In this document: piece after piece, positions 1 to 64,000 of the stretch
How the letters are laid out: every line of letters begins with the position of its first letter
Numbering within the stretch: position 1 is the stretch's first letter
NCBI GenBank assembly: GCA_947085405.1
Contig: CAMTWO010000024.1
Location: 579 to 64,578 of the forward strand
Length of the DNA stretch: 64,000 nucleotides
DNA from: an uncultured Ignavibacteriota bacterium
GTDB taxonomy: Bacteria > Bacteroidota > Ignavibacteria > UBA10030 > BY39
Direction: 5' to 3'
Notes under the pieces: model-generated
What the model saw: the letters and a program-made list of their open reading frames with translations, nothing else
Database searches by the model: none
What the model was told of the DNA's origin: nothing
Position numbers and translations under genes: made by a program

Positions 1-1
1 A

Positions 2-3000
2 ATTACAGGTCAAGTTTGGTTTCGTGGAAATAATTTCCCTGTGAAGATAGGCGGACCGTGCATTACTTATGATCCGAATAATAATCCTAATGGTCCCTAT
101 AACATGTACATGGGCGGATTTGGTCCGAATAATGGAAAAGCATATTTGTATAAAAGTGAGAATGATGGTCAGTCATGGTCAAAGGTTCTGTCTTTCGAAC
201 AATTTCAAAATTCGTCAGGTTTTAATGGTGAAGGCATCACTTGCATAAGTATAAAAGAAGGCAATCCACATCATATATGGGTAGGGACAACTAATGGGAT
301 AGTGTTTACAACAAATGGAGGCGTAAACTGGAATCGTGTTTCAATACCGGGAGTTTCTACACCTTACGTTAAAAGAATTTTACTTAGAAAAGAAGGAAGT
401 ATTATAACGGGTGCAATGGTAACATGGGGGAAAAATAAAGACACAACCGGTATAGGTAGATTATTAACACCTAATTGGTCATACGAACCTTTAAATTCAA
501 ATTTTAAATCTGGTTTGGACCCAACACCATCAGACACAGGAAGCAGTTTGTATTCTGCGCTTGCGTTTGTTGATTCGTTGGAAAATGTGGTCATGGCTGG
601 TAAAGAAAGTAGACCATTTAGGAAAACAACAAATTTCGGATTTTCTTGGACAGGTGATCTTGTCCATCCCGATAAAATCCGTTTTTGGTATGACGATGCT
701 TCAATCAATAACATCCCGAAGCATTCAAACGAAGCTCAGAATCATCCCATTTCTCCGGATTACCAAAGTTATTCTGGTATGACTAGTTTGGTAAAAAATC
801 CAAATAATGGTTTGGGAAACCAATGGTATATGAGCGGAGGTAAAGGGGCACGAATGACAACACGAGGGATATCTCATCCTGATTCCGTCAGTGCTTCACG
901 CTGGAAATACACGGTCTTTGGACAAGCGATGACAGTAAATTATGATGTGGTATTTAATACTGTTAATTATACAGGTTATCCGAACGGACGGAAAGCTATC
1001 TATCTGCCCCTGTCCGATTGGACGATGGGCTGGACTTATCAGGATAGATTAAATAACATTGTATCTAACGGGATGATCAGTGATGCATTGTCTTATGATA
1101 GACAAAAGACTTTCCAATCGAATCTATCCGACACATATATTTCAAACGTCATACGAATACTAATTGATCCTGATAACCCTAATCTCAGTTATTGCGTAGG
1201 TGGCAGTGTCTATGGTTTTACAGCTGAAAATCGAAGAGCGGGATTTTATGTAAGAACATTGAATACTAACGGAACATTCACGACAGAGCGCAACACAACA
1301 CATCAGTTTTTGACAGATAACGACAGAGCAATAGTTGATGCAATTATATATAAAAAACCGGATAATGTAAACAGAATAATAGCCTTAGTGGGCGGAAATA
1401 GAGCATCGTATCCACCAGGTGGGACGATTGGTCTGTTTTATTCTGATAATGGAGGCGTGAGTTGGTCGCAAGGAACATTTACAGTCCAAAGTGGTGTGAT
1501 GGGTAAACAAACGATGCAGGCATATAACAATTCATTAATACCTGGTCTAAGATCTGGCTTGGATGGGTCGATAGGAGATCTCTTTAATGGTCATTTTTCA
1601 CTCTCATACGCAGGAGGTTCGTTAGTATACTTATGGCTTCAATCGGACACCACTAGCGGATCGTATGGAGGTGGATTGTTCATCTCGACTGATAATGGGG
1701 CAAATTGGGGTGCAGGTGCAGATATAGACAGTGGAAATATATATTGGGGTGCTGGTTCTTTGAAGTATATTGGAAATGACAGATTAGCTTTAGCATTTCG
1801 GGATTTTAGAACAACGCCAAAAGGATTATATATTGGGTCAATCAATAGAGCTAATAATGGAAGTGTCAGTTGGGCTGAATTTGGTGTCGTTGGACCCACT
1901 CGCTTTGCAAGTGCCGAACATCTTGATGTTAATTTAGACAGATGGGTAGTATATGGAAAAAGGGATGGTGATTTGTATAATCAAATCTATCTCTCAATTA
2001 ATAACGGTAATTGGCAAAGGATTGGGCCTCTTACACCGCAACACCTGCCCGGAGTTAAAAGTTTGAGAATAAGACCGGATAAAAATGAAATCTGGGTTGC
2101 AACAGGCGGACAAGGGGTGTGGAAATTTAACGACTTTGATCCAAGATTTACAGTCAAAGATGTAGGAATAAATACTGGCTGGAATATGTTAAGTGTTCCA
2201 TTAGAGATTTTTGATTTTAGAGCTAACTCTGTTTACAACAATCGAATACCATCTACAAGTGTTTTTACATATGATAACGGGAATTATATCATTAGCGACT
2301 CACTTACAAACGGAATTGGCTACTGGGTAAAATATTCTTCAAGCCAAAATATTAATTATGCCGGGTTATCAAAAAGTTTTATTGTTCCAGTTAAAGCCGG
2401 TTGGAATATGATCGGTTCGGTTGATCAGAATCTTCCAAAATCTAAAATATATTCTAATCCAGAAAACTTAATCATATCTAATTTCTACGGTTATGAAAAT
2501 AGTTATCACAATGCAGATACAATAAAATCTGGGAAAGGTTATTGGGTAAAAGCAAACTTGAGCGGTACTATTACACTTGATAGAAATTCAACCTATTCAA
2601 GAACACAATACCAATGTTCAGACGACTCTTTACCAAATCCGTCAGGTGCGCCGCCAATTCCAACACTTGTTTCACCCACCAACGGCAGCACCGGGATTTC
2701 GAATTATCCAACGTTGCGTTGGAAACGACCCGAGTCCATATCTTTAACTTACCGTTTGCAAATTTCTACAAACAGTTGTTATACAAATCTTCTCTACGAT
2801 GAATCATCAATATCTGATACATCAATACAAATCGGTTTATCTTACAACACAAAATATTATTGGCGGGTAACTGCAACGAATGATGTTACCACGAGCAGTT
2901 GGTCAAATACTTGGAACTTTACAACACGATCAGCGCCGCAGATTGATCCTTGCGACCCGGTCGTATCATCGCTTTCTTCTCTCGATAAATTTACTGTAAG

Positions 3001-3676
3001 AGGCGCAGATGGAAATAGTCAGGATATGTTCATTAGAAATGGTGCTAAGGGAATTAATTTAGGTATAAGCGATTTCGATATGCCGCCTTATCCACCTAAG
3101 AACCTTTTTAATGCACGGTTTCAATCGGATAAGTTTATAGAAACCATTCTTCCTAACGGGAAAATCAAAAAGATGCCAATTGTTATAAAGCATGCACAAT
3201 ATCCTGTTGAAATCAGTTGGGATGTAAAGGATGCAAATAATATAAACTATTGGATATATAAACCTGGTTCCAATAACGAAAAAGTGTCCCTCAGTGGTAA
3301 GGGTAAACTATCCGTTCCGAATACATCAAACGATATACTATTTGTAGAGGCCCAAGCAGCGTTACCAAGGCCTTGTGAATTTTATAAAATATCTACCGAA
3401 GAAAATATACCTGAAAACTTTTCATTATACCAGAACTATCCTAATCCCTTCAATCCAACAACAATAATCACATACGATTTACCTGAAAACAGTTATGTAA
3501 ACTTGAAAATATATGATGTTTTGGGCAGAGAAGTAGCAAAATTAGTAGAGGAATACCAAGAAGCCGGTTATAAATCTGTAGAATTTGATGCTTTAAATTT
3601 GACTAGCGGTGTTTATTTTTATAAATTAGTAGCAGGTAATTACACTTCAATCAAGAAAATGCTACTGTTACGTTAG
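2..3676 (+). CDS. Large secreted BNR/Asp-box (sialidase-like) repeat protein with fibronectin-III-like region and C-terminal T9SS sorting domain; 5' end outside window
   Basis: Frame is open from window position 2, and MKIGGP at 41 has no signal peptide, so the start is probably upstream. Repeated Asp-box motifs SxDxGxxW (SENDGQSWS, TTNGGVNWN, SDNGGVSWS, STDNGANWG). C-terminus NYPNPFNPTTIITYDLP...KIYDVLGREVAKLVEE...VYFYKLVAGNY...KKMLLLR is a type-A T9SS CTD. Confidence 0.8.
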   Translation: MTGQVWFRGNNFPVKIGGPCITYDPNNNPNGPYNMYMGGFGPNNGKAYLYKSENDGQSWSKVLSFEQFQNSSGFNGEGITCISIKEGNPHHIWVGTTNGIVFTTNGGVNWNRVSIPGVSTPYVKRILLRKEGSIITGAMVTWGKNKDTTGIGRLLTPNWSYEPLNSNFKSGLDPTPSDTGSSLYSALAFVDSLENVVMAGKESRPFRKTTNFGFSWTGDLVHPDKIRFWYDDASINNIPKHSNEAQNHPISPDYQSYSGMTSLVKNPNNGLGNQWYMSGGKGARMTTRGISHPDSVSASRWKYTVFGQAMTVNYDVVFNTVNYTGYPNGRKAIYLPLSDWTMGWTYQDRLNNIVSNGMISDALSYDRQKTFQSNLSDTYISNVIRILIDPDNPNLSYCVGGSVYGFTAENRRAGFYVRTLNTNGTFTTERNTTHQFLTDNDRAIVDAIIYKKPDNVNRIIALVGGNRASYPPGGTIGLFYSDNGGVSWSQGTFTVQSGVMGKQTMQAYNNSLIPGLRSGLDGSIGDLFNGHFSLSYAGGSLVYLWLQSDTTSGSYGGGLFISTDNGANWGAGADIDSGNIYWGAGSLKYIGNDRLALAFRDFRTTPKGLYIGSINRANNGSVSWAEFGVVGPTRFASAEHLDVNLDRWVVYGKRDGDLYNQIYLSINNGNWQRIGPLTPQHLPGVKSLRIRPDKNEIWVATGGQGVWKFNDFDPRFTVKDVGINTGWNMLSVPLEIFDFRANSVYNNRIPSTSVFTYDNGNYIISDSLTNGIGYWVKYSSSQNINYAGLSKSFIVPVKAGWNMIGSVDQNLPKSKIYSNPENLIISNFYGYENSYHNADTIKSGKGYWVKANLSGTITLDRNSTYSRTQYQCSDDSLPNPSGAPPIPTLVSPTNGSTGISNYPTLRWKRPESISLTYRLQISTNSCYTNLLYDESSISDTSIQIGLSYNTKYYWRVTATNDVTTSSWSNTWNFTTRSAPQIDPCDPVVSSLSSLDKFTVRGADGNSQDMFIRNGAKGINLGISDFDMPPYPPKNLFNARFQSDKFIETILPNGKIKKMPIVIKHAQYPVEISWDVKDANNINYWIYKPGSNNEKVSLSGKGKLSVPNTSNDILFVEAQAALPRPCEFYKISTEENIPENFSLYQNYPNPFNPTTIITYDLPENSYVNLKIYDVLGREVAKLVEEYQEAGYKSVEFDALNLTSGVYFYKLVAGNYTSIKKMLLLR

Positions 3677-3714
3677 AAAAAAATGAAATATGGCATAAAA
3701 ATAAGAGGAAGTAT

Positions 3715-5946
3715 ATGAAATTCGATGAACGGTGTAAGTCTAATCTTCTGAAAGCACAGGAAGAAGCTAAAACATTGCGCCACCAAAAAGTGGAACCCGA
3801 ACACATCCTCTGGGTAGAGTTGCAAGTGAACGAAGCAAGCTTTGTTGAGTTTTTAGGTTCTCAAAAAATTTCTAAAGCTCACGTTCAGGGTGTAATCAAA
3901 AAGAGAATGGAGGATTTGCCAAGGTCTGCAACCAGCGACACACGTGAAGCTTCGCCACGAATGAAAACCTGTTTTGAAAAAGCAAAAAGGGAAGATAGCC
4001 AAGATGTTAGCTGGAGAGACTTAGTCGTTGCCGTTGTCGAAATTGAGAACGACCCGCTCACTGAAGTTATTTGGGATTGTGCAATAACTCCTTATGAGTA
4101 TAAGAATTTTACTAAAGGCGAGAAAGAGCTTGCAACCGTAACGCTCGGTGAATCTGAAAAAGAAGATGTGCTTTCCAAGTTCTGCATCGATTTGGTTAAG
4201 CAAGCGCAGGAAGGAAAGTTAGGTGCTGTCATCGGCAGACAAACTGAGATTCGTCAAATTACAACGATTCTCTCTCAAAAAATGACAAACAATCCGATAC
4301 TTATCGGCGACGCCGGTGTTGGAAAAACTCATATTGTAGAAGGACTCGCAGTTAAGATTGCAGCCGGTGAAGCAGGTCCTATTTTAAATGGAAAGAAAAT
4401 TTTATCTCTTGATGTTGGATTGTTGTTAGCGGGTGCAAACTATCGCGGTGAATTCGAAGAGAGGTTGAAAGCGATTATTAAAGCAATTTCAGGACACAAA
4501 GGAAACACAATTCTTTTTGTGGATGAGATTCATACGCTAATGGGAGCCGGTCAAACATCAGGTGCGCTCGATGCGGCAAATTTAATTAAGCCAGCGCTAG
4601 CGCGCGGCGAGTTGTGGCTGATTGGTGCAACAACTTATGCTGAATACAGAAAACATATCGAGAAAGACCCAGCTTTTACTCGCCGTTTTGGAAGAGTGAA
4701 TGTCCCCGAGCCGACGCACGAGGAAACCGTTACAATATTAAAAGGAGTGCGTGAGAAATTTCAGAAACACCATCAAGCCACAGTTCCCGACGACCAGATT
4801 GAAACAATCGTTAGCTTGTCCGGCAGATATATCGGCGATAATCAATTTCCCGCTAAAGCAATTCAAACGCTCGATAACACACTTGCGCGAGTACGACTTG
4901 CAAATGTTCTGGGTGAACGCCCCGATATGGTTGTTACGAATGAAGATGTAGCAGTGTCGGTTGGTGAGAAAACTGGAATTCCAGTTGATAAAATATTTAA
5001 AGATGAATCTACACGATTGTTAGGTATTGAAGATGTTCTCAAGAAAGATGTTGTGGGTCAGGATGAGGTAATCAGCACAATTGCAAAACGCTTACGTATG
5101 ATGTCGTTACCATTCCGTGATTCTGTCCGCCCAAGAGGAATCTTCTTATTTATAGGTCCATCAGGTGTTGGCAAAACTTATCTTGCTAAACAAATTGCGA
5201 TTGAACTATATGCCAGCTCGAAACAGTTGGTCCGTTTGGATATGTCGGAATACACTGATGAGCACACTTCTCGCCGACTCGTTGGTGCTGACCCCGGTTT
5301 GGTAGGTTACGAAGAAGGCGGTGTTCTCACTGAAGCCATTCGCCGCAGGCCTTATTCAATGGTGCTGTTGGATGAAATTGATAAGGCACATAAAAAAGTG
5401 TGTAACCTGTTCCTGCAAGTTTTTGATGAGGGCAGGTTGACCGATAGTCAGGGACATACGATTAATTTTTCGAACACGGTATTTATTCTTACATCCAATT
5501 ACGGTTTTACCGGAGCTGATATTGATGTCGCTAAAATCGATGAGAGCCAACAAGCACAGAAAGCGCTCGACCATTTCAAACGACACCTTGGACCCGAATT
5601 TATTAAACGTATGGACGAAGTCGTGGTTTTCAAATTCCTCAAACCTGAAGATGTACATAGAGTTGTTGACCAAAAATTAGCTTCCTACAGTCAGGAGTTT
5701 TCAAAATCGCCGGGCGGTCATCCGGTTAATATCGAACTCCTGCCGGAAGCGAGAGAACTTATTGTAAAGAACGGTTATCAGAAAGAATTCGGAGCCCGTT
5801 CAATCACTACTTTTATAGATACAGAATTAGCAAGTATAATGGCGACTGAAATTCTGAAGCGCCGACAACAGAAAGGAGGTATGTATATCCCGGATAAAAT
5901 ATTAATAACTACAAAGGACTCTATCTTAGATGTTGTCATTGATTAA
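3715..5946 (+). CDS. ClpV/ClpA-like double-AAA+ ATPase (Clp_N repeats, two nucleotide-binding domains, no long M-domain); candidate sheath-recycling ATPase of the adjacent contractile system
   Basis: Walker A GDAGVGKT (D1) and GPSGVGKT (D2), Walker B ILFVDEIH and MVLLDEIDKAH, sensor motif GLVGYEEGG, N-terminal Clp_N repeats. Only a ~40-aa linker between D1 and D2 (743 aa total), unlike ClpB. AGAGGA RBS 6 nt upstream of ATG. Confidence 0.8.
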   Translation: MKFDERCKSNLLKAQEEAKTLRHQKVEPEHILWVELQVNEASFVEFLGSQKISKAHVQGVIKKRMEDLPRSATSDTREASPRMKTCFEKAKREDSQDVSWRDLVVAVVEIENDPLTEVIWDCAITPYEYKNFTKGEKELATVTLGESEKEDVLSKFCIDLVKQAQEGKLGAVIGRQTEIRQITTILSQKMTNNPILIGDAGVGKTHIVEGLAVKIAAGEAGPILNGKKILSLDVGLLLAGANYRGEFEERLKAIIKAISGHKGNTILFVDEIHTLMGAGQTSGALDAANLIKPALARGELWLIGATTYAEYRKHIEKDPAFTRRFGRVNVPEPTHEETVTILKGVREKFQKHHQATVPDDQIETIVSLSGRYIGDNQFPAKAIQTLDNTLARVRLANVLGERPDMVVTNEDVAVSVGEKTGIPVDKIFKDESTRLLGIEDVLKKDVVGQDEVISTIAKRLRMMSLPFRDSVRPRGIFLFIGPSGVGKTYLAKQIAIELYASSKQLVRLDMSEYTDEHTSRRLVGADPGLVGYEEGGVLTEAIRRRPYSMVLLDEIDKAHKKVCNLFLQVFDEGRLTDSQGHTINFSNTVFILTSNYGFTGADIDVAKIDESQQAQKALDHFKRHLGPEFIKRMDEVVVFKFLKPEDVHRVVDQKLASYSQEFSKSPGGHPVNIELLPEARELIVKNGYQKEFGARSITTFIDTELASIMATEILKRRQQKGGMYIPDKILITTKDSILDVVID

Positions 5947-6022
5947 AAGATGGATACAAAAATTATTTGGAAAGAAAGTATCAAATAAAAAAATATCTAA
6001 CAACAAAAATAAAGGAATAACC

Positions 6023-6559
6023 ATGGGTAAAACACAAGATGTCGACAAAGCTCGACGAATACTTCCCACAAATGCTGCACCGGGAGTTGCTGAACTTAAC
6101 AGTAACTTCACTACAATAATCGCTTCGGTTAATCCTGAGACTGCCGGTGAAGATTGCACACCCGTAGAATGTGGTTCGGTTGCAGAGGTTGCAGCTAACT
6201 TCAAACCTAAAGTTGACCTCGAAATTAAAAAGCTCGACAAGTTAGGAGCCGATAAGGTCGAAGAATCAACCGCAACTGTAACGATGAACTACGGCGAAGA
6301 ACCATCGCAGATCATGGATGATTTCGGGGCTGAAAACATTGCCGTAAAAGCAAAATCTTCCGAAGGCGAAAGAGTTTTGCTCGATCAGCAGCTCTCGTAT
6401 CTTGCATTAGAGGATTTACAGGAGCGTTTAAAAGATCAAAAAGTAGCTCAACTCTTCCAGAACAACAAAGAAGCTTTAATTCAAACCCTCGAGGCAGAAA
6501 TTGAGCGGATGAAGAAATTGATCGAAGATGTAAAATTAGAATCTCTCGGTGGAGATTAA
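6023..6559 (+). CDS. Hypothetical protein with C-terminal coiled coil; possible TssB-like small sheath subunit
   Basis: ATG at 6023 preceded by AAAGGAATAA. The upstream in-frame ATG at 5930 overlaps the ATPase gene. The segment VTMNYGEEPSQIMDDFGAENIAVKA...LLDQQLSYLALEDLQERLKD resembles the TssB/VipA conserved core (LNF.SLADF.PD.V...L..L.ELR..L). Similarity is weak. Confidence 0.4.
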   Translation: MGKTQDVDKARRILPTNAAPGVAELNSNFTTIIASVNPETAGEDCTPVECGSVAEVAANFKPKVDLEIKKLDKLGADKVEESTATVTMNYGEEPSQIMDDFGAENIAVKAKSSEGERVLLDQQLSYLALEDLQERLKDQKVAQLFQNNKEALIQTLEAEIERMKKLIEDVKLESLGGD

Positions 6560-6611
6560 CTAAATAATTAATAACAAAACTATTAACAATAATCCTTAAG
6601 GAGAAATAACT

Positions 6612-7031
6612 ATGCCACAACCAAAATCTGTAAAGATCAGCGGGGTTGAAATAGACGAAGTCGAAGGTGTAACTCTGAATATTGATACACCCACCGGTCC
6701 AAGAGGAGACTATGATGGACGGACCTGTGCCGCAACTGTAGAATTATACAGACGAGCTCGCAACACACCGACAAGTGAGATGTTTAAACTTGCCACAAAT
6801 GAAGATGGTCGTTTAAAAATTATTGAAGGAACGATTGTTCTACAGGATGCCGAGCTTAAAGAAACATACACAATCGAGATGAAGGAAGCATACATAAGTA
6901 GTTGGGAATTCCATCAACCCCCCGAAGATACCGATATGTACGAAACGATAAAATTTAAAGTCGGTAAAATGTCGCTATCAGGCGGTGGAAAATCTAAAAC
7001 ATTCAGTGTTCCTGAATTTAAACGCAAGTAA
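6612..7031 (+). CDS. Contractile-system inner tube protein (Hcp / phage tail tube-like), paralog 1
   Basis: 139 aa, strong AAGGAG RBS. N-terminal pattern SVKISGVEIDEVEGVTLNIDTP resembles the tail-tube signature (F.V.IDG......V.GL). Clear paralog of the next gene (shared ATNEDGR, GTI, KVG..........GGKG). Confidence 0.5.
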   Translation: MPQPKSVKISGVEIDEVEGVTLNIDTPTGPRGDYDGRTCAATVELYRRARNTPTSEMFKLATNEDGRLKIIEGTIVLQDAELKETYTIEMKEAYISSWEFHQPPEDTDMYETIKFKVGKMSLSGGGKSKTFSVPEFKRK

Positions 7032-7049
7032 AGGAAAGGAGATAATAAA

Positions 7050-7469
7050 ATGATAAAAGATTATGCAATAAAACTAAACGGGGTTACAATCCCTAATGTT
7101 CAAGAAGTACGAGTGCGCATCGAAACACCCGGAGATTCACGTGGTATCTACAGAGAGCCAACCTTTGCTGCTACAATCAACATTACCCGTGATGCAAGCA
7201 ATAATGCAATCGTGGATGCGTTTGGTATGGCAACTAACGAAGACGGCAGGAAGAACATTCTTACGAGCGGTACTATCGAATGTCATGGTGACGATGTAAA
7301 AGATAACTATGCTTTCGAGATCAAGAAAGCTTTTATGTCACGATGGTCGCTTATTAATCCTATAAAACCCGAATTACCTACGCTTGAATCATTTGAAATA
7401 AAAGTTGGAGAATTAGATTATAAAGCTGGCGGTAAAGGTGCGAAATTTGCACTCAAAGCTTTTAAATAA
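7050..7469 (+). CDS. Contractile-system inner tube protein (Hcp / phage tail tube-like), paralog 2
   Basis: 139 aa, RBS AAAGGAG. About 35% identical to the 6612-7031 product across the full length. Confidence 0.5.
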   Translation: MIKDYAIKLNGVTIPNVQEVRVRIETPGDSRGIYREPTFAATINITRDASNNAIVDAFGMATNEDGRKNILTSGTIECHGDDVKDNYAFEIKKAFMSRWSLINPIKPELPTLESFEIKVGELDYKAGGKGAKFALKAFK

Positions 7470-7504
7470 AATTGAACAAATAAATATCATGAAAGGATAG
7501 AACC

Positions 7505-8935
7505 ATGCCAGATGAAAAAGATAAAACTCAGGTTCGTGAAACAACTGCTGTAGCTATAAAAACGAATGAACTCGCCGCTATACTTGGTCCAAAAACCGGG
7601 TCATTGCTTCCTGACGGAGTTGCACTAAAGATTTTACCCTCTGCAAAAGATTTCCCGATGGAAAATATGCAAACTTCTAAGGAGTCGGTCGCAAAGCCAC
7701 TGAAGATTACCCGCTCTAAAGCCGACGTAAACGCGGGCTATGTTTATCTTAAGCGATTAGAAGTGCTTAAAGATATGCTTGCCGGCGCGGCTGACCTTGC
7801 AACTCTGCGAGCTCGTGTAAAAGAAAGACGTGAAATGGTTTCTCAAGTATTCCAACAGAACATGGCAGCATTTTTTGCAAAACAACGTGGGCTGGAAAAA
7901 ACATACAGAGAACTCGACACGTTTTTCTATGAATCGCGCCTCAACCCGGGTGAAGCCGTAGCTTATGTCTCAATAGTCAATGCACACGCCGACCGTGATT
8001 TCAATGCGATAATGGATCCTGAAACGGGTCTTGCTGCAAGATTTCCTAACCGTGAAAACTTCGATATGAAAAGCTTAATCGGTATGTTTGTAATTCCGGA
8101 TTGGCCCGGAAGCGAAGCAAAACTTTCTAAGTATGGAGAACTTGCAAACCACAGTATGGCTCACCTCTTCTGCGGTTTCCCGGATATGTCAATTAAAGAA
8201 GCGCAAGAGTTGTTCGATGTTGGCGGTGATTTAGCTGAACTGAAATCTACAGACCCGATTAAACAACACATCTCCGTAGTTGCTAATCCGCTTAGAATAC
8301 GCCGTGCAAATCGCTTCGAGAAGGAACTTGGAGACTTTTATATTAACCCTGCAGGTATTCTTGCCGGTAAGATATACAAAGGCGATATCAAAGAAGGCAT
8401 CCATATTGCCCAGGCAAATAAACCACACGAAATAAAAATACCAACACCAGACGGCTCACCGTTAGAAATGAAGTGGAACATACGCGGTGGTCAGCAGATG
8501 AAGTTCAATAAAGCATTGATTCCTGTTGCATTTTATGAAGGACTTGTGTTCTGGGGTGTAGATACATTGTATTTAGCCGGCGGTCAAGGTGACGAAGGAA
8601 TGGACCAGTACACTGTAAAACGGTGCGATGAGTACATTGCTAAAGTTGTTCTACATTATCTCAACGGCCGCACATTCGTTCCAAATGAGCAGTCAAGCCG
8701 TGACCAGATTCAATCAGCAGTGCAAAAATTCCTGATGCACAACACCGGCGGTCCTGCAAAGATGCTTGAGTATGGTAAGGTTGACGGCGTTGAGGTAGTT
8801 ACCAATCCGGATGGCTCTGTGAACAATCAGGCAATTGATATTCGTATAAATGTTAAATACAAGAATGCGATACGCCAGTTGAACATGTTTCTGGTTTCTA
8901 CAGATTCAGAGCATTGGAAAGAAGGTAGTAAGTAA
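7505..8935 (+). CDS. Contractile sheath protein (TssC / phage sheath-like)
   Basis: 476 aa, the size of Bacteroidota-type TssC. Sits immediately downstream of the two tube genes and upstream of the spike and baseplate genes. Strong RBS GAAAGGA. Followed by two hairpin terminators. Confidence 0.55.
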   Translation: MPDEKDKTQVRETTAVAIKTNELAAILGPKTGSLLPDGVALKILPSAKDFPMENMQTSKESVAKPLKITRSKADVNAGYVYLKRLEVLKDMLAGAADLATLRARVKERREMVSQVFQQNMAAFFAKQRGLEKTYRELDTFFYESRLNPGEAVAYVSIVNAHADRDFNAIMDPETGLAARFPNRENFDMKSLIGMFVIPDWPGSEAKLSKYGELANHSMAHLFCGFPDMSIKEAQELFDVGGDLAELKSTDPIKQHISVVANPLRIRRANRFEKELGDFYINPAGILAGKIYKGDIKEGIHIAQANKPHEIKIPTPDGSPLEMKWNIRGGQQMKFNKALIPVAFYEGLVFWGVDTLYLAGGQGDEGMDQYTVKRCDEYIAKVVLHYLNGRTFVPNEQSSRDQIQSAVQKFLMHNTGGPAKMLEYGKVDGVEVVTNPDGSVNNQAIDIRINVKYKNAIRQLNMFLVSTDSEHWKEGSK

Positions 8936-8986
8936 TTTTTTAACCGTTCCTCCAAAGGGTGACAAGTAAAACGGTTAGTTAAACTA

Positions 8987-9014
8987 CTTAGTGTCCGTCA
9001 GTTGACGGACTAAG
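8987..9014 (+). terminator. Stem-loop (cttagtgtccgtca g ttgacggactaag) downstream of the sheath gene
   Basis: A perfect 8-bp core palindrome gtccgtca/tgacggac extended by ctta/taag, followed by a T-rich tract (ctctttgtg). Confidence 0.5.
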
Positions 9015-9123
9015 TGCTCTTTGTGAATAAGTGGTAACTGATGTTATGCATTCAAAGTTATCGTGTCTCAATAGCCCCGAACTTCACAGGTCGTGTGATA
9101 ACTGTAGGAACTCATCCCCCGAC

Positions 9124-9160
9124 CCCTTCTCTTGCCAAGAGAAGGGGGAATTGGATTTTT
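9124..9160 (+). terminator. Rho-independent terminator-like hairpin (ccccttctcttg/caagagaagggg) followed by a T-run
   Basis: A perfect 12-bp inverted repeat at 9124-9148, then gaattggattttt. This is the second hairpin in the 310-bp gap between the sheath and spike genes. Confidence 0.55.
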
Positions 9161-9245
9161 CTCCGCGGGGTTGAGTTCATTATATATACTTTTTACACAA
9201 CCCCTTAATAACTTACTATTTTATAATTAGATAATCAGGTGACTT

Positions 9246-11003
9246 ATGGCTTCTAAAGTAACTAATATAATTGTAACCGCTACAATAAATGGAAAGCCAC
9301 ACGGCTTGCGATTCGTAAACGCTAACGTGTGGCAATCGCTTTTTTCGCATTGCAAAATACGCCTTGCACTCGGATTCGATGAAGCGGAATGTAATTCTGT
9401 TTTCGATAAAGCGGTTTCCTCATGGCTCGGTGAAAAGTTAGAACTCACTGTTTCGGACCAATTAGATAACAGTATTTCTAAAAAATATATTGGCATCATT
9501 CACAACCTTCACCTCGAGACCGGTAATCTTATAGTCGATGCTATGTCGGAAGATTATTCTCTCAACTTCGTCGAGAAACATAAATCCTTCGTCGATATGT
9601 CTGCTTTCGATGTAGTGAATACAATTGTTAAAAATAAAACGTTTGCAAATTCCTTGACGGGACCGTCAAACGGAGTTCAGTTTCGGTTTTTGCACCAGTA
9701 TGACGAAACAGATTATGAATTCTTAAAGCGCCTCGCACGTTACGATGGCTGCGTCTTGTATCATGATGGCGAGACATTTAGATACGAACCAAAACTAAGC
9801 GGAACGAAGGAAATTAAATTAGGATTAGAAAATATTTCGGATGTCCGGCTTAATTGTTTTCTGGGAGATACGAGGTTCCACGGCGTTCCTTATGATTATC
9901 AGAAACATTCTGAGTCATCAGATTTGGTTGTAAACTCAGGAAGTTACCCGGCGCCTAATCATCCCTTTGGTTCAAAAATTTTCCAAAAATCAAATGACCT
10001 ACATAAAGAACCGACTGAAATTTACAAAGAGCCGATTGTGCAGAAAAGTGACTTTGAGAACTTTATTAAAAATCAGCAGGCATTTTACAGCGGACTGCAT
10101 ATCAACGTAACGGGGACAACAAATCATCCGATGGTTACAATCGGGCGTGCGATTGAGGCACCCGATCATCCGATATTGAAAGATAAGTTTGTAGTGGTGG
10201 AATTAGAAGCCGAATTTAAAGGTAATATTTACAGCGCATCATTCAAGGCAGCCGTTAAAGATTCTATCTTGCGAAAATTAGCCACCGACGAACGTGAATA
10301 CATGGGGCTTTTACAACCAGCGATAGTTGTCGATAATAAAGACCCTGAAAATATTGGCAGGGTGCAAATTCGTTACCTCTGGGATACGGATGGGAGTGCT
10401 CACGCTTGGGCTCGTGTGTTAACATCTTTTGCCGGTTCTGACCACGGCTCGCACCTAACTCCGCGAATATCAGATCAGGTTTTGGTTGGATGCGAACACG
10501 GCAACACATCGCTTCCGGTAGTCATCGGTTCACTTTATCACAGCGAAAACAAACCCGATTGTAAAACGGATAACGGCACCGAAGAAGTGCTGATTGCAAA
10601 AACTTCTTCCGGCTCGGAAATTCGAGTTATTGAAAAACAAGGTTCTGAGCAAATCTTGATCACTATGCCCAACGGTGAAAACCTGATACGGATGGAACAC
10701 AAAGGTCCCAAAATTTTCATCGAGTCGAACAATGGGACTATAGAGATTCACGCAAAAACGATAAAGATCAATGCCGATGATAAAATTGAAATGAAAGCTG
10801 ACAAAATTGAAATTTCAGCAACCTCCAAAGCCGAGATCAAAGCACAGGATATTGATGCGACGGCAGGTAATAAGCTATCTCTCGCTGGCTCATCTTCTGC
10901 CGAATTGAAATCGTCAGCATCAGTCAAAGTTAGCGGTACGCAAGTCGAATCTTCAGCAGCCGCAACTAACGTAATCAAAGGAGCAATGGTACAAATTAAT
11001 TAA
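9246..11003 (+). CDS. VgrG-like spike protein (gp27/gp5 hub fused to a C-terminal beta-helix)
   Basis: 585 aa. Central region RVQIRYLWDTDGSAHAWARVLTSFAGSDHGSHLTPRISDQVLVGCEHGNTSLPVVIGSLYH resembles the gp5 OB-fold / phage baseplate V / VgrG core. C-terminus carries repetitive beta-strand motifs (IEIHAKTIKINADDKIEMKADKIEISATSKAEIKAQDID...). Confidence 0.65.
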   Translation: MASKVTNIIVTATINGKPHGLRFVNANVWQSLFSHCKIRLALGFDEAECNSVFDKAVSSWLGEKLELTVSDQLDNSISKKYIGIIHNLHLETGNLIVDAMSEDYSLNFVEKHKSFVDMSAFDVVNTIVKNKTFANSLTGPSNGVQFRFLHQYDETDYEFLKRLARYDGCVLYHDGETFRYEPKLSGTKEIKLGLENISDVRLNCFLGDTRFHGVPYDYQKHSESSDLVVNSGSYPAPNHPFGSKIFQKSNDLHKEPTEIYKEPIVQKSDFENFIKNQQAFYSGLHINVTGTTNHPMVTIGRAIEAPDHPILKDKFVVVELEAEFKGNIYSASFKAAVKDSILRKLATDEREYMGLLQPAIVVDNKDPENIGRVQIRYLWDTDGSAHAWARVLTSFAGSDHGSHLTPRISDQVLVGCEHGNTSLPVVIGSLYHSENKPDCKTDNGTEEVLIAKTSSGSEIRVIEKQGSEQILITMPNGENLIRMEHKGPKIFIESNNGTIEIHAKTIKINADDKIEMKADKIEISATSKAEIKAQDIDATAGNKLSLAGSSSAELKSSASVKVSGTQVESSAAATNVIKGAMVQIN

Positions 11004-11183
11004 AAATTTAAAAAAAATCTAAATTCAAAACACTAAATTCTAAATTCCGAAGGAATCACTTAGTGACAAATCTTAAATTCAAATAACACAATATATGAAT
11101 TCGTTAAATATTAGTTACAGTATTTTGGGTTTTGAATATTCGAATTTGTTTCGGATTTCAAAATTAGAAATTAGAAATTATTT

Positions 11184-11636
11184 ATGGCAGTTTTACATAT
11201 TCCATTAACATTATCGCCAATCGGTACTTTTCAAAGGGCGAGTACTGAAGAGAATATAGTCGGTTCACGACTTCGATTATTTGTTCTATCGGGTGCTGGC
11301 GAATATCTCAAATTACCATCGCCGGGCATTCGTGCTATGTGGGTTCAATTCTACAATATGGGAATGAGCGCCCGCTTCTGCGATATTATGGAAGAAGACA
11401 GACGAAGATCTCTCGAACAGATTATTAAAGCCGAAGTGAACAATTGGTTTGGAGATATAGCGGAAATTCAGGATGTGAACTTGGTTGGTGATGAGCACGA
11501 AGAAAATGGAATTAAATTCCGCACCGAGAATAAAGAATATGTTTTTAAATTTAAGGTATCAAGAAGCGAAAAAGGACTGAAAGCAGGAACTGTAGGTCCG
11601 TGGAATATTATCGAGGAAACACATGACGTTCACTGA
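11184..11636 (+). CDS. gp25/TssE-like baseplate wedge protein (GPW_gp25 lysozyme-like fold)
   Basis: 150 aa. Matches the gp25 pattern I.GSRLRLFVLSGAGEYLKLPSPGI......F..........IIKAEVNNW (cf. i.qsi..iL.T..GER...P.fG......F......wEPR). Overlaps the next gene by 14 nt. Confidence 0.55.
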   Translation: MAVLHIPLTLSPIGTFQRASTEENIVGSRLRLFVLSGAGEYLKLPSPGIRAMWVQFYNMGMSARFCDIMEEDRRRSLEQIIKAEVNNWFGDIAEIQDVNLVGDEHEENGIKFRTENKEYVFKFKVSRSEKGLKAGTVGPWNIIEETHDVH

Positions 11637-13134
11637 TTTTAAATCACGTTTTATCAGTCAGTACAAGGGGGATATAAAAGATCCCATACTAACAACAATC
11701 CTACAAACTCTTGAAGCTTATCAGGAGGAAGTACAGGATCAACTCCTTTTATCAACCTATGCTCAACGGAGCGATCAGGTTTCCGACGGTTTGTTTGAAG
11801 TGCTTCGCCGTCATTTGTTTGGTCAGATGTTTCCGGGTCCGGCGTATGTTGTTCTGCAATCTACTTTGCGTGAGGTTAAAACTGCACAGCCGGTGTTATT
11901 GGAGCAAGCTCATTATTTCAACGTACAAGATAAGGAAGGGGCAAAAGTTCTATTCGCTCCTCAATACCCCGCTTGGATTGTTCCTGCCAACACGAACGAT
12001 GTTCGGGTTGATAGCTATGGCGACGACCTGATGCTTGGCTTTAGCATTTATATCGGTAATTTGCAAGACATCGAAAATGGTGAAGTAAGTATTTTCACAG
12101 GCGATATAGACCCGCTGCTGGTGGAACGACTCCGCTGCCGAATTACACAAACTACCGGTTTCAAAGTTATCGAAAATTCGAGGAAGTCAGTTATTAGAAC
12201 TAAATATCCGGGTAACTACAACATCATTGATGATTTCTTTCTCACACCTTATGAATCCCGCTTCATCAAAATTCCTTTCGATATTTTCATCGCCGCTTCA
12301 TCAAGTCGAGGAAAAGATGATATGATATGGATTCCTTTTCCGGGGCTTGGGGCTTTTGCACAAGAATTGGAAAAGAAACTCACACTCAATTCATTTCTTA
12401 CCTGGAATATGGTGGAGATGGAAGCTCTTGCGTTGCCAGTCGATCAATTCCGGTATAACATTCCGATTACCGCGCATAAGTCGAAGGAAACAATCATTAC
12501 TTCGGTTACAGACCTCGGCACAGACCCGCCGATTGAATACATAAACGCTGCTACAGTTATGGATCCGGGTTATCCGTTTCAATATACTACGTCGGTTGAT
12601 ATTCATAAAGATGAAATTGTTTTAGCTTTTTCTCCACCGCCTTCGGGCACAGTGAAAGTACAATATTGTCAGTACGATATTGGAGATGAATGCATCAACA
12701 TTGCATCAGGAAGAAGTTTCGGACTTTATCAAGGAATAGATGAAAGAGTAAAAAGCGCTCAATCGATTACTCCGACTCATCGTATCGAGGCTCTGAATAA
12801 CAAAGCACACATCTGGAATTATTTCAGATCGCTTCTTGCAAGCCGCCATCGCTGGTTAACTAAAGACGACTTGCGTGCAGCTATGATAGGTTATCCTCCA
12901 TTTAGCCATCGAAGTGATTTAGTTAACGCAAATGATATTTCATTTGAAGAAAAAGTCGGGCGTGTTAAAGGATTTTTAACTCCATTCACCGAAATAAATA
13001 TTCCTGTAAATGATGGTGGATTATTAGACGAGCCCGACAAAAGTTACTTCGAACAGCAAATAAGCGATTATATTAGAGGTAGAACAGTGAATGGTAATTT
13101 TATCAGAATAAAACTTGTATCTGCAGAAACATAA
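11623..13134 (+). CDS. Baseplate wedge protein (TssF / baseplate J / gp6-like), putative
   Basis: 503 aa. Position directly after gp25 and before the next wedge gene follows the TssE-TssF-TssG order. Translationally coupled at both ends (overlap at start, TAATG junction at end). No specific motif recognised. Confidence 0.4.
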   Translation: MTFTDFKSRFISQYKGDIKDPILTTILQTLEAYQEEVQDQLLLSTYAQRSDQVSDGLFEVLRRHLFGQMFPGPAYVVLQSTLREVKTAQPVLLEQAHYFNVQDKEGAKVLFAPQYPAWIVPANTNDVRVDSYGDDLMLGFSIYIGNLQDIENGEVSIFTGDIDPLLVERLRCRITQTTGFKVIENSRKSVIRTKYPGNYNIIDDFFLTPYESRFIKIPFDIFIAASSSRGKDDMIWIPFPGLGAFAQELEKKLTLNSFLTWNMVEMEALALPVDQFRYNIPITAHKSKETIITSVTDLGTDPPIEYINAATVMDPGYPFQYTTSVDIHKDEIVLAFSPPPSGTVKVQYCQYDIGDECINIASGRSFGLYQGIDERVKSAQSITPTHRIEALNNKAHIWNYFRSLLASRHRWLTKDDLRAAMIGYPPFSHRSDLVNANDISFEEKVGRVKGFLTPFTEINIPVNDGGLLDEPDKSYFEQQISDYIRGRTVNGNFIRIKLVSAET

Positions 13135-13985
13135 TGGACGAGAAAGAAAAAATAGAAATACCACTTCAGATTGCTTCACTTGAAGACCTCCTGCCAATTG
13201 GACTGCTCGATAAAGATGAATCGGTTGGGACTTCAAATGCCGTAAAAGCATTGCGTATAATTGAACGGCTTATACAAGATGCGGGCTTGAACAGCATGGA
13301 GCATTCACGTTACGCTCTTCTGCAATCTTTTCCTCGCCTGTTTGCTGATAGAGACGGACAAACTTTCGAGACGCTGCACGAAGATATTCCCGATTATGTT
13401 CGCCAATATACCGCAGCGTTATGCCCTGAATGGTACTCAGATTTCATCTCATCTCTATCCGATGACCAAGCTGAAGTATTTCTGAAGAATTATGTCCATG
13501 CTCATGAAACTTGGGGACATCCGGAGGGAATAGCGACTCTTGTTCGAACGATGTTAGAAAGTTCAACTCAGTTTCCTGTCCCCGTCGTAGTGAAAAAATT
13601 AGAATATCAGGAGCGACCAATCCCGGATGAACTTCAGTCTAAATTAGGTGCGAAGGATAATTATTCAATAATCGGAAAAAATTTTGTTCTCGGCAAAAAA
13701 TTCAAGTCGCGCCCTAAATATTATAACATCATAATCGGACCGATAAATGTTAGAACGCTTGAAAAATTCCAGGAAGCGGGTTGGGCTGAGGATGCAAATG
13801 CAAGTAAAAAATTGTACCGGCTTGTAGAATTTGCCGAGCCGTTTTATTTTCACGCTCGTATTCAAATCCTGTTAGAAACCGCAGGATTCGTACTGGGACG
13901 AGCATCCATAGGAAAAGACCGATTGGGTATTGTTGAAAGTGAATTGGAAGAATATGTTGATACTTTGTTTGGCGTTAAAGGTTAA
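13134..13985 (+). CDS. Baseplate wedge protein (TssG / gp7-like), putative
   Basis: 283 aa. TAATG start overlap with the upstream gene. Assignment rests on gene order only. Confidence 0.3.
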   Translation: MDEKEKIEIPLQIASLEDLLPIGLLDKDESVGTSNAVKALRIIERLIQDAGLNSMEHSRYALLQSFPRLFADRDGQTFETLHEDIPDYVRQYTAALCPEWYSDFISSLSDDQAEVFLKNYVHAHETWGHPEGIATLVRTMLESSTQFPVPVVVKKLEYQERPIPDELQSKLGAKDNYSIIGKNFVLGKKFKSRPKYYNIIIGPINVRTLEKFQEAGWAEDANASKKLYRLVEFAEPFYFHARIQILLETAGFVLGRASIGKDRLGIVESELEEYVDTLFGVKG

Positions 13986-14014
13986 AAAAAATCATAAATC
14001 ATAAATCGTAAATT

Positions 14015-14665
14015 ATGGGACAACCAGCCGCACGTATAAGCGACATGCACGTATGCCCGATGGTAACACCGGGCGTTCCGCCAATTCCACATGTTGGTGG
14101 TCCTATTACTGGACCAGGAGTTCCTAACGTACTAATCGGTGGTATGCCTGCCGCTGTAATGGGCGATATGGCAACATGTGTGGGTCCACCGGATACTATT
14201 CTTAAAGGTTCGGTAGGTGTTCTGATTGGTGGCAAACCCGCTGCACGAATGGGCGATACTTGCGCACACGGCGGCACAATCGTTCTCGGATGTCCGACTG
14301 TTTTGATTGGCGAAGTGATGCCTGGCGCACCACCTGTTATTGTGCCACCTTTCGCTGTGCCGGTTCAGCCGGAAATGAAATCAAGCGAGAAAAAAACTAC
14401 TTCCCCAACTCCACCATCCAAAAAAGCTGAACAGAAACCTACTAAGAAAGAAGAAAAAAAGAAAACCGATTGGATTGAAGTAGAAGTAACAGATGAAGAT
14501 GGAAAACCGATGATAGGTGAAAAATATGAGATTGAGTTGCCAGACGGCTCTATTAAAAGAGGTGTTATTGATGCAAAAGGTAAAATTAAATTAGAGGGCG
14601 TTGAACCCGGAACTTGCAAAATTACTTTTCCTGAAATTGATTCTGAAGAATGGGAAATAAAATAA
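14015..14665 (+). CDS. PAAR-repeat spike-tip protein with Lys/Pro-rich linker and ~70-aa C-terminal beta domain
   Basis: The N-terminal 100 aa are a classic PAAR domain (PAARISDMHVCP..., GGMPAAVMGDMATCVGP, GGKPAARMGDTCAHGG). This is followed by KKTTSPTPPSKKAEQKPTKKEEKKK and a small domain (KYEIELPDGSIKRGVIDAKGKIKLEGVEPGTCKITF). Confidence 0.85.
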   Translation: MGQPAARISDMHVCPMVTPGVPPIPHVGGPITGPGVPNVLIGGMPAAVMGDMATCVGPPDTILKGSVGVLIGGKPAARMGDTCAHGGTIVLGCPTVLIGEVMPGAPPVIVPPFAVPVQPEMKSSEKKTTSPTPPSKKAEQKPTKKEEKKKTDWIEVEVTDEDGKPMIGEKYEIELPDGSIKRGVIDAKGKIKLEGVEPGTCKITFPEIDSEEWEIK

Positions 14666-15337
14666 TTGGAGCTATACATGAGCAAGGTACACATAGTAAA
14701 ACAAGGTGAGTGTTTAGCGAGCATTGCAAAGAAGAATGAGTTTAAAAATTGGAAAACTATTTATGAACATCCAGATAATAAAGATTTAAAAAATAAGAGG
14801 CCAAATCCAAATATTTTGTTCCCGGGCGATAGGATTATTATACCCGATAAATCGTTAAAGCAAGCAAATATAGAAACCAATGGAAAATACAAAATTAAGA
14901 TTAAGACGCAAAAAGTACAATTTAGAATTTACTTAAAAGATAGAAAAGGAAAACCTATAGCAAATAAGAATTATGAATTAATGATTGATAATCGAACATT
15001 TTACGGAACGACCGGTTCAAAGGGGTTAATAGAAAGAGAAATATCGGAAGATGCTGACGTTGGATATTTAACTGTAGAGATTAATGAACCACCATATAGT
15101 GAGAAATATAGTTGGAAAATTAAGATCGGAAATCTTGATCCAGCAGATGAAATCAGCGGAATACAAGCTCGTTTAAACAACTTAGGGTTTTCCTGCGGCA
15201 CTGTTGATGGTATCATTGGACAAAAAACGAAGGATGCATTAAAAGCTTTTCAACGGAGTTATAACATAGAACCAACGGGGAAAATTGATAATACTACAAA
15301 GAAGAAAATAGAAGATATTCATGACCAAAAAAGTTGA
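14666..15337 (+). CDS. LysM-domain plus peptidoglycan-binding (PG_binding_1) domain protein
   Basis: N-terminal LysM (KVHIVKQGECLASIAKKNEF...ILFPGDRIIIP). C-terminal PG_binding_1 (IQARLNNLGFSCGTVDGIIGQKTKDALKAFQRSYNIEPTGKID). Starts immediately after the PAAR gene stop. Confidence 0.75.
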   Translation: MELYMSKVHIVKQGECLASIAKKNEFKNWKTIYEHPDNKDLKNKRPNPNILFPGDRIIIPDKSLKQANIETNGKYKIKIKTQKVQFRIYLKDRKGKPIANKNYELMIDNRTFYGTTGSKGLIEREISEDADVGYLTVEINEPPYSEKYSWKIKIGNLDPADEISGIQARLNNLGFSCGTVDGIIGQKTKDALKAFQRSYNIEPTGKIDNTTKKKIEDIHDQKS

Positions 15338-15346
15338 TTGTATTAT

Positions 15347-16375
15347 ATGAGTAACAATGAAGCATTAATTTCTCGAGTATCATCAGACTCATCTGAAGCT
15401 AATACCTTGGTGCCAACAGCATACGAAAACCGCTTAATTGTTGTAGCACAAGGTATCGAACGTCAGGATAAAGATTTTGTTGGTGAGGACGAGATTTACC
15501 GAATACCTAATTATTTAAGAAATAGGATATCTGGATTGTTATTTAGTTCTGAAACTTTTGGCACTTACGTAAGTCATGAACAAGGCGTAATTTTTAATAT
15601 AAGTATTGTGACAAAGAAAGATGAATACAAATCATTTCTTGAAACGCCTGGAGTTCATGTTGTTTATAGCGGTCATGCGCGGTATGGTAGAGGACCTTGT
15701 TTTGGAGATGACCATGGACCAGGAGAAGATTGGGAAAATGGTACAGATCCTATGAGAACTGGATTATACAGAATAGGTTATCCTTACATTGCAATTTCAT
15801 TAGAAGATATTCCTCATCATCAGTACACTGCAAATGTGATTCCGGCGTCTGAGGTAATATCGAAGAATGAATGTCATCCCGATCTTAAACGAGCGTATTC
15901 GCGTTTGCGAACTTACAGTATTAATAACTTAGATCCAAGTGGTGTACTTATTAACCATGTAGCAGGTTCATTTAGCCCAGAAGATAGAATATGGGCAATT
16001 AAAGGATCTGTAGGCGGTCACCGTGGGACTCATCTTGTCCTTCGTGCCGGCTGGGAAAACACAGTTAGTTCACCAATGGACCTTGGTGCTACAAATATTC
16101 AGTGTCGTGTATTTTGTCATTTTGGGTGTAGTACATTCAAACATAATTATCGAATATTACGATTCGAAAAATATTGGAGAAGAACTGACACAGATCGGTT
16201 TGCGTTTTGGACAACTGCTCCTTCATACTTCATTGCGACTCGGTTTTGGCTTGTTAGGATATTGACCTATCCTAAATATAATGCTTTCGAATCATGGAAG
16301 CCTAGTTTAGATTATGCTGTTAAACGCACAAATCAGGATTTGAGAAGTATAGGACATACATATCGAATAATATAA
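15347..16375 (+). CDS. Hypothetical protein; candidate cargo/effector (His/Cys-containing region GHARYGRGPCFGDDHGPGED, C-terminal hydrophobic segment)
   Basis: ORF follows directly after the LysM gene. ATG at 15347 (a TTG at 15338 is also in frame). No recognisable family; the effector role is inferred from position only. Confidence 0.45.
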   Translation: MSNNEALISRVSSDSSEANTLVPTAYENRLIVVAQGIERQDKDFVGEDEIYRIPNYLRNRISGLLFSSETFGTYVSHEQGVIFNISIVTKKDEYKSFLETPGVHVVYSGHARYGRGPCFGDDHGPGEDWENGTDPMRTGLYRIGYPYIAISLEDIPHHQYTANVIPASEVISKNECHPDLKRAYSRLRTYSINNLDPSGVLINHVAGSFSPEDRIWAIKGSVGGHRGTHLVLRAGWENTVSSPMDLGATNIQCRVFCHFGCSTFKHNYRILRFEKYWRRTDTDRFAFWTTAPSYFIATRFWLVRILTYPKYNAFESWKPSLDYAVKRTNQDLRSIGHTYRII

Positions 16376-16421
16376 TGTTAAATTATGTAAAAACATTTTT
16401 TAAAAATGGTAAGTTTGGAGC

Positions 16422-17099
16422 GTGTTTATGATAACTTCTAAAATTTCTAAAAATTACAATTTTTTATTTTCTACGATTTTAATGCTACTTATTCTTAGTG
16501 GATGCGAACAAAATATTGAAAGGAGAAAAAATATGACTAAAGATCAAGTAATTGAAAGATTAAAACAAATAGATGAGAAACAATATGCAATAATAGATTT
16601 CCTTGCAGATTCATTATTGAATGATATAAGAGAGAAAGTTACCGCAGTTTCATCCTGCTGGCTTGATCCAGATAAGAACCTATCTTCTAATGCTGCAATG
16701 TTAATTAGTCAACTAGACGAAATTGCAATCATTCCGTTAATGAACACCAGTGTTCCCGAAAGCATCACAAAAAGAGTCTGGCTAATTCACACTATAACAG
16801 AAGCTGAGTTGGAATTGCGGGAAAAACTAATTGCTTATCTCGACAAGATGTTAGAAGATAAGTCGTCAGTTCTGATTCCAGAGCCCATCGGAAGAGAAGA
16901 AGAGTTACCCAAGCCACGGCGTGTTTGTGACGAAGCTTATATGCAAATGAGGCGATTATTAAATACATCAGAAAAAGTTGAAGAATATTACCTTAATGTG
17001 GATGCTTACTTAGATTTAACAGATGATGAAAAAGATAAAGAGATTTCAAAAGTGAAAAAAGCACGAGTATGGAAGAAATTTATCGAAGATTTCGATTAA
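16422..17099 (+). CDS. Lipoprotein (signal peptide plus lipobox LSGC); possible immunity protein
   Basis: N-terminus MFMITSKISKNYNFLFSTILMLLILSGC has a type II signal peptide. 46 bp downstream of the candidate effector. Confidence 0.5.
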   Translation: MFMITSKISKNYNFLFSTILMLLILSGCEQNIERRKNMTKDQVIERLKQIDEKQYAIIDFLADSLLNDIREKVTAVSSCWLDPDKNLSSNAAMLISQLDEIAIIPLMNTSVPESITKRVWLIHTITEAELELREKLIAYLDKMLEDKSSVLIPEPIGREEELPKPRRVCDEAYMQMRRLLNTSEKVEEYYLNVDAYLDLTDDEKDKEISKVKKARVWKKFIEDFD

Positions 17100-17132
17100 A
17101 CATGGTCTAAAAAATTTCTATTATTAATATTT

Positions 17133-17561
17133 ATGCAAGTACATTTCAGCGGACATATAACAGCTCCCTCGCCCCAGAAGGTAAGTGAAAGTGACCTTAT
17201 GGCTTTAATGCCTAATGAACGCAGGGGTTGTTTCGTTTATTCAGTGAGAGTTGAATTTCCGGAAAATAATTTGGCTGTCATGTTTACACCCTCAATTTTT
17301 ATAAACAAATCCCTCAGCAATAATGAAGCGAGCGAAGTAGAAACACATGAAAGACGGCATTTTGAGGATTTCCGCCGTCTTGCAAGAGAATTGAAGGCAG
17401 ATATAGAAGATGCAATAGAGGCAGGTAAAGATCCTGAAATCCGTACCCGTTTAGAGTGGTTCGACTATGATAATTGTATCGCGAGACAGAGTAGGCACAA
17501 TGAAGAGGGTATTACTGATATTTTACCCTGTATACAACCCTTTTCCTCGAGACCTATTTAG
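17133..17561 (+). CDS. Hypothetical protein
   Basis: 142-aa ORF with no recognisable motif. Confidence 0.3.
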   Translation: MQVHFSGHITAPSPQKVSESDLMALMPNERRGCFVYSVRVEFPENNLAVMFTPSIFINKSLSNNEASEVETHERRHFEDFRRLARELKADIEDAIEAGKDPEIRTRLEWFDYDNCIARQSRHNEEGITDILPCIQPFSSRPI

Positions 17562-17642
17562 TTTAAATTTTATTTGATAATACCATAAAAAATGTTAAAT
17601 TATAACGTAACTGTTCAATAAATATTAGAAAGAAATTAAATC

Positions 17643-20159
17643 TTGGATATATTGGTAGTTATTTTAATATTGGGAATTTTAACCGGTATTCTTGCTGGGG
17701 TATATTTTTTTAAACGTCGAAAAGTTACGGTTAAACTTTCTACCGACGAATTTAATCTATTAACGAGAAAATATTTTGACAGGTATGAATTACGCTCTTT
17801 TCTTGTGCGCGGCGACTTTAATACGACATACGAGGCATTCGACACCGAAAAAAATAAAACAGTATTGATTCGCGTACTTCATAAAAAACTCATCTATAAC
17901 GACAACGTTGCACAGCAATTTCAGTTTAAAGCTGAAATGTTAAAATATCTAGCGGAACGTTTCCCCGGAAAACTATTCCTACAAAATATTCGCTTCGGTA
18001 CCACATACGTTGACGATGAACCGCGTCCATTCATAGTAACTGATTTGATACACGGCGTTTCATTAGCTGAAGTGCTCGATAAACAAAACCGCCTTTCCCC
18101 CAACGACGCAATAAAAATAATCAACCAAATTGGAAAAGCTATTTCGGCTGCTCATAGCCAGAGAATCTGGATTCGCGATTTAGCGCCCGGAAACATTATC
18201 TTAAGTTTAGATGACGGCGGGAATTTAGTTGTCACGCTCGCTAACATCGGAGTCCCATTTAAAAATCTTCCTTCCGACGAAGCCGTACAATTCAAGCAAG
18301 GTTACTATTCTCCCGAGGACAAACGCGGAGAATCAGTTAACGAACAATCCGACGTTTATGCACTAGCTGCTTTGATGTTTAAAATGTTAGAAGGATACGA
18401 CCTCTCGTTCCGCAACGAAGGTGAGCCGTGGTCGGGAATTACCTCCGTGCTCGAAAATGCGTTAATGAACGACCCGCACAAACGCCCGTCTTCAGTTGAG
18501 AACTTTTTGAAAACAACAAATTCTATTCTCACTTTTAAATCGAATGTTAAGGATATGCGATGGAGTGTTGTGATTCCACAAATTTTAAAAGGACATACAA
18601 CAGTAAAGGTAAAATCGTCAGGACAAGAAACTATTGCACGAAAAGCCCCCGGGCGAGGTGTTGGTATTCCGATGTCCAAACAGACAAAAGAAAAAGTTTC
18701 TCATTCTTTACTAACCGGATTAGCAACGGCAATTATTTTTTGGTTTGGTAAAAAAATTGAATCTGTGCTTTCGAGTCCCAAAAAAGCAATAAGAGTAGCT
18801 ACAATTAGTATAGTAGCATTAGCAGTTGGATTGTGGTATTTTGTTTTTTCTCCCGATAAAACTACAATTTCAGTTTTTACCGAACCGCCGGGAGCCGTTG
18901 TTACGGTAAACGATGCACCAAGTGGAAAAAACACACCTCTTGAAAACTTCACTGTCGATGTTGGTAAATTATCAATAAAAGTTCACAAAAAAGATTTCTT
19001 CGCAGCCGAAACTTCTATCGTTACCAGCGAAGGACAGCATACAGAGTTGAATTTTAACCTAAAACCATCCGGGACATTATCGATTTCTGTAATGCCTCCC
19101 GACGCGATTGTAGTAGTAAATAAAGATACGATTCCACCTTTCCAACTTGGGAGTGTTGAACGGTCGGTTGGTAAGCATCGGATTACTGTGTTGCATTCCG
19201 TTTACGGCGAGAAGTCCGAAGATGTAGATTTAAAACAGGGAGAAAATAAAAATCTTCGATATAATCTCGCACCCACAGGTGGGGCTGCTCTGGTGGAAAG
19301 GTTGATAATTAATTCTGAACCTTCAGGAGCTTCGGTATTTATCGGCGAAATGGAGATCGGAAAAACTCCATACAGAGATAGTCTTATTCAACCGGGTTAT
19401 CACAAAATTAAAATCGTTGTCGGACCTGACTTTGAAGATTACGAACAGGTCGTTAGAATTATTGGAAATAAACCTGTAACAATCGAAGCTAAATTATCCC
19501 CCGCCGGATTTATTAATATATCTTCACAACCGGGCGGTGTTCCGGTATTTATGGACGGAAAAGAGATTGGAGTTACACCGGTAACAAACCAGAAGGTTGC
19601 ATCGGGCAGACATAGATTTAAAATGCAAAAGGATGGATTTAAAGATTTCGACACGACAGTAAACATATCGCAAAAACAATCTTACACTATAAGTAAAAAT
19701 TTAGTCCCGATGATCGGTAAGCTGAAACTGCGTGCAAAACCTTACGGCTCAATTTATATAGACGACCAACTGAAAAAATCGGATACTGATACTCCGTTTA
19801 ATATTGAAGTTCCATCCGGAACGCGTAAAATAAAAATTACACACCCGAAATACGGAACTTGGGAAAAATCAGTAAATATTAAAACTGAAGAATCGCTCGA
19901 AATTTTAGTCGATTTTGATAAAATCTATACTCTAACGATTACTGCTTTTGACGATGCCGGAAGCCCACTCCGTGCCGAAATATTTGTAGATGATAAATCG
20001 GAGGGTAAACAAACGCCATCGCAAATTAAAGTTCGGAGCGGATTGCATAAAATTGAAGTCCGTTTGGATGGTTACACGCTATTAGATGGGGCGAAAACTA
20101 TTAACTTTGAAAAGGATTTTGATCAGCCATTAAAATTCACACTCAAAAAAGGAAAATAG
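17643..20159 (+). CDS. Membrane protein with a degenerate Ser/Thr kinase-like domain (predicted pseudokinase) followed by six PEGA domains
   Basis: TTG start. N-terminal TM segment. Kinase-like core retains IRDLAPGN (HRDLKPxN-like) and SPE...DVYALAALMF, but the VAIK lysine is replaced (VLIRVL), there is no GxGxxG loop, and the DFG triplet is LAN. A second hydrophobic span (~aa 360-395) is followed by six repeats of the PEGA pattern (e.g. SEPSGASVFIGEMEIGKTPY, SQPGGVPVFMDGKEIGVTPV). Confidence 0.7.
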   Translation: MDILVVILILGILTGILAGVYFFKRRKVTVKLSTDEFNLLTRKYFDRYELRSFLVRGDFNTTYEAFDTEKNKTVLIRVLHKKLIYNDNVAQQFQFKAEMLKYLAERFPGKLFLQNIRFGTTYVDDEPRPFIVTDLIHGVSLAEVLDKQNRLSPNDAIKIINQIGKAISAAHSQRIWIRDLAPGNIILSLDDGGNLVVTLANIGVPFKNLPSDEAVQFKQGYYSPEDKRGESVNEQSDVYALAALMFKMLEGYDLSFRNEGEPWSGITSVLENALMNDPHKRPSSVENFLKTTNSILTFKSNVKDMRWSVVIPQILKGHTTVKVKSSGQETIARKAPGRGVGIPMSKQTKEKVSHSLLTGLATAIIFWFGKKIESVLSSPKKAIRVATISIVALAVGLWYFVFSPDKTTISVFTEPPGAVVTVNDAPSGKNTPLENFTVDVGKLSIKVHKKDFFAAETSIVTSEGQHTELNFNLKPSGTLSISVMPPDAIVVVNKDTIPPFQLGSVERSVGKHRITVLHSVYGEKSEDVDLKQGENKNLRYNLAPTGGAALVERLIINSEPSGASVFIGEMEIGKTPYRDSLIQPGYHKIKIVVGPDFEDYEQVVRIIGNKPVTIEAKLSPAGFINISSQPGGVPVFMDGKEIGVTPVTNQKVASGRHRFKMQKDGFKDFDTTVNISQKQSYTISKNLVPMIGKLKLRAKPYGSIYIDDQLKKSDTDTPFNIEVPSGTRKIKITHPKYGTWEKSVNIKTEESLEILVDFDKIYTLTITAFDDAGSPLRAEIFVDDKSEGKQTPSQIKVRSGLHKIEVRLDGYTLLDGAKTINFEKDFDQPLKFTLKKGK

Positions 20160-20326
20160 ATAAATTAAAGAAACCGCTGAAAAATCTTTCTACCTTTTAA
20201 CCGTTTCATTTATCCGCCTCTCCGAAGGAGTCCATTGGACTGGCGGGACGGTTTATAAACAATTTTTCAGAAGTGTTTAATATAAAAAGATGAAGCTAAT
20301 TCACAAAAACCAAAATTGGAGGATGT

Positions 20327-20890
20327 ATGATAGGTAAGTTGTTGTACAAGTATCGAAATGTTGCTGCCGTAATAATTGGAGTTATTATATTTGGGTTTTT
20401 CCTGCCCACTCTCGCTCCTATTATGGCACAAACGCAGAATGTCTGCGATGAAAAAATAAAGCAAGCCGAACAAAAGTTCTACGATGGACTGTTCGACGAT
20501 GCGATAGCGCTTTTAAACAATTGTTTAAAAGAGAGCAGCGTTACTAAGCAAGAACGAGCACGAGCTCACGAATTGCTTGCAAAAGTATATCTTGGAAAAG
20601 ACTATCAGGAACAAGCTGAAAATGCTATAAGAAAGCTATTAGAGTTGGTTCCCACCTATGCACCTAACCCTGATAAAGATACACCGACTTATGTAGCTTT
20701 AGTAGAAAAAATCAGAAGTCAACAGCCAGAAGAACCTCAAGCTACTGATGAACAAAAAAATGATAAAGCGTGGTACGAGAATACCTGGGTTATAGTAGGT
20801 GCCGGTGTTGCTGTGGTTGGGGCTGTAGTTGCAGTACTTCTGCTGACAAAAGAGGAGAAGAAACAGCCACCAACCGTATATCCGGATTAA
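20327..20890 (+). CDS. Signal-peptide/TM - helical (TPR-like) domain - C-terminal TM anchor protein, paralog A
   Basis: 187 aa. About 60% identical to the 22330-22905 product (CDEKIKQAEQKFYDGLFDDAIALLNNCLKE...LLAKVYLGKDY...LLELVPTY). Pro/Glu-rich linker then C-terminal hydrophobic helix. Confidence 0.6.
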   Translation: MIGKLLYKYRNVAAVIIGVIIFGFFLPTLAPIMAQTQNVCDEKIKQAEQKFYDGLFDDAIALLNNCLKESSVTKQERARAHELLAKVYLGKDYQEQAENAIRKLLELVPTYAPNPDKDTPTYVALVEKIRSQQPEEPQATDEQKNDKAWYENTWVIVGAGVAVVGAVVAVLLLTKEEKKQPPTVYPD

Positions 20891-20974
20891 AATATTCTGA
20901 TTTTATTTGAAAGAAAAAAAAGTTAGTATGGAAATTAATTATCAATATGAAAACATTATATGTGGAGAATACTT

Positions 20975-22243
20975 ATGAAAAATATATTTATTATTATAAT
21001 TGCAACTTTGTTGCTTGGTCTTATGTTTTTTGGATGCAAAAAAGATGAAGGAGCTCTCGGACCGATCACGGTAAGTGGTTTTGTCAAAGATTTTTTTGGA
21101 TTACCAGTGAGCGGAGCTGCTGTAATCATTCCTGGGAAGTCTGCTGTAACTACTAGCGCCGCCGGAACTTTCTCAATTCCAAACGTTACTGTTCCGTACG
21201 ATATATCTGTGGTAATAAGTGCGGGAAACGTTGCGATGATATATCAGGGCTTGAATCGCCCCGACCCCAAACTTCTCTATCTTTCTTTCCCGTCTATATC
21301 GAGAAATGCAACAATCACCGGTACAGCACCCGCCGCGTCTGGAAAAACGACTAAAATTTATTTTGTAAGTGGCGCTAATTTTTCCTCGGTTACTGCCGAC
21401 CCAACAACTGGAGCTTACTCCTTTAATGCCTATTGGTATGATACTTCCAATACCGCAAATGGAAAACTATACTTATTAAGGTATTCTACTGACATTGCGG
21501 GGACTCCAACCATCTTCGACGGATATGCTTCAAAATCGCTTACAGTTCAAAACGGTGCAAGCTATACAAATCAAAATTTCTCAACTGCTGACGTTATTGA
21601 CCCACCAGATGTAACGATCACTGGCGTTGTAAATACTCCAGCAGGTTATTCGCTTTCAAATCGGCGTCTGTACATTATATTCGATAATGCCAAAATTAGT
21701 TTAAGGAGTGAGCTTACCCCAATCGTCTCGAATAATTTTACATTTGCTGTTCCCAATATATCGGGTGTTCAATTCGGAATCCGGGCAGATGCGTCGATGA
21801 GCAGCACACCCAACACGGTAGGTACTTCTTTCACTAAATTAGGAATAAACGCCGGGTCAACGAACGTAAATGTTACGTTGGAGTCCTCGCCACGGTTGGC
21901 ACTACCTCCTCATAATGCTGCAAATATAGATTATAATTCAGAGTTTACATGGAGTCAAGGTACGGGCGACGGTGTAAATCTTGTTCAAATTTATTCTTCA
22001 GCTACTAACAGCCCCAGATATTATATCTTCACAAGGGCGTCGAATTTAAAAATACCCGATTTTTCGGTACACGGATTAGGGTTACCAGCAAATACGTCTT
22101 ATTCTTGGAGAGTTTATCGGTACTTACCAATTCCTTCTACTGATTATGCCGCATCAAATACATTTGTAAAGTGGTTGCGAGAAATGACTTCCGATTTAGG
22201 TTATACATATTCCGAAACATTTAATTTTACAACTAAGCCATAA
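20975..22243 (+). CDS. Lipoprotein with carboxypeptidase-regulatory-like beta-sandwich region
   Basis: MKNIFIIIIATLLLGLMFFGC lipobox. VSGFVKDFFGLPVSGAAVIIPGKS...GTFSIPNV pattern. An alternative upstream ATG lies at 20960. Confidence 0.55.
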   Translation: MKNIFIIIIATLLLGLMFFGCKKDEGALGPITVSGFVKDFFGLPVSGAAVIIPGKSAVTTSAAGTFSIPNVTVPYDISVVISAGNVAMIYQGLNRPDPKLLYLSFPSISRNATITGTAPAASGKTTKIYFVSGANFSSVTADPTTGAYSFNAYWYDTSNTANGKLYLLRYSTDIAGTPTIFDGYASKSLTVQNGASYTNQNFSTADVIDPPDVTITGVVNTPAGYSLSNRRLYIIFDNAKISLRSELTPIVSNNFTFAVPNISGVQFGIRADASMSSTPNTVGTSFTKLGINAGSTNVNVTLESSPRLALPPHNAANIDYNSEFTWSQGTGDGVNLVQIYSSATNSPRYYIFTRASNLKIPDFSVHGLGLPANTSYSWRVYRYLPIPSTDYAASNTFVKWLREMTSDLGYTYSETFNFTTKP

Positions 22244-22329
22244 AATATTAATTTTATAAATAAACAAATCTATGGATAGATTAGAGGTAAACAATTAACT
22301 AATTAATAAAAACATTTGGAGGACGAATT

Positions 22330-22905
22330 ATGTTTAAACGATTTCTTTTTAATCGTGGCGGTCCATTAGTAATTATTATTTGGACAATAATTATCGCTCT
22401 GTTGTTTCAACCCCTTACCGGAGCTTATGCTCAGGTAAAGGGAGTATGTGAGGAGAGGTTGAAAGAAGCAGAGAAAAAATTTTATGACGGTCTTTTTGAC
22501 GACGCAATAACCTTGCTGAATCAATGTCTTAAAGAACCAAATCTTGCTCAACAGGAGAGGGCAAAAACACACGAGCTTTTAGCTAAAGTTTACTTAGGTA
22601 AAGATTATCTTGACCAGGCGGAGAATGCACTTAAAAAATTACTTGAGTTAGTTCCCACTTATACAGCTAATCCAGAAAGGGATACGCCAACATTTGTTGC
22701 CTTAGTCGATAAAGTAAAAGCTGAGCAACCTAAAGAACCTGAACCCGCAGAGAAAAAAGAAGAACCAGGCGCTTGGTACACAAACACATGGGTGTTGGTT
22801 GGTACCGGCGTAGCAGTTGCCGGTGGAGTTGCTCTGTTACTTCTTTCCGGTAAAAAAGAAGCAGAGACAGTAAATCCACTTCCTGCTCCACCAGGTTTGC
22901 CCTGA
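22330..22905 (+). CDS. Signal-peptide/TM - helical (TPR-like) domain - C-terminal TM anchor protein, paralog B
   Basis: 191 aa, GGAGGA RBS. Paralog of the 20327-20890 product. Confidence 0.6.
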   Translation: MFKRFLFNRGGPLVIIIWTIIIALLFQPLTGAYAQVKGVCEERLKEAEKKFYDGLFDDAITLLNQCLKEPNLAQQERAKTHELLAKVYLGKDYLDQAENALKKLLELVPTYTANPERDTPTFVALVDKVKAEQPKEPEPAEKKEEPGAWYTNTWVLVGTGVAVAGGVALLLLSGKKEAETVNPLPAPPGLP

Positions 22906-22961
22906 ACTATTTTAAAATATTAAACATGAAATATAAATTAATTTAAAGGAGAAAATTGGTC

Positions 22962-23759
22962 ATGAAAACATTTACTATTATTGTCTTAAGCCTAACCTTA
23001 ATCACAATTTCTTTCGCACAAGTACCGCAACTTGTTAATTACCAAGGTAAACTTGATTCTGCTGGTGTGCCTTTAAGCGGGACAAGAAATCTAACTTTTA
23101 AAATTTATGATGCCGCGACCGCCGGTTCTACACTCTGGACCGAGTTGCAGGCAAATGTAGCAATTGCAAACGGAATATTTAATGTGCTATTAGGAAGTGT
23201 TACACCCTTTACTGGGGGTGTCTTCGGTGGAACAGGTGAGCGTTATTTAGGAGTTACGGTAGGGACAGGAACTGAAATGGCACCTCGATATCGCATTACC
23301 AGTACAGCATTTTCAATTCGCGCCGCGAGTGCAGATTATGTATTATTTCAAAAGAATCCTATTTTAACCAGTCAAGCTACAACTCCATCGATCCTTTCTC
23401 TAACTACAACAGCTCAAACAGCAAGGACTTTGGCATTTACTGCACCGATGGCTGGGAAGATATTAGTAACAGCAAGCGGATTTTTAGAGATGGTTCTTTC
23501 GGTTAGCACTCCAACTTATGCAACTGTAAACCTTACAAACATTTCTACACCAACAGCTGTTTATGGGGATGGTATCATTGTATTACGTACTCCAAACACA
23601 CTACCTGCTGGTTCTTATTTTACTATTCCTTGGTCAGTAACTCGTGTATTCACTGTTACAGGAAGCGGGTCAGTATATGTACACGGTAAAATTGAATCTA
23701 GCTCTAATTCTGGAAGTTTATACGTATCAAGTATGTCTGTTCTATTTGTTCCAGATTGA
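22962..23759 (+). CDS. Secreted hypothetical protein (signal peptide)
   Basis: MKTFTIIVLSLTLITISFAQ signal peptide. AGGAG RBS 10 nt upstream of ATG 22962 (a TTG at 22956 is also in frame). Confidence 0.5.
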   Translation: MKTFTIIVLSLTLITISFAQVPQLVNYQGKLDSAGVPLSGTRNLTFKIYDAATAGSTLWTELQANVAIANGIFNVLLGSVTPFTGGVFGGTGERYLGVTVGTGTEMAPRYRITSTAFSIRAASADYVLFQKNPILTSQATTPSILSLTTTAQTARTLAFTAPMAGKILVTASGFLEMVLSVSTPTYATVNLTNISTPTAVYGDGIIVLRTPNTLPAGSYFTIPWSVTRVFTVTGSGSVYVHGKIESSSNSGSLYVSSMSVLFVPD

Positions 23760-23856
23760 TATTTTTTAATGACTCACTAATATTCAATAAATACAAGAAT
23801 AACTATATGAATGATCTTGAAATTAATAATATAAAAATAGATTGGAGGGTGATATT

Positions 23857-25752
23857 ATGAAATATAAATATAAAATAATACTCGGACTTATATTAGTCTG
23901 TATTAGTTATAAATCGTTTTCACAAACGCAATTATCGACATCAACACAAAGTAACGCTGGCGGTGTTTCTTCAAGTGGAGCTTTTACACTAACATCCACT
24001 TTCGGCCAACCATCACCTATCGGTATCGGTGTAAGCGGACAAATTAATTCTTCAAGCGGCTACATTTATCAAGCTACATTAGATGCTACTGCACCGACTA
24101 TCTCATTAGCTTCTATATCTCCTCCGGTAGCTGCTCAGCAGGTTACAGTCGTATTTACAGTAACTGATTTATCCGGCGTGGCAAATGCAACGTTGTTCTA
24201 TCGGCGGGGCGGCGATCAAACATTCACACCACTCACATTAACTAAAACAGTTAATAACTTTGATGGCGTTATTCCAGCAAGCTCCGTTACCTCTCGCGGT
24301 TTAGAATTTTATGTTACCGCTGCAGATGTTTATAATAACATTGCACGTTTTCCGGTTAGCAATATTTATTCTGCACAAGTTGCTGTTTTAGGTGGAGTTA
24401 CAAAACCAACAGCTCAACCTGCCGGCAGCGAACAAAATGCATATCGGCTGATTTCCCTACCAATAAGTGCAACTAATAAAACTCCCAACGCAGTATTGGA
24501 AGACGATTTAGGCGGCTACAATAATACCAAATGGCGGTTTTTTGAATTGAAGGATGGAAAATTACCTTACGTTGAGTTTGGAAATACATCGCAAATGCTT
24601 CCGGGAAAATCTTTCTGGCTGATTGTAAAGGAAGCTGGCAAGGTTATAAATACCGGTGCGGGTACTTCAAATTTCACACATAGAACTTATCCCATTCAGT
24701 TAGATACAGGTTGGACGTTCATCGGAAATCCATTTGACTTTGATATTCCGCTTGGTAATTTAGTTCGGAAAAGTGGCAGTGCTTTGGACCTGCGTAGTTA
24801 CTTTGGAAGCTGGTCAAATTATAGCAGTGCATTAATTCCGTTTGAGGGATATGCTGTCTCTAATTTATCGGGTTCGGTGGATACTCTTTTTGTAAATCCT
24901 AATATAGGTGTCCCCATACCATTAAAACAAGATGCCGAAAAATCAGAAGATGTTATCTGGAAAATAAAAATATTAGCAGAATGTAAAGACGCTAAAGATG
25001 ATGATAATGAAATAGTTATATCTCAGTCGGCAAAGGTTGATTATGATGAGTTAGACAAACCCGAACCGCCCGTAATCGGCGAATTTGTGTCTGTCTATTT
25101 TCCTCGCTCGAACTGGGGAAAGATATTGGATAAATTCTGCGTTGATGCCCGACCGAATCCTGCGGATGGGGCGGACTGGGAATTCGAAGTTCTCAGTAAT
25201 ATCGAAGATAAAATTGATTTGAAATTTGATGGATTGGAAAATATACCGCTTGAAACCGAAGTTGTGTTGATAGATAAGCTGATAAAATCGACTCAAGATT
25301 TGAAACAATCGGATAAATACTCTTTTACGAATATATCCAAAACTAATCCACGAAAGATGAACATATTAGTTGGAAGTCAATCATTTATTCAAAATAAACT
25401 AACAGAAATTGGGGCGATACCATCTGAATTCGAGCTATCCCAAAATTTCCCCAACCCGTTTAATCCTACTACTGTTATCCGATATGGCTTGCCTAATGCT
25501 GCTCACGTAACTATCAAAATTTATGATCTACTCGGACAAGAAATTATAACACTTGTGGATGAAGCACAAGAGAAGGGTTATCGTTCGGTTGAGTGGAATG
25601 GAAAAAATAGTTTGGGTACTGATATCGCCAGCGGATTATCCTCCAAAGGCGGATACGCCTCTGGCGTATATTTCTACAGGATTGAAGCATCTGATATACA
25701 AAATCCGGGTAATAAATTTGTACAAGTGAAAAGGATGCTCCTCCTACGCTGA
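23857..25752 (+). CDS. T9SS-sorted secreted protein (C-terminal Por sorting domain)
   Basis: Signal peptide MKYKYKIILGLILVCISYKSFSQ. C-terminus FPNPFNPTTVIRYGLP...KIYDLLGQEIITLVDE...VYFYRIEA...KRMLLLR. GGAGGG RBS. Confidence 0.75.
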   Translation: MKYKYKIILGLILVCISYKSFSQTQLSTSTQSNAGGVSSSGAFTLTSTFGQPSPIGIGVSGQINSSSGYIYQATLDATAPTISLASISPPVAAQQVTVVFTVTDLSGVANATLFYRRGGDQTFTPLTLTKTVNNFDGVIPASSVTSRGLEFYVTAADVYNNIARFPVSNIYSAQVAVLGGVTKPTAQPAGSEQNAYRLISLPISATNKTPNAVLEDDLGGYNNTKWRFFELKDGKLPYVEFGNTSQMLPGKSFWLIVKEAGKVINTGAGTSNFTHRTYPIQLDTGWTFIGNPFDFDIPLGNLVRKSGSALDLRSYFGSWSNYSSALIPFEGYAVSNLSGSVDTLFVNPNIGVPIPLKQDAEKSEDVIWKIKILAECKDAKDDDNEIVISQSAKVDYDELDKPEPPVIGEFVSVYFPRSNWGKILDKFCVDARPNPADGADWEFEVLSNIEDKIDLKFDGLENIPLETEVVLIDKLIKSTQDLKQSDKYSFTNISKTNPRKMNILVGSQSFIQNKLTEIGAIPSEFELSQNFPNPFNPTTVIRYGLPNAAHVTIKIYDLLGQEIITLVDEAQEKGYRSVEWNGKNSLGTDIASGLSSKGGYASGVYFYRIEASDIQNPGNKFVQVKRMLLLR

Positions 25753-25790
25753 CTTGCCCGCCGAAGCGTTCACGCATAGGCGGGAGCTTC
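25746..25790. repeat. GC-rich palindromic element (CCCGCC...AGCGTTCA...GGCGGG), copy 1; terminator-like
   Basis: ttgcccgccgaagcgttcacgcataggcgggagcttcgg, immediately after the stop of the T9SS gene. Two alternative stems: cccgcc/ggcggg and ccgaagc/gcttcgg. Confidence 0.5.
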
Positions 25791-25818
25791 GGAGGATAAA
25801 TGCTGATGAAATAAATTT

Positions 25819-26892
25819 ATGAATCGATGGTGGAAATATTATTTATTCGTGTCGGTTGCGGTGCTGACGCTGCAGTTTAGCTGCAAAGACAAGATAGTTG
25901 ACCCGCCGGTAAAAAACCCGCGTGAATATACGTGGACTGTTGATACAATTGCATACCCCGGCAGCTATCAAACGGCTATGCGTAGTATCTATGCAACCGC
26001 ACCAAACAATGTTTATGTCGTTGGACATAATGATCAACCAGGGCCTGGAACAATGTTTAGATATGATGGAAAAAGCTGGAAGACTACAAAATTTCATCAA
26101 GCTGAAGGTGGTCAAATAGTTGGAGCATTAAGTTTAAGTTCAATATATGGATTTGGGCAAAATAATATTTGGGCAGTAGGTCACACGTCATCTTACAATC
26201 CAAATCCGCCGCCGAATTTTTTATTTAGCAGTAAAATCATCCAATTTGACGGTGTGAAGTGGAAAGAACATAGTGTGAGCGATGGGGGTATGCTTCAAAC
26301 TGTATGGGGAAGTAGCCCAAACGACCTTTGGGCAGGAGGTGGAAGTACGCTTTTTCATTATGATGGATTAAAATGGACAAAACAGCAAATGGATCCACGA
26401 GACGGTTTCTACCATATTCATGGATTATCGAGTAATGAAATTTATCTTCTTGGAATAAGAACCTTAGATCCATTGAATCCATGGCAGCAGTATCATGTAC
26501 TACTAAGATATAACGGCTTTTCGTGGAGTGTTATCGACTCTGTTTCTGTAATGTCATACACGTATCCATTTGGAGTCGCTCGATTAGGAAGTATGAGTGG
26601 TACGATGTATTCTCTTGCGGATGGAGTCTATTCCTTGCGCGGTGGTGTCTGGAAGCAAGAATTAACCACTAACTCGCCGCTGCAATGTCTGTATGCATAC
26701 AGCAGCACAAATGCTTTTGTCGTAGGTCAAAACTCGCTCATCTATCATTATGATGGACAGACATGGCAACAACTTATGAATATAGTGGATGACGGTTGGT
26801 GGTTCACTGGGGTTTGGAATAGTGAGAAGGAAGCATTTATTGTCGGGCATGATGCAGGTGGATATAAAACTATAGTCCTTCATGGTAAGTAA
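25819..26892 (+). CDS. Lipoprotein with repeated hDGxxW beta-propeller-like motifs
   Basis: Signal peptide plus lipobox LQFSC. Repeats YDGKSWKTT, FDGVKWKEH, YDGLKWTKQ, YNGFSWSVI, YDGQTWQQL. Confidence 0.55.
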   Translation: MNRWWKYYLFVSVAVLTLQFSCKDKIVDPPVKNPREYTWTVDTIAYPGSYQTAMRSIYATAPNNVYVVGHNDQPGPGTMFRYDGKSWKTTKFHQAEGGQIVGALSLSSIYGFGQNNIWAVGHTSSYNPNPPPNFLFSSKIIQFDGVKWKEHSVSDGGMLQTVWGSSPNDLWAGGGSTLFHYDGLKWTKQQMDPRDGFYHIHGLSSNEIYLLGIRTLDPLNPWQQYHVLLRYNGFSWSVIDSVSVMSYTYPFGVARLGSMSGTMYSLADGVYSLRGGVWKQELTTNSPLQCLYAYSSTNAFVVGQNSLIYHYDGQTWQQLMNIVDDGWWFTGVWNSEKEAFIVGHDAGGYKTIVLHGK

Positions 26893-26933
26893 AAAGGAAA
26901 TATTAAAACGGAATAATTTCTAAATAAAATGAA

Positions 26934-28599
26934 ATGAGAATTGCTATGAAATCGATAATCTTAATTATGCTTGTAATATTTTTAGTGGCAACAGAACTTT
27001 TTTCACAAGATCACATTGCTCCGTGTAACGGACCGCAGAATCATTCTGGAGGGATATGCTATGGCTATGCAACAGGAAGAGCGGCAGGAAAGTTGGCTGG
27101 CGATTCTATTTGTAATCCGTTAACATTTTATCAGGATTCAATTAACACTGCCTTTTTTATCTACGTCTCAGATACATCGCTGAGTGGGTTACAGTTGGGT
27201 GATATCATAAAATTCAAAAAACATGCTGCATATGTGGTCTCTGTGGGTAGCCCAATTGGTACGAGTCGGGGTCGATCAATATTCTACGATGTGGGTTAAA
27301 GAAGAAAAGAATATTAGTTTAGATAGTGTAAAAAAAATTTATGGGGCATGGTCCGGATATTATAGTGCAAAATTGATAGATATCACAGTACAAAATAGTT
27401 TTTCTGGTGGAATGGTAAAGATTAATAATTCTACTGTCAGCACTGGCACTAAGACAGTGGACTGGAGGTCTCATCAATCGCTTGAGGCAGTTGATAGACA
27501 AAATATACTTGAACCGATAAACAACGTGTACTATGTTCGTTTATTTCAATACTGGATGATACCATTGAAAGATAATAATTATAATTCAAGTGTAACGATC
27601 GTACCAAAGCCAGGTCGAACATATACAGCTGTCTTCGAAAAAGAACTCAACATTACATTTCAGAACAATTTTGTAGGCGCTAATGGTGGACAGATAAAGG
27701 TAAATGGAATAATTCAAAATGCTCCATTTACTACAGGGGTACTAGCGAGAAACCCACCACAATCAATCACATCTGAAGCAATGTATCAGGTAATAAATAG
27801 AATAGAAAACACATTCAAATTTTGGATAAACAACAAAACTCTCAATACAGTGAAAACAGCCTTAGCTACGTTTTATCCGAACGACCACACTACATACACT
27901 GCTCACTTTAATGCCAAACCCCTACATCCTGATTACTTGTATGCAGGTGGTGAAGTTGGTCAGCCAGTTCGTCTCACATGGCAAACACATCCGCATAGTA
28001 ATGTAACGTATGAAATCTGGCGTAAAATTGATGCCGGTAAAGGAACCCCCTCTCAACCTCCATTGCTCTTGTCAAGTTTGCCTCGGGCAACAACATCCTA
28101 CACAGATTACGCTTATACTAATACTGACGGTTACACAGATGATCTTGTGTGGTATGATGTGCGCTCAAAGTTTTCGCTTAACAATACTCAATCCGACCCC
28201 TGGTGGGTGGCTGCTTTTGCAACCGATGGTTCCGGTGGTGGCCTGCCTCTTCCAAAAATTGCTCAAGGAGAAGACCTCAATATAATGGAGATGAGCGTTC
28301 CCACAAACTATCAAATTACTTCTTATCCCAATCCATTTAATCCAACCACTGTTATTAAATATGCCTTGCCTAATGCTACTCACGTAACTATCAAAATTTA
28401 TGATCTACTCGGACAAGAAATTATAACACTTGTCGATGAAGCACAAGAGAACGGTTATCGTTCGGTTGAATGGAACGGTACGAACAATGCAGGTTCTACT
28501 GTAGCGAGCGGAATCTATATTTACCGGTTATCTGGGGTGAACTTACAAAACTCCAACGACCGCTTTGGTCAGACAAAACGGATGTTATTAATCAAATAG
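26934..28599 (+). pseudogene. T9SS-sorted secreted protein interrupted by a +1 frameshift near 27223-27299 (either a pseudogene or an assembly error)
   Basis: ORF 26934-27299 carries the signal peptide (MRIAMKSIILIMLVIFLVATELFSQ). ORF 27223-28599, in the +1 frame, has no signal peptide but carries the T9SS CTD (YPNPFNPTTVIKYALPNATHVTIKIYDLLGQEIITLVDE...KRMLLIK). The two overlap by 77 nt around a GGGG run. Confidence 0.45.
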
Positions 28600-28611
28600 T
28601 GATTTAATACT

Positions 28612-28706
28612 CCCCGCCCCCGCCAGAACCCCGCCCGACCGGCTGACGCCAGTCAGGCGGGCAGAGGCTTTGTCGGGCTGGCGAACGCTGAAAGCGGGCG
28701 GGCATT
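28612..28706. repeat. GC-rich palindromic element cluster (CCCGCC.../...GGCGGG with AGCGTTC core in reverse orientation), copy 2
   Basis: ccccgcccccgccagaaccccgcccgaccggctgacgccagtcaggcgggcagaggctttgtcgggctggcgaacgctgaaagcgggcgggc, in an otherwise AT-rich context. Confidence 0.45.
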
Positions 28707-28999
28707 ATTCCAAAGCTCTATCATTCAATGTTGGAGTTTTTTTATTTTCAAATACCTATTAAACCACTTCCTACGTTTCATAAACACTATTTTTCGCTTG
28801 ATTTCGGATGTTCCCGCACTTGGATTGCAATTTCCCGCACTTTTTTTACATTGTGATTATAAGCACTTAAAAAAGCAGGATTACTATTACAATTTAGAGG
28901 TTTTTTTGCTGAGGTAAACAGTTTTTCGTGGCATAATTGTTGGGCTAATTACAAACGTAATTAAATGAAATACTCAATAACTAATATTTAGGAGGTTCT

Positions 29000-30976
29000 A
29001 TGTTAAAAAGAATCACAATTTTTGCGTTACTTCTTTTATTTGTCGGATTGGCAATGGCTCAGTTGCCACCGGCTCCAACAAATTTGACAGTGGAAAAAAT
29101 AATCAATCCAAACAGTTTTAGCTTTGCTAAACTTCAATGGGAATATTCAATTCTGAATTTTCGCTTTAATGTTTACAAAGCAGTCGATAATCAGCCATTT
29201 ATTAAAATTAGCAATACTGGAATAAAAGACTTTATCGACAGGATGGTTCCACCAGGGCACATTTATCGATACTATGTTACTGCCGTACAAAATAATCTAA
29301 CTGAAAGTTTACCGAGCAACGAAGTGATTTTTGTACCGGATTCAACTCCGCCGCCGCCGATGATGGTCCGTGGATTCATCTCAGGAAATATTGTAAACGA
29401 TTCAACGGGTGAACCGATAAGCGGGGTAAGATTAAGGTTTTACAAATTAAACGGATGGATGTATTGGCGCGAAGCTCGCACAGATTCTCTCGGCAATTAT
29501 TTTGCACCGTTAGACACAGGAAAATACCTCGTCTATGCGAGTAAATGGACTTACGTTCCTGAATGGTTCGATAATTCATTGACACGTGAAGGTGCGACAC
29601 CTGTATTAATCAGTGCCGGTGATACCAGTACAGCTAATTTTGGATTAAACCGCGTTCTTCTTCCTCCACCACCTGTATGGGTTTCTGTGAGTGGAAATGT
29701 AATTGATAGCAATGCACAAACTCCCATCCAAGATGCACTTGTTCTCTTTATGCGAACAAACCGCACAATAAACATGGCTCAAAACCAAGACGGATACCTT
29801 TTTGGCAATAGAGAAGAAAATATGTTCGTCCACGGTTTTGGGACAATAAACGGCATTATTGGGAAAGCTCGCACCGATGAGAACGGTGATTACACTGTTC
29901 GCGTACCCGCCGGATTTTCGTACATAGCATTGGCAGTAAAACCAGGCTATATACCTGAATTTTACAATAATAAACTCACTCCTTTTGATGCAGATAGAAT
30001 CTTAGTTAGCGGTACTCTGACCGGAATTAACTTTGATTTAGTAGTTAACCCGCTAACACAAAACAGTATTGCCGGTAAGGTGAAAAATGCAGACGGTGAT
30101 GGAGTAATCTCTAAAGTTGTATTATTCCAGAAATTAGCAAACCGAATATTCCCGGTACGCTGCACAGTTACAGACACGTTAGGCGATTATAACTTCAATT
30201 ATATATATCCGGGTTATTACTTTGCAAAAGCAGTTCCGCTTGCATTCTATGCGCCTGCATGGTATGATGCAGATAGCTGTGGAATATACTGTTGGGTGAA
30301 TGCCGATAGTTTCTTAGTAAATGGAAACACGACAGGAATAGATATTTGTGTCCTACCAATCGTCCCCGGCGGATTTGCCAGCATCTCAGGCAGCATAAAT
30401 GAAATCGGTAAATCCAGTAATGTTCAAGGTGTTACAGTATATGCGGTTTCATTAGCTACAAATTTAATAGCAAGTTATGATATTACTGAAGAAGATGGAT
30501 CATTCGAACTCTCCGGTTTAGCTCCCGGATCATACAAAGTTGTTGTTGATAAAGAAGGATACAACGCTGTTAGCACACCAGTGTACTCTGTAAGTTCAGA
30601 AAATAATTTTACGGAAGACAATGTACAAATTCTTATATCGAGTGCAACCCTGGGTGTGGGCGGAATAGATAATTTACCTGATAACTATTCACTCAATCAA
30701 AACTATCCTAACCCGTTCAACCCGACAACCGAAATTAGCTTTACGATTCCAATAACGAGCAAGGTTGATGTCGCTGTTTTCAATCTACTCGGTCAACAAA
30801 TTGCCTCATTGATTAACGGTGAACTAACCGCAGGACATTATAACGTCGTATGGAATGGAACTGATGCTAATGGTAGATTGGTTGGAAGCGGTGTCTATTT
30901 CTACAAGTTAACTGCAAACTCATTAGACAACAGCGTTACTTTTACTAACGTTAAAAAAATGTTGTTGCTCAAATAG
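29000..30976 (+). CDS. T9SS-sorted secreted protein with carboxypeptidase-regulatory-like repeats
   Basis: TAGGAGG RBS. Signal peptide MLKRITIFALLLLFVGLAMAQ. C-terminus YPNPFNPTTEISFTIP...VFNLLGQQIASL...VYFYKLTA...KKMLLLK. Confidence 0.75.
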   Translation: MLKRITIFALLLLFVGLAMAQLPPAPTNLTVEKIINPNSFSFAKLQWEYSILNFRFNVYKAVDNQPFIKISNTGIKDFIDRMVPPGHIYRYYVTAVQNNLTESLPSNEVIFVPDSTPPPPMMVRGFISGNIVNDSTGEPISGVRLRFYKLNGWMYWREARTDSLGNYFAPLDTGKYLVYASKWTYVPEWFDNSLTREGATPVLISAGDTSTANFGLNRVLLPPPPVWVSVSGNVIDSNAQTPIQDALVLFMRTNRTINMAQNQDGYLFGNREENMFVHGFGTINGIIGKARTDENGDYTVRVPAGFSYIALAVKPGYIPEFYNNKLTPFDADRILVSGTLTGINFDLVVNPLTQNSIAGKVKNADGDGVISKVVLFQKLANRIFPVRCTVTDTLGDYNFNYIYPGYYFAKAVPLAFYAPAWYDADSCGIYCWVNADSFLVNGNTTGIDICVLPIVPGGFASISGSINEIGKSSNVQGVTVYAVSLATNLIASYDITEEDGSFELSGLAPGSYKVVVDKEGYNAVSTPVYSVSSENNFTEDNVQILISSATLGVGGIDNLPDNYSLNQNYPNPFNPTTEISFTIPITSKVDVAVFNLLGQQIASLINGELTAGHYNVVWNGTDANGRLVGSGVYFYKLTANSLDNSVTFTNVKKMLLLK

Positions 30977-31006
30977 TTAACCCCTTTAAACAATAGTTAA
31001 CTCCTC

Positions 31007-31055
31007 GAAAAACCCGTTTTCCTGATCAATTTGGAAAGCGGGTTTTTCATAATTT
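31007..31055 (+). terminator. Rho-independent terminator (gaaaaacccgttttcc / ggaaagcgggtttttc plus T-rich tail)
   Basis: A 16-bp stem with one mismatch, loop tgatcaattt, followed by ataatttatt. Confidence 0.6.
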
Positions 31056-31113
31056 ATTGAAATAAGTTAAAATTTTTTGTAGATTCTTTTTGAACAAACA
31101 ATAAAGTGGATTT

Positions 31114-33969
31114 ATGATTAATAAAGTTGCGGTTATAATGCTCCTGACTCTGAGTATTACACAAACTGGCCTTACTTTAACGCAGGTGAAAAAAACAAAA
31201 CAAGATTTTCCAATTAAAGAGTTATTCACAAGTCGTTCTCAACCAGCAATAAAAGTGCCTATGAAGTCTTCATACTTTCCGCCAGCCGCGGCTGTTTCGA
31301 GTGTGATATTTGAAGAAAGTTTTGAAGGTACGACAGGATTTTCACCGGCAGGATGGAAAACTGTAAATAAGGATGGTGGCGGAACGACAGGTCCCTGGTT
31401 TCAAGGAAATTCAACTATATTCACAGCTTACCACGGTAACGGGTATGCGGCTGCTAACTATCAGGGTGCCAACGATTTTTATATCGACGAATGGCTAATA
31501 TCACCACTTATATCATCTATAAGCTTGAGCGATACACTCTGCTTCTATCATCGATCTCCGGATTACTCATCATGGGCTGATTCTATTGAAGTACGAATAT
31601 CTACTACAGATACTGCTATTGCATCGTTCACTAAAAGAATAGATTACTTTGAAACTTCTACTACGGGTTGGGCACAGAAAAAATATTCGTTAAAAAATTT
31701 TGTAACAAACGGTAGCAATATTTATATAGCTTTTAGATATTTAATATACGACGGTGGAATATCGGGTTTTAACTCGGATTATGTTGGAATTGATCTGGTA
31801 CAGATTATCAGACCTAAATTGCAAACAGATATGAAGGTTTTTTCGATCGACTATCCGATTCATAGCACAAAGGTCGTTCAAGGAAGCACTATTTATCCCG
31901 TTGCTACTTTTGAGAATGTAGGCAGCTTAACCTTATCGAACATACCCGTTAGAATGAAAATATTTTCACCCACTGGAGCAGTTTACGAAAGCAACCAAAT
32001 AATATCATCATTAAACCCAAACCAATCCACGCCAATAACTTTCGACAACTATACACCGCTTGTCAATGGAGTTTACCAAGTTAGAGCCTATTCGCTATTC
32101 GTCGGGGACGAGAACAGAGTAAACGACTCTTTAGCGATATCTTTCAAAGCCGCAATTTTATTATCAGGAACATTTACTGTGGGAGTCGGAGGCCACATCC
32201 AGACGATCAATAAAGCCATCGATTCATTGTCCAATAATATTATTTCAGGCGACATCACGTTATCATTAATTAACAATACTTATAACGAAATCCCGATTAC
32301 AATTCCAGATTTGGATTATTCGTTTTCTACGAACAAAGTTATCATCAAACCTGCAAACGGTATGTCGCCCACTATTAATATCAATTCCACGATAGAAAAA
32401 CCCTACGGCATTTCTATTAACGGAGCGACAAAAATTGTAATTAACGGATCCAATAGTGATTTAGAAGATAAAAATCTTACATTAATTTTATTGGGGTCTG
32501 AGGGTAAGATCGGTATTAGTATCGGTAGTGTTTTTGGCGCCAGCGCCGATAGCAACACGATAAAAAATCTGAACATCCGAACTGGAGCTGATTCTTTACT
32601 CTCATCAAACGGATATTTCGGAATACTCGTAACTGGTTACAGCAGTGCTTTCCCATCTGCGGGAAACATTATTTACAACTGCGATATTACAAAGCATGGT
32701 TCTATCGGAATTGCTGCTCAGTGGTTGAACGGTGTTACGATTGAAAAAAATTACATACACGACTGGAAACAACTTAGCGGCGATAACGATGTGCATGGAA
32801 TCTGGATCGCCGACGGAGTAGTAAATGCAGTCGTCTGTAGAAATATCATCAGTAATATCAGAACTGCTGTAAATTATGCGTGGACGATAGGAATAGAGAA
32901 CAGCTCGGGTTCAAATTCTTACTCAAATTTCTACAATAATTTTATTCATAATATTTTATCATACGGGGCGGGTGGACTAGTTAATTATTCACTCGGAATA
33001 TACAGTAGCAGTACTGCAAACACCGGGGATAGCTATTACTACAATTCAATTTACCTTTCCGGAAACGACCTCTCAACGTCGTCATCAAGCCGAACTGCAG
33101 GTTTTGAATTTTATGGAGGGGCAAACATCACTCTGAAAAACAACATTGTTTTTAACGAAACAAATCTGGCGGGAAGCTCCACATATAATAAGGCTTATGC
33201 AATATATCTTGCTGCATTGCCAACAAATTTTGTTTCGAATAATAACAATCTATACGCTCCGGGAACGAAGGGGGCTGTTGGATACAATGCAGGTAACAGA
33301 TTCACAATCACAGATTGGAAGAATTCTTTTACACCCAAACAAGATAGTTTAAGTATTAGCGCCGATCCTTTTTTTGTTTCTCAAAGTAGTGGTAATTTAC
33401 ATATTTTAACTTCTGAGTCGTCGCCTGTTAATGCTGCCGCTGTTCCAATTCCGGGTATTACGACAGATATCGACGGACAGAAGCGGAACTCCATAACCCC
33501 CGATATTGGTGCAGATGAATTTACACCTGGCGAATTTATGGTGCCAGCTATTTATTCCGCAGGATGGAACCTCGTCTCAGTTCCGCTTACCGTTTCCGAC
33601 TATACCAAAACCGCAATTTTCCCCCTCTCAATCTCGAATGCATTTTCATTCGACGGTAATTACAAAGTACAACAAACATTAAAAAATGGAATTGGTTATT
33701 GGTTAAAATTCAGTTCACCCCAAACGATATTTATGGAGGGTTTTTCACGGCTTATCGACACGGTCGATGTAAAAGTAGGATGGAATTTAATCGGCTCGGT
33801 ATCCTTTTCGATTCCTGTAAGTTCAATAATACAGATCCCTGCGAATAACATAATATCCCTGATATATGGTTATAATTTGGGCTATCATTCTGTAACTTCA
33901 ATTGTTCCGGGAAGAGGATACTGGGTAAAAGTACGGCAGGATGGAAAACTTCTCCTCATCTCTCAATAA
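31114..33969 (+). CDS. Large secreted right-handed parallel beta-helix (pectate-lyase fold) protein with C-terminal GWN...GYW(V/L)K domain
   Basis: Signal peptide. Beta-helix repeat signatures (NIIYNCDITKHGSIGIAAQWLNGVTIEKNYIHD, CRNIISNI). C-terminal ~150 aa (GWNLVSVPLTV...GIGYWLKFSS...GWNLIGSVS...GRGYWVKV) is homologous to an internal domain of the first ORF. Confidence 0.7.
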   Translation: MINKVAVIMLLTLSITQTGLTLTQVKKTKQDFPIKELFTSRSQPAIKVPMKSSYFPPAAAVSSVIFEESFEGTTGFSPAGWKTVNKDGGGTTGPWFQGNSTIFTAYHGNGYAAANYQGANDFYIDEWLISPLISSISLSDTLCFYHRSPDYSSWADSIEVRISTTDTAIASFTKRIDYFETSTTGWAQKKYSLKNFVTNGSNIYIAFRYLIYDGGISGFNSDYVGIDLVQIIRPKLQTDMKVFSIDYPIHSTKVVQGSTIYPVATFENVGSLTLSNIPVRMKIFSPTGAVYESNQIISSLNPNQSTPITFDNYTPLVNGVYQVRAYSLFVGDENRVNDSLAISFKAAILLSGTFTVGVGGHIQTINKAIDSLSNNIISGDITLSLINNTYNEIPITIPDLDYSFSTNKVIIKPANGMSPTININSTIEKPYGISINGATKIVINGSNSDLEDKNLTLILLGSEGKIGISIGSVFGASADSNTIKNLNIRTGADSLLSSNGYFGILVTGYSSAFPSAGNIIYNCDITKHGSIGIAAQWLNGVTIEKNYIHDWKQLSGDNDVHGIWIADGVVNAVVCRNIISNIRTAVNYAWTIGIENSSGSNSYSNFYNNFIHNILSYGAGGLVNYSLGIYSSSTANTGDSYYYNSIYLSGNDLSTSSSSRTAGFEFYGGANITLKNNIVFNETNLAGSSTYNKAYAIYLAALPTNFVSNNNNLYAPGTKGAVGYNAGNRFTITDWKNSFTPKQDSLSISADPFFVSQSSGNLHILTSESSPVNAAAVPIPGITTDIDGQKRNSITPDIGADEFTPGEFMVPAIYSAGWNLVSVPLTVSDYTKTAIFPLSISNAFSFDGNYKVQQTLKNGIGYWLKFSSPQTIFMEGFSRLIDTVDVKVGWNLIGSVSFSIPVSSIIQIPANNIISLIYGYNLGYHSVTSIVPGRGYWVKVRQDGKLLLISQ

Positions 33970-34055
33970 ATCACTGATTATAATTTATTACGAACAAAGA
34001 AACGTGTAATATTGAGAGAACTCGGTTTTTAAATTTTTTCTTCGAGAATATTTGT

Positions 34056-35153
34056 TTATATCGCTGCCTCGGTATCTTTCCGGAAGAAATGTAATTTAGC
34101 AGTATCGATATAAAGCGGAAAGTTTTCGTTCACTTTTAACCGGTTATCGGGTGGCACACGGGCCACTAACTTTTCGCCGTTTCTGGTTGCGAAATAAACA
34201 AACATTTCGTTCCCTACCGTTTCTATAACTTCGATGAATCCTATTATCTCCTTCAACGCCGCTGAATTAGAATGCGTGTGAATGTGCTCGGGTCTGATTC
34301 CTAATACAATTTCTTTATTTGTATAAGCTGCTAATTTATTTCTGAATTCATCTGGTAAATTACATTCAAAAGTTTTATTCAGGGATGTGTACTGCAGTTG
34401 ACCGTCGTTATGAATTTTACCTTCAACAAAATTCATCGTCGGACTTCCAATAAACGAAGCAACAAATTTATTTACAGGATTATTGTAGATGTTCAGCGGT
34501 GTATCGACCTGATGTATGTGTCCGTCTTTCATTACAACAATTCTGTCGCCCATCGACATTGCTTCAACCTGGTCGTGTGTTACGTAAATCATCGTGGTTT
34601 CGATTTGGTGATGCAGCCGCGAAATTTCGGTTCGCATTTGAACACGCAGGTTTGCATCGAGATTGCTGAGCGGTTCATCGAATAAAAATACTTTCGGCTG
34701 ACGCACAATCGCCCTGCCCAAAGCAACACGCTGACGCTGCCCGCCCGAAAGGGCTTTCGGTTTACGCTCTAACAACTGGCTAATGCCAAGTATATCGGCA
34801 GCTTTTTGAACACGTTTTTTAATCTCGGCTTTATCATACTTTCGTAATTTCAAACCGAACGCTAAATTTTCAAACACATTCATGTGCGGGTAGAGAGCGT
34901 AATTTTGAAATACCATGGCAATGTCCCTGTCTTTCGGTGGGATGTCGTTCACGACTTTTTCGTCAATTGAAATCGTGCCGCTTGTAATTTCTTCGAGTCC
35001 GGCAATCATCCTCAATGTTGTCGATTTACCGCATCCCGAAGGTCCAACCAACACGATGAACTCTTTATCCGGTATTACCAAGTTCACATCGTGAACAACC
35101 GTTACGTTTGGTTCGAATGTTTTCCGAACGTTTTCTAATTTTACTGAGCCCAT
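34056..35153 (-). CDS. ABC transporter ATP-binding protein, MalK/UgpC (carbohydrate importer) family
   Basis: Walker A GPSGCGKST, Q-loop, LSGGQRQRVALGRA signature, Walker B VFLFDEPLSNLD. C-terminal regulatory/TOBE-like domain. Confidence 0.85.
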   Translation of the reverse strand: MGSVKLENVRKTFEPNVTVVHDVNLVIPDKEFIVLVGPSGCGKSTTLRMIAGLEEITSGTISIDEKVVNDIPPKDRDIAMVFQNYALYPHMNVFENLAFGLKLRKYDKAEIKKRVQKAADILGISQLLERKPKALSGGQRQRVALGRAIVRQPKVFLFDEPLSNLDANLRVQMRTEISRLHHQIETTMIYVTHDQVEAMSMGDRIVVMKDGHIHQVDTPLNIYNNPVNKFVASFIGSPTMNFVEGKIHNDGQLQYTSLNKTFECNLPDEFRNKLAAYTNKEIVLGIRPEHIHTHSNSAALKEIIGFIEVIETVGNEMFVYFATRNGEKLVARVPPDNRLKVNENFPLYIDTAKLHFFRKDTEAAI

Positions 35154-35254
35154 ATTTTTCTCTCATTTATTCTTGTAAAATATATATATTTTTCTTTTAA
35201 CTTAAAAACACTTATCTTTTTACTGAAGTTATCAAATACTCATAAACTTAGCAA

Positions 35255-35932
35255 ATGGAAAAAATTATCGAACACTTATATATTTTACCGATACTGTTAT
35301 TTTCTGTTATCGTCCACGAAATTTCACACGGTTATATGGCTTTGCGTTTAGGCGATCCAACCGCAAAAATGATGGGGCGATTAACTTTCAATCCAATTCC
35401 ACACATCGATCCAATCGGTTCAGTCCTTGTGCCCCTCTTCTCTTTATTTATGGCGGGGCAGATTTTTATCGCATGGGCAAAACCGGTTCCCGTAAATCCA
35501 ATGAACTTTTCGAATTTCAAACGCGACGATATACTTGTTTCAATAGTAGGTCCACTCTCGAATATCGCCCTGGCTTTTGTGTGCGCCATTGCTTTCATTT
35601 TAGCTCACACATTCACTCCATTAGTCCAACAAGCGAATATCGAATTGTTAACCGAAATGTGGGGCTTCTTAAACAAAATGTTCCTCGGTGGATTGTATCT
35701 CAACGTCATACTCGCCGTGTTCAATATGCTGCCGATTCCGCCATTAGATGGTTCACACGTTGTTGCTAATTTTTTGCCGGACGCCATCAGCGAACAATAT
35801 CGTAACATCGGTTTCTTCGGTATATTCATAATAATTCTATTGATGCGTGTTGACGCTTTCAGAACAATTTTTTTCGGCATCATCGAAACTATAGCATTTC
35901 CCTTTTTAATGTTAATAAATATTCTTACATAA
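35255..35932 (+). CDS. Site-2 protease family (peptidase M50) integral membrane zinc metalloprotease
   Basis: HEISHG (HExxH) within the first TM helix and multiple hydrophobic helices; ~225 aa, typical of SpoIVFB-like M50B proteases. Confidence 0.7.
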   Translation: MEKIIEHLYILPILLFSVIVHEISHGYMALRLGDPTAKMMGRLTFNPIPHIDPIGSVLVPLFSLFMAGQIFIAWAKPVPVNPMNFSNFKRDDILVSIVGPLSNIALAFVCAIAFILAHTFTPLVQQANIELLTEMWGFLNKMFLGGLYLNVILAVFNMLPIPPLDGSHVVANFLPDAISEQYRNIGFFGIFIIILLMRVDAFRTIFFGIIETIAFPFLMLINILT

Positions 35933-35950
35933 ATATTTGAGAGGAAAGTA

Positions 35951-36952
35951 ATGAAACTTTATGACATCGGAATTGTAGGTTCCACCGGATTAGTTGGAAG
36001 AAAAATTTTGGAAGTTCTCGAACAACGCAAGTTTCCCGTCGGAAAATTACATCTTCTTGCTACCGAAAAATCGATAGGCACGCAAATTGACTTTAAAGGA
36101 AAAACTTATTTTGTAGAAAAGTTAACCGCCGATGTATTGTCAGGTTTCGATTTTGTGTTTTTTAGTGCAGGCGGTCCCGTCAGTAAAGAGTTCGCTCCCA
36201 TCGCGGCGCAAAAAGGAGCCCTCGTAATTGATAACAGCAGCACGTTTCGTATGGAAGATTGGGTTCCGCTTGTTGTTCCCGAAGTAAATCCGCACAAAGT
36301 GTTAAAACATAAAGGCATCATTGCCAACCCCAACTGCTCGACAATTCAAATGGTAGTTGCCTTAAAACCGCTGCACGATAAGTGGAAAATAAAAAGAATA
36401 ATCGTATCAACGTATCAGTCCGTAACGGGCGCCGGTCAGTATGCTGTTGACCAGCTTGAAGATGAGGTGCAAAAAGTTCCGATGCGAAAACAAAAATTCC
36501 CTCATCAAATTGCTTATAACTGTTTTCCGCACATAGATATTTTTTATGAAGATGGTTATACACGAGAAGAATTAAAAATGGTGAACGAAACACGAAAAAT
36601 TATGGAAGAGCCGGCACTGAAAATTACAGCAACCTGTGTGCGTATTCCGTCAATCGGAGGACACGGCGAAGCAATCAATATTGAATTTGAAAAACCGTTT
36701 GAACTTGAAGAAGTTAAAAAAGTTTTAAGCAGTGCACCGGGAGTTGTGCTGCAGGACGACCCGATGCAAAATATTTATCCAATGCCAATTTGGTCGCATA
36801 ATCGCGATGAAGTATTCGTCGGACGGTTACGAAGGGATGAAACAATTAAGAACGGTTTGAATATGTGGGTTGTTTCCGATAATCTGCGTAAAGGTGCCGC
36901 AACTAATGCCGTGCAGATTGCCGAGGAATACATTTTAAGAAAATCAGTTTAG
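35951..36952 (+). CDS. asd: Aspartate-semialdehyde dehydrogenase
   Basis: N-terminal GIVGSTGLVGRKILEVL Rossmann fold and active-site IANPNCSTI; 333 aa. Confidence 0.9.
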   Translation: MKLYDIGIVGSTGLVGRKILEVLEQRKFPVGKLHLLATEKSIGTQIDFKGKTYFVEKLTADVLSGFDFVFFSAGGPVSKEFAPIAAQKGALVIDNSSTFRMEDWVPLVVPEVNPHKVLKHKGIIANPNCSTIQMVVALKPLHDKWKIKRIIVSTYQSVTGAGQYAVDQLEDEVQKVPMRKQKFPHQIAYNCFPHIDIFYEDGYTREELKMVNETRKIMEEPALKITATCVRIPSIGGHGEAINIEFEKPFELEEVKKVLSSAPGVVLQDDPMQNIYPMPIWSHNRDEVFVGRLRRDETIKNGLNMWVVSDNLRKGAATNAVQIAEEYILRKSV

Positions 36953-36954
36953 GT

Positions 36955-38799
36955 ATGAAAATACCATTTAGAGACCGGTTAAAATTAGGGCCGATATTGT
37001 GCGACGGTGCAATGGGAACGCTGCTCGATTTATACGAGTACGACGAACTTCCGCACGAAATCCAAAACATTAAAAACCCGGACATCGTTGAACGACTTCA
37101 TTGCGAATATATTGAAGCCGGTTCAGAGATAATCGAGACGAATACATTCTCGGCAAACCGTTTCCGTTTGGCAGATTATCATTTAGAAGACAAAATAAGA
37201 GAGATAAATTTAGCAGGAGTTGAAATTGCTCGCCGTGCTGCCGGTGATAAAGTTTATGTTGCCGGTGCAGTTGGTCCAACAGGAAAATTAATGGAACCAA
37301 TCGGAAAAGTAAAACGGCAGCAGGTGCGCGATGCGTTCAAAGAACAGGTTGAGTATCTGCTTGAAGGAGGTATCGACCTGATAATGCTTGAAACTTTTGT
37401 AAGCATTCAGGAACTTGATGAAGCAATCGAAGCTGTGAAATCGCTTACAAACATTCCCCTTATTGCACAAAAAGCTTTCGCCGAAGACGGCTCGATACTC
37501 GCAGGCAATTATCCAATCGAAGTTGTCGAGCACATAATCGAAAAAGGTGTAGATATAGTTGGGGCAAATTGTACTGTCGGACCGCAGCGGATGTTCGGGA
37601 TTATCCGCAATCTTCATAAAGAGGGAATCTATCTTGTTGCTCAACCTGCTGCAGGAATTCCATCCCTGCAGGATGGACGATCGATTTATCACACATCTCC
37701 TGAATATTTAGCAACTTATGCGCGCGAGCTTGTTCAAAGCGGAGTTACAATAATTGGCGCCTGCTGCGGCTCAACGCCGGCTCATATCCGTGCTATCAGA
37801 GATGCAATTAAAGATGTTCAAGTTAAAAGAGGTGATATTAAATCTTCGGCTAATCCGTCAACTGACGGACGAATGGTATCACTCGACGCAGAGATGGAAT
37901 TGCAATATGATGCAGAAAAATTTCGTAAATCGAAATTTGCACGGAACATCGGAAAAAAAATATTAACTACTGTAGAACTCGACATCCCGCGCGGCGTTGA
38001 TATGCGAAAAGTAATTGAGGGGGCGCAAAAATGTTACGAACTTGGAGTTGATGCAGTAAACATCACCGACGGCGCCCGAGCCAGGCTAAGGATGAGCCCT
38101 GTAGCCGTTTCGCAACTGATTATGCAAAAGGTTGGCATCGAAACAATTACACACTTTACAGCCCGCGATAAAAATTTACTGGCTTTACAAGCCGACTTGC
38201 TCGGTTCGCATGCCCTCGGCATTAAAAATTTGCTTTGTATAACAGGCGACCCGGCAAACATCGGCGATTATCCACAAGCCCGATCCGTCTTCGATGTTGA
38301 TTCAATAGGATTAATAAGAGCGGTGAGTTCTATGAACCGCGGCGTCGATTTGTTAGGACACACAATCGGTGAGCCGACTTCTTTTTTAATTGCCTGTGCT
38401 GCAAATCCGTTAGCCGCCGATATGGATTTCGAGATTGAGCGGCTTGAGAAGAAAGCCGAAGCTGGCGCCGAAATAATTTTTACTCAGCCCTTATACGAAT
38501 TGAAAACTCTTGAAGATTTTATAAAGCGAATTGAACATTTGCATTTACCTTTAATGGTTGGCGTTCTCCCTTTACGAAGTTACAAGCATACCGACTTTTT
38601 ACATAACGAAGTTCCGGGAATGATAATACCTGAAAAAGTCAGAGAAAAAATCCGGAACGCCGGAAGCGATGCCGCAAAAGTTGGTGTTGAGTTATCGAAA
38701 GAATTTATTAAAGAAGCAACACAGATTGTTCAGGGAATTTACATGATGCCGCCCTTTGGAAAGTATAATGTTGTAAGCGAACTGATGGAGAGGATTTGA
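36955..38799 (+). CDS. Bifunctional homocysteine S-methyltransferase / 5,10-methylenetetrahydrofolate reductase (YitJ-like fusion)
   Basis: N-terminal Hcy-binding domain (ILCDGAMGTLL...). C-terminal MTHFR domain (VNITDGARARLRMSPVAVSQ...HFTARDKN...LLCITGDP). 614 aa. Confidence 0.85.
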   Translation: MKIPFRDRLKLGPILCDGAMGTLLDLYEYDELPHEIQNIKNPDIVERLHCEYIEAGSEIIETNTFSANRFRLADYHLEDKIREINLAGVEIARRAAGDKVYVAGAVGPTGKLMEPIGKVKRQQVRDAFKEQVEYLLEGGIDLIMLETFVSIQELDEAIEAVKSLTNIPLIAQKAFAEDGSILAGNYPIEVVEHIIEKGVDIVGANCTVGPQRMFGIIRNLHKEGIYLVAQPAAGIPSLQDGRSIYHTSPEYLATYARELVQSGVTIIGACCGSTPAHIRAIRDAIKDVQVKRGDIKSSANPSTDGRMVSLDAEMELQYDAEKFRKSKFARNIGKKILTTVELDIPRGVDMRKVIEGAQKCYELGVDAVNITDGARARLRMSPVAVSQLIMQKVGIETITHFTARDKNLLALQADLLGSHALGIKNLLCITGDPANIGDYPQARSVFDVDSIGLIRAVSSMNRGVDLLGHTIGEPTSFLIACAANPLAADMDFEIERLEKKAEAGAEIIFTQPLYELKTLEDFIKRIEHLHLPLMVGVLPLRSYKHTDFLHNEVPGMIIPEKVREKIRNAGSDAAKVGVELSKEFIKEATQIVQGIYMMPPFGKYNVVSELMERI

Positions 38800-38865
38800 T
38801 TGGATCATCGGTTTATTGAATCATTGAAACAATGAACCGATGGATAAATGGATCAATGGAGTAAT

Positions 38866-38893
38866 GCCTGCCCGCCTTCAGCGTTCAGGCGGG
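38866..38893. repeat. GC-rich palindromic element (CCCGCC-TTCAGCGTTCA-GGCGGG), copy 3, followed by T-run; likely terminator
   Basis: gcccgccttcagcgttcaggcgggg then agtaatgaagtttt, about 70 bp after the stop of the 36955-38799 gene. Confidence 0.5.
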
Positions 38894-39085
38894 GAGTAAT
38901 GAAGTTTTAATAAGCCCGTTTTCTTGAGGGAAATCGGCTCTTTTATTTTTGTAGGTCGGTCAACGCCTCTCTCGACCTATCAACGATTCTATCGAATCGT
39001 AGATTCGTAGAACGGTCTCGTAGATACGTTTTTTACGTTCTGAAGAAGTCGGCTTTTCTTTTATATCCTTTTTTGTTATTTTCAA

Positions 39086-39853
39086 ATGCCTATGTTAATC
39101 AAAAATAAACTTACTGAAGATTTTATCAGCGTATGCCGGCGCCTGTACGAGAAGGGCTTTGTTTCGGCAACCGACGGCAATGTGAGCGTTCGGCTGGAAA
39201 CCGGGACATTCCTGACTACACGAACCGGTGTGAACAAAGGAATGGTCGCTGATGAAGATATTATCGAAGTAAATCTGCACGGCGAGGTTGTTTCGGGCAA
39301 CTACGCTCCCTCAACTGAATTAGCAATGCACTTATTTATCTACCATCAGCGTCCTGATGTAAACGCAGTCGTTCACGCACATCCCCCGCATGCAACAGGA
39401 TTTGCCACAGCCCGCCAGTCATTAACCGGTTGCGTGTTTCCCGAAGTCATCGTAGGTCTGGGGGCAATCCCGCTTGCCGAATACGCAACGCCATCAACAC
39501 TCGAAGTCGTTAAAGCTATTGAACCGTTTGTTAAACAAGCCGATGCGATACTACTTGCTAATCACGGTGTTGTAACTTACGGCAACGATTTGTTCGATGC
39601 TTATTACAAAATGGAAAAAGTTGAACACGCAGCTCACATTACATTCGTAGCACGGATGTTAGGAGGCGAAAATCTTCTATCGCAGCAAGATGTAGAAAAA
39701 TTAAAAGCTATTAGCAAAGAAAGTTATGGAAAAGATTTTTCAGACAGGCTCGCTTGCGAAACTTCCTACACGTGCAAACAGAGTGGTACACCGGAACAGA
39801 CCGAAAATTCAGAAGACGATTTAAAAACTTATATAAAAAAGTATTATCTATGA
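39086..39853 (+). CDS. Class II aldolase/adducin family protein (FucA/MtnB-like)
   Basis: FVSATDGNVSVRL, TGVNKG, and His-rich metal site VHAHPPHATGFA. Confidence 0.8.
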   Translation: MPMLIKNKLTEDFISVCRRLYEKGFVSATDGNVSVRLETGTFLTTRTGVNKGMVADEDIIEVNLHGEVVSGNYAPSTELAMHLFIYHQRPDVNAVVHAHPPHATGFATARQSLTGCVFPEVIVGLGAIPLAEYATPSTLEVVKAIEPFVKQADAILLANHGVVTYGNDLFDAYYKMEKVEHAAHITFVARMLGGENLLSQQDVEKLKAISKESYGKDFSDRLACETSYTCKQSGTPEQTENSEDDLKTYIKKYYL

Positions 39854-40971
39854 AACGTAAACTTAAAATAGGCGTTCTGTTTGGCGGAAGGTCTGCCGAG
39901 CATGAAGTATCGTTAGTATCGGCTACTTCAGTAATCAACGCACTCGACAAGAAGAAGTATGATGTTGTTCCGATTGGAATTACTTTAGATGGCAGGTGGA
40001 TAAGCTCGCCCGATACGCTTGAAGTTTTGAAATCAAGAAAAAAAATAAACCAACAGCCACAAAAAATTCTACTGCCGGATCCAAACTTACAAGGTATAGT
40101 AGAAATATTTTCAAAAATAAATTCTAAAGAAAAAATTGATGTGGTATTTCCGGTTCTTCACGGGACGTTTGGAGAGGATGGAACGGTGCAAGGGTTACTT
40201 GAACTTGCGAACATTCCGTATGTGGGGGCTGGTGTGCTTGCATCATCGGTTGCAATGGATAAAATTGTGGCACGCCGGCTTTACAAGGCAGCGGGCATTT
40301 CCGTTACACCCGACGTATCGTTTTTGTGGAAAGAATTCAAGGTAAATAAAAAGTTTTTTTTAGGGCAAGTAGCTGATGAACTTGGGTTTCCGTGCTTTGT
40401 TAAACCGGCGAATATGGGTTCGAGCGTAGGTATTACAAAAGCGCACAACAGTCGTGAGCTTGAAGGTGCAGTCGTGCTTGCCGCAAATTATGACCGGAAA
40501 ATTTTAGTCGAGAAAGCAGTTCAGAATGCCCGCGAAATCGAGGTTAGCTTGTTGGGCAACGACAATCCGATAGTTTCGGTGCTGGGCGAGATAATTTCGT
40601 CGAACGAATTTTACGACTACAACGCAAAATATGTGGATGGCAAGTCAACCTCGGAAATACCCGCAAACATTTCCAAACGAGTTTCGGATAAAATTAAAGA
40701 ATATGCTTTGCGGGGATACAAGGCAATAGATTGTTCGGGTATGGCGCGTGCCGACTTTTTAGTAGAAAGAGATTCTAATAAAATCTATTTAAACGAACTC
40801 AACACAATTCCCGGATTCACATCAATCAGTATGTATCCGAAACTTTGGGAAGCATCGGGAATCCCATATCCCAAACTGTTAGATATGTTAATTAAGGTAG
40901 CAATTGAAAGATTCGAAGAGAAGTCGAAGTTGAAAACCGCTTACAGACCGAAGAAAGATTGGTATAAATGA
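39850..40971 (+). CDS. ddl: D-alanine--D-alanine ligase
   Basis: MKRKLKIGVLFGGRSAEHEVSLVSA, ATP-grasp motifs, C-terminal ELNTIPGFT. The ATG at 39850 overlaps the upstream stop (ATGA) and is preferred over the in-frame ATG at 39754. Confidence 0.9.
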   Translation: MKRKLKIGVLFGGRSAEHEVSLVSATSVINALDKKKYDVVPIGITLDGRWISSPDTLEVLKSRKKINQQPQKILLPDPNLQGIVEIFSKINSKEKIDVVFPVLHGTFGEDGTVQGLLELANIPYVGAGVLASSVAMDKIVARRLYKAAGISVTPDVSFLWKEFKVNKKFFLGQVADELGFPCFVKPANMGSSVGITKAHNSRELEGAVVLAANYDRKILVEKAVQNAREIEVSLLGNDNPIVSVLGEIISSNEFYDYNAKYVDGKSTSEIPANISKRVSDKIKEYALRGYKAIDCSGMARADFLVERDSNKIYLNELNTIPGFTSISMYPKLWEASGIPYPKLLDMLIKVAIERFEEKSKLKTAYRPKKDWYK

Positions 40972-41019
40972 TTTTGGAATCTTGCTATTTTTTTTTATCT
41001 TTAAATAAAAGGTTTAACA

Positions 41020-41253
41020 ATGGAATATATTTCTGAAAGAATTACAATAGATGAGAACCTATGTAATGGGAAACCTACAATCAGAGGGAAAAGAATCACT
41101 GTTCAAACAGTTTTAGAATTTCTTAGCGCCGGAACCAGTGTTGATGAAATACTATACCAATATCCATCTTTGGATATTGAAGATATAAAAGCGTGTTTAA
41201 AATTTGCTGCAGAATTAATGAATCGCGGATATATTATTAAAACGGTAGCTTGA
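41020..41253 (+). CDS. DUF433 domain protein (antitoxin-like partner of DUF5615)
   Basis: 77 aa. ENLCNGKPTIRGKRITVQTVLEFLSAGTSVDEILYQYPSLDIEDIKACLKFAAEL is typical of DUF433. Confidence 0.7.
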   Translation: MEYISERITIDENLCNGKPTIRGKRITVQTVLEFLSAGTSVDEILYQYPSLDIEDIKACLKFAAELMNRGYIIKTVA

Positions 41254-41597
41254 TGTTAAAAAAGTATTTGATTGATGTTAATCTGCCTTATTATTTTTCT
41301 TTATGGAAGGGCGAAGAGTTTATACATCTGAAAGATATAAATGAAACATAGACTGATTCTCAAGTATGGGATTATTCCAAAACTAACAACCTAACGATTA
41401 TTACTAAGGACAGTGATTTTTCGAATCGAATACTTTTATCTGAACCTCCTCCGAAAGTAATCCATATAAAATTTGGTAACTTAAAGATGAAAAGATTTTT
41501 TGATGTCTTGTCTCTGGCATGGGAGCCAATCAAAAATACAAGTGAAAAATATAAGCTTGTGAATGTATTTGCCGATAGGGTGGAAGGAATAAATTGA
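41253..41597 (+). pseudogene. DUF5615 (Mut7-C/PIN-like toxin partner of DUF433) interrupted by an in-frame TAG at 41349-41351
   Basis: The ATG at 41253 overlaps the DUF433 stop (TGATG). The translation MLKKYLIDVNLPYYFSLWKGEEFIHLKDINET*TDSQVWDYSKTNNLTIITKDSDFSNRILLSEPPPKVIHIKFGNLKMKRFF... is collinear with the intact paralog at 51743-52099 apart from the internal stop. Confidence 0.6.
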
Positions 41598-41620
41598 TGT
41601 TCCCACAATAATTATCATTT

Positions 41621-43735
41621 TTAAACCTTCCCCTTCAGCAACCTCAAACCGTTTAGAATAACTAATAGCGCCGCTCCATCGTCAGCCAATATTGCAAGCC
41701 ACAAAGTTGCAATACCCGATGCACCCAATATCAAAAATATTCCTTTCGTTACTAATGCGATCGTGATGTTCTGCTTAATAATTCGAAGTGTTTTTCTGGA
41801 TAACTCAATAGTTTCAGAAACTTTCGAGAGGTTATCCGACATCAACACGATGTTCGAAGTTTCGATAGCGGCATCAGTTCCGGCTGTTCCCATTGCAATT
41901 CCAATTGTTGCTGCTGCCAAAGCAGGCGCGTCGTTTACGCCGTCGCCTACCATACCGACATTTCCATAAATATTTTTTAACTCATTAATCGCTTCAACTT
42001 TATGTTCGGGGAGTAATTGTGAACGCACATCGTCGATGCCAAGTTCGCTGGCAATCGAGCGGGCTGTTGATTCGTTGTCGCCTGTAAGCATGATAACTTT
42101 TTTGATGCCAGCATTGTGAAGAAGCGATATCGCTTGTTTACTTTCTTCCCGCGCAGTATCTACAACAGAGATAACTCCAACAGGAATGTTGTCTTCAATT
42201 ATAACTACAACAGTCTTTCCCTCGTTCTCTAATTGATGAAGTTTACTCTCCACTTGATTGTTGCACGCTTGCAGTTCTTCACAAAAATTGTGATTGCCGA
42301 GTATATATGTTTTTCCCTCGACAACTCCTTTAATACCTTTTCCCGGAAACGATTCAAACTCATGAACGACAATATCTTGAAATGATATATCTTCTTCGAT
42401 TGCTTTCAGTTCAATTGCCGCAGCTAACGGATGTTCCGACTTTGCTTCAATTGCTGCAGCAATCCTTAAAAGTTCAGTATTAGAAACTGAATTCAAAGGA
42501 ACCACATCAACAACTTTTGGCTTACCTTCCGTTAAAGTGCCAGTTTTATCAATCGCGATTGCAGATATTTTACCGATTTCTTCCAAATATCTGCCGCCTT
42601 TTATAAGAACTCCGTTGCGAGCAGCGCTTGTTATTCCGCTTACAATCGTTACCGGCGTTGAGATTACGAGAGCGCAGGGACAAGCGATTACAAGCATTAC
42701 TAATGAGCGGTAAAACCATTCGCTGAAAGGTTGAGAAAAGAAGAGCGGCGGGAAAATCGCAATTATAATTGCGATAATAACTACCGACGGAGTATAGTAG
42801 CGAGCAAACTTTTCGATAAATGTTTGACTTTTGGATTTCTCCGATTGTGCCTCTTCAACAAGATGAATGATGTGTGCTAATTTAGTATCGCGATAACTAT
42901 GTGTAACTTGAAACTCAATAACTCCTTTGCCATTAATGGTGCCGGCATATACGGAATCACTTTCGCTTTTAAAAACCGGCAGCGATTCGCCGGTTATAAG
43001 TGATTCGTTCACTGATGTTTTTCCGTGAGTAATAATTCCATCAAGCGAAACTCTCTCGCCGGGGCGAACAATAATTATTTCTCCGATATTAATATCTTCA
43101 ACTTTTTTTGTAATCTCCCCGTTGCCGTTTTTAACAGAGGCAGTTTGAGGCGAAAGTTCCATTAGCGATCGGATCGCATTACGAGTTCGTTCGATGCTGT
43201 ACGATTCGAGTAACAAAGCTAACGAAAACATAAATATTACCGCCGCTGCTTCAGCAAACTCACCGATTATTACAGCACCGATTGTTGCAACGGACATAAG
43301 AAAGTTCATGTCTAACGCAAGATTGACAACTGCCCTGTACCCCTTTATGGCAATCTGCCATCCGCCGCTGCATATTGCTGCAACGAAAATTACTATAGTT
43401 ACCGACTGAGTTACTCCGAAATAACTTAACACGATACCCAAGAAAGTTAAGAAACCTGCAGTGGTTGTAAAAAATAAATTAGAATATTTCGCCCATAAAT
43501 TTTTTGGCTTAACAGAAGTTTCAAACCTTTGAGCTTTAAAGCCGGCTGAGTTGAGCACGTTAATAATTTTTTCTTCCGGGCAAGTATGTGTTACGCTTAA
43601 TCGTTGCGTGATGATGTTGAAGTTAAATTGATCAATACCGTCGGTTGAAGAAAGTTTTTTTCGCACAACAACCTCTTCTTCCGCGCAGCAAACTCCTTTC
43701 ACATACAGAAGTGTATTTTTACTTTTTTTACTCAT
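41621..43735 (-). CDS. Heavy-metal (Zn/Cd/Pb-type, P1B-2) translocating P-type ATPase
   Basis: Transmembrane CPC motif (IACPCALVISTP), phosphorylation site DKTGTLT, hinge GDGVNDAPAL. N-terminal HMA-like domain with CCxxE-type motif GVCCAEEE. Confidence 0.9.
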   Translation of the reverse strand: MSKKSKNTLLYVKGVCCAEEEVVVRKKLSSTDGIDQFNFNIITQRLSVTHTCPEEKIINVLNSAGFKAQRFETSVKPKNLWAKYSNLFFTTTAGFLTFLGIVLSYFGVTQSVTIVIFVAAICSGGWQIAIKGYRAVVNLALDMNFLMSVATIGAVIIGEFAEAAAVIFMFSLALLLESYSIERTRNAIRSLMELSPQTASVKNGNGEITKKVEDINIGEIIIVRPGERVSLDGIITHGKTSVNESLITGESLPVFKSESDSVYAGTINGKGVIEFQVTHSYRDTKLAHIIHLVEEAQSEKSKSQTFIEKFARYYTPSVVIIAIIIAIFPPLFFSQPFSEWFYRSLVMLVIACPCALVISTPVTIVSGITSAARNGVLIKGGRYLEEIGKISAIAIDKTGTLTEGKPKVVDVVPLNSVSNTELLRIAAAIEAKSEHPLAAAIELKAIEEDISFQDIVVHEFESFPGKGIKGVVEGKTYILGNHNFCEELQACNNQVESKLHQLENEGKTVVVIIEDNIPVGVISVVDTAREESKQAISLLHNAGIKKVIMLTGDNESTARSIASELGIDDVRSQLLPEHKVEAINELKNIYGNVGMVGDGVNDAPALAAATIGIAMGTAGTDAAIETSNIVLMSDNLSKVSETIELSRKTLRIIKQNITIALVTKGIFLILGASGIATLWLAILADDGAALLVILNGLRLLKGKV

Positions 43736-43740
43736 ACAGC

Positions 43741-44097
43741 TTACTCCGTTGTATGCCGTAAAGCAGCTTTTATTAAATCTTCAATATGCTCATCGTCTAT
43801 TGTATAATAAGCCATTTTGCCATCGCGCCGATGTTTTACAATTCGGGAGTTTTTAAGCAGACGAAGCTGGTGTGAAATTGCAGACTCAGTTAAGTTGAGA
43901 AGAGCTGCGATGTCGCAAACACAGAGTTCTTCTTTTGCTAATGACATTACAATTTTTAAGCGGGTAGGGTCGCTCAGTATTTTAAAGATTTCGGAAGCTT
44001 CTAAAATATTTTGTTCGTTTTTGATTGCACTCTGGGCAGATTTAACTTTGTCTTTGTGCACAATTCCAATTTTGCAAACGGGGATTGGTTTAGCCAT
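43741..44097 (-). CDS. ArsR/SmtB family metal-responsive repressor (CadC-like)
   Basis: Winged-HTH LSDPTRLKIVMSL...ISHQLRLLKNSRIV, with metal-site cysteines ELCVCDIA. Sits directly upstream of, and co-oriented with, the P-type ATPase. Confidence 0.85.
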   Translation of the reverse strand: MAKPIPVCKIGIVHKDKVKSAQSAIKNEQNILEASEIFKILSDPTRLKIVMSLAKEELCVCDIAALLNLTESAISHQLRLLKNSRIVKHRRDGKMAYYTIDDEHIEDLIKAALRHTTE

Positions 44098-44117
44098 ATT
44101 TATTCTTTCATATTAAC

Positions 44118-44133
44118 GATTGAGCAATTGTTC
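44118..44133. promoter_or_regulatory. Imperfect 16-bp palindrome TTGAGCAATTGTTCAA in the cadC promoter region; candidate ArsR-family operator
   Basis: Located 21-36 bp upstream of the cadC-like start (minus strand). Half-sites ttgagcaa and ttgaacaa (reverse complement) differ at one position. Confidence 0.3.
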
Positions 44134-44239
44134 AACTGTAATATAATAACTGCAATTTGGAATTCAAAATACTGAAGGATTAAAAATACTTGATAAGTAC
44201 ACTTTGAATTAATATATTAATGAAAATAGCACTGAAAAT

Positions 44240-44776
44240 ATGAGTAAAGCCAAATATTATTTACCCCTTACTTTTAGTTTGTTGATTTTCTCCAGTCATG
44301 TTCTTGCCCTTGGGAATGAAAATAATTCAGAAATAGATACCATCGAAGTTTTTACCCCCGGCTTTAGAAGTATCCAATTAGATGGTGTTATAATGATATT
44401 TTCAAGTGCTGGTATCTCAGGCTCAGTTGATTATGATCTCTTCGCAATAACAAAAAAAACGAGTGTAGGTATCAGAACAGGTATTGAGTATTACGCAATA
44501 CTAGGATTTGAATCAGTAGAAGGTCCTTTCACAGACTATAATATTCTTGCGCGTTCAACAACGGGAGGGAAACATTTTAGATGGGACATATATGCCGGTT
44601 TAACATACCACACTTCTTCTGACAAGAAAGAAGACTCATCAAAAATTTCCCCCAAATATGGTATGGAATTTAAATACATGTTTGTACCTAAATTTTTAGG
44701 TTTCTTAATCAAAGCAAGTGTAACTCAAGATAAATGTTTAGCTGGGATTGGTGCTGTAATTAGTTTTCAGTTTTAG
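44240..44776 (+). CDS. Small secreted protein, putative outer-membrane beta-barrel (C-terminal Phe)
   Basis: Signal peptide MSKAKYYLPLTFSLLIFSSHVLALG, alternating hydrophobic strands, terminal ...ISFQF. Confidence 0.45.
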   Translation: MSKAKYYLPLTFSLLIFSSHVLALGNENNSEIDTIEVFTPGFRSIQLDGVIMIFSSAGISGSVDYDLFAITKKTSVGIRTGIEYYAILGFESVEGPFTDYNILARSTTGGKHFRWDIYAGLTYHTSSDKKEDSSKISPKYGMEFKYMFVPKFLGFLIKASVTQDKCLAGIGAVISFQF

Positions 44777-44870
44777 TAAAAATAGGATTAACTAACAGCT
44801 TCCTACAAGTTTGTGGTATTATCATCAGACCATATCACACGTTAAATCCATACTCGCGAATTAATAAAAA

Positions 44871-44898
44871 AGCCAACTCAGCCCTCGCCAAGTTGGCT
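44871..44898. terminator. Bidirectional rho-independent terminator (agccaact...agttggct flanked by A/T runs) between convergent genes
   Basis: aaaaaagccaactcagccctcgccaagttggcttaaaaaaaa, giving a T-run on either strand. Confidence 0.65.
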
Positions 44899-44921
44899 TA
44901 AAAAAAATTATTTAATACTAC

Positions 44922-45278
44922 TTACTTCTTCTTCGCACTTTCCCAAAGTGCCAACTGGCAGCCGTCGGGAGTTTCAAACTTTGCCCACCAGCCCATCTGA
45001 GCAATCGGAGATTTCGGAACTACAACTTTTCCTTTTAGTTTTTTAATCTCTTTTAATTTTATATCAATAGAATCTACCTCGATGTAAATCAATACCGCAT
45101 GCTTCTTTGCCATTTTCTTCACTTTATAAAATCCACCGTGTGGCTTTTGTGGTGCATAAAAAAGCATGTAATCCCAATCGGGCACTTCCTCAAATTTCCA
45201 ACCGAATAATTTTCCGAAAAACTTTTGTGTCATCTTAAAATCAGTTGTTGGTAATTCTATATGTCCAACACTATGCAT
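44922..45278 (-). CDS. VOC (glyoxalase/bleomycin-resistance fold) family protein
   Basis: 118 aa. MHSVGHIELPTTDFKMTQKFFGKLFGWKFEE...GGFY... fits the glyoxalase-fold pattern. Confidence 0.65.
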   Translation of the reverse strand: MHSVGHIELPTTDFKMTQKFFGKLFGWKFEEVPDWDYMLFYAPQKPHGGFYKVKKMAKKHAVLIYIEVDSIDIKLKEIKKLKGKVVVPKSPIAQMGWWAKFETPDGCQLALWESAKKK

Positions 45279-45311
45279 GTAATCTCCTTAAGTATAATTT
45301 ATTATTGTTAA

Positions 45312-46601
45312 TTAATTTCTTTTCTCCATTTGATATATCACCGAATCCATTCCCTCGATTACCAATGTATCTAATAAACTGTCGGGCGATTTTTCAGAGG
45401 GCTGATCGAGGTTACCGATATTATCAATCGCTTTTTGTGTGTTTGGAATTATCGAATCGGTAAGATTCTTGAAGTTATCGTTCGACACAATCTTCCGCAG
45501 CATGTTTTTATTGGCTGTGCTTTTGGCTAACTTTGTGCCGAGGTCGTTTATCGACTTCGAAGTTTCGGGAGTTAATGCCTGAGAGCTTGCGTTAATCATT
45601 CTTCCAATATCTATCACGCTATCTCTTAAAATCTTATTTGGTTTACCCATCGCAGAAGTGATTGCATAAGCTGTATGGCTCAAACTTGCACTGAGGAGTC
45701 CCACCATACTTTGAAGTGCCCGATTCAAGCTTCCGCCGGCTTGCTCGATATTTTCTCCGAAAACCTCCAAGCCATAACTCAGTGAGCTACCTAAAGATTC
45801 GAGACCTTTTCGGATTTCGGCACCCTGACTTTCGTTTCCGTAAGCGGAAATTTTAGCAGCTTCAATTTCCGATAAACCACGTGTATATGACGAAAGAAGT
45901 TTGGTTGTTTGATCAATATCGAATTGTATTCGTTCAACAAGTTGCGAGGCTTTTTTATCAAAGTAAAAGTTCCGTGCACGATAAAAATGCCATAAGGCAA
46001 TTTGCATCATTGTTTGCAGAAGTGCCGGGTCGGTGCTTATAGTTGCCATCGCTTTTTCACCGACATGCAGATTGATAGCGGCTTCCCATTCTTTAGCGTC
46101 AAGACGTAAAAACCATTGCCGCGCCGCAATCAGGTCGCCCAGATCTTCAATCCTCTGAATTTCTTTTTCGATGCCGCGCTGCAAATATGCCGTGGCTATC
46201 ATATAAGCACAGCTTGCAGCCGATTTTTGTAAGCCGGTTTCGGAAAACAAACGGAAGCAAAATATCAATTGTTCAACTACCTTCTCTGAAACTGCGCCCT
46301 GATAATAGTATGGTTGTATTTTAGCAAAAATGTCTTTAGCGCGGACTAAATATAAATCGGTAGTTTCGCGGTATCGCTGTTTTAAAACTGCAGCTCGTTT
46401 GGTGTGCTTGTCTAAATATTGTTTATCTTCGTTGCGGAGTGCAGAGATTGCATTTTTTATGTCGGAAAGTGAGAGAGTTTCCGAAATGTTCTTCCTGCCA
46501 CACATATAGCAGAACTCGCGCGATTGCGAATAGTCGATCCACTTGTGTCCGCAGTGGATACATCTCTCGACTCCAATTTTAATAGATATTGTTTGTGCCA
46601 T
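45312..46601 (-). CDS. Hypothetical protein with N-terminal zinc-ribbon (CIHCGHKW...CYMCGRK)
   Basis: 429 aa. Beyond the N-terminal CxxC...CxxC the protein is mostly alpha-helical. Confidence 0.45.
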   Translation of the reverse strand: MAQTISIKIGVERCIHCGHKWIDYSQSREFCYMCGRKNISETLSLSDIKNAISALRNEDKQYLDKHTKRAAVLKQRYRETTDLYLVRAKDIFAKIQPYYYQGAVSEKVVEQLIFCFRLFSETGLQKSAASCAYMIATAYLQRGIEKEIQRIEDLGDLIAARQWFLRLDAKEWEAAINLHVGEKAMATISTDPALLQTMMQIALWHFYRARNFYFDKKASQLVERIQFDIDQTTKLLSSYTRGLSEIEAAKISAYGNESQGAEIRKGLESLGSSLSYGLEVFGENIEQAGGSLNRALQSMVGLLSASLSHTAYAITSAMGKPNKILRDSVIDIGRMINASSQALTPETSKSINDLGTKLAKSTANKNMLRKIVSNDNFKNLTDSIIPNTQKAIDNIGNLDQPSEKSPDSLLDTLVIEGMDSVIYQMEKRN

Positions 46602-46620
46602 ACTTTAACCCTGAAATTAA

Positions 46621-47787
46621 TTAATGACGTCTATCGCGAAGTTGTGTAATCAAGCGTACATATTCTTCTTCTGTTAATTCACCGAATGCGTATTTATTCT
46701 CGACAGTCTCTCTATCGAAACGAGCCGCCGGAACCGAAGCAACTTTTTGATATGCTTCGTTAGAGCGAATCCTGTTGAAGCCGCGTAATGTTTCAAGCTC
46801 TTGCTCGAACATATTTTTAACAGCGGCATCGGTTAAATCGCTGTTCAACGAGTTTGAAAATTGCCGCATCGATGTTAAAGAGGCAAACTCTTTTATTCCT
46901 ATGTTCTGTAATATATCGAGGGCAATTTCAAACTCTTTGCCTTTATAATAAAAATGGTAAGCGAGTTTATATTCGTTCTCGGCTAAATACCATTCTGCAA
47001 TTTCTTTATACTCTGCCGGTGTTAGATTCGCTGAATCGTAAAAATAAAAAGCCGATTTGAAATCGTTTTCAGACCGTTTGATTTCAGCCATGCTTCTCTT
47101 GTCGTCTTCTGCCCAGTAAATCCACTCAACATATTCGTTACGGTTTAAGTCGCGGGCGAATTCTATCAATTCCGCAATGTTATCAAACCCTTTGTAAAAA
47201 AGGTACATCAATTGCTCGATATCGCGGTTGTGAGGATTTTGGATAATTGTCTGTTTTAGAATTTCGAAAAGTTCAAGTAAGTAATTTTGTGAGATTGCAA
47301 AAAAAAGCTTGATAGGAATTTTGGGTAACCTACGGAGGAAACGCATCTCGTCTAAAAAAAGAAAACTGCGCTGATTATTTGAGAGGGGAACATCGATTTC
47401 TAATTGTTCGACTGCTTTATCAAATTTTTCTTTCAGGAATATTTTTCGGTTACCTGAATACCAGGCGGCTTCGGTTGTTCTGAAAGTTGATTCAAGAAAT
47501 TGTCGCCAACATCCTAACGAAGATTCGGAATAAGAATTTTCTGCTAAAGGTAGTGTGGTTTTTAATACCTCTATCAGATTTTTATTACGAGTCTCTATCG
47601 AATCGGTCGTACCTGTGTCGCGTAAAATTTGTGTTAGAAAATGATGCTTAATCCACGGACGGCTAAACTTTTCACTGATTTCGTGCTTCTTCTGGTTTCC
47701 CTCTTTATCGACTTCAATAACAGAGTTCGGATAACCGCCATTGCCGCCTAAAATTAAACGATCTTTATGAGTTAAAAAAATTTGCAT
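46621..47787 (-). CDS. Hypothetical protein
   Basis: 388 aa, helical-repeat-like; co-oriented with, and 19 bp from, the preceding gene. Confidence 0.45.
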   Translation of the reverse strand: MQIFLTHKDRLILGGNGGYPNSVIEVDKEGNQKKHEISEKFSRPWIKHHFLTQILRDTGTTDSIETRNKNLIEVLKTTLPLAENSYSESSLGCWRQFLESTFRTTEAAWYSGNRKIFLKEKFDKAVEQLEIDVPLSNNQRSFLFLDEMRFLRRLPKIPIKLFFAISQNYLLELFEILKQTIIQNPHNRDIEQLMYLFYKGFDNIAELIEFARDLNRNEYVEWIYWAEDDKRSMAEIKRSENDFKSAFYFYDSANLTPAEYKEIAEWYLAENEYKLAYHFYYKGKEFEIALDILQNIGIKEFASLTSMRQFSNSLNSDLTDAAVKNMFEQELETLRGFNRIRSNEAYQKVASVPAARFDRETVENKYAFGELTEEEYVRLITQLRDRRH

Positions 47788-47795
47788 CTATTTAT

Positions 47796-48032
47796 TTACA
47801 GCGTTTTATGTGTACCGTCGCATTTAGGTTTGTTCTTCGTGTGCTTGCAGCCGCAAAGAGCGATCTTAGATTTCTCAGTTAACTCAAACATTTCCGGTTT
47901 GATATCGGTAGTTTTATGCGCTCCATTGCAGAATGGCTGGTTAGTGGATAAACCACAAGCGCACCAATAATATTTTCCTGGCTCAAGCTCTAAAACAATT
48001 GGAGCTTTCTGAGCTATTTTAGGTTCTGTCAT
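47796..48032 (-). CDS. CDGSH iron-sulfur domain protein (two CDGSH-type motifs)
   Basis: CACGLSTNQPFCNGAHK and CGCKHTKNKPKCDGTHK match C-x-C-x2-S/T-x3-P-x-C-D/N-G-x-H. Confidence 0.75.
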   Translation of the reverse strand: MTEPKIAQKAPIVLELEPGKYYWCACGLSTNQPFCNGAHKTTDIKPEMFELTEKSKIALCGCKHTKNKPKCDGTHKTL

Positions 48033-48164
48033 AACAAACCTCCTTTATTTTGTTTAAAGTATAATGCTTATTTTTGAAATAATCAAGTTTTTTGTTGAAA
48101 ATATATAAGTTACCCTTTTTTACTTCAGTTTTAGGATAAGATTCAACGGTTATAATCAATAAAA

Positions 48165-49823
48165 TCAACATTTCATCATCGGTACTTTTACATTAAACTT
48201 TTTAGCATTATCAATCGCACGTTCGTAACCGGCATCAGCATGACGGATGATTCCCATTCCGGGGTCGTATGTTAGAACGCGGTCAAGCCGGCGTTCGGCT
48301 TCTTTCGTCCCGTCTGCAACTACAACCATTCCCGCGTGAATCGACATTCCAATACCAACGCCGCCGCCGTGATGAACACTTACCCAGCTCGCACCTCCGA
48401 CCGCATTCAGCAGAGCGTTAAGAATGGGCCAATCGGCAATTGCATCGCTGCCGTCTTTCATTTTTTCCGTTTCGCGATTCGGGGATGCAACTGAGCCACA
48501 GTCGAGATGATCTCGCCCAATTACAATCGGGGCTTTGACTTCTCCTCTTGCAACAAGGTCGTTAAAAATTTTGCCCATCTTTGCTCGCTCACCATAACCG
48601 AGCCAACAAATTCGTGCAGGCAATCCTTGAAAATTGATTCGCTTCTGTGCCGTTTCAATCCAACGAATGAGAGGTTTATTTTCCGGAAATGTTTCTATAA
48701 TCGCTCTATCGGTTCTGTAAATATCTTCAGGGTCGCCTGAAAGCGCAGCCCAGCGGAAAGGACCTTTTCCGTCGCAGAAAAGCGGACGGATATATTCAGG
48801 CACGAAGCCGGGAATATCGAAAGCATTCATCACGCCGTTTGCAAAAGCTTCGCCGCGTATGTTGTTGCCATAATCGAAAGTTACAGCTCCCCGCTTTTGA
48901 AGTTCGATCATTGCCAGTAGATGTTCGACAATTGAAATGCGTGTCATTGCAATATATTTTTGTGGATCGCTTTGTCGAAGTGCAAGAGCTTGCTGATATG
49001 AGATTCCTGCGGGCACGTAACCATTTAGCGTGTCGTGTGCGGATGTTTGGTCGGTGAGAATATCAGGAACAATTCCGCGTTTAACAATCTCCGGTAAAAC
49101 TTCTGCAGCATTACCCAACAATCCGACACTGAGCGCTTCCTTTTTCGCTTTCGCATCGAGAATAAGTTTGAGCGCTTCATCGAGATTGTCTGTAGTTTTA
49201 TCGAGGTAGCCGGTTTTTAAACGTTTCTCGATTCTTACTCGATCCACTTCGATTACAAGAATTACAGCACCGTTCATTGTCGCGGCAAGAGGTTGAGCGC
49301 CACCCATTCCGCCAAGACCGGCAGTGAGTATGAATTTTCCTGAAAGATTTCCGCCAAAGTATTTGTTACCGCATTCCACAAATGTTTCATAAGTGCCTTG
49401 CAGAATTCCTTGCGAGCCAATATAAATCCAGCTTCCGGCTGTCATTTGTCCGTACATTGTTAAACCGAGTCCTTCCAACCGACGGAACTCATCCCACGTA
49501 GCCCAATGCGGAACGAGCATAGAATTAGAAATCAGAACTCGCGGTGCATCGGTGTGGGTTTTAAAAATTCCGACAGGTTTTCCGGATTGAACGAGAAGCG
49601 TTTCATCATTTTCAAGTTCTTTCAAGCTGCGAATAATTGCATCGTAGCATTCCCAGTTTCGGGCAGCTTTTCCTGTTCCACCGTAAACTATAAGTTCTTC
49701 CGGTTTTTCTGCAACTTCCGCATCAAGGTTGTTCATTAACATACGAAGTGCGGCTTCCTGTATCCATCCCTTGCAGGAGATTTGAGTTCCAGTTGGTGCC
49801 TTAATATTTGAACGATTACTCAT
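48165..49823 (-). CDS. hutU: Urocanate hydratase
   Basis: 552 aa. Family similarity runs the full length, including the NAD-binding GGMGGAQP region. Confidence 0.9.
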
Positions 49824-49853
49824 AATAAATCCATTTTATTCTTAATAAATAAT

Positions 49854-50201
49854 TTATTTAATACTCTTCAACAAATACTCACTTAATTTTATCAATAATC
49901 GTTTGTGTCGATCAGTTGAAATTTCTCCAATGGCACCGGCTATATTTCTAATGGGAATTACTGCAAGAAAACCAAGCCTGATAAGGGATTGATTTAACAA
50001 TCCACTCTTGACGAAGTCATCATCTGATGTTGCTATTGTTTCATCGAAATTCTCAATATACAGATGTATCTGTGTGCTTATTCCACAGACTAAAACATCA
50101 CGGTAAGGAGATGGAAATTCACGTAGAATAACGGCAGGATGGTATTTGACTTTTCCGTCTGCTTGTGGAATTGGCGTGAGTATAATGTTTCCTTCCTTCA
50201 T
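49854..50201 (-). CDS. MazF/PemK-family endoribonuclease toxin
   Basis: GNIILTPIPQADGKVKYHPAVIL...DVLVCGISTQ matches the MazF core (GD.V..DF.P..G.E...RPAVVLS...C.P.TTQ). Confidence 0.65.
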   Translation of the reverse strand: MKEGNIILTPIPQADGKVKYHPAVILREFPSPYRDVLVCGISTQIHLYIENFDETIATSDDDFVKSGLLNQSLIRLGFLAVIPIRNIAGAIGEISTDRHKRLLIKLSEYLLKSIK

Positions 50202-50434
50202 TTTCGATATTCAGGGTTTGGTTCTTTAATTTTTGCAATCTTGTATTCCGGGTCGTTTTCCCCATAGGATCTCTCAAGCGATATCATAGAAAGAGTTGCC
50301 CAGTCACTACGGTCAACCTCTAACTTTTCTGATAGAACAGTAATTAAAAGTTTCGTGTTTGGTGTCAGATCAATAGGCTCATCAGGACAAATATTTTTAC
50401 CATCGAAATGAGCTGTTATTGTTTGAAGCTTCAT
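50198..50434 (-). CDS. Putative antitoxin for the MazF-like toxin
   Basis: 78-aa ORF immediately upstream of the toxin, overlapping it by 4 nt (ATGA). Confidence 0.4.
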   Translation of the reverse strand: MKLQTITAHFDGKNICPDEPIDLTPNTKLLITVLSEKLEVDRSDWATLSMISLERSYGENDPEYKIAKIKEPNPEYRK

Positions 50435-50444
50435 AAAACATCCT

Positions 50445-50927
50445 TTATAATTTATAGCCGATTTTTCTTAGAAAATCTTTTCTGAATTTAATATCGTCGT
50501 CAGTTTCGATACCCTTTGTTTTTAATCCGTCGATAACGCCAAGGATTCCACGACCTTGTTCGGTTTCTGCGATTATTACTTCGACTGGATTAGCGGTCGC
50601 ACAAAAGATATGGCAAACTTCAGGCACCATTTTAATTGTGTTGAGAATGTTTATCGGAAAACCATTTTCCATAAACAAAACGAATGAATGACCGGCGGAT
50701 AAAATCAAAGCATTCTTCTTTGCAATTTCGATTAGGTTTTGGTCATTACCGATATATCTTGCGAGCGACGGACCTGACGCTTCACAAAACGCAAGACCGA
50801 ATTTGATATTAGGGTTTGTCGAAACCACAGCTTCGTAAATATCTTCGACAGTTTTTATAAAATGCGCCTGCCCGAGTATGAAGTTCATATCGGCTGGCTT
50901 TTCAATTTTTACAATTTTTAGTTCCAT
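50445..50927 (-). CDS. Adenosine-specific kinase family (PF04008-like) protein
   Basis: 160 aa. MELKIVKIEKPADMNFILGQAHFIKTVEDIYEAV...CEASGPSL. Confidence 0.6.
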   Translation of the reverse strand: MELKIVKIEKPADMNFILGQAHFIKTVEDIYEAVVSTNPNIKFGLAFCEASGPSLARYIGNDQNLIEIAKKNALILSAGHSFVLFMENGFPINILNTIKMVPEVCHIFCATANPVEVIIAETEQGRGILGVIDGLKTKGIETDDDIKFRKDFLRKIGYKL

Positions 50928-50951
50928 ACTATTCTCCTATAATAAAGTATA

Positions 50952-51416
50952 TTAAATTTTCTTATCCAAAATCCGACTTAATTTTTTCGTGGTATTAGTT
51001 ATATGCGCCCCTTTCCAAAATACCTTCTTGCATTTCGGGCATTCGTAAAACTCAGTAAACCCTTCCCACGACCGTTGCGGGACTCTACTTTTGACAGTTT
51101 CCTTATCAATGACTTTTTCTACTTCTACATTACATTCAACACATCGTGAAAAAAGTTTTGTGGTTGTATCTAAACCAAACTGAGCAATAACACGTTTCAT
51201 CTGAACGTCAAAGTTTTCGCTGCAGATGTCGTAAAGAGTAACCGGTGTGATGCTCTCGGGAAAAGATTTCCGACGAGTTAGAAACACCCGATCCTCGCTG
51301 TTGCTTATATCTACCAGTTCTTTAAGCGATTTAGAGGAATCGTAAACAACATCGTTTCCTATAAGGCGAAGCCAACGGGCTAATTTCTCGAGCATCGTAT
51401 CAGCCACAAATTTCAT
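50952..51416 (-). CDS. Mut7-C RNase domain (DUF82) protein with C-terminal zinc ribbon
   Basis: MKFVADTMLEKLARWLRLIGNDVVYD...SRCVECN...CPKCKKVFWKGAH. Confidence 0.7.
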   Translation of the reverse strand: MKFVADTMLEKLARWLRLIGNDVVYDSSKSLKELVDISNSEDRVFLTRRKSFPESITPVTLYDICSENFDVQMKRVIAQFGLDTTTKLFSRCVECNVEVEKVIDKETVKSRVPQRSWEGFTEFYECPKCKKVFWKGAHITNTTKKLSRILDKKI

Positions 51417-51656
51417 GATAAACCTCTAAAGACTTTTACTAAATTTACGGATTTATTAGTTCAAAAAGAATATTGTGCGTTTTGATTATCTTAACTCCCT
51501 CAAAGTTCCTATTGCCGTTATTGATGAACGCTGCAAAACGAGAAAAGGGACTTAGAAATGAACTGAAATTGGTAATCGAAAATATGCAGCCATACTTTGG
51601 TCCGGCACTTCAGGCACGAAGCAGAGCAATATTACGAGAACTTAGTCGTTGAAAAA

Positions 51657-51743
51657 TCCCAAACTTGTGGTGAGCGAAGTCGAACCATCCTAATACGTCG
51701 TCCTCTGCTTTGTAATCTTCACGTCTTGCAACTGCGAAGCTTT
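51657..51743. repeat. Direct repeat copy A (~85 bp), a duplicate of the lptD 3' end
   Basis: tcccaaacttgtggtgagCGAAGtcgaaccatcctaatacgtcgtcctctgctttgtaatcttcacgtcttgcaactgcgaagcttt is identical to 52404-52485 except for a 5-nt insertion (cgaag). Confidence 0.8.
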
Positions 51744-52099
51744 TATTCTTCTCGTATACGAATTCTTGTTTCTTCCACAACCCAAAGCTTGCCGACAATT
51801 TCTTCTTTTATTAAAAGTTTGAGTAAGTTTTTGAAGACTTCTAATACATATAATTTATCGGATTTTATTAGTCTCAGAACAATAATTCCATTGTATTCTT
51901 TCGGGGGATAAGTTCTTATGTCAGAAAAATCTAAATCAAGGCTAACTAAAACCTTTTTCTCTTTTTTGCAAATATCAGCAATTGTTGAATCAGGTTTTCC
52001 GCTTAAATGTTCTTCATAAACTGTGCAAGCTTCCCAATTTTCGGATTTTAATAAATCAGCTAATTCGACAGGTAAATTTTCATCTAATTTGAAAATCAC
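51743..52099 (-). CDS. DUF5615 (Mut7-C/PIN-like) protein, toxin-like partner of DUF433
   Basis: MIFKLDENLPVELADLLKSENWEACTVYE...VLVSLDLDFSDIRTYPPKEYNGIIVLR. Confidence 0.7.
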   Translation of the reverse strand: MIFKLDENLPVELADLLKSENWEACTVYEEHLSGKPDSTIADICKKEKKVLVSLDLDFSDIRTYPPKEYNGIIVLRLIKSDKLYVLEVFKNLLKLLIKEEIVGKLWVVEETRIRIREE

Positions 52100-52101
52100 A
52101 G

Positions 52102-52344
<243 letters not shown>

Positions 52345-52403
52345 TTAATTATTCACTTAAAATTTATTCATAATTAATTTAATAATCAATCATGCATTCC
52401 AAA

Positions 52404-52485
52404 TTCCCAAACTTGTGGTGAGTCGAACCATCCTAATACGTCGTCCTCTGCTTTGTAATCTTCACGTCTTGCAACTGCGAAGCTT
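52404..52485. repeat. Direct repeat copy B (82 bp), forming the genuine 3' end of lptD
   Basis: See copy A. This copy encodes the C-terminal ~17 codons of the LptD ORF. Confidence 0.8.
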
Positions 52486-54919
52486 TCACACGTATTTCAA
52501 GTTTGTAATGCTTGTAGTTACCCATAGGAACCCATTCGAAATTCATAACCCAGCAATGCAGGTCGCGGTCGATACTTATACTCGGTGCTGAAATTTCTTT
52601 TCGTATCAAATCGTAATTGCCGTTCATTCTGAATTTCCAATTTTCTGTAAGATTAAATTCGAGAGATGTTGATATATTTGCTGATCGGTGTTTTGCTCTT
52701 GGTATATAACTTTCAGAAAAATTCCAGCTAAAAGATAGCCGCCATGGGATTGAGAAATCCGGTTCATCCCGCTGGTATAAGCCCTGATATCCGCTTTTGC
52801 GTTGTTGAACAGTATCGGTTTCCGATAATCCACCGGCTTTTTGCTTCCTATCTCCCGAAAGCGAAGTTGATAAACTAAGGGAGAAATTTTCCAAACGTGC
52901 TAACTTACCCTCGCTTATCATAAACTTATTAACCAACCGGTTTGACGTTTCATCAAATTTATACAAATTAAAACTGCTTGAGCCGCTGAAGTTCAATAAT
53001 TCACCAATACTTGTCCGGTAACCAACTCCGACGTTCGATAAATTTAAACTGTCGGCTGAAAAATTGTAGGAAACATTTGCACCAACATTCAGCAGTTGAA
53101 TTTTTTGTTCTTCCTGCTCTTCGGCTTTCGGTTTCAATTTCATTTCGAACTGATTTCCAACGTCGAAGCTTGCAAGCATCTGTCCTTTAGTAATATTCTT
53201 CCCATACATCTGTTTTGAATAATTGAATGCAAGGTTTGGCGTAACTGTGTGGCGGAATGCTGTAACGCCCAAAACATTCGGTTGAACAATTCCGTACACA
53301 CGTGTATTTGCCGAAACGCCCGACGAAATAAACCCGGCAAAATAATAATCTCTTTCGTTTATTTCCTGCAGAGTGCTATCGGCTGTATTGAGTATCGGAA
53401 CAAAATTATTGCTCTGCCTTCGTTCATCACGGAACGACAAGCTTGGTGTAACAGAGATATATCCGAATTTTGGCGATATGCTAATGCCGGAACTTTGATT
53501 TAATGCTTGTCGATTATCGCGTCTGAAAGTTTCAATATTTACGACCGGAACTGTTACAGGAATTTTTGCCCGGCTGTTAGAAGAATTTGCCTGGTAATTA
53601 TATCCGATTTGTTCATACCAAAGAAGATCTCCGATTACTTTTTTTCTGCGAAATGGATAACTCATACTTCGATTGAAACTGATGGCGGGCAATATTTCAT
53701 CAATTCTTCCGTTTGTTAAATTTTGTGTTCGCGATAAGTTCATTGAGCCGCTATTTTTTGTTCCTTCCCAGGATTTTGAGATTGTAGCATTTGAATATAT
53801 CGTTTGCTGTAACGCTTCCGATAAAGAGTTAGTTAATCTAAAATTATTATTACTCATAAATGAAAAATTTACATCAGCACGCATCGTCGGATCAATTTCT
53901 TGATTGTGCCGCAGGTTTAAGTTGTAGCCTTCATCTATTGAATAATTTGGATCGTTCTTTTCAGATGTAATAAATCGTTTGTACGCTCCTGAAATTCCGC
54001 CGCTAAATTTATAACGGAGTATGTAATTGAATTCAGAATTTACGATGTAGCTTCCGTTTGTGTACCAATCGCCGTGCAAAGCCAAATCGGTGTAGTCGCT
54101 CATCGCCCAGTAGTAACCGATTTTTCTGAGAAATCGTCCGTAGGTTGCGTTATCGCCATAAGCCGGAGCGAAGAAACCTGAACGTCTTCCCGATTTACTC
54201 GGAAAAACTCCAAAGGGAAGTGCAAACACCGGAACATCCGCAATGTGAAAGTAAATCGGTTCTGCAATTACTTTGTCGCGCACAATCATTTTCATTTTTG
54301 GGGATAGAAAATAAAAGTGCGGTTGGTCTTTATCGCAAGTGGTGTATTTACCATCGGCGATGAATAGCACATCTTTGCTCATCTTTTTAACCCGGCTGCC
54401 GTAGTAAATACCTTCGTCCGATTTTGTGTCGGCGAGTTTAATGTTGCCTTTCTGAGTTTTGAAGTTGTATAAAAGCTCGTGTCCTCTGAATTCCTCGCCG
54501 CCGTCAATCATTATCGGCGTGCCGGCATATTTTTTACCGGTCGTATCTGCGGTGTCGATGATGCCATGTGCATTCATCATCGCTGTGTGCCAGTTGATAT
54601 TGATACGTTCCGATTTCAACTCCATCAATTTATATTTGATGTTCGATTTACCATATAGCATCATCTTGCGGTTGGAGATTGAATAGACGATAGAATCTGT
54701 AGAAGAATATGTGATGGTCGTGTCGATACCGGATTGGCGCGGGGCTATTTCGGTTTTGAGAGTGTCTTGAACTAATGTTGTATCTGCAATCACACTTGAT
54801 TGTGGGGTAAAAATAGAATCAACAGATCTATTTTCCATCCCCCAAAGATAAGTCGTGTTGAGATTGGTTATTGATAGAACTAAAATTAAGAGTAAAATAT
54901 TTAAAAAATTATGAAACAT
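52433..54919 (-). CDS. lptD: LPS-assembly outer membrane protein LptD (OstA-like N-domain plus beta-barrel)
   Basis: 828 aa. KYTTCDKDQPHFYFLSPKMKMIVRDKVIAEPIYFHIADVPVFALPFGVFPSKSGRRSGFFAPAYG is collinear with the E. coli LptD region SYTTCEPGSNSWY...[25 protein letters not shown]. Confidence 0.85.
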   Translation of the reverse strand: MFHNFLNILLLILVLSITNLNTTYLWGMENRSVDSIFTPQSSVIADTTLVQDTLKTEIAPRQSGIDTTITYSSTDSIVYSISNRKMMLYGKSNIKYKLMELKSERININWHTAMMNAHGIIDTADTTGKKYAGTPIMIDGGEEFRGHELLYNFKTQKGNIKLADTKSDEGIYYGSRVKKMSKDVLFIADGKYTTCDKDQPHFYFLSPKMKMIVRDKVIAEPIYFHIADVPVFALPFGVFPSKSGRRSGFFAPAYGDNATYGRFLRKIGYYWAMSDYTDLALHGDWYTNGSYIVNSEFNYILRYKFSGGISGAYKRFITSEKNDPNYSIDEGYNLNLRHNQEIDPTMRADVNFSFMSNNNFRLTNSLSEALQQTIYSNATISKSWEGTKNSGSMNLSRTQNLTNGRIDEILPAISFNRSMSYPFRRKKVIGDLLWYEQIGYNYQANSSNSRAKIPVTVPVVNIETFRRDNRQALNQSSGISISPKFGYISVTPSLSFRDERRQSNNFVPILNTADSTLQEINERDYYFAGFISSGVSANTRVYGIVQPNVLGVTAFRHTVTPNLAFNYSKQMYGKNITKGQMLASFDVGNQFEMKLKPKAEEQEEQKIQLLNVGANVSYNFSADSLNLSNVGVGYRTSIGELLNFSGSSSFNLYKFDETSNRLVNKFMISEGKLARLENFSLSLSTSLSGDRKQKAGGLSETDTVQQRKSGYQGLYQRDEPDFSIPWRLSFSWNFSESYIPRAKHRSANISTSLEFNLTENWKFRMNGNYDLIRKEISAPSISIDRDLHCWVMNFEWVPMGNYKHYKLEIRVKASQLQDVKITKQRTTY

Positions 54920-54935
54920 TAATGATTTTCGTTAT

Positions 54936-55907
54936 TCATTTATTCATCACAAGACTTGCGGCGCCAAAAACTCCTGCAGTATTGCCAAGTTTTGCAGGTA
55001 TCACTTTCACATCGGGCTTGATAGAAGTTAAAACTCTGCTGCGTACAGATTTTGTAATCGCATTAAAAACATATTCGCCCGCCGCCGAAATCCCGCCGCC
55101 AACGACTACAATTCTTAAATCAAGCACGTTCAATATCGAAGCTATTGCAACTCCTAACAAATTACCGGCTTCTGATAATATTTCTTTTGCAAACGGATCG
55201 TCTTGTTCCGCTGCGACTGAAATAATATACGGCTCAATCAAACCAAGGTTACCTTTTACAAGCTGAATAATTTTTGATTGCGGTGCTTCTTTAGGCAGCT
55301 GCTCAAGTTTTTGCCGCGTTCGCTCGGAAAGATATCGCTGTCCGATGTAACTTTCGATGCAGCCGCGATTTCCACAATTACACAAAGGTCCGTTGTAATC
55401 GATAGTTGTATGTCCGATTTCGCCGGCACCGCCAAAAGGACCGCGGTAAATTTTGTTATCGAGTATAATACCGCCGCCAACACCAGTTCCCCAAATAACG
55501 AATAAAAAATTTTGATAGTCGATTCCAGCTCCAAATTTAGCCTCACCGAGTGCGGCTGCATTTGCATCGTTCTCTACAACTACTGGAAGATTAAATTCCT
55601 TTTTGATTACTTCACCTAAATTCACTTCAGTCCAATCTGTAAAATTGGGTGGATTCTTTACTGTGCTGTTATCGTTCTCAACAATTCCGGGCGCCCCGAT
55701 TCCGATACCGGTAAATTCATCGTACCGATATTCTAACATCAATTCCTTGATGATTACGTTCAATTGTTGTAAAACAGCACTCGGTCCTCGTAATGCAAAC
55801 GTATCAACTTTTTGCTGTGAAAGAATTTTACTTTCGACGATATCCACAACTCCGCCTTTAATAGTCGTAGCGCCGATGTCAATGCCGATTGCGAGATTGC
55901 GTTTCAT
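54936..55907 (-). CDS. ROK family sugar kinase (glucokinase/N-acetylglucosamine kinase-like)
   Basis: LAIGIDIGATTIKGGVVD, plus the zinc motif CNCGNRGCIESY. Start taken at MKRNL, giving an ATGA overlap with rarA; an upstream in-frame ATG also exists. Confidence 0.8.
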   Translation of the reverse strand: MKRNLAIGIDIGATTIKGGVVDIVESKILSQQKVDTFALRGPSAVLQQLNVIIKELMLEYRYDEFTGIGIGAPGIVENDNSTVKNPPNFTDWTEVNLGEVIKKEFNLPVVVENDANAAALGEAKFGAGIDYQNFLFVIWGTGVGGGIILDNKIYRGPFGGAGEIGHTTIDYNGPLCNCGNRGCIESYIGQRYLSERTRQKLEQLPKEAPQSKIIQLVKGNLGLIEPYIISVAAEQDDPFAKEILSEAGNLLGVAIASILNVLDLRIVVVGGGISAAGEYVFNAITKSVRSRVLTSIKPDVKVIPAKLGNTAGVFGAASLVMNK

Positions 55908-57253
55908 CTTTTCTTTTTCTTCCAAAGTTGGTTTAATCTTTCTCTCAAAGTTTTCTCTCTTCCATAATCGGTCGGCTTGTAATAAATTTTGTCTTTTAAA
56001 TTATCGGGAAGGAACTGCATTTCCACAAAACCGTCTTCGTAATTGTGGGCATACTTATAATCTTTTGAATATCCAAGTTCTTCCATCAATTTTGTCGGGG
56101 CGTTGCGGATGTGAAGCGGCACTGCCTCGTTCGGCAAGTTTCGCACGTCAGCCATTGCTTTTTCGATGGCAGTGTACGAAGCGTTGCTTTTCGGAACAGA
56201 TGCCAGATAAGTGGCAGTTTGTGAAAGCACGATACGGGCTTCCGGCATACCGATGTAATCGACGGCAGTGAAACAACTTGTAGCCAACGTAAGTGAATAC
56301 GGGTCGGCATTGCCGATGTCTTCCGATGCAAGCACAATCATTCTGCGGGCAATGAATTTCGGGTCTTCGCCGGCTTCTAACATTCGGGCGAGCCAATAAA
56401 CCGCAGCGTCGGGATCGCTGCCGCGAATACTTTTTATGAATGCTGAAATTATGTTATAATGTTCCTCGCCTGCTTTATCGTACTTGATTGCCTTCCGTTG
56501 AAATGCTGCCTCGATAATTTTTTTTGTAAGAACTTTTTCGCCTGTTTTGTTTTGCTTGGTTAGCTGTACACTTGTTTCAATTCCATTTAATAAAATTCGT
56601 GCATCACCGCCTGAAAGTAAAATAAGATGGTCGATCACATCATCCGGAAATTGCAGCTTTTGTTTTTTTAGAAATTCATCACCATCGACAGCTTGATTTA
56701 ATATTTGGATGAGTTCAACTTTCGCGAGAGGCTCAAGCACATAAACTTTGCATCGCGATAGAAGTGGTGAGATGACCTCGAAAGAAGGATTTTCAGTTGT
56801 AGCGCCGATTAGTGTTATCACGCCATCTTCAACGCTGTGAAGAAGTGCATCTTGCTGTGCTTTGTTGAAGCGATGGATTTCGTCGATGAAAAGTATTGTC
56901 TTTTTATTGAAATGTTTGCGGTTTGCTTCTGCCCGCTCAATAACAGTGCGAACATCTTTTACTCCTGACGAAACTGCACTGAGTTGAAAAAAATCGGCTT
57001 TTGTGTGGTTTGCAACGATACGCGCGAGTGTGGTTTTGCCGCACCCCGGCGGTCCCCAAAATATTATAGAGGGAAGCTCATCGTGCTCGATTAAAACCCG
57101 CAACGGCATCGCTTCGCCAAGCAAATGTGCCTGCCCAACAAACTCATCCAAAGTTTTCGGACGTGCTCGTTCGGCTAATGGACTTAATCCCGCCTTGTTA
57201 CTTTTTTGATATGTGTTGTTAAATAATTCCAAGTATGTAAATCCAAATTTCAA
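55904..57253 (-). CDS. rarA: Replication-associated recombination protein A (AAA+ ATPase MgsA/RarA)
   Basis: LAERARPKTLDEFVGQAHL, Walker A GPPGCGKTTLA, Walker B ILFIDEIHRF; 449 aa. Confidence 0.9.
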   Translation of the reverse strand: MKFGFTYLELFNNTYQKSNKAGLSPLAERARPKTLDEFVGQAHLLGEAMPLRVLIEHDELPSIIFWGPPGCGKTTLARIVANHTKADFFQLSAVSSGVKDVRTVIERAEANRKHFNKKTILFIDEIHRFNKAQQDALLHSVEDGVITLIGATTENPSFEVISPLLSRCKVYVLEPLAKVELIQILNQAVDGDEFLKKQKLQFPDDVIDHLILLSGGDARILLNGIETSVQLTKQNKTGEKVLTKKIIEAAFQRKAIKYDKAGEEHYNIISAFIKSIRGSDPDAAVYWLARMLEAGEDPKFIARRMIVLASEDIGNADPYSLTLATSCFTAVDYIGMPEARIVLSQTATYLASVPKSNASYTAIEKAMADVRNLPNEAVPLHIRNAPTKLMEELGYSKDYKYAHNYEDGFVEMQFLPDNLKDKIYYKPTDYGREKTLRERLNQLWKKKKR

Positions 57254-57303
57254 ATACTACCAAATAAATCCCAAAGGCAAAAACAAAATACAAAATGGCG
57301 AAT

Positions 57304-57762
57304 TTATCTTTGTGGCGATTTGGTTTTATTTATTATCGAACTTAAGATTTTTATTATTTCTTGTGATTCTATAATATCGTTTTCAAGAAGTTCCGCTTTT
57401 ATGTATTTCCCGCTGATAAGCCTTAACCAATATCTTGATTCTTTGGCTTCTTTTCTCGCAATTGTAAATTTGTTTGCAAAGTCCTTTTTAGTTACGCATC
57501 CATCTCCTTCTTCAACATTGGCACCTGTTGATGTACCAGCTTTTACTAATTGAGTTCGTATTACGACACATTCAACGGTTTTAGGTAACATTTCTGTGAT
57601 TTCCAAAATCCTTTGGGCAAATCTAAATGTTCTTTCACGGATATCATAAATCTTTTCATTTTTTGAATTTGTTTTTTTTTCATACTCCTGTAAATTTTCT
57701 GAAATAAAACTGTAAAATTCAGAAAAGTTATTTTGAGTTTTGTAATATTTGGTTTTTGTCAT
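57304..57762 (-). CDS. Four-helix-bundle protein of the 23S rRNA intervening-sequence protein family
   Basis: ERTFRFAQRILEI...VIRTQLVKAGTSTGANVEEG...KDFANKFTIARKEAKESRYWLRL. Confidence 0.7.
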   Translation of the reverse strand: MTKTKYYKTQNNFSEFYSFISENLQEYEKKTNSKNEKIYDIRERTFRFAQRILEITEMLPKTVECVVIRTQLVKAGTSTGANVEEGDGCVTKKDFANKFTIARKEAKESRYWLRLISGKYIKAELLENDIIESQEIIKILSSIINKTKSPQR

Positions 57763-58133
57763 TTAGCGTCGCTTTCTTTCAGCTTGTAAATCGTGTCTCC
57801 TTCTTTCACCATTCCGTGTTTTTCGCGAGCTGCTTTTTCAATAGCGAATTTATCTTTATCGAGCGACTTCGATTCCTGCTGAAGCCGTTTCTGTTCTTCG
57901 TTTGCTTCTTTAATTCTTTCAATCCACATTTTTTTCTCTTGTTCAAGCTGAGATCGTTTCAAGGGTCCTTTGTCGCTGATGAAGAAAAAGGTAATAAGAA
58001 TCAAAAACGGAATAATTCCCCATTTAAAAAGCTTATTTTTAAAAAGCTTTTTGATCCATCGTTCGGGTTGCCGCCAAGTCGGATTTTCTTTTCTGTAAAA
58101 CTGGTCGTCCATTGTAAACGAAATGTAACTCAA
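57759..58133 (-). CDS. FtsB/DivIC-like septum formation initiator (TM plus coiled coil)
   Basis: Single TM helix, a coiled coil, then REKHGMVKEGDTIYKL matching the FtsB C-terminal motif. Confidence 0.6.
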   Translation of the reverse strand: MSYISFTMDDQFYRKENPTWRQPERWIKKLFKNKLFKWGIIPFLILITFFFISDKGPLKRSQLEQEKKMWIERIKEANEEQKRLQQESKSLDKDKFAIEKAAREKHGMVKEGDTIYKLKESDAK

Positions 58134-58136
58134 AAT

Positions 58137-58970
58137 TTAAGATTTTGCAAGCATTGATTTTTCAAACAGCACCTCAAGCTCAGTCCCTCTTTGAACTGAT
58201 TTGGTTGTGACGAAGCTGTTCAATTCCATTAGCATAAAAATATTTTCTTGTGTCTCCCCCAAAAGTGGAAGTATGTTTGGATGAATTTCGATCTGTACTA
58301 CTCGTAATACCGGCGAAGATAAAATGTTTTCCATTCCACGCAATACATTTAACTCGGCGCCTTCAACGTCAATCTTGATAACCTGCGGCGAAAGGATCGA
58401 ACCACGCCTTATTAACTCATCGCTTTTTTGAATCTGAATTTTTTGTCCTTTCCCTGAAACCGGGTAGTCGGTGCGCACAGCCAGACTGTGTGTTCCGATG
58501 TTGGCTGATTCGGAAGTATGTAATTCGGCTATACCTTCAGATTCGCCAAGCGCCATCTGCAAAGGAGTTACATTCTTTAAATTATTTAGTTGAATATTTT
58601 TGGCGAGAAGTTTATAAGTGGATTTTTCCGGTTCGAAAGCAAAAACATTTCCCTTATTAACTTTTAGAGAAGAAAAGATGGTATAAATTCCATAACTCGC
58701 TCCGATATCCCACACAGTATCATTCGGTTGTAGTTTTTCTAAAAAAGTTTTTAAAACTTCCGATTCCCCCAAAAGCGATTCGACATCTTCTTTTATTTTA
58801 AAAGATGGTGTTGAAAATCTTGCAGTCAAACCCGAAAATGTTAACTCGGATTCAGCATTGAAGAGAAATACAAAATTATATAACGAGCGGAGTGGTTTAA
58901 ATAGACCAATCATCTTTAAAAATATTTTGAGCTTCAATTTTATGTTTTTTAAATCCATATTTCTTATCAA
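58137..58970 (-). CDS. FkbM family methyltransferase
   Basis: VWDIGASYGIYTIFSS SAM-binding motif; full-length FkbM-like. Confidence 0.8.
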   Translation of the reverse strand: MIRNMDLKNIKLKLKIFLKMIGLFKPLRSLYNFVFLFNAESELTFSGLTARFSTPSFKIKEDVESLLGESEVLKTFLEKLQPNDTVWDIGASYGIYTIFSSLKVNKGNVFAFEPEKSTYKLLAKNIQLNNLKNVTPLQMALGESEGIAELHTSESANIGTHSLAVRTDYPVSGKGQKIQIQKSDELIRRGSILSPQVIKIDVEGAELNVLRGMENILSSPVLRVVQIEIHPNILPLLGETQENIFMLMELNSFVTTKSVQRGTELEVLFEKSMLAKS

Positions 58971-59028
58971 ATATAAGAAATATTTTTTTAGTTTTGTAAT
59001 ATATGATTTTTGAATTTATATTAAACCA

Positions 59029-60732
59029 ATGTTTATACCGACTACAAAAGAAGAAATAAAGAAATTAGGTTGGAAAGAGTTGGATGTAATTCTTGTTAGT
59101 GGCGATACTTACATCGACAGCTCTTATAACGGCGCCGCCATCATCGGAAAATTGTTGATGAAATATGGATATAAGGTCGGAATAATTGCTCAACCGGATA
59201 TAAAGTCGGATATTGATATTAACCGACTCGGCGAGCCGAAATTATTTTGGGGAGTTACTTCGGGATGCGTTGATTCGATGGTAGCAAACTTTACTGCATC
59301 TAAAAAAAGAAGGCGAAACGACGATTTTACGCCCGGTGGCTTGAACACGAAACGACCCGATAGAGCAGTAATTGTGTACTCGAATCTAATCAGGCAGCAT
59401 TTTAAGAAAACTAAACCAATAGTTTTAGGCGGAGTTGAAGCAAGCCTGCGAAGAATTGCTCACTACGATTATTGGGACGATAAAATCCGGAAACCAATTT
59501 TGCTGGATGCCAAAGCCGATTATTTAGTTTATGGTATGGGAGAAAAACCGGTTTTAGATTTGGCTGAAAAGCTTTCCAAGAATGAAAATCCGTTGGAGAT
59601 TCGCGGCTTGTGTTACATATCGAAAGAACCGATAAAAAAATTTTTGTCGTTGCATTCTTTCGCCGATGTAGTGGCTGACAAAAAAAAGTTTATCGAAATG
59701 TTTCATATTTTCTATAACAACAATGATTCGTTAACGGCGAGAGGATTAAATCAAAAGTGTGCCGACAGGTATGTAATTCAAAACCCTCCCGCTCACCAAT
59801 ATTCACAGGATGAGCTTGATACAATTTATGACCTCGATTACGAGCGGGACGTTCATCCGTTTTACAGGAAAGAGGGAAAAGTAAAGGCGCTGGAAACAAT
59901 TCGATTTTCGATAACAACACACAGAGGATGTTTTGGCGAATGTAATTTTTGTTCGATAGGTGTTCATCAGGGAGAAAATATTGTATCAAGAAGCGAAGCA
60001 TCCATTTTGCGGGAAGCAAAAATTTTATCCGAACTGTCCGGCTTCAAAGGATACATTCACGATGTCGGTGGACCGACGGCGAATATGTTTGGGATGATCT
60101 GTAAAGTTAAGAAGCATACAGGTTTGTGCATAAACAAAAATTGTGCGTTCCCGCAAACCTGCAACGAATTAAACGTTAGCCACGAACCGCAAATTAAATT
60201 ACTCAAAAAAATCAGAAAGCTTGATGGTGTTAAGAAAGTTTTTGTAGCTTCAGGTTTGCGTTACGATTTGATAATCGACGATAAAAAATTTGGAAATGAA
60301 TACATTCAGGAGTTAGCGGCTCATCACGTGTCGGGACAGATTAAAGTAGCCCCCGAACACACCGACAAAAATGTTTTGAAGTTAATGCGAAAACCCGATA
60401 CGAAATATTTGGAAGAATTTAAAAAACGGTTTGATAAAACAAACAAACAGATTGGGAAGAAACAGTTTTTAACTTATTACCTGATAGCCGCACATCCGGG
60501 TTGCAGCGAGAACGATATGAAGAAATTAAAAAAATATGCAACCGAGGAACTTCATACAAACCCTGAACAAGTTCAGATATTTACGCCGCTGCCTTCAACT
60601 TATTCGGCGTTAATGTATTATACCGAGATTGATCCGTTTACAGGTAATAGATTATTCGTTGAGAAAGATATTGGGAAGAAGGAGAGACAGAAGAGAGCGG
60701 TAGTGAATGAAAAGGGAGAAGGCAGAAAGTAG
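59029..60732 (+). CDS. YgiQ family radical SAM protein (UPF0313)
   Basis: N-terminal YgiQ domain (GWKELDVILVSGDTYIDSSYNGAAIIGKLL) and radical SAM cysteine triad HRGCFGECNFCSI. Confidence 0.85.
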   Translation: MFIPTTKEEIKKLGWKELDVILVSGDTYIDSSYNGAAIIGKLLMKYGYKVGIIAQPDIKSDIDINRLGEPKLFWGVTSGCVDSMVANFTASKKRRRNDDFTPGGLNTKRPDRAVIVYSNLIRQHFKKTKPIVLGGVEASLRRIAHYDYWDDKIRKPILLDAKADYLVYGMGEKPVLDLAEKLSKNENPLEIRGLCYISKEPIKKFLSLHSFADVVADKKKFIEMFHIFYNNNDSLTARGLNQKCADRYVIQNPPAHQYSQDELDTIYDLDYERDVHPFYRKEGKVKALETIRFSITTHRGCFGECNFCSIGVHQGENIVSRSEASILREAKILSELSGFKGYIHDVGGPTANMFGMICKVKKHTGLCINKNCAFPQTCNELNVSHEPQIKLLKKIRKLDGVKKVFVASGLRYDLIIDDKKFGNEYIQELAAHHVSGQIKVAPEHTDKNVLKLMRKPDTKYLEEFKKRFDKTNKQIGKKQFLTYYLIAAHPGCSENDMKKLKKYATEELHTNPEQVQIFTPLPSTYSALMYYTEIDPFTGNRLFVEKDIGKKERQKRAVVNEKGEGRK

Positions 60733-60767
60733 TTGGCAATTGGCAGTAGGCGGTTTGCAGTTGGTAG

Positions 60768-63700
60768 CTAAACGTGTGTTAAAAGTTTTTCCTCTACATC
60801 ATTATAAATTTTGTCAACTTGATTTTGGATTTCGATAGTGTAACTTAATGCCGTGATAATTTTGCAGTATGTTTGAACTTCATCTAACGATAACTTCCGG
60901 CTTTTTCTGTCTTTTAGCCACTTCTTGCAAACTTTATAACCGCCAATTTGATATTCCCACACTTCAGATTTTACACCACTAAAGTATTGAGAAGAATTGA
61001 TGTTTACACGTTTGGTTTTTGGATCGTAGGTTACTTTTTCGATTCCTGAATCGCCCGAACCTTCAAATTTTGAGACGGGTTTATTTAATAGCTTTGAGTA
61101 TAGAAGATGAAGCCCGGCTAATTTTTCACCTAAACTTGAAAGCTTTTGGAATAGTTTAAAGTCGGATGTAAAAGGAATCTTTGGGAAATCGATTTTTAAA
61201 AACTCCGCGTATTTTTTTCTGTAAACAGTTGAATACATTACACCATAAACATAATAAAACATCTGTTCCGGAGTCGGAGATTTTTTGTAAGCGATTTTTA
61301 ATTGATCTAAAAGTGTTTTTGAGATATTAGGTGTTCGGGTTTCGTATTCTGTTTCGGGTTCAAAAAGAAGTAAAACATTTTTCAAAGTTTTTCGTTTTGG
61401 ATTTTTTTTATGACCGTATGAATATAACGGGAAAATATAACCGGTTTCTTTTGTTCTTATAGAAACACAGCAAATGTCGGCGATTGTATTTGTAACAAAA
61501 GCGTGCGAAAATTCTTCTACTGCTAATTGTCGCGTTACACACAGTCCGATGTTTGGTTTTAGGAAATGTTTCATTATTTCATATCTATCTCTATCGATAA
61601 GTTCTGACTTATAACAAATATTTCGGTTATCGAATGGACGATATGTGTATGGGCGGACGAATTCTTGTAATTTTATGTCTTTTAATATTTTGCGCACATT
61701 ACCCAATTTAAAATCTGTAGTATCGGTTAAACCAAGGGCTTTTTTTACAATCGCATCTTCCAAACTACTCGTGAAAGTTCTTAATCTTTGTTTTAGCTCG
61801 TCGCTCGAAAATCCAATTACAAAATGATCCCGATGAGTTTTTACACCGCTCGAGTTTTCTATAAATATATCCTTCACCGATATAAACTTGTTATAGCGCC
61901 TTGATTGTGCAAAATCTTTCTGAACAAAAAAGTAATATGGTTCTGCAGGAGTTAGCTTCTTCCATTTTGTTGTATCGGTGTTGTTCTTCTCTAAATAATT
62001 GTATTTCTTTTCTCTCAATCCGTAAACATCTTGATAAAAAACTTTTCCAAGTCCGTCCGATTTTTGATGTTTTACAAAAATTGAAATTGTTACACCTTGC
62101 ATTATATCAAATATGTTTTCGTCTTTACTTCCATCCGGACTTGTTTCGCCGATGCGGCTGCTTCCGTGTAAATTCAGTATGTAAATTTCGTTAAAACTTT
62201 CCAACAATCTTTTGCGCATCCCACGATGAATTAAGCCGGATAAATACGAGTTGTTCGTAATCATCCCAATTACGCCGAAGCCGGTTTTCTCAATTTTCCA
62301 TTGTGCAAATCGTATAAACTTAATATAGTCGTCCGAAAGCGGCTGAATGTTCCGCTCGCTTCTGACATCCTTCTTATAGAGTTCCATTTCTTTTTCGATA
62401 AAAGCGGATTTGTTCAGCGAACTTACTGAATAAGGAGGGTTCCCGACTATAACCAATATCGGCTGTTCCTTTTTAACTTTTGCTGCAAGATGCGATTCTT
62501 CCGAAATTGCCGACATCCCCGGTAAATTTATCTGTGCTAACTCTTCCATCTCTAAAGTGTTTGTGAGATATAATTTAAATCTGTCGTTTTCCTGCAAATG
62601 ATAACCGAGTTCGTCTAATAGAAATCCCATTTTGAGATGACCAACAGCATACGGTGCCATCATTAATTCGAGGGCATAAAAATTTTGGAGAATATGTTCC
62701 TGAATAAATTTATTTTTACCGCCAGCGCCGTATTTATTTTGAAATTCTGTTACAGCTTGTTTTGTTGCCTCAGCTAAAAAAGTGAGAGTTCCGGCTGCGG
62801 GGTCCAGCACAGTAATATTTTTAGATGCAAGCCCGTCCGGCTTATTAAATTTTTTCTGAAGAAGATTATGGACAGAATGGACAATGTATTTTACAACCGG
62901 TTCGGGAGTGTAATAAACTCCGCGCGTTTCCCGCACCGACGGATTGTATTCACTCAAAAATGTTTCGTAAAAATGAATAATCGGGTCGGAGCCTTTGCCG
63001 TTTGAAAAATATTCGTGCAGGATTTTTCCGACATCGGCTACATTAAGTATGTTTGCAATTTCGTCTATCGTCCATTCCATTTGTTTCGGAACATTGCCTA
63101 AAGAAATAAATTGAAAAACCTCCCGCAAAATACCAATCGTGCGGGGAATATAATTGAATGCAAGCTCCCTGTTGAAATCGCCCTCGCATCTCGTTCGTGC
63201 GGCAAACAAACCGTAAGTAATGGTTTGTGAATACAAATCGGCAAATTCAGCTTTTGATAATCCGGCATTCAGTGTTTGCTTGAATGCTTCGTAGAATCCG
63301 TTCAGGTAACCTGTTTTTGGTTCTTCATCTAATTGATGTATGATTACTTCTTCGTGGAGGAAACGTGTCCGCTTGGCAAGGTCAACAGCTAATGATTTTG
63401 CAGTAAAACGCTGCGGCTGGCTAAATGAGAAAAACTTTTCTAATAACTCGTAAAACTCTTTTTCGTTTTCTACAACAGGAACAGTTTTTAGTTTTGTTAA
63501 AAGATATGGTCGGCTGATTTGAACTTTGTCGATGAGCTGCCCTTCACGATACAATCGAAATTCAAAAAAGTTTGTGAGTATTATGTTCGGGAAAGTGTAT
63601 AAGTATCGTTTTAATTGTTCTGTAGTTTCGACCTGATCTAAATTTTCGATGAGCGGTTGTTTTGCTTCGATGTAGCCGGTTATGTGAAATTTTCCGTCCC

Positions 63701-63884
63701 AAATTCTGAAGTCGGGGTTTCCGGCTTCGGTTTGTTTTGGGAGGACGGTGATTTGAGTAGATTTCTTCTTTATAGATATAGAAAAATCCAGAAGAAGTTT
63801 TTCTAAAGCACCATAGAAGCTCTCTTCACGCGCATCTCCCCGGTTTGAGATTTCATATATATTTTGGAGGTATTGTCTGAGCAT
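60768..63884 (-). CDS. Type IIG restriction-modification enzyme (MmeI-like: N-terminal PD-ExK nuclease, N6-adenine methyltransferase, TRD)
   Basis: N-terminal GNPDFRIW...GYIEAKQP (PD...ExK). Methyltransferase motif IV VIVGNPPY and motif I-like LDPAAGTLTFL. 1038 aa. Confidence 0.75.
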   Translation of the reverse strand: MLRQYLQNIYEISNRGDAREESFYGALEKLLLDFSISIKKKSTQITVLPKQTEAGNPDFRIWDGKFHITGYIEAKQPLIENLDQVETTEQLKRYLYTFPNIILTNFFEFRLYREGQLIDKVQISRPYLLTKLKTVPVVENEKEFYELLEKFFSFSQPQRFTAKSLAVDLAKRTRFLHEEVIIHQLDEEPKTGYLNGFYEAFKQTLNAGLSKAEFADLYSQTITYGLFAARTRCEGDFNRELAFNYIPRTIGILREVFQFISLGNVPKQMEWTIDEIANILNVADVGKILHEYFSNGKGSDPIIHFYETFLSEYNPSVRETRGVYYTPEPVVKYIVHSVHNLLQKKFNKPDGLASKNITVLDPAAGTLTFLAEATKQAVTEFQNKYGAGGKNKFIQEHILQNFYALELMMAPYAVGHLKMGFLLDELGYHLQENDRFKLYLTNTLEMEELAQINLPGMSAISEESHLAAKVKKEQPILVIVGNPPYSVSSLNKSAFIEKEMELYKKDVRSERNIQPLSDDYIKFIRFAQWKIEKTGFGVIGMITNNSYLSGLIHRGMRKRLLESFNEIYILNLHGSSRIGETSPDGSKDENIFDIMQGVTISIFVKHQKSDGLGKVFYQDVYGLREKKYNYLEKNNTDTTKWKKLTPAEPYYFFVQKDFAQSRRYNKFISVKDIFIENSSGVKTHRDHFVIGFSSDELKQRLRTFTSSLEDAIVKKALGLTDTTDFKLGNVRKILKDIKLQEFVRPYTYRPFDNRNICYKSELIDRDRYEIMKHFLKPNIGLCVTRQLAVEEFSHAFVTNTIADICCVSIRTKETGYIFPLYSYGHKKNPKRKTLKNVLLLFEPETEYETRTPNISKTLLDQLKIAYKKSPTPEQMFYYVYGVMYSTVYRKKYAEFLKIDFPKIPFTSDFKLFQKLSSLGEKLAGLHLLYSKLLNKPVSKFEGSGDSGIEKVTYDPKTKRVNINSSQYFSGVKSEVWEYQIGGYKVCKKWLKDRKSRKLSLDEVQTYCKIITALSYTIEIQNQVDKIYNDVEEKLLTHV

Positions 63885-64000
63885 GATTAAGTGTGAGTAA
63901 ATTTACTCATTGAGCAGGAATAATACAAATAACTCCCATTTTTGAGTAATAATCAAAGTATTTAATAATTTTCCGAACGTTTTCCTTGACTTTATAAAAA

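Follow-up and report, generated by a model that had tools for sequence, protein, structure and literature searches.

A 2026 review of the T6SS lists only classes i–iv (PMC13584744). Within T6SS-iii, tssN and tssP are nearly ubiquitous, and tssO, tssQ and tssR often cannot be identified even in bona fide systems (Bongiovanni et al., PMC10781749). Here we characterise a related locus in a 64-kb stretch of DNA (hereafter, the window) from an uncultured Ignavibacteriaceae/Kapabacteria-type bacterium, a host placed in the FCB/Bacteroidota radiation. Its large sheath subunit belongs to Pfam PF17541, which is shared with canonical T6SS-iii, but neither of the known T6SS membrane complexes, TssJLM and TssNOPQR, has a recognisable homolog in or near the locus. 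No description of this group was found in the literature that we searched. We consider it likely that the region encodes a cell-anchored, recyclable T6SS of a distinct deep-branching lineage related to Bacteroidota T6SS-iii, possibly with an anchor unrelated to the known ones.

The original prediction of a T6SS-like locus, made from the sequence alone, holds for the gene set, and all of its ORFs are present as given, on the + strand; its gp25 assignment is unsupported, the absence of TssK does not hold and the distinctness of the gene order was overstated. Twelve genome loci and five metagenome loci share a ten-gene core in synteny, which extends to more distant loci (L023–L026), and every core gene is under strong purifying selection (dN/dS 0.013–0.095 against L002). 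We used hhalign to compare each protein family with the T6SS-iii proteins annotated at four plasmid loci. The resulting diagonal is clean (TssH 100%, TssC 99.8%, VgrG 100%, TssG 74%, TssB 43%, TssD 14%, TssF 8%, TssK 8%), with off-diagonal values of at most 2.2% and one exception, a 27-residue P-loop match between a GTPase family discussed below and TssH (64%). Curated profiles recognise TssC, TssG and PAAR, as well as the domains of VgrG and of the Clp ATPase, with scores above their cut-offs. The TssB, Hcp and TssF calls, for which Pfam and NCBIfam alone give no match in the window proteins, each carry weak scores that are mutually consistent and convincing only jointly.

The first gene (3715–5946, 743 aa) encodes a ClpV/TssH-like double-AAA+ Clp ATPase, as had been proposed: Pfam recognises Clp_N, AAA, AAA_lid_9, AAA_2 (184 bits) and ClpB_D2-small, i.e. 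a two-ring Clp architecture. The protein scores 631 bits against TIGR03345 TssH, under the equivalog cut-off of 885, and has no M-domain, the ClpA model aligning as a single stretch. Its gene holds the same position in all full-length related loci (dN/dS 0.041). The TssB-like small sheath subunit follows (6023–6559, 178 aa). It had been read as a 209-aa ORF from 5930, but the N-terminal extension is unconserved, homologs begin at M32, and position 6023, which we take as the true start, is preceded by an AAGGA motif at a distance of 9 nt. While the start has moved, the assignment itself gains weak but consistent support: hhalign aligns the protein in register with T6SS-iii TssB (E 2.5e-4; off-target references at most 0.4%), the top eight matches of a T6SS-iii TssB HMM are members of this family, and the best three BLAST matches are TssB references. 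The protein has no Pfam match, and Foldseek with its model (pLDDT 59) gives VipA/TssB chains as best, non-significant matches (E 0.14–1.1). The large subunit (7505–8935, 476 aa) is TssC, in agreement with the predicted sheath: it scores 98.7 bits against PF17541 (cut-off 25), the members of which annotated here are T6SS-iii TssC, and hhalign aligns it with T6SS-iii TssC at E 4e-28. Its nearest annotated relatives, at ~26% identity, are DUF5458/TssC proteins of T6SS-iii on Bacteroidota plasmids. The sheath has no PDB sequence match, and a search of 1.84 billion proteins yields just 196 representatives at E ≤ 1e-3.

Between the sheath genes lie two Hcp/TssD-like tube proteins of 139 aa each, type 1 (6612–7031) and type 2 (7050–7469). 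The predicted paralogy is confirmed (36% identity; dN/dS 0.036 for type 1 and 0.013 for type 2), and several weak, consistent matches point to Hcp. The family profile matches Hcp1 (PDB 6bdc, E 0.003) over nearly its full length (profile 19–137 against chain 18–132); Pfam TssD PF17642 (best E 1.2e-4) and Pfam T6SS_HCP (best E 5.5e-3) each match four of the 23 family members, and the hhalign comparison with T6SS-iii TssD gives E 2e-3. Every locus that covers the tube position keeps at least two tube-family genes, L003 having four, and in the family alignment, from which type 2 was assigned, 'MPxPK' and 'MIK' types recur among the loci.

The spike and baseplate genes follow. VgrG/TssI (9246–11003, 585 aa) bears out the predicted spike, with matches to Phage_base_V (73 bits) and Phage_GPD (31.8 bits), and 97 bits, under cut-off, to TIGR03361. 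The 150-aa protein in the TssE/gp25 position (11184–11636) had been called gp25/TssE, which is unsupported: Pfam, NCBIfam, a PDB profile search and hhalign all give no such signal. It is kept in 11 loci of the window's subclade (dN/dS 0.067), and the sister-clade loci L023–L026 have no separate gene at its position. Of the two wedge proteins that had been suggested, TssG (13134–13985, 283 aa) is recognised by Pfam T6SS_TssG PF06996 above cut-off (35.8 bits against 24.6), with 42 bits, under cut-off, for TIGR03347 and an hhalign match to T6SS-iii TssG (73.7%, E 2.9e-5). The TssF-like protein (11623–13134, 503 aa) gives a weak, full-length hhalign match to T6SS-iii TssF (E 4.4e-3; 29–510 against 29–591; off-target references at most 0.4%), and Pfam T6SS_TssF matches one of its 13 family members (E 0.056); its gene always lies immediately 5' of tssG with a stop/start overlap (dN/dS 0.068). 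The expected PAAR spike tip (14015–14665, 216 aa), which carries a Pro/Lys-rich linker and a small C-terminal domain, scores 82.8 bits against PAAR_motif and is kept 3' of TssG in most loci.

The contrast drawn with canonical gene orders was overstated. The tube-tube-sheath order is only local, L012, L023, L024 and L026 having TssB-TssC-Hcp-Hcp, and a Runella T6SS-iii plasmid likewise puts VgrG ahead of TssE-F-G. In a crude neighbour-joining sheath tree, built with no outgroup or support values, the window clade stands apart, together with its sister clade, from the four canonical T6SS-iii references (~26% identity). The proposal of a divergent or undescribed subtype stands insofar as the clade appears separate and deep-branching, but not as one unrelated to known classes, given PF17541 and the similarity to T6SS-iii TssC.

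The reported lack of TssK is an edge effect. The window starts 3.7 kb before the ClpV gene; close relatives have a TssK homolog and a GTPase on that side. By extrapolation from L001, L002 and L017, a tssK homolog would lie just 5' of the window in this genome too, followed by a gene for a DO-GTPase-like coiled-coil protein. In L001, which is collinear with window positions 1–8941 at 94% nucleotide identity, the GTPase gene is represented by its 3' end, 2.2 kb before the point that corresponds to the window start. The best 11 Foldseek matches of the AF2 model of the TssK-like protein (pLDDT 79) are all TssK (E down to 2.4e-10), and its homolog in the sister locus L024 contains Pfam T6SS_VasE. 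The GTPase family is homologous to L023 and L024 proteins that score 44.8 and 27.9 bits against Pfam DO-GTPase2, in both cases above cut-off; its gene always adjoins that of the TssK homolog and, across the clade, sits between tssK and clpV. The pair marks the whole clade, and its constant position across 30–99% sheath identity argues for functional linkage. The GTPase lacks a TM segment that would hint at an anchoring role, and it may be part of an adjacent conflict system instead of the T6SS.

The claim that no membrane complex, TssK or other such part lies within 14 kb on either side holds downstream, where the window beyond the locus contains T9SS cargo and housekeeping genes, but not upstream, given the TssK homolog of the relatives. 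As for the membrane complex itself, we agree: neither the window nor the ~10 kb around 14 related loci yielded a homolog of TssJLM or TssN-R. NCBIfam finds no TssN, TssO or TssR in the window, HMMs for TssN/O/P/R/DUF5457 have no match among the six-frame ORFs of the window and 14 loci, and TssN and TssP do not appear in 17 loci spanning 30–99% sheath identity. The nearest approach to TssQ comes from two paralogous TPR membrane proteins (20327–20890 and 22330–22905), with sub-threshold TssQ_fam scores of 29 and 28 bits (cut-off 65). They belong to an envelope gene set (20327–23759, with TM and signal features), together with a lipoprotein containing a CarboxypepD_reg domain (20960–22243) and a secreted 267-aa protein (22956–23759). 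None of this set is conserved in related loci, and its tie to the T6SS is uncertain.

These results also bear on the strongest alternative, namely that this is an ordinary if divergent T6SS-iii in which TssN-R are encoded elsewhere or have diverged too far and the GTPase is an unrelated neighbour. In its favour are the PF17541 sheath, the placement of the host and the elusiveness of tssO, tssQ and tssR in genuine T6SS-iii; moreover, our TssN-R HMMs were built from only two to three sequences and might overlook divergent homologs, and the membrane-complex genes could lie elsewhere in the genome, beyond the 64-kb window and ±10 kb flanks that were covered. Against it, none of the 17 loci shows tssN or tssP, which almost every T6SS-iii has, no NCBIfam TssN/O/Q/R model is matched above cut-off, the TssK-GTPase pair is position-stable over the whole range, and the clade is separate in the sheath tree. 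We regard this explanation as unlikely.

A lysis-released particle – an eCIS, tailocin, T6SS-iv-like particle or prophage tail module that is neither anchored nor recycled – would account for the lack of a recognisable membrane complex, the pair of tube-like paralogs, which Afp/PVC loci also have, and the position of VgrG ahead of the baseplate genes. We nevertheless disfavour it as highly improbable. As the original prediction had argued, the parts are of T6SS type: the sheath is TssC with a separate TssB-like subunit rather than Phage_sheath_1, the co-conserved ATPase is of the Clp family rather than Cdc48-type, VgrG and PAAR are present, TssG and the TssK homolog of the relatives are T6SS-specific wedge parts, and L007 and L009 add a DUF4123 T6SS adaptor. 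Again as predicted, neither a tape measure nor a tail fibre was identified, nor were any cap or lysis genes, and the sheath has no relatives in 50,697 phage records or IMG/VR viral contigs. Least probable of all is a decaying remnant that has lost its membrane complex, for although anchor genes are missing in or near the locus and that of the closest MAG (L001) breaks directly after the sheath gene, the core ORFs are intact in many genomes with dN/dS of 0.01–0.10 for every core gene, the architecture persists from 99% down to 30% sheath identity, and the effector region turns over between loci, as in active T6SS loci.

That region contains candidate cargo of the proposed anchored T6SS. The LysM/PG-binding protein (14666–15337, 223 aa) matches PG_binding_1 (56.5 bits) and, weakly, LysM, much as described originally; it lacks both a TM segment and a signal peptide, is shared only with the closest loci (L002 and L011) and is a candidate cargo or peptidoglycan-targeting module. 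The next protein (15338–16375, 345 aa), with no Pfam, NCBIfam, PDB or plasmid match, is a candidate effector by position only, and the following predicted lipoprotein (16422–17099, 225 aa), with the lipobox LILSGC after a hydrophobic N-terminus and without a family match, is a candidate immunity protein; neither is conserved in related loci. A 142-aa protein with no family match (17133–17561; 65% identity to L011 9559) is encoded just 5' of a membrane Ser/Thr kinase (17643–20159; Pkinase 57.9 bits; TM 3–21 and 385–403) with six periplasmic PEGA repeats (181.9 bits in six stretches). Kinase homologs recur at the 3' end of L007, L009 and L011, and we treat it as a candidate regulator.

Reasoning from homologous parts, we propose that TssF, TssG and TssK would build a baseplate around the VgrG-PAAR spike, with the conserved 150-aa protein possibly serving as sheath initiator. 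The baseplate would then nucleate a tube of two non-redundant Hcp paralogs, wrapped by the TssB-TssC sheath, and contraction would propel the spike from the cell into a neighbour, along with cargo for which the C-terminal domain of PAAR, the LysM/PG-binding protein and the 345-aa protein, partnered by the lipoprotein, are candidates. The ClpV-like ATPase would afterwards take apart the contracted sheath. By analogy with PpkA, the recurrent PEGA-repeat kinase is a plausible envelope sensor. Finally, and purely by inference, the GTPase and TssK may act as an assembly or firing switch, or form part of a non-homologous anchor.

The locus at 3715-17561 comprises 15 ORFs on one strand, packed tightly or overlapping, with only two wider gaps (~310 and ~180 bp), one on either side of the VgrG gene; the ORF coordinates originally called there were borne out. 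Six gene identities rest on curated profiles (Pfam, NCBIfam), which back the Clp ATPase, sheath, VgrG, PAAR and LysM/PG-binding calls of the original prediction. The two-ring Clp ATPase (ClpV, 3715-5946) carries Clp_N, AAA, AAA_lid_9, AAA_2 and ClpB_D2-small domains and no M-domain. It scores 631 bits with the TssH model TIGR03345, below the equivalog cut-off of 885, with ClpA and ClpB scoring similarly; it is co-conserved with the core genes, and hhalign pairs it with T6SS-iii TssH at 100%. The TssC sheath (7505-8935) matches PF17541 at 98.7 bits against a cut-off of 25 (hhalign 99.8%, E 4e-28), and the VgrG spike (9246-11003) matches Phage_GPD and Phage_base_V (hhalign 100%). The PAAR tip (14015-14665) reaches 82.8 bits with PAAR_motif, and the LysM/PG-binding protein (14666-15337) combines PG_binding_1 with a weak LysM match. 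The wedge pair that had been called consists of TssG (13134-13985, 283 aa), which lies over the Pfam cut-off (hhalign 74%), and a more weakly matched TssF.

Pfam and NCBIfam gave no match of their own for the 209-aa TssB-like ORF (5930-6559), the two 139-aa tube-like ORFs (6612-7031 and 7050-7469), the 150-aa ORF (11184-11636), the 503-aa TssF-like ORF (11623-13134), the ORF of the 345-aa candidate effector (15338-16375), or those at 16422-17099 and 17133-17561. A promoter and terminator scan returned signal at background level. AGGA/GGAG motifs are clear before ClpV and the four sheath and tube genes (3715-7505). The ORFs at 14666, 15338 and 17643 were listed with TTG starts lacking a Shine-Dalgarno-like motif, and their true starts may be in-frame ATG codons a few residues on (e.g. 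M5 of the LysM protein).

For the weakly matched core proteins, small alignments from reference T6SS-iii loci on Bacteroidota plasmids (Tenacibaculum, Runella, B. finegoldii and Hymenobacter) were compared by hhalign with each window family. The resulting matrix is a clean diagonal: off-diagonal values do not exceed 2.2%, the sole exception being a 27-residue P-loop match between the GTPase family encoded upstream and TssH (64%). The 209-aa family pairs in register with TssB (43%, E 2.5e-4), which is also its best BLAST match, and when six-frame ORFs from the window plus 14 related loci are searched with the T6SS-iii TssB HMM, the eight best hits all belong to this family. Its low-confidence AF2 model (pLDDT 59) finds VipA/TssB chains as best Foldseek matches, at non-significant E, and scanning the family member by member against Pfam gave spurious coiled-coil matches only. 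The start of the TssB-like gene is put at 6023 (178 aa) by its homologs together with an AAGGA motif. The tube family pairs with TssD (14%, E 2e-3), and its profile resembles PDB Hcp1 (6bdc) over nearly the full length (E 0.003); Pfam TssD and T6SS_HCP match a minority of its members, under cut-off. The possible TssB and the two tube paralogs of the original prediction are thus consistent with these hhalign, HMM and PDB matches, which are weak and come without a Pfam match in the window proteins themselves. Hcp-like paralogs number four rather than two in one related locus (L003, 7484-9930), and one of the four precedes the TssB-like gene; this suggests that the tube genes of the clade are still duplicating.

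The 503-aa family aligns with TssF over its full length (8%, E 4e-3), and one of its 13 members matches Pfam TssF (E 0.056). The 150-aa ORF, which occupies the expected TssE position and had been called gp25/TssE, showed no similarity to either by Pfam, NCBIfam, hhalign or PDB profile search, and a member-wise Pfam scan of its family gave zero matches; the assignment, made by position alone, is unproven. In four more distant loci (L023-L026) no separate gene stands at this position. PDB sequence searches, both single-sequence and profile, returned nothing useful for the sheath, the TssB candidate, the 150-aa, TssF-like or 345-aa proteins.

The sheath family is small. An exhaustive profile search of 1.84 billion proteins recovered only 196 representative sheath relatives, and the family forms 47 clusters at 90% identity, every one labelled 'hypothetical'. 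Scanning genomes turned up 12 loci, whose MAGs bear the labels Ignavibacteriaceae, Kapaibacterium, Ignavibacteria or Bacteroidota. When the ORFs are compared all against all, a ten-gene core emerges in the order ClpV, 209-aa, two tube-like, sheath, VgrG, 150-aa, 503-aa, TssG and PAAR, kept in all loci long enough to hold it. Compared with the related locus L002, each core gene has a dN/dS of 0.013-0.095, showing purifying selection; the core genes are functional, and neither chance ORFs nor a decaying remnant. The closest MAG (L001) is collinear with window 1-8941 at 94% DNA identity. Its collinearity ends 6 bp past the sheath stop (L001 11438, window 8941), where unrelated genes replace VgrG-TssF-TssG-PAAR; the break either reflects a genuine rearrangement or loss or was produced by chimeric co-assembly. 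Three MAGs are labelled otherwise, L005 and L008 as Hyphomicrobiales (GC 46.5% and 37.0%) and L012 as Gammaproteobacteria (52.4%). Hyphomicrobiales are expected to have a higher GC than either of the first two, so these labels look like binning or labelling errors; for L012 the GC does not discriminate, neither supporting nor contradicting its label.

In five related loci (L002, L003, L007, L010 and L017) two more conserved genes, encoding proteins of ~450 and ~725 aa, precede ClpV. The AF2 model of the ~450-aa protein (L002/L017; pLDDT 79) has TssK as all of its 11 best PDB matches by Foldseek, with E down to 2.4e-10. By hhalign this 453-aa family pairs with TssK at 8%, and the homolog in the sister-clade locus L024 carries Pfam T6SS_VasE. 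The original prediction had reported no TssK. Since the TssK and GTPase genes precede ClpV in relatives, and in L001 the 3' end of the GTPase gene sits 2.2 kb 5' of the window's first base, that absence is an edge effect, the homolog lying just beyond the window start; we infer from L001 that the window genome carries TssK. Exact-protein look-ups for the stretch 5' of the window yielded nothing longer than short Logan contigs. L002 and L017 carry no TssN-R upstream of TssK; what stands there is a histidine kinase paired with a LuxR-type response regulator.

In the ~725-aa protein a P-loop GTPase domain occupies the centre and a coiled coil the C-terminus. Its family (670-770 aa) is homologous to proteins of the sister-clade loci L023 and L024 that are both over the Pfam DO-GTPase2 cut-off; within the window subclade the match to DO-GTPase2/1 is weak. 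A similar domain is found in the DO-GTPase conflict systems, which consist of paired DO-GTPases, GAP1 and variable effectors (Kaur, Burroughs, Iyer & Aravind 2020, PMC7159879). Unlike in those systems, the GTPase here is single, has a long coiled coil at its C-terminus and is set between tssK and clpV, and the same paper nowhere mentions the T6SS, uses the phrase 'type VI' once and does not tie DO-GTPases to it. In L023 (5161-7293) and L024 (7379-9391) an extra conserved coiled-coil protein of 670-710 aa lies between the GTPase and the ClpV/TssB position, and L024 has no ClpV gene at the usual position. In L001 two T9SS cargo genes are inserted ahead of ClpV. T9SS sorting domains (C-terminal Por_Secre_tail) occur on four window proteins (41-3676, 23842-25752, 27223-28599 and 29000-30976); the first of these and the second L001 cargo gene appear to be insertions that separated the GTPase gene from clpV and so broke up an ancestral T6SS locus.

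The known anchor genes are absent from the locus, as had been predicted for TssJLM, TssN-R and TssA. No window ORF tested matched TssJ, TssL, TssM or TssA in Pfam or NCBIfam; HMMs for TssN/O/P/R and DUF5457 built from the reference loci had zero matches in the window and the 14 related loci; and the NCBIfam models for TssN/O/Q/R gave, in the window, only sub-threshold, TPR-level TssQ matches (28-29 bits against a cut-off of 65). These TssQ_fam matches are two ~190-aa paralogs (20327-20890 and 22330-22905) that related loci do not conserve; each has a signal or anchor at the N-terminus, TPR repeats, and a TM helix at the C-terminus, and between the two lies a lipoprotein (20960-22243) that bears a CarboxypepD_reg domain. 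The membrane Ser/Thr kinase at 17643-20159, which has six PEGA repeats, is a recurrent gene, seen in four loci; conservation is lacking for the remaining envelope genes at 20-24 kb. The TPR, lipoprotein and kinase block (17.6-23.8 kb) was rejected as a membrane complex, as the kinase alone recurs and the TssQ-like matches stay at TPR level. The kinase is plausibly a regulator, and a role in sensing the envelope would be speculative.

Gene content 3' of PAAR differs between loci, as expected of effector regions, and includes a DUF4123 T6SS adaptor in L007 and L009. From its position, the LysM/PG-binding protein would form a cargo and immunity set with the 345-aa protein, for which no plasmid match was found, and the lipoprotein; this candidate set is probably antibacterial and peptidoglycan-directed. 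Between VgrG and the 150-aa gene, two related loci encode a ~520-aa lipoprotein with repeated beta-propeller-like motifs (L004 7716-9272, L005 13374-14936) that may be VgrG-linked cargo. The remaining window holds T9SS cargo and housekeeping genes; at its far end lies a 1038-aa Type ISP restriction-modification enzyme (60768-63884, minus strand; N6_Mtase and Type_ISP_C, 303 bits).

Of the known systems, T6SS-iii (the Flavobacterium johnsoniae/Bacteroides fragilis type, TssB-K plus TssNOPQR) comes closest. Both have the TssC family PF17541, lack TssA and TssJLM and occur in FCB-group hosts; ClpV, VgrG, TssG and PAAR are clearly homologous, and TssB, TssD, TssF and TssK weakly so. The overall order ClpV-TssB-TssC-Hcp...VgrG...TssF-TssG...PAAR is shared with the Runella plasmid, where VgrG likewise stands ahead of TssE-F-G. 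In L023, L024 and L026 (basal in the window clade) the order is TssK-GTPase-...-TssB-TssC-Hcp-Hcp-VgrG-TssF-TssG-PAAR, and L025, with a contig that begins shortly before TssB, has the part from TssB to TssG. The window's tube-tube-sheath order is therefore a local rearrangement, and gene order, originally taken as distinctive, is not diagnostic. The differences from T6SS-iii lie elsewhere: sheath identity is only ~26%, the window TssB and Hcp miss the Pfam VipA/TssD models that recognise canonical members, TssE is not recognisable, TssN/O/P/Q/R are missing from the locus and its surroundings, a DO-GTPase-like protein has a fixed place between tssK and clpV, and two Hcp paralogs are obligatory. 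A crude neighbour-joining tree of the sheath, with four T6SS-iii references and no outgroup or support values, places the window and sister clades apart from canonical T6SS-iii; Pfam recognises VipA and TssD in the neighbouring clade P0165, which is therefore canonical. As tssN and tssP are nearly ubiquitous in T6SS-iii (Bongiovanni et al., PMC10781749) and neither is found here, the locus falls outside that type by this measure.

T6SS-i (Pseudomonadota, TssA-M) shares the sheath pair, Hcp, VgrG, PAAR, TssF/G/K and ClpV, the TssK model matches TssK structures of EAEC and other T6SS-i, and the membrane Ser/Thr kinase next to the locus is reminiscent of the PpkA threonine-phosphorylation pathway. 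However, the locus lacks TssJ, TssL, TssM and TssA, its sheath lies outside the VipB family (PF05943), and the kinase has no FHA or PP2C partner by Pfam or NCBIfam. T6SS-iv (Amoebophilus) and eCIS (Afp/PVC/MAC) likewise combine a contractile sheath, tube and spike without a canonical membrane complex, but they feature a single-chain phage-type sheath, tape measure, tube initiators, cap, fibre-like anchors and a Cdc48-type ATPase or none, whereas here the sheath is split into TssB/TssC, and ClpV, TssG and TssK are present. No Pfam or NCBIfam match was found to a single phage-type sheath, tape measure, tube initiators or cap, or fibre-like anchor, in line with the tape measure and tail fibre having been reported missing. 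A phage or tailocin origin was rejected, since neither phages nor IMG/VR yielded relatives of the sheath.

Homology to T6SS parts is shown for the sheath, spike, tip, wedge (TssG, TssK) and Clp ATPase. The locus encodes a genuine T6SS, one whose lineage is deep-branching, related to T6SS-iii and without a description in the literature searched. The original reading of a divergent, undescribed T6SS-type system was essentially right, with three corrections, namely that TssK exists, gp25 is unproven and gene order is not diagnostic. By analogy with the established T6SS model, the baseplate would nucleate the Hcp tube and TssBC sheath, contraction would expel VgrG-PAAR with cargo, and ClpV would recycle the sheath. 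More speculatively, the GTPase and TssK could act as an assembly or firing switch, or form part of a new anchor. A 2026 review still gives four T6SS classes (PMC13584744), and neither a T6SS in Ignavibacteria nor one linked to a GTPase is described in the searched literature. We regard it as possible, though rather doubtful, that the window and sister clades constitute a fifth T6SS lineage, of Ignavibacteria/Kapabacteria-like and other uncultured bacteria, without TssJLM or TssNOPQR, in which a DO-GTPase-like coiled-coil protein and further partners couple the TssK baseplate to the envelope or gate firing.

T6SS classes differ largely in how the conserved phage-like core joins the envelope; TssJLM and TssNOPQR are non-homologous anchoring solutions, the latter characterised only in 2024. 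Standard rules for detecting T6SS-iii demand TssN/P and miss the group described here, as do the Pfam TssB/TssD models. If the fifth-lineage reading is true, it would represent a third, independently evolved solution to T6SS anchoring, which would thus have been reinvented once more, and the GTPase beside TssK would be a nucleotide-switch candidate for the control of T6SS assembly or firing. It would also extend T6SS-mediated antagonism to the Ignavibacteria/Kapabacteria, frequent inhabitants of sediments, bioreactors and hot springs.

What the first reader, a model, noticed from the sequence alone, without database searches (positions are those of the whole stretch)
3715..5946. Clp ATPase without an M-domain embedded in the injection locus
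The ATPase has tandem Clp_N repeats and two AAA+ modules but only ~40 residues between them, a ClpA-like architecture; ClpB and classical ClpV carry a coiled-coil middle domain. Its position at the head of the tube/sheath operon argues for a dedicated sheath-disassembly role. An M-domain-less ClpV would be unusual. It has a YGF tripeptide (TSNYGFTGAD) that could be a ClpP-docking loop, which would instead imply a degradative Clp partner.
Basis: partly seen in the sequence, partly recalled or inferred. Interest (0 to 1): 0.5.

Follow-up and report, generated by a model that had tools for sequence, protein, structure and literature searches.

The report
T6SS Clp ATPase lacking middle domain
This gene encodes a two-ring Clp/Hsp100 unfolding motor that sits in a bacterial type VI secretion (injection) gene cluster and most likely recycles the fired sheath, but unlike every reference secretion-system ClpV checked here it has no middle domain and no tyrosine in its second pore loop.

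Summary
The ORF at 3715-5946 (+) is real. It encodes a 743-aa class-1 Hsp100 protein: a Clp N-domain, two intact AAA+ rings and no M-domain.

- **M-domain:** the junction is 32 residues long, against 30 in ClpA, 87 in ClpC, 108-112 in Bacteroidales T6SSiii TssH, 118-179 in T6SSi ClpV and 146-153 in ClpB.
- **Family:** it belongs to a small family (about 58 clusters, 716-761 aa) from Ignavibacteria/Kapabacteria-type Bacteroidota MAGs.
- **Gene context:** in all five loci examined, down to 44% identity, the gene directly precedes a putative tssB, hcp and tssC (plus vgrG and tssE/F/G where the contig extends that far).
- **"YGF":** this is not a ClpP-docking loop. It overlaps the universal sensor-1 motif TSN-x-G, varies within the family, and nothing matches the ClpA IGL or ClpC GIGF loop. 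No clpP or clpS lies in the window.
- **ClpV hallmarks:** the protein also lacks the ClpV-specific N-terminal helix α0.
- **Pore loops:** the D2 pore-loop tyrosine is replaced by Leu or Thr in 58 of 58 members, while the D1 tyrosine is kept. This is the reverse of T6SSi ClpV.

The best reading is a dedicated sheath-recycling unfoldase that works like ClpV but forms a distinct Hsp100 subfamily. I rate it a new variant of a known kind, of moderate interest.

The parts
3715..5946 (+). Gene for the 743-aa M-domain-less Clp/Hsp100 ATPase (TssH-like), stop codon included
   Evidence: ORF list and translation. Pfam and NCBIfam matches fall below every equivalog cut-off: ClpB 705.8 against 1232, TssH 631.5 against 885, ClpA 629.5 against 993. 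AlphaFold model with pLDDT 85.2.
3715..4149 (+). N-domain (residues 1-145): two four-helix Clp_N repeats, with no N-terminal helix α0
   Evidence: Pfam Clp_N matches only residues 14-62. The model shows eight helices, the first starting at residue 5. Among solved structures only ClpC N-domains match, at E >= 2.5e-4, and no ClpV N-domain matches. E. coli ClpV has about 10 extra N-terminal residues.
4195..4914 (+). D1 AAA+ module (residues about 161-400): Walker A 198-205, pore loop 239-248 (NYRG, Tyr243), Walker B 266-273, Arg fingers 323-324
   Evidence: Motif conservation in 43 family members; Tyr243 is present in 42 of 43.
4873..4974 (+). D1-D2 junction (residues 387-420), the place where ClpB, ClpC, ClpV and TssH-iii carry their M-domain; only 32 residues separate the anchors here
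   Evidence: Alignments, anchor spacing table and model secondary structure.
5035..5634 (+). D2 AAA+ module, large subdomain (residues about 441-640): Walker A 481-488, Walker B 550-559, Arg finger 632
   Evidence: Pfam AAA_2 at 472-636, E = 2.8e-54. Motif conservation.
5284..5322 (+). D2 pore loop GADPGLVGYEEGG (residues 524-536): the canonical GYVG tyrosine is replaced by Leu529
   Evidence: Family members P0001-P0058 carry LV 51, TV 4, LI 2, TI 1. ClpB-like hits carry YV 56, YI 3. All ClpA, ClpC, ClpV-i and TssH-iii references carry GYVG.
5491..5508 (+).
   Evidence: It aligns with TSNLGS (ClpB), TSNLGY (ClpV), TTNAGV (ClpA) and TSNIGT (ClpC). The ClpA IGL and ClpC GIGF loops lie about 10 residues further on, where this protein has DIDVAKIDE. 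Family variation is given.
5635..5943 (+). D2 small subdomain (residues 641-743), with sensor-2 GAR at 693-695
   Evidence: Pfam ClpB_D2-small at 642-722. Motif conservation.
6023..6559 (+). Putative small sheath subunit TssB. The ORF is listed from 5930; the likely start is 6023.
   Evidence: There is no Pfam hit. It is homologous to the 166-aa protein directly upstream of TssC in L026 (E = 2e-21). Proteins of 177-178 aa occupy the same position in L037 and L038. An AAAGGAA motif precedes the ATG at 6023. The profile match to Bacteroidales TssB is colinear but weak (hhalign E = 0.007, probability 5%). This assignment is inferred.
6612..7031 (+). Hcp-like tube protein, copy 1
   Evidence: No Pfam hit here. 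It is a paralogue of 7050-7469 and a homologue of the L026 and L032 small proteins. The orthologous position in L036 and L037 carries PF17642 TssD on record.
7050..7469 (+). Hcp-like tube protein, copy 2
   Evidence: Same evidence as copy 1.
7505..8935 (+). Large sheath subunit TssC (476 aa), the presumed substrate of the ATPase
   Evidence: Pfam PF17541 TssC, E = 4.9e-28. The family co-occurs with the ATPase family.
9246..11003 (+). VgrG spike
   Evidence: Pfam Phage_base_V and Phage_GPD, plus NCBIfam TssI/VgrG.
11184..13985 (+). Baseplate genes: TssE-like (11184-11636), TssF-like (11623-13134), TssG (13134-13985)
   Evidence: TssG is supported by Pfam PF06996 and TIGR03347. TssE and TssF are assigned by position and size only; the 503-aa protein matches the 580-aa protein of L026. 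These two are inferred.
14015..14665 (+). PAAR spike-tip protein
   Evidence: Pfam PAAR_motif, E = 2e-23.

Best explanation
The gene encodes the dedicated recycling unfoldase of a divergent Bacteroidota type VI secretion system. It is a functional counterpart of ClpV/TssH.

**Shown**
- It is a complete class-1 Hsp100 protein with both ATPase sites intact.
- It has no M-domain, no ClpP-docking loop and no ClpV helix α0.
- It forms its own conserved family.
- That family is co-inherited and co-located with the sheath, tube, spike and baseplate genes.

**Inferred**
- It forms a two-tier hexamer.
- Its N-domain recognises something exposed only on the contracted TssB/TssC sheath. By analogy with ClpV this would be the clade-specific N-terminal about 60-80 residues of TssC.
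- It threads sheath subunits through the central pore using ATP hydrolysis in both rings, and releases them for a new round of assembly.
- Because the D1 pore-loop Tyr is kept and the D2 Tyr is replaced by Leu or Thr, D1 is probably the main substrate-gripping ring.
- Without an M-domain it cannot be coupled to or repressed through Hsp70 as ClpB is. Specificity and control must therefore come from the N-domain and from substrate availability.
- Nothing is degraded.
For: **Architecture and motifs:**

**Conserved gene order:**
- The order ATPase, putative TssB, two Hcp-like genes, TssC, VgrG, TssE/F/G holds in the window and in L037 (52% identity) and L038 (58%).
- L026 (48%) places TssC before the two Hcp-like genes.
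- L036 (44%) shows ATPase, two small genes, TssC and TssD before its contig ends.

**Co-occurrence:** 20 ATPase clusters and TssC clusters share the identical longest-contig length. Both families are small (about 58 and 49 clusters) and come from the same Ignavibacteria/Kapabacteria/Bacteroidota MAGs.

**Monophyly:** the family is monophyletic with 98-100% NJ bootstrap and is not nested in ClpA, ClpB, ClpC or Bacteroidales TssH.

**No protease partner:** there is no ClpP loop and no clpP or clpS in 64 kb.

**Co-transcription:** the gene is on the same strand as the downstream genes. The gap to the likely tssB start is 76 bp, with no plus-strand terminator-like site in it.

**Antibacterial T6SS context:** the sister locus L037 ends in a Tae4 amidase effector.

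**Precedent:**
- ClpV disassembles contracted sheaths through its N-domain and ATP-driven threading (PMC10433429).
- In Francisella, mutations that abolish the M-domain-DnaK contact of ClpB leave T6S intact, whereas the N-domain and both NBDs are needed (PMC7182274).
Against: - No activity was tested, and nothing shows binding to the sheath.
- The known ClpV recognition device (α0 plus the hydrophobic groove) is absent, so the recognition step is purely inferred.
- The loss of the D2 pore-loop tyrosine could mean weakened or altered threading.
- TIGR03345 (TssH) scores below its cut-off, 631.5 against 884.95.
- The TssB, TssE and TssF assignments in the window rest on position and weak similarity.
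- The most divergent member, P0058 (43% identity), sits on a 5.3-kb contig where no T6SS gene is visible.
- The next-closest TssC clade (L032) has no Clp ATPase within 10 kb, so such systems may not strictly need one.
Confidence: 0.75

Rival explanations
1. It is a ClpP-coupled degradative unfoldase (ClpA- or ClpC-like). It would dock on ClpP through the YGF tripeptide and degrade sheath or other proteins.
For: - The domain layout matches ClpA: the ClpA profile matches in one continuous stretch, and the junction length is 32 against 30 residues.
- A Φ-G-Φ tripeptide is present at residues 596-598.
Against: - YGF is the sensor-1 motif TSNxG, shared with ClpB and ClpV, which do not bind ClpP.
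- The tripeptide varies within the family.
- The positions homologous to the ClpA IGL and ClpC GIGF loops carry no such motif.
- The TIGR02639 score of 629.5 is well below its 993 cut-off.
- NJ support for grouping with ClpA is 0-6.5% and with ClpC 1.5-3%.
- No clpP or clpS lies in the window.
Confidence: 0.03
2. It is a general-purpose chaperone or disaggregase of the cell (a truncated ClpB). It would either lie next to the T6SS genes by chance or be shared between stress response and T6SS, as ClpB is in Francisella.
For: - The best profile score is to ClpB, at 705.8 bits.
- The highest core identity is to ClpB and ClpC, at 44-47%.
- Francisella provides a precedent for ClpB serving a T6SS (PMC7182274).
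Against: - Without an M-domain it lacks the Hsp70-docking element on which ClpB disaggregation depends (PMC7182274).
- Its position is conserved inside the T6SS operon over 44-96% identity.
- The family is tiny and restricted to contigs that also carry this TssC, unlike a housekeeping gene.
- NJ support for grouping with ClpB is 0-1.5%.
Confidence: 0.05
3. It is a T6SS-dedicated ATPase, but its client is not the contracted sheath. It might instead remodel baseplate or membrane-complex parts, load or unfold effectors, or prevent premature sheath polymerisation.
For: - The ClpV-type sheath-binding groove (α0) is missing.
- The D2 pore loop is atypical.
- A related T6SS-like clade manages without a neighbouring Clp ATPase.
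- In several relatives the gene follows a TssK-like gene and a GTPase-like gene.
Against: - Its conserved position is immediately before the putative tssB, with hcp-like genes and tssC following in every locus.
- In every studied T6SS the Hsp100 partner (ClpV, or ClpB in Francisella) acts on the sheath (PMC10433429, PMC7182274).
- P. aeruginosa ClpV1 also lacks a usable groove, yet it is still described as the sheath-disassembly ATPase and binds the sheath-associated adaptor TagJ/HsiE1 (PMC4239648).
Confidence: 0.12

Closest known systems
ClpV/TssH of proteobacterial-type T6SSi (NCBIfam TIGR03345; e.g. V. cholerae ClpV, E. coli O157 ECs_0223)
   Same: - It is a class-1 Hsp100 with an N-domain and two AAA+ rings.
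- It is encoded inside the T6SS cluster.
- It has no ClpP loop, and sensor-1 is followed by Φ-G-aromatic in some members.
- Its presumed job is sheath recycling.
- NJ trees place the window family as sister to seven T6SSi ClpV with 95-97% bootstrap.
   Different: - It has no M-domain: spacing is 32 residues against 118-179.
- It has no N-terminal helix α0.
- The pore loops are reversed. ClpV-i has lost the D1 Tyr (AGASVKG) and kept D2 GYVG. This family keeps the D1 Tyr and has D2 G[L/T]VG.
- It scores below the TIGR03345 cut-off.
- The sister grouping comes mainly from D2 (92.5%), where both groups are most divergent. It is only 36% in D1, with three exclusive shared residues, so it may be long-branch attraction.
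TssH of Bacteroidales T6SSiii (three examples retrieved: L030, L031, L034)
   Same: - It comes from the same phylum-level host group.
- It is associated with a PF17541-type TssC.
- Helix α0 is lacking or nearly lacking.
- It has no ClpP loop.
- It lies in the T6SS cluster; in L031 it is directly next to tssB-tssC.
   Different: - Bacteroidales TssH is 813-826 aa, with an intermediate M-domain (spacing 108-112) and a canonical D2 GYVG.
- It is only 27-37% identical over BLAST segments.
- NJ support for grouping with the window family is 0-1%.
ClpA (E. coli; TIGR02639)
   Same: - The domain order is the same: N-domain, D1, D2 with no M-domain.
- The junction length is nearly identical (30 against 32 residues).
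- The overall size is similar (758 against 743 aa).
   Different: - There is no IGL ClpP-docking motif.
- There is no adjacent clpS.
- It falls below the family cut-off.
- It does not group with ClpA in trees.
- D2 has GLVG instead of GYVG.
ClpB (including Francisella ClpB, which serves the T6SSii sheath)
   Same: - It gives the highest profile score and core identity.
- The D1 pore loop is of the (K/N)YRG type.
- It has no ClpP loop.
- Francisella ClpB is a precedent for an Hsp100 that services a T6SS without needing the DnaK contact of the M-domain (PMC7182274).
   Different: - The 146-153-residue M-domain region is missing.
- The D2 pore Tyr is missing.
- It is encoded in the T6SS operon rather than as a stress gene.
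- It scores 705.8 against a 1232 cut-off.
Unnamed M-domain-less Hsp100 clade in Patescibacteria/'Gammaproteobacteria' MAGs (L005, L006, L010, L024, L025)
   Same: It is 715-738 aa, has a junction spacing of 32-34 residues, and is 36-38% identical.
   Different: - It is a separate clade with 100% bootstrap.
- It keeps D2 GYVG.
- Its D1 pore loop is SHRG.
- It has a long insertion after sensor-1.
- Its genomic context was not examined.

Membership tests
T6SS ATPase TssH/ClpV (T6SSi type, TIGR03345) | Class-1 Hsp100: an N-domain plus two AAA+ modules with intact Walker A/B, sensors and Arg fingers | tested here: met
   Pfam and NCBIfam matches, the model, and motif conservation in 43 sequences
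T6SS ATPase TssH/ClpV (T6SSi type, TIGR03345) | Encoded within a T6SS gene cluster together with tssB and tssC | tested here: met
   Window gene order. Conserved in L001, L003, L004, L026, L036, L037 and L038
T6SS ATPase TssH/ClpV (T6SSi type, TIGR03345) | Coiled-coil M-domain inserted in the D1 small subdomain | tested here: not met
   Spacing is 32 residues against 118-179 in seven T6SSi ClpV. The model shows no coiled coil. The literature says ClpV 'possess an M-domain' (PMC10149685)
T6SS ATPase TssH/ClpV (T6SSi type, TIGR03345) | N-terminal helix α0, which forms with α1 the groove that binds the TssC N-terminal helix (PMC4239648) | tested here: not met
E. coli ClpV has about 10 extra N-terminal residues. 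No ClpV N-domain structure matched even at E <= 10
T6SS ATPase TssH/ClpV (T6SSi type, TIGR03345) | Score at or above the NCBIfam equivalog cut-off | tested here: not met
   631.5 bits against a cut-off of 884.95, matched in two stretches
T6SS ATPase TssH/ClpV (T6SSi type, TIGR03345) | Absence of a ClpP-docking loop | tested here: met
   No [LIV]-G-[FL] at the ClpA/ClpC loop position
T6SS ATPase TssH/ClpV (T6SSi type, TIGR03345) | ATP-dependent disassembly of contracted TssB/TssC sheaths | not testable with these tools
   This needs biochemistry or live imaging
Bacteroidales T6SSiii TssH | Intermediate M-domain (spacing about 110), D2 GYVG, and clustering with Bacteroidales TssH | tested here: not met
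   Spacing is 32 against 108-112, D2 is GLVG against GYVG, and NJ support is 0-1%. Only three reference sequences were available
ClpA (TIGR02639) | N-D1-D2 layout without an M-domain | tested here: met
   Single-stretch match over residues 5-723. Spacing is 32 against 30
ClpA (TIGR02639) | IGL/IGF ClpP-docking tripeptide about 10 residues after sensor-1 | tested here: not met
   The aligned segment is DIDVAKIDE
ClpA (TIGR02639) | Equivalog score, phylogenetic placement and a clpS neighbour | tested here: not met
   629.5 bits against a 993.15 cut-off. NJ support is 0-6.5%. There is no ClpS hit in the window
ClpB (TIGR03346) | Long M-domain (about 120-150 residues) that docks Hsp70, and an equivalog score | tested here: not met
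   Spacing is 32 against 146-153. The score is 705.8 bits against a 1232.1 cut-off
ClpC | Short M-domain with a UVR-like motif, and an LGF/GIGF ClpP loop | tested here: not met
   The Bacteroidaceae ClpC reference (L008) has a UVR motif, spacing of 87 and a GGGIGF loop. The window protein has none of these

The most novel reading that the evidence does not exclude
This family may be a third, independently specialised lineage of T6SS Hsp100 unfoldases, alongside T6SSi ClpV and Bacteroidales TssH.
- It would belong to an undescribed T6SS sub-type of Ignavibacteria/Kapabacteria-like Bacteroidota, with its own TssC clade and no recognisable TssN-R membrane complex.
- In this lineage the M-domain, helix α0 and the D2 pore tyrosine have all been dispensed with.
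- Sheath recognition and threading would then work by a mechanism different from the ClpV paradigm: D1-driven grip, a new N-domain/sheath interface, and possibly a TPR adaptor encoded in the locus.
Probability: 0.35. Interest if true: 0.6.

Novelty: new variant of a known kind. Interest (0 to 1): 0.45.

Why it matters
- **M-domain function:** what the ClpV M-domain does is, to my knowledge, unsettled, and the papers read here do not address it. A natural T6SS-linked Hsp100 without it suggests it is dispensable for sheath recycling. This fits the Francisella result that the ClpB-DnaK contact, made through the M-domain, is not needed for T6S. The family offers a minimal enzyme on which to test the idea.
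- **Division of labour between rings:** the pore loops are reversed relative to T6SSi ClpV (D1 Tyr kept and D2 Tyr lost, against D1 Tyr lost and D2 Tyr kept). This is a clean comparative handle on which ring grips the sheath.
- **New recognition interface:** the absence of helix α0 means a new N-domain/sheath recognition interface remains to be found.
- **Poorly charted T6SS clade:** the locus is in the Ignavibacteria/Kapabacteria branch of Bacteroidota. NCBIfam names none of its genes above the curated cut-offs, and the public names on record for the ATPase are 'ClpC' or 'ATP-dependent Clp protease ATP-binding subunit'. Surveys that rely on the TssH equivalog cut-off will miss it.

Tried and rejected
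1. **Plasmid search with the ATPase:** tblastn against the plasmid collection returned only ClpB, matched in two pieces. No close relative is there.
2. **TssC homologue searches:** searches with one sequence and with a 16-sequence profile found only the same 47-49 proteins.
3. **Metagenome scans:** With seven sequences it returned a single locus, L032.
4. **Bacteroidaceae hits L008 and L009:** these looked like possible TssH but are housekeeping ClpC. L008 has a UVR motif and lies beside gyrA and htpG.
5. **NJ grouping with T6SSi ClpV (95-97%):** I do not accept this as settled. It is driven by D2 (92.5%, against 36% in D1), where both groups are most divergent. Only three exclusive shared residues support it, no more than for the Patescibacteria clade. 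No maximum-likelihood program was available.
6. **Promoter and terminator scan of 3000-15000:** counts are within chance (35 against 27.9 ± 5.5; 15 against 10.3 ± 3.2). The scan does not cover Bacteroidota promoters.
7. **TssB confirmation:** The profile-profile comparison with Bacteroidales TssB was weak (probability 5%).
8. **Whole-model Foldseek search:** it gave only generic ClpC, ClpB and ClpA hits and did not discriminate between them.
9. **Literature:** searches for an M-domain-less ClpV, or for T6SS in Ignavibacteria, found nothing relevant. Two key ClpV papers (PMC3191042, PMC2646146) are not held.


Full report
**What is there**

The ORF at 3715..5946 on the plus strand encodes 743 residues. 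Pfam finds one Clp_N repeat (residues 14-62), AAA and AAA_lid_9 for the first ring, and AAA_2 (472-636) plus ClpB_D2-small (642-722) for the second. NCBIfam scores are ClpB 705.8 bits, TssH/ClpV1 631.5 and ClpA 629.5, all far below the curated cut-offs of 1232, 885 and 993. ClpB and ClpV match in two stretches, while ClpA matches in one continuous stretch over residues 5-723. Solved ClpB, ClpC and Hsp104 chains likewise match in two stretches and ClpA chains in one.

**The missing M-domain**

I aligned the protein with E. coli ClpA, ClpB and the O157 T6SS ClpV, taken from annotated genomes. I also added a Bacteroidaceae ClpC, three Bacteroidales T6SSiii TssH and six further annotated T6SSi TssH. 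I then counted the residues between the D1-small 'KAIDxxD' anchor and the 'GIP' anchor.

| Group | Spacing (residues) |
|---|---|
| Window protein and 13 family members | 32 |
| E. coli ClpA | 30 |
| ClpC | 87 |
| Bacteroidales T6SSiii TssH | 108-112 |
| T6SSi ClpV | 118-179 |
| ClpB | 146-153 |

An AlphaFold2 model built on 43 family sequences (mean pLDDT 85.2) shows D1-small helix 380-398 joined by about 10 residues to helix 409-420, with no coiled coil.

**N-domain**

Sequence methods see only the first Clp_N repeat. The model shows eight helices in two sets of four, so the tandem-repeat fold is present. The first helix starts at residue 5. E. coli ClpV has about ten more N-terminal residues. 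[quoted passage not shown] That helix is absent here. No ClpV N-domain structure matched even at E <= 10, and only ClpC N-domains matched weakly.

**The YGF tripeptide**

YGF occupies residues 596-598, directly after the sensor-1 asparagine Asn595. TSNYGF aligns with TSNLGS (ClpB), TSNLGY (E. coli ClpV), TTNAGV (ClpA) and TSNIGT (ClpC). The ClpA IGL and ClpC GIGF docking motifs lie about ten residues further on, where this protein reads DIDVAKIDE. Across 43 family members:
- position 596 is H in 24, Y in 14, F in 2, L in 2 and P in 1;
- position 598 is F in 31, Y in 11 and S in 1.

The ClpP-docking idea is therefore not supported. Pfam scans of the window's main ORFs, plus tblastn with E. coli ClpS, found no clpP, clpS or second Clp ATPase in the 64 kb.

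**Catalytic motifs and pore loops**

Walker A/B, sensor-1/2 and the arginine fingers of both rings are essentially invariant in the family. The D1 pore loop keeps its tyrosine (NYRG, 42 of 43). The D2 pore loop reads G-L-V-G where all references have G-Y-V-G:
- family members P0001-P0058 carry LV 51, TV 4, LI 2 and TI 1;
- 59 of 62 ClpB-like hits carry YV or YI;
- every ClpA, ClpC, ClpV-i and TssH-iii reference carries GYVG.

All seven T6SSi ClpV show the opposite pattern. Their D1 loop is AGA[S/G]V[K/R]G without tyrosine, and D2 is intact.

**Genomic context**

Downstream on the same strand lie, in order:
- a 178/209-aa protein, the putative TssB;
- two paralogous 139-aa Hcp-like proteins;
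- TssC (PF17541, E = 4.9e-28);
- VgrG;
- a 150-aa and a 503-aa protein, at the TssE and TssF positions;
- TssG;
- a PAAR protein.

The same order follows the ATPase at 58% (L038) and 52% (L037) identity. L026 (48%) places TssC before the two Hcp-like genes. The short L036 contig (44%) shows ATPase, two small genes, TssC and TssD. The ATPase is also present in the 96% and 77% relatives L001, L003 and L004.

The ATPase family (about 58 clusters at 90% identity, then a sharp drop to about 870-aa ClpB) and the TssC family (47-49 clusters) share 20 identical longest-contig lengths. Source names are Ignavibacteriaceae, Ignavibacteriae, Bacteroidota and Candidatus Kapabacteria MAGs. In relatives, a TssK-like gene and a 668-732-aa GTPase-like gene precede the ATPase. 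In the window's lineage, a 1211-aa T9SS-sorted protein (41-3676) sits between them and the ATPase. L037 ends in a Tae4 amidase effector gene, which points to an antibacterial T6SS.

**Phylogeny**

Neighbour-joining trees were built on 569-574 gap-trimmed core columns, with 200 bootstraps and two distance corrections.
- The family is monophyletic at 98-100%.
- It groups with ClpA in 0-6.5% of replicates, ClpB in 0-1.5%, ClpC in 1.5-3% and Bacteroidales TssH in 0-1%.
- It groups with T6SSi ClpV at 95-97% over the whole core. That support is 36% in D1 and 92.5% in D2. D2 is where both groups are most divergent (mean identity 33%, below the 39% to ClpB).
- Only three residues are shared exclusively with ClpV.

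I treat the deeper placement as unresolved. What is solid is that this is a separate subfamily, and not housekeeping ClpA, ClpB or ClpC.

**How it most likely works**

By homology and conserved context, this is the recycling unfoldase of this T6SS. A two-tier hexamer would be recruited through its N-domain to contracted sheath, and would then pull sheath subunits through its pore using ATP. The published ClpV mechanism is of this kind: an N-domain bound to the TssC N-terminal helix that is exposed on contraction, followed by ATP-dependent disassembly (PMC10433429).

Three features are particular to this family.
- No M-domain means no Hsp70 coupling and no M-domain repression. In Francisella, mutations that abolish the ClpB-DnaK contact, which is made through the M-domain, leave T6S intact, while the N-domain and NBDs are required (PMC7182274).
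- No α0 means the recognition surface must differ. The TssC N-terminal about 60-80 residues are clade-specific and partly conserved, which makes them a candidate partner. This was not tested.
- An aliphatic D2 pore loop suggests that D1 supplies most of the grip.

All of these mechanistic steps are inferences; no activity was measured.

**Comparison and novelty**

The protein works like ClpV/TssH, but it fails three tested ClpV criteria: the M-domain, helix α0 and the equivalog score. It also fails the ClpP-loop and score criteria of ClpA, so I do not file it in either family. ClpV/TssH is described as possessing an M-domain (PMC10149685). All ten reference T6SS ATPases I retrieved do. I found no paper describing an M-domain-less T6SS ATPase or this T6SS clade. 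That is absence of evidence within a limited library. I rate it a new variant of a known kind, with moderate interest.

Noticed in passing
window 4429-4458 and 5284-5322; references L029, L039-L044: The pore loops are reversed between the two groups. All seven T6SSi ClpV lack the D1 pore-loop tyrosine (AGA[S/G]V[K/R]G) and keep D2 GYVG. The window family keeps the D1 Tyr and has D2 G[L/T][V/I]G in 58 of 58 members.
   Followed up: partly
L032 (Ga0105099_10000229), 1-21443: This locus carries the next-closest TssC clade (P0317, 294 bits). It has TssK, a 770-aa double-GTPase-like protein, a 670-aa protein, a TssB-like protein, TssC, two Hcp-like proteins and VgrG. No Clp ATPase lies within 10 kb on either side.
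   Followed up: partly
L001 548-4058; L037 4392-7964; L026 2-3388: A TssK-like gene of about 455 aa and a 668-732-aa protein distantly related to DO-GTPase families precede the ATPase in relatives. In the window's lineage, the 1211-aa T9SS-sorted protein (window 41-3676) is inserted between them and the ATPase. The TssK-like and GTPase-like genes themselves lie beyond the window's left edge.
   Followed up: partly
window 17643-20159: A Ser/Thr protein kinase fused to six PEGA domains lies inside the T6SS locus. This recalls the PpkA-type threonine-phosphorylation control of some T6SSi systems. No FHA protein was seen.
   Followed up: no
window 20327-20890 and 22330-22905: Two paralogous small TPR proteins (187 and 191 aa) lie in the locus. 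They could be adaptors, since TagJ/HsiE1 is a ClpV-binding accessory protein in some T6SSi systems. This idea is untested.
   Followed up: no
window 14666-15337: A protein with weak LysM and strong PG_binding_1 domains lies directly after the PAAR gene. It may be a peptidoglycan-anchoring or effector-related component.
   Followed up: no
window 1-34000; L036-L038: No Pfam hit to the Bacteroidota membrane-complex families (TssN/O/P/Q/R) was found in the window's locus or is on record in the relatives. The membrane anchor of this T6SS clade is therefore unidentified.
   Followed up: no
window 5930-6559: The ORF listed from 5930 overlaps the ATPase stop codon. The likely true start of the putative tssB is the ATG at 6023, which is preceded by AAAGGAA. 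That start gives 178 aa, matching the 177-178-aa orthologues.
   Followed up: partly
window 23842-33969: There are three ORFs with Por_Secre_tail/CHU_C T9SS sorting domains (23842-25752, 27223-28599, 29000-30976). A 951-aa Cleaved_Adhesin/beta-helix protein with no sorting-domain hit follows at 31114-33969. All lie just after the T6SS genes.
   Followed up: no
L005, L006, L010, L024, L025 (Patescibacteria and 'Gammaproteobacteria' MAGs): This is another M-domain-less Hsp100 clade (715-738 aa, junction spacing 32-34). It has an SHRG D1 pore loop, GYVG in D2, a long insertion after sensor-1 and no obvious ClpP motif. Its genomic context was not examined.
   Followed up: no
window 60768-63884 (- strand): A Type ISP restriction-modification enzyme (N6_Mtase plus Type_ISP_C) lies at the far end of the window. 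It is unrelated to the finding.
   Followed up: no

Follow-up and report, generated by a model that had tools for sequence, protein, structure and literature searches.

In enteroaggregative Escherichia coli, the effector Tle1 loads onto the transthyretin-like (TTR) C-terminal domain of VgrG1, and PAAR proteins bearing TTR extensions exist. A LysM protein has been shown by experiment to bridge VgrG and the effector encoded downstream (Wang et al. 2023, Commun Biol, PMC10673891). In Ketobacter alkanivorans, the gene order is VgrG, the LysM protein Kalk_10460, the effector Kalk_10455 and the immunity protein Kalk_10450; Kalk_10455 is toxic on expression in E. coli, and peptidoglycan hydrolases (Lyz_like, NlpD, NLPC_P60) make up most of the LysM-linked T6SS toxins surveyed in the same study (PMC10673891). 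A caspase-fold peptidase toxin domain, Tox-Caspase, has been described in silico; it forms the C-terminal domains of large polymorphic toxins, whose export routes include the T6SS, and is paired with an immunity family of its own, Imm36 (Zhang et al. 2012, PMC3482391). Finally, the periplasm-acting effector of the Tle3/Tli3/Tla3 system of Pseudomonas aeruginosa needs a periplasmic immunity protein as well as a cytoplasmic helper before spike loading (Berni et al. 2019, PMC6560169). T6SS effector discovery has so far centred on Proteobacteria, and a caspase-like fold among T6SS toxins has until now been proposed in silico only.

Here, we analysed positions 14015-17099 of the window (the whole stretch of DNA studied, 64,000 nucleotides), which contain four tightly spaced genes, all on the + strand. 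They encode a PAAR protein, a LysM/PG_binding_1 protein, a 342-aa candidate effector and a candidate immunity lipoprotein, the latter two referred to throughout as EFF and IMM, with EFF residues numbered from TTG 15338:

14015..14665, + strand: PAAR spike-tip protein, 216 aa, matching PF05488 at aa 25-90 (E = 2e-23)
14678..15337, + strand: LysM – beta-sandwich – PG_binding_1 protein, 219 aa (ORF from TTG 14666)
15347..16375, + strand: EFF, candidate effector, 342 aa (ORF from TTG 15338)
15674-15676, + strand: codon of EFF candidate catalytic His113, invariant in the family
16127-16129, + strand: codon of EFF candidate catalytic Cys264, invariant in the family, in the motif HFGCS
16428..17099, + strand: IMM, candidate immunity lipoprotein, 223 aa (GTG alternative start at 16422)
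16503-16505, + strand: lipobox Cys of IMM (LSGC), read from the sequence
16521..16535, + strand: internal SD-like AGGAG (16521-16525), 7-nt spacer and ATG (16533-16535, Met38) in IMM

Directly upstream of position 14015 and on the same strand lies a T6SS core encoding ClpV, two copies of Hcp, TssC (PF17541), VgrG and TssG, with further ORFs at the TssB, TssE and TssF positions. The PAAR gene starts 30 bp after the end of tssG, the gaps among the four genes measure 9-52 bp, and a promoter/terminator scan returned nothing over shuffled expectation, with no terminator-like site between them; the EFF–IMM pair shares an operon with tssG and the PAAR gene. We consider it probable that this region is the cargo end of the T6SS operon and that it encodes an effector–immunity pair whose effector has a caspase-like fold. 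A 142-aa HExxH ORF was also considered as a member of the module and rejected, having no homologue in any related locus; NCBIfam yielded no match for EFF, IMM or this ORF.

The PAAR assignment is secure, with a score of 82.8 bits against the PF05488 gathering cut-off of 27. The original prediction of a Lys/Pro linker and an extra small beta domain in this protein was correct: a Pro/Lys-rich linker (PGAPPVIVPPFAVPVQPEMKSSEKKTTSPTPPSKKAEQKPTKKEEKKK) occupies about aa 105-152 and is followed by a C-terminal beta domain of ~65 aa. Judging from its sequence, this domain may be of the prealbumin/transthyretin-like type, with sub-threshold matches to CarboxypepD_reg (E = 3e-3, 18.4 bits versus 32.3) and prealbumin-like SpaA (E = 0.02, 15.6 bits versus 23.1). 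The further suggestion that one beta domain is common to the PAAR extension and the LysM protein received weak support, the extension aligning with the middle of the LysM protein at 12 of 41 identities in pairwise BLASTP (E = 3e-4 for that single comparison). In locus L042, a comparable C-terminal domain ends both the PAAR protein (373 aa) and a 301-aa protein encoded upstream of EFF. We propose that PAAR sharpens the VgrG spike and that the linker and the putative cargo-docking domain would together provide the docking site. As with Tle1 and the PAAR-TTR proteins, a small beta-sandwich on a spike component would dock a separately encoded cargo effector; in contrast to VgrG1, the docking candidate sits here on PAAR and is weakly recognizable, its Pfam scores being sub-threshold.

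The second gene had been read as a LysM–PG_binding_1 fusion, and both domains were recovered: PG_binding_1 matches with an E-value of 3e-15, whereas LysM falls below its cut-off of 20.9 bits when the whole protein is searched (19.2 bits) and exceeds it with the N-terminal fragment (23.1 bits, E = 7e-5). In the public annotation, the gene begins at ATG 14678, inside the ORF spanning 14666-15337, and the protein has no signal peptide. Homologues lie directly 5′ of EFF in 25 of the 54 related loci. LysM–EFF fusions are found elsewhere (P0027, P0043 and P0100), the LysM of the window helper being homologous to that fused to the EFF paralogue P0027 (E = 2e-16), and a PAAR–PG_binding_1 fusion is present in L005. 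Helper homologues also precede cargo unrelated to EFF, namely islands containing Reprolysin-like, OmpA/PGB1, Metallophos and PLD proteins. The gene, stand-alone here and represented by EFF fusions elsewhere, fits a class of T6SS effector-recruitment proteins described previously (Wang 2023). The resemblance extends to the order of spike gene, stand-alone LysM (plus PG_binding_1) gene, effector and immunity gene, and to the occurrence of one LysM either as a stand-alone protein or at the effector N-terminus. Unlike in the described loci, however, the spike gene directly before the helper encodes not VgrG but a PAAR protein with its own extension, a beta-sandwich accompanies LysM and PG_binding_1 in the helper, and the effector belongs to another, uncharacterized family; bridging is predicted here by analogy. 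The signal-less LysM/PG_binding_1 protein is predicted to be an effector-recruitment adaptor or co-secreted helper that would couple EFF to the spike, which would extend this mode of recruitment to cargo linked to PAAR and to T6SS loci with a PF17541-matching TssC.

Conservation of the EFF–lipoprotein pair in related loci, which the original prediction had proposed to check, proved nearly complete, with an IMM homologue adjoining EFF in 53 of 54 loci. Gene totals are 78 IMM versus 59 EFF, and tandem paralogue arrays occur, as in L005 with three EFF and three IMM genes. IMM is also the faster-diverging of the two: over the same contig pairs, identity is 51% for EFF and 46% for IMM, and a word-seeded search recovered 199 EFF homologues versus only 7 of IMM. 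Since homologues are numerous and strong (hundreds for EFF, with E-values down to 1e-238, and down to 1e-126 for IMM), the observation is not due to chance. When 1.84 billion representatives were searched exhaustively by profile, the EFF family emerged as a closed island of 249 matches, unconnected to any other family. It comprises ~250 clusters at 50% identity and includes members from Acidobacteriota, Myxococcota, Planctomycetota, Gemmatimonadota, Zixibacteria, Ignavibacteria, Bacteroidota, Verrucomicrobiota and others, the pair recurring in about ten phyla; EFF–IMM would represent an unannotated effector–immunity family. VgrG, PAAR, DUF4280, ClpV or TssC is encoded within 10 kb in 27 of the 54 loci, and no T6SS gene was detected within this distance in the remaining half with marker HMMs that are crude. 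The near-invariable adjacency, the surplus of IMM copies and the proximity of VgrG, PAAR or ClpV in half of the loci support an effector–immunity pair, carried as a spike-linked cargo module, rather than a structural part. The converse pattern, a lipoprotein conserved independently of EFF, was not seen within the loci, all chosen by the presence of EFF, where every detected IMM gene sits in the EFF neighbourhood.

The same loci bear on two other readings. In other systems, TagX and MltE make room for the apparatus by opening the wall of the producing cell, and EFF, IMM and the LysM/PG_binding_1 protein might similarly constitute a housekeeping T6SS accessory set, EFF remodelling the producer's peptidoglycan for assembly and IMM regulating it. 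The position of EFF–IMM immediately upstream of clpV-tssC-hcp-vgrG, fixed in seven Ignavibacteria-, Zixibacteria- and Bacteroidetes-type loci (L036, L040, L042, L044, L046, L048 and L049), would suit such a role, as would the peptidoglycan-binding domains close by. However, EFF and the LysM protein are devoid of signal peptides and hence have no Sec route to the producer's periplasm, the module is present without a T6SS core gene within 10 kb in L003, L011, L013, L014, L016 and L021, the tandem EFF paralogues and extra IMM genes are a usual feature of toxin/immunity arrays, and the EFF family is missing from most T6SS loci; we regard this possibility as unlikely. Alternatively, a caspase-like protease and its inhibitor could form an intracellular defence or abortive-infection pair, its T6SS adjacency being incidental. 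This we find highly implausible, considering that PADLOC gave no match for any of five proteins, that a sensor domain is absent, that many IMM homologues are lipoproteins and that EFF repeatedly adjoins VgrG, PAAR or DUF4280 and LysM recruitment genes, to the point of LysM–EFF fusion.

What kind of effector EFF might be is suggested by its structural model. The protein has no Sec/Tat signal, its N-terminus is hydrophilic and disordered, and its predicted structure adopts a caspase-hemoglobinase alpha/beta fold, so that EFF is predicted to be clan CD-like. In the model, His113 follows the strand 106-111 and Cys264 the strand 258-262, a geometry derived from predicted strands only; both residues are 100% conserved. 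The His/Cys motif singled out in the original prediction, GHARYGRGPCF, is present, as checked by translation, and two of its residues, His113 and Cys121, are invariant; the probable nucleophile, Cys264, however, lies outside it in the separate HFGCS motif. Based on the model, His113 and Cys264 most likely form a catalytic dyad that would cut a peptide bond in the recipient, in a cell-wall peptide or a protein. EFF may thus be the cargo effector, a cysteine peptidase of a previously undescribed, clan-CD-like (caspase/gingipain/metacaspase-type) family. Compared with clan CD enzymes (caspases, metacaspases, gingipains, clostripain, legumain, separase, CHAT), this predicted peptidase displays no sequence-profile similarity, carries ‘GHA’ in place of the usual ‘HG’ and has an insertion of ~145 residues between His113 and Cys264, far longer than in known clan CD enzymes. 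Lenient Pfam searches (E ≤ 10) of 44 EFF members retrieved no peptidase family, only LysM on the three fused members, and 0 of 44 matched clan CD models (Peptidase_C13, C14, C11, C25, CHAT and others). The EFF alignment profile produced only chance nanobody matches against all PDB sequences (hmmsearch), hhalign against human caspase-3 indicated no relationship (probability 0.3%), and Foldseek of the model against the PDB found nothing under E = 0.1, with only generic Rossmann-like GTPases and nucleosidases.

The absence of a peptidase profile match would also fit an inert scaffold or binding protein in which Cys256, Cys260, Cys264 and His269 bind metal rather than contributing to a protease dyad, and the C-x3-C-x3-C-x4-H arrangement (CRVFCHFGCSTFKH) indeed looks like a metal-binding site. 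Yet about 20% of members have Ala or Ser instead of Cys260, and neither Cys256 nor His269 is invariant, in contrast to His113 and Cys264 at the clan CD positions; a dedicated, fast-diverging partner also better suits an active toxin. We rejected the four-residue cluster as the key functional site owing to the variation of Cys260 and consider the metal-binding scaffold improbable. The possibility named at the outset that EFF is a baseplate or fibre component was likewise rejected, on the enzyme-like predicted fold, the invariant His and Cys and the paired partner. As a predicted caspase-fold toxin with a dedicated immunity family, EFF resembles the Tox-Caspase class (PMC3482391), but differs in being a stand-alone, single-domain cargo with another, unannotated immunity family. 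Consistently, no Pfam family of any kind, Tox and Imm models included, matched EFF or IMM, and neither Tox-Caspase nor Imm36 was detected.

The lipoprotein anticipated within 46 bp of EFF is indeed there, the distance from the EFF stop codon to the IMM start being 46 bp for the GTG and 52 bp for the ATG. Its N-terminus (MFMITSKISKNYNFLFSTILMLLILSGC) comprises a charged n-region with K/K, a hydrophobic core (FLFSTILMLLIL) and a lipobox, LSGC, conforming to the pattern [LVI][ASTVI][GAS]C, by which we call IMM a lipoprotein. The family shares an invariant RRVCDEAY motif, and the AF2 model of IMM is all-helical, at low confidence (pLDDT 61). Lipobox-type signals like that in the window are present in about 20 IMM homologues, and about 29 loci, the window included, encode one or more IMM proteins that are lipoproteins or carry a signal peptide, whereas about 21 related loci (about 40%) contain only signal-less IMM genes. 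The signal-less homologues begin exactly at the domain boundary, which corresponds to Met38 of the window protein. A Met at the domain start is kept in 21 of 24 signal-bearing homologues, and in 14 of these 21 an SD-like motif lies 6-10 nt upstream, compared to 13% of other internal Met codons. Retention of the internal SD and ATG by lipoprotein-type IMM genes suggests two isoforms; the second start could yield a signal-less, cytosolic form. IMM would be the cognate immunity protein, presumably acting by direct binding and, in this genome, an outer-leaflet or periplasmic lipoprotein; with a cytosolic isoform probably made from the internal start, EFF might be neutralized in the producing cell ahead of export as well as on arrival from sister cells. 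The arrangement recalls Tle3/Tli3/Tla3 in that partner roles would fall in both periplasm and cytoplasm. The families are, however, unrelated, and the two roles may be assumed here by isoforms of one gene or, in Acidobacteria, be split between signal-bearing and signal-less paralogues of the IMM family. The conserved internal start makes it possible to test directly whether one gene can provide immunity in two compartments.

The distribution of IMM signals bears directly on the target. Periplasmic action, as originally predicted, fits the lipoprotein of the window, but the loci with signal-less IMM only are a poor fit to a purely periplasmic effector. The cell wall as target is not established: this claim rests on the adjoining LysM/PG_binding_1 gene, which belongs to a family known to load effectors (PMC10673891), and is unproven because about 40% of the loci have signal-less IMM only. 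It is conceivable, if tentative, that the same effector–immunity module has its target in the cytoplasm, either a protein or soluble precursors of the wall, rather than in the assembled cell wall, and that the LysM/PG_binding_1 protein is a loading adaptor only. Signal-less IMM proteins starting exactly at the domain boundary point in this direction, as do the internal SD and ATG kept by the window gene and the toxicity in E. coli of Kalk_10455, for whose LysM partner the role shown is bridging to VgrG (PMC10673891). On the other hand, lipoprotein or signal-peptide IMM in about 29 loci, the abundance of PG_binding_1 and OmpA-like domains throughout these islands and the prevalence of peptidoglycan hydrolases among LysM-linked T6SS toxins (PMC10673891) argue against this reading. 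A more speculative proposal, to which we attach similarly limited confidence, is that EFF would be the first characterized antibacterial T6SS effector of the caspase type and would attack a peptide accessible from the cytoplasmic as well as the periplasmic side of the inner membrane; the stem peptides of the cell wall, together with their precursors in the cytoplasm, are one example. Such a target would explain immunity in two compartments, provided by two paralogues in some lineages and, here, by one gene with two conserved starts.

The four genes studied here directly follow, on the same strand, a T6SS core operon that occupies positions 3715-13985 (+ strand) of the window; a gap of 30 bp separates tssG from the PAAR gene, gaps of 12, 9, and 52 bp follow along the module itself, and no terminator-like site was found between the four genes.

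Genes of the T6SS core operon and of the module behind it, all on the + strand
3715-5946: ClpV-type ATPase
5930-6559: 209-aa ORF in the TssB position, no family match
6612-7031 and 7050-7469: two tandem 139-aa ORFs in the Hcp position, no Pfam or NCBIfam match
7505-8935: TssC, matching PF17541
9246-11003: VgrG
150-aa ORF in the TssE position, no family match
503-aa ORF in the TssF position, no family match
13134-13985: TssG
14015-14665: PAAR protein
14678-15337: LysM/PG_binding_1 protein
15347-16375: EFF, the candidate effector
16428-17099 (alternative GTG start at 16422): IMM, the candidate immunity lipoprotein

Because the proteins in the Hcp, TssB, TssE, and TssF positions go unrecognised, this T6SS is poorly covered by current models.

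The original prediction took the last two genes for a possible effector and its immunity protein. We compared 53 genome loci that contain EFF relatives and several metagenome contigs (54 non-redundant loci counted), annotating the six-frame ORFs with HMMs that had been trained on the window and on the loci obtained first. An IMM homologue adjoins EFF in 53 of the 54 loci, the sole exception being L007, where the contig start cuts EFF. IMM genes total 78 versus 59 for EFF; one locus (L005) carries three paralogues of each in tandem, and in several Acidobacteria each EFF is accompanied by three IMM genes. Genes for VgrG, PAAR, DUF4280, ClpV, or TssC lie within 10 kb in 27/54 loci, and in many loci EFF is one or two genes away from a spike gene. 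Such pairing and linkage are standard signatures of a T6SS effector-immunity pair and support the predicted one; EFF did not prove to be a baseplate or fibre component, and in these EFF-selected loci every IMM gene detected lies in the neighbourhood of EFF. The four-gene region is probably a T6SS effector-immunity module. Its architecture (spike tip with extension, LysM/PG_binding_1 helper, cargo effector, immunity) is already known; what is new is the effector-immunity family, which is unannotated and phylogenetically broad, has a predicted fold that is unusual, and shows an immunity arrangement of interest. A word-seeded search recovered 199 EFF homologues, nearly all of 330-420 aa, versus 7 of IMM, and on the contig common to P0005 and P0122 identity to the window protein is 46% for IMM versus 51% for EFF; IMM appears to diverge faster.

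The PAAR protein has the C-terminal extension attributed to it: behind the PAAR domain (E 2e-23) come a Pro/Lys-rich linker and a beta domain of ~65 residues, which matches prealbumin-like models at sub-threshold score only. The small beta domain that this extension was thought to share with the middle of the LysM protein amounts to a weak resemblance (12/41 identities, E 3e-4 in a single comparison), probably reflecting a common beta-sandwich type with a D-x-x-G-x-P turn. The LysM/PG_binding_1 protein itself is present as predicted (PG_binding_1 E 3e-15; 14678-15337 in the public gene call); its N-terminal LysM exceeds the Pfam cut-off only if scanned alone, and the protein has no signal peptide. 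Homologues lie directly upstream of EFF in 25 of the 54 loci and anywhere in the locus in 33. Paralogues also precede unrelated putative cargo, including Reprolysin-like, OmpA-like/PG_binding_1, and calcineurin-like phosphoesterase proteins, a PLD-containing island, and unknowns. In three homologues (P0027, P0043, P0100) a LysM homologous to the stand-alone one of the window (E 2e-16) is fused to the EFF N-terminus. Wang et al. (2023, PMC10673891) described LysM and PG_binding_1 as either stand-alone or fused in vgrG loci; in their experiments, a downstream effector depended on a stand-alone LysM protein for its binding to VgrG. The window family matches this pattern, and the most fitting reading of its LysM/PG_binding_1 gene is therefore a known type of recruitment adaptor or co-secreted helper. 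The gene speaks less strongly for a cell-wall target than the original prediction assumed; some support stands, since the LysM-linked toxins of that survey are mostly peptidoglycan hydrolases. We consider the cell wall a possible, if somewhat doubtful, target of EFF.

A protein of ~460-540 aa that combines OmpA-like and PG_binding_1 domains recurs after a LysM/PG_binding_1 paralogue (L001 3782-5155, L019 8441-9946, L026 1600-3228 on the - strand, L063 6198-7694), followed in L001 and L063 by a 430-490-aa protein, the L063 one being a PLD-type enzyme; the set appears to be another conserved cargo cassette, served by the same helper family.

No LysM/PG_binding_1 homologue was found upstream of EFF in Ignavibacteria-, Zixibacteria-, and Bacteroidetes-type loci, in most of which an ORF of ~300 aa with a weak VgrG-HMM match takes its place (L042 9048-9953, 301 aa; ~297 aa in L040, L043, L045, L046, and L057, known as weak VgrG-HMM matches alone). 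The L042 ORF, the one that was read, is beta-rich, and the small PG-x-Y-x-I-x-FP domain at its end resembles the C-terminus of the window PAAR protein, which suggests that this domain is the docking element. The ~300-aa ORF may be an alternative adaptor.

EFF, a 342-aa protein, has the predicted His/Cys motif (GHARYGRGPCF). It matches no Pfam, NCBIfam, or PADLOC model, but its family is well conserved: when 1.84 billion cluster representatives were searched exhaustively with a profile, 249 matched, 200 of them below 1e-10, and no bridge to other families appeared. The model runs strand, helix, strand, helix, strand (residues 106-111, counted from TTG 15338), His113; a long insertion then leads to a strand (258-262) and Cys264, behind which come a helix, a strand, and a helix. 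Clan-CD enzymes have their catalytic His and Cys at exactly these post-strand positions. Among 302 unique family members, His113 is invariant (280/280), as is Cys264 (287/287), and the nearby Cys260 is replaced in about 20%, a combination that favours a dyad and disfavours the Cys-cluster metal site considered as an alternative. Neither Foldseek with the model against the PDB nor hmmsearch against PDB sequences gave a significant match; a Pfam scan at lenient cut-off, covering 44 members, found no peptidase family, and hhalign no relationship to caspase-3. Given these results and the ~145 residues between His113 and Cys264, EFF is not placed in any existing clan-CD family. The modelled fold nevertheless suggests that EFF works like a clan-CD cysteine peptidase, and cysteine-peptidase chemistry is the somewhat favoured expectation. 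A toxin class of caspase fold that T6SS would deliver, Tox-Caspase with Imm36, dates from an in-silico prediction of 2012 (PMC3482391), but no Tox or Imm model matches either EFF or IMM. The literature searched gave no example of an antibacterial T6SS effector of clan CD that had been characterised by experiment.

EFF, together with an IMM that has a ~100-aa extra N-terminal domain, was seen on two short contigs of archaeal MAGs (L037 and L041, binned as 'uncultured archaeon' and Bathyarchaeota); the assignment is probably mis-binning, and an archaeal EFF would be notable if real.

By pattern, IMM carries the predicted textbook lipoprotein signal, ending LSGC. In about 29 loci one or more of the IMM proteins have a lipobox or signal peptide, and about 21 have only signal-less IMM, starting exactly at the domain boundary (MTxxEL…); acidobacterial modules combine two signal-less genes with one signal-bearing. 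The boundary Met is kept in 21/24 signal-bearing genes, and in 14 of these 21 an SD-like GGAG/AGGAG precedes it by 6-10 nt; among the other internal Met codons of these loci, 13% have such a motif. The window gene has AGGAG 7 nt before the ATG at 16533 (16521-16535), and the internal start is shared by homologues in L001, L009, L019, L029, L032, L039, L042-L044, L046, L048, L054, and L057. Since the following residue is usually Thr, removal of the initiator Met is expected in signal-less IMM, and a structural reason for retaining it is unlikely. These patterns suggest that many signal-bearing IMM genes give two isoforms, exported and cytosolic, by conserved dual translation initiation. Two isoforms would imply a need for protection in both compartments: EFF might already be active before export, or a target such as stem peptides and their precursors might be available to it on each side of the membrane. 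Tle3, with its separate cytoplasmic and periplasmic partners Tla3 and Tli3 (PMC6560169), offers a partial precedent.

The IMM motif RRVCDEAY is invariant among the eight closest relatives, and distant paralogues show variants of it, among them RACDEAY. The structure modelled for IMM consists of helices only and has low confidence. Several clan-CD enzymes are Arg/Lys-specific, which makes it conceivable, as a speculation, that IMM inhibits EFF as a pseudo-substrate through this motif.

The genes farther downstream are not parts of the T6SS: they comprise a 142-aa ORF, a PEGA-repeat Ser/Thr kinase, TPR proteins, and several type IX secretion-tailed proteins.

Flanking genes, all on the + strand
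17133-17561: 142-aa ORF directly after IMM, with an HExxH motif (THERRH)
17643-20159: Ser/Thr protein kinase with six PEGA repeats
41-3676, 23842-25752, 27223-28599, and 29000-30976: large proteins with type IX C-terminal sorting domains (Por_Secre_tail / CHU_C)

The 142-aa ORF has no Pfam, NCBIfam, or PADLOC match and no homologue in the 54 related loci; it is also found on other contigs of the same organism (L060-L062) and may be either an orphan gene or a strain-specific cargo, small and metallopeptidase-like. A Ser/Thr kinase just 3' of the EFF-IMM module recurs in three distant lineages (the window; L007 869-2458; L063 16203-17807), fused to an FGE-sulfatase domain in L063, with such a domain apparent by eye in L007; it could be a PpkA-like post-translational T6SS regulator. 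The type IX-tailed proteins flanking the T6SS indicate an organism of the Fibrobacteres-Chlorobi-Bacteroidetes group. Despite these flanks, the closest EFF among species-representative genomes is that of an Abditibacteriales MAG (L007), at 63% identity.
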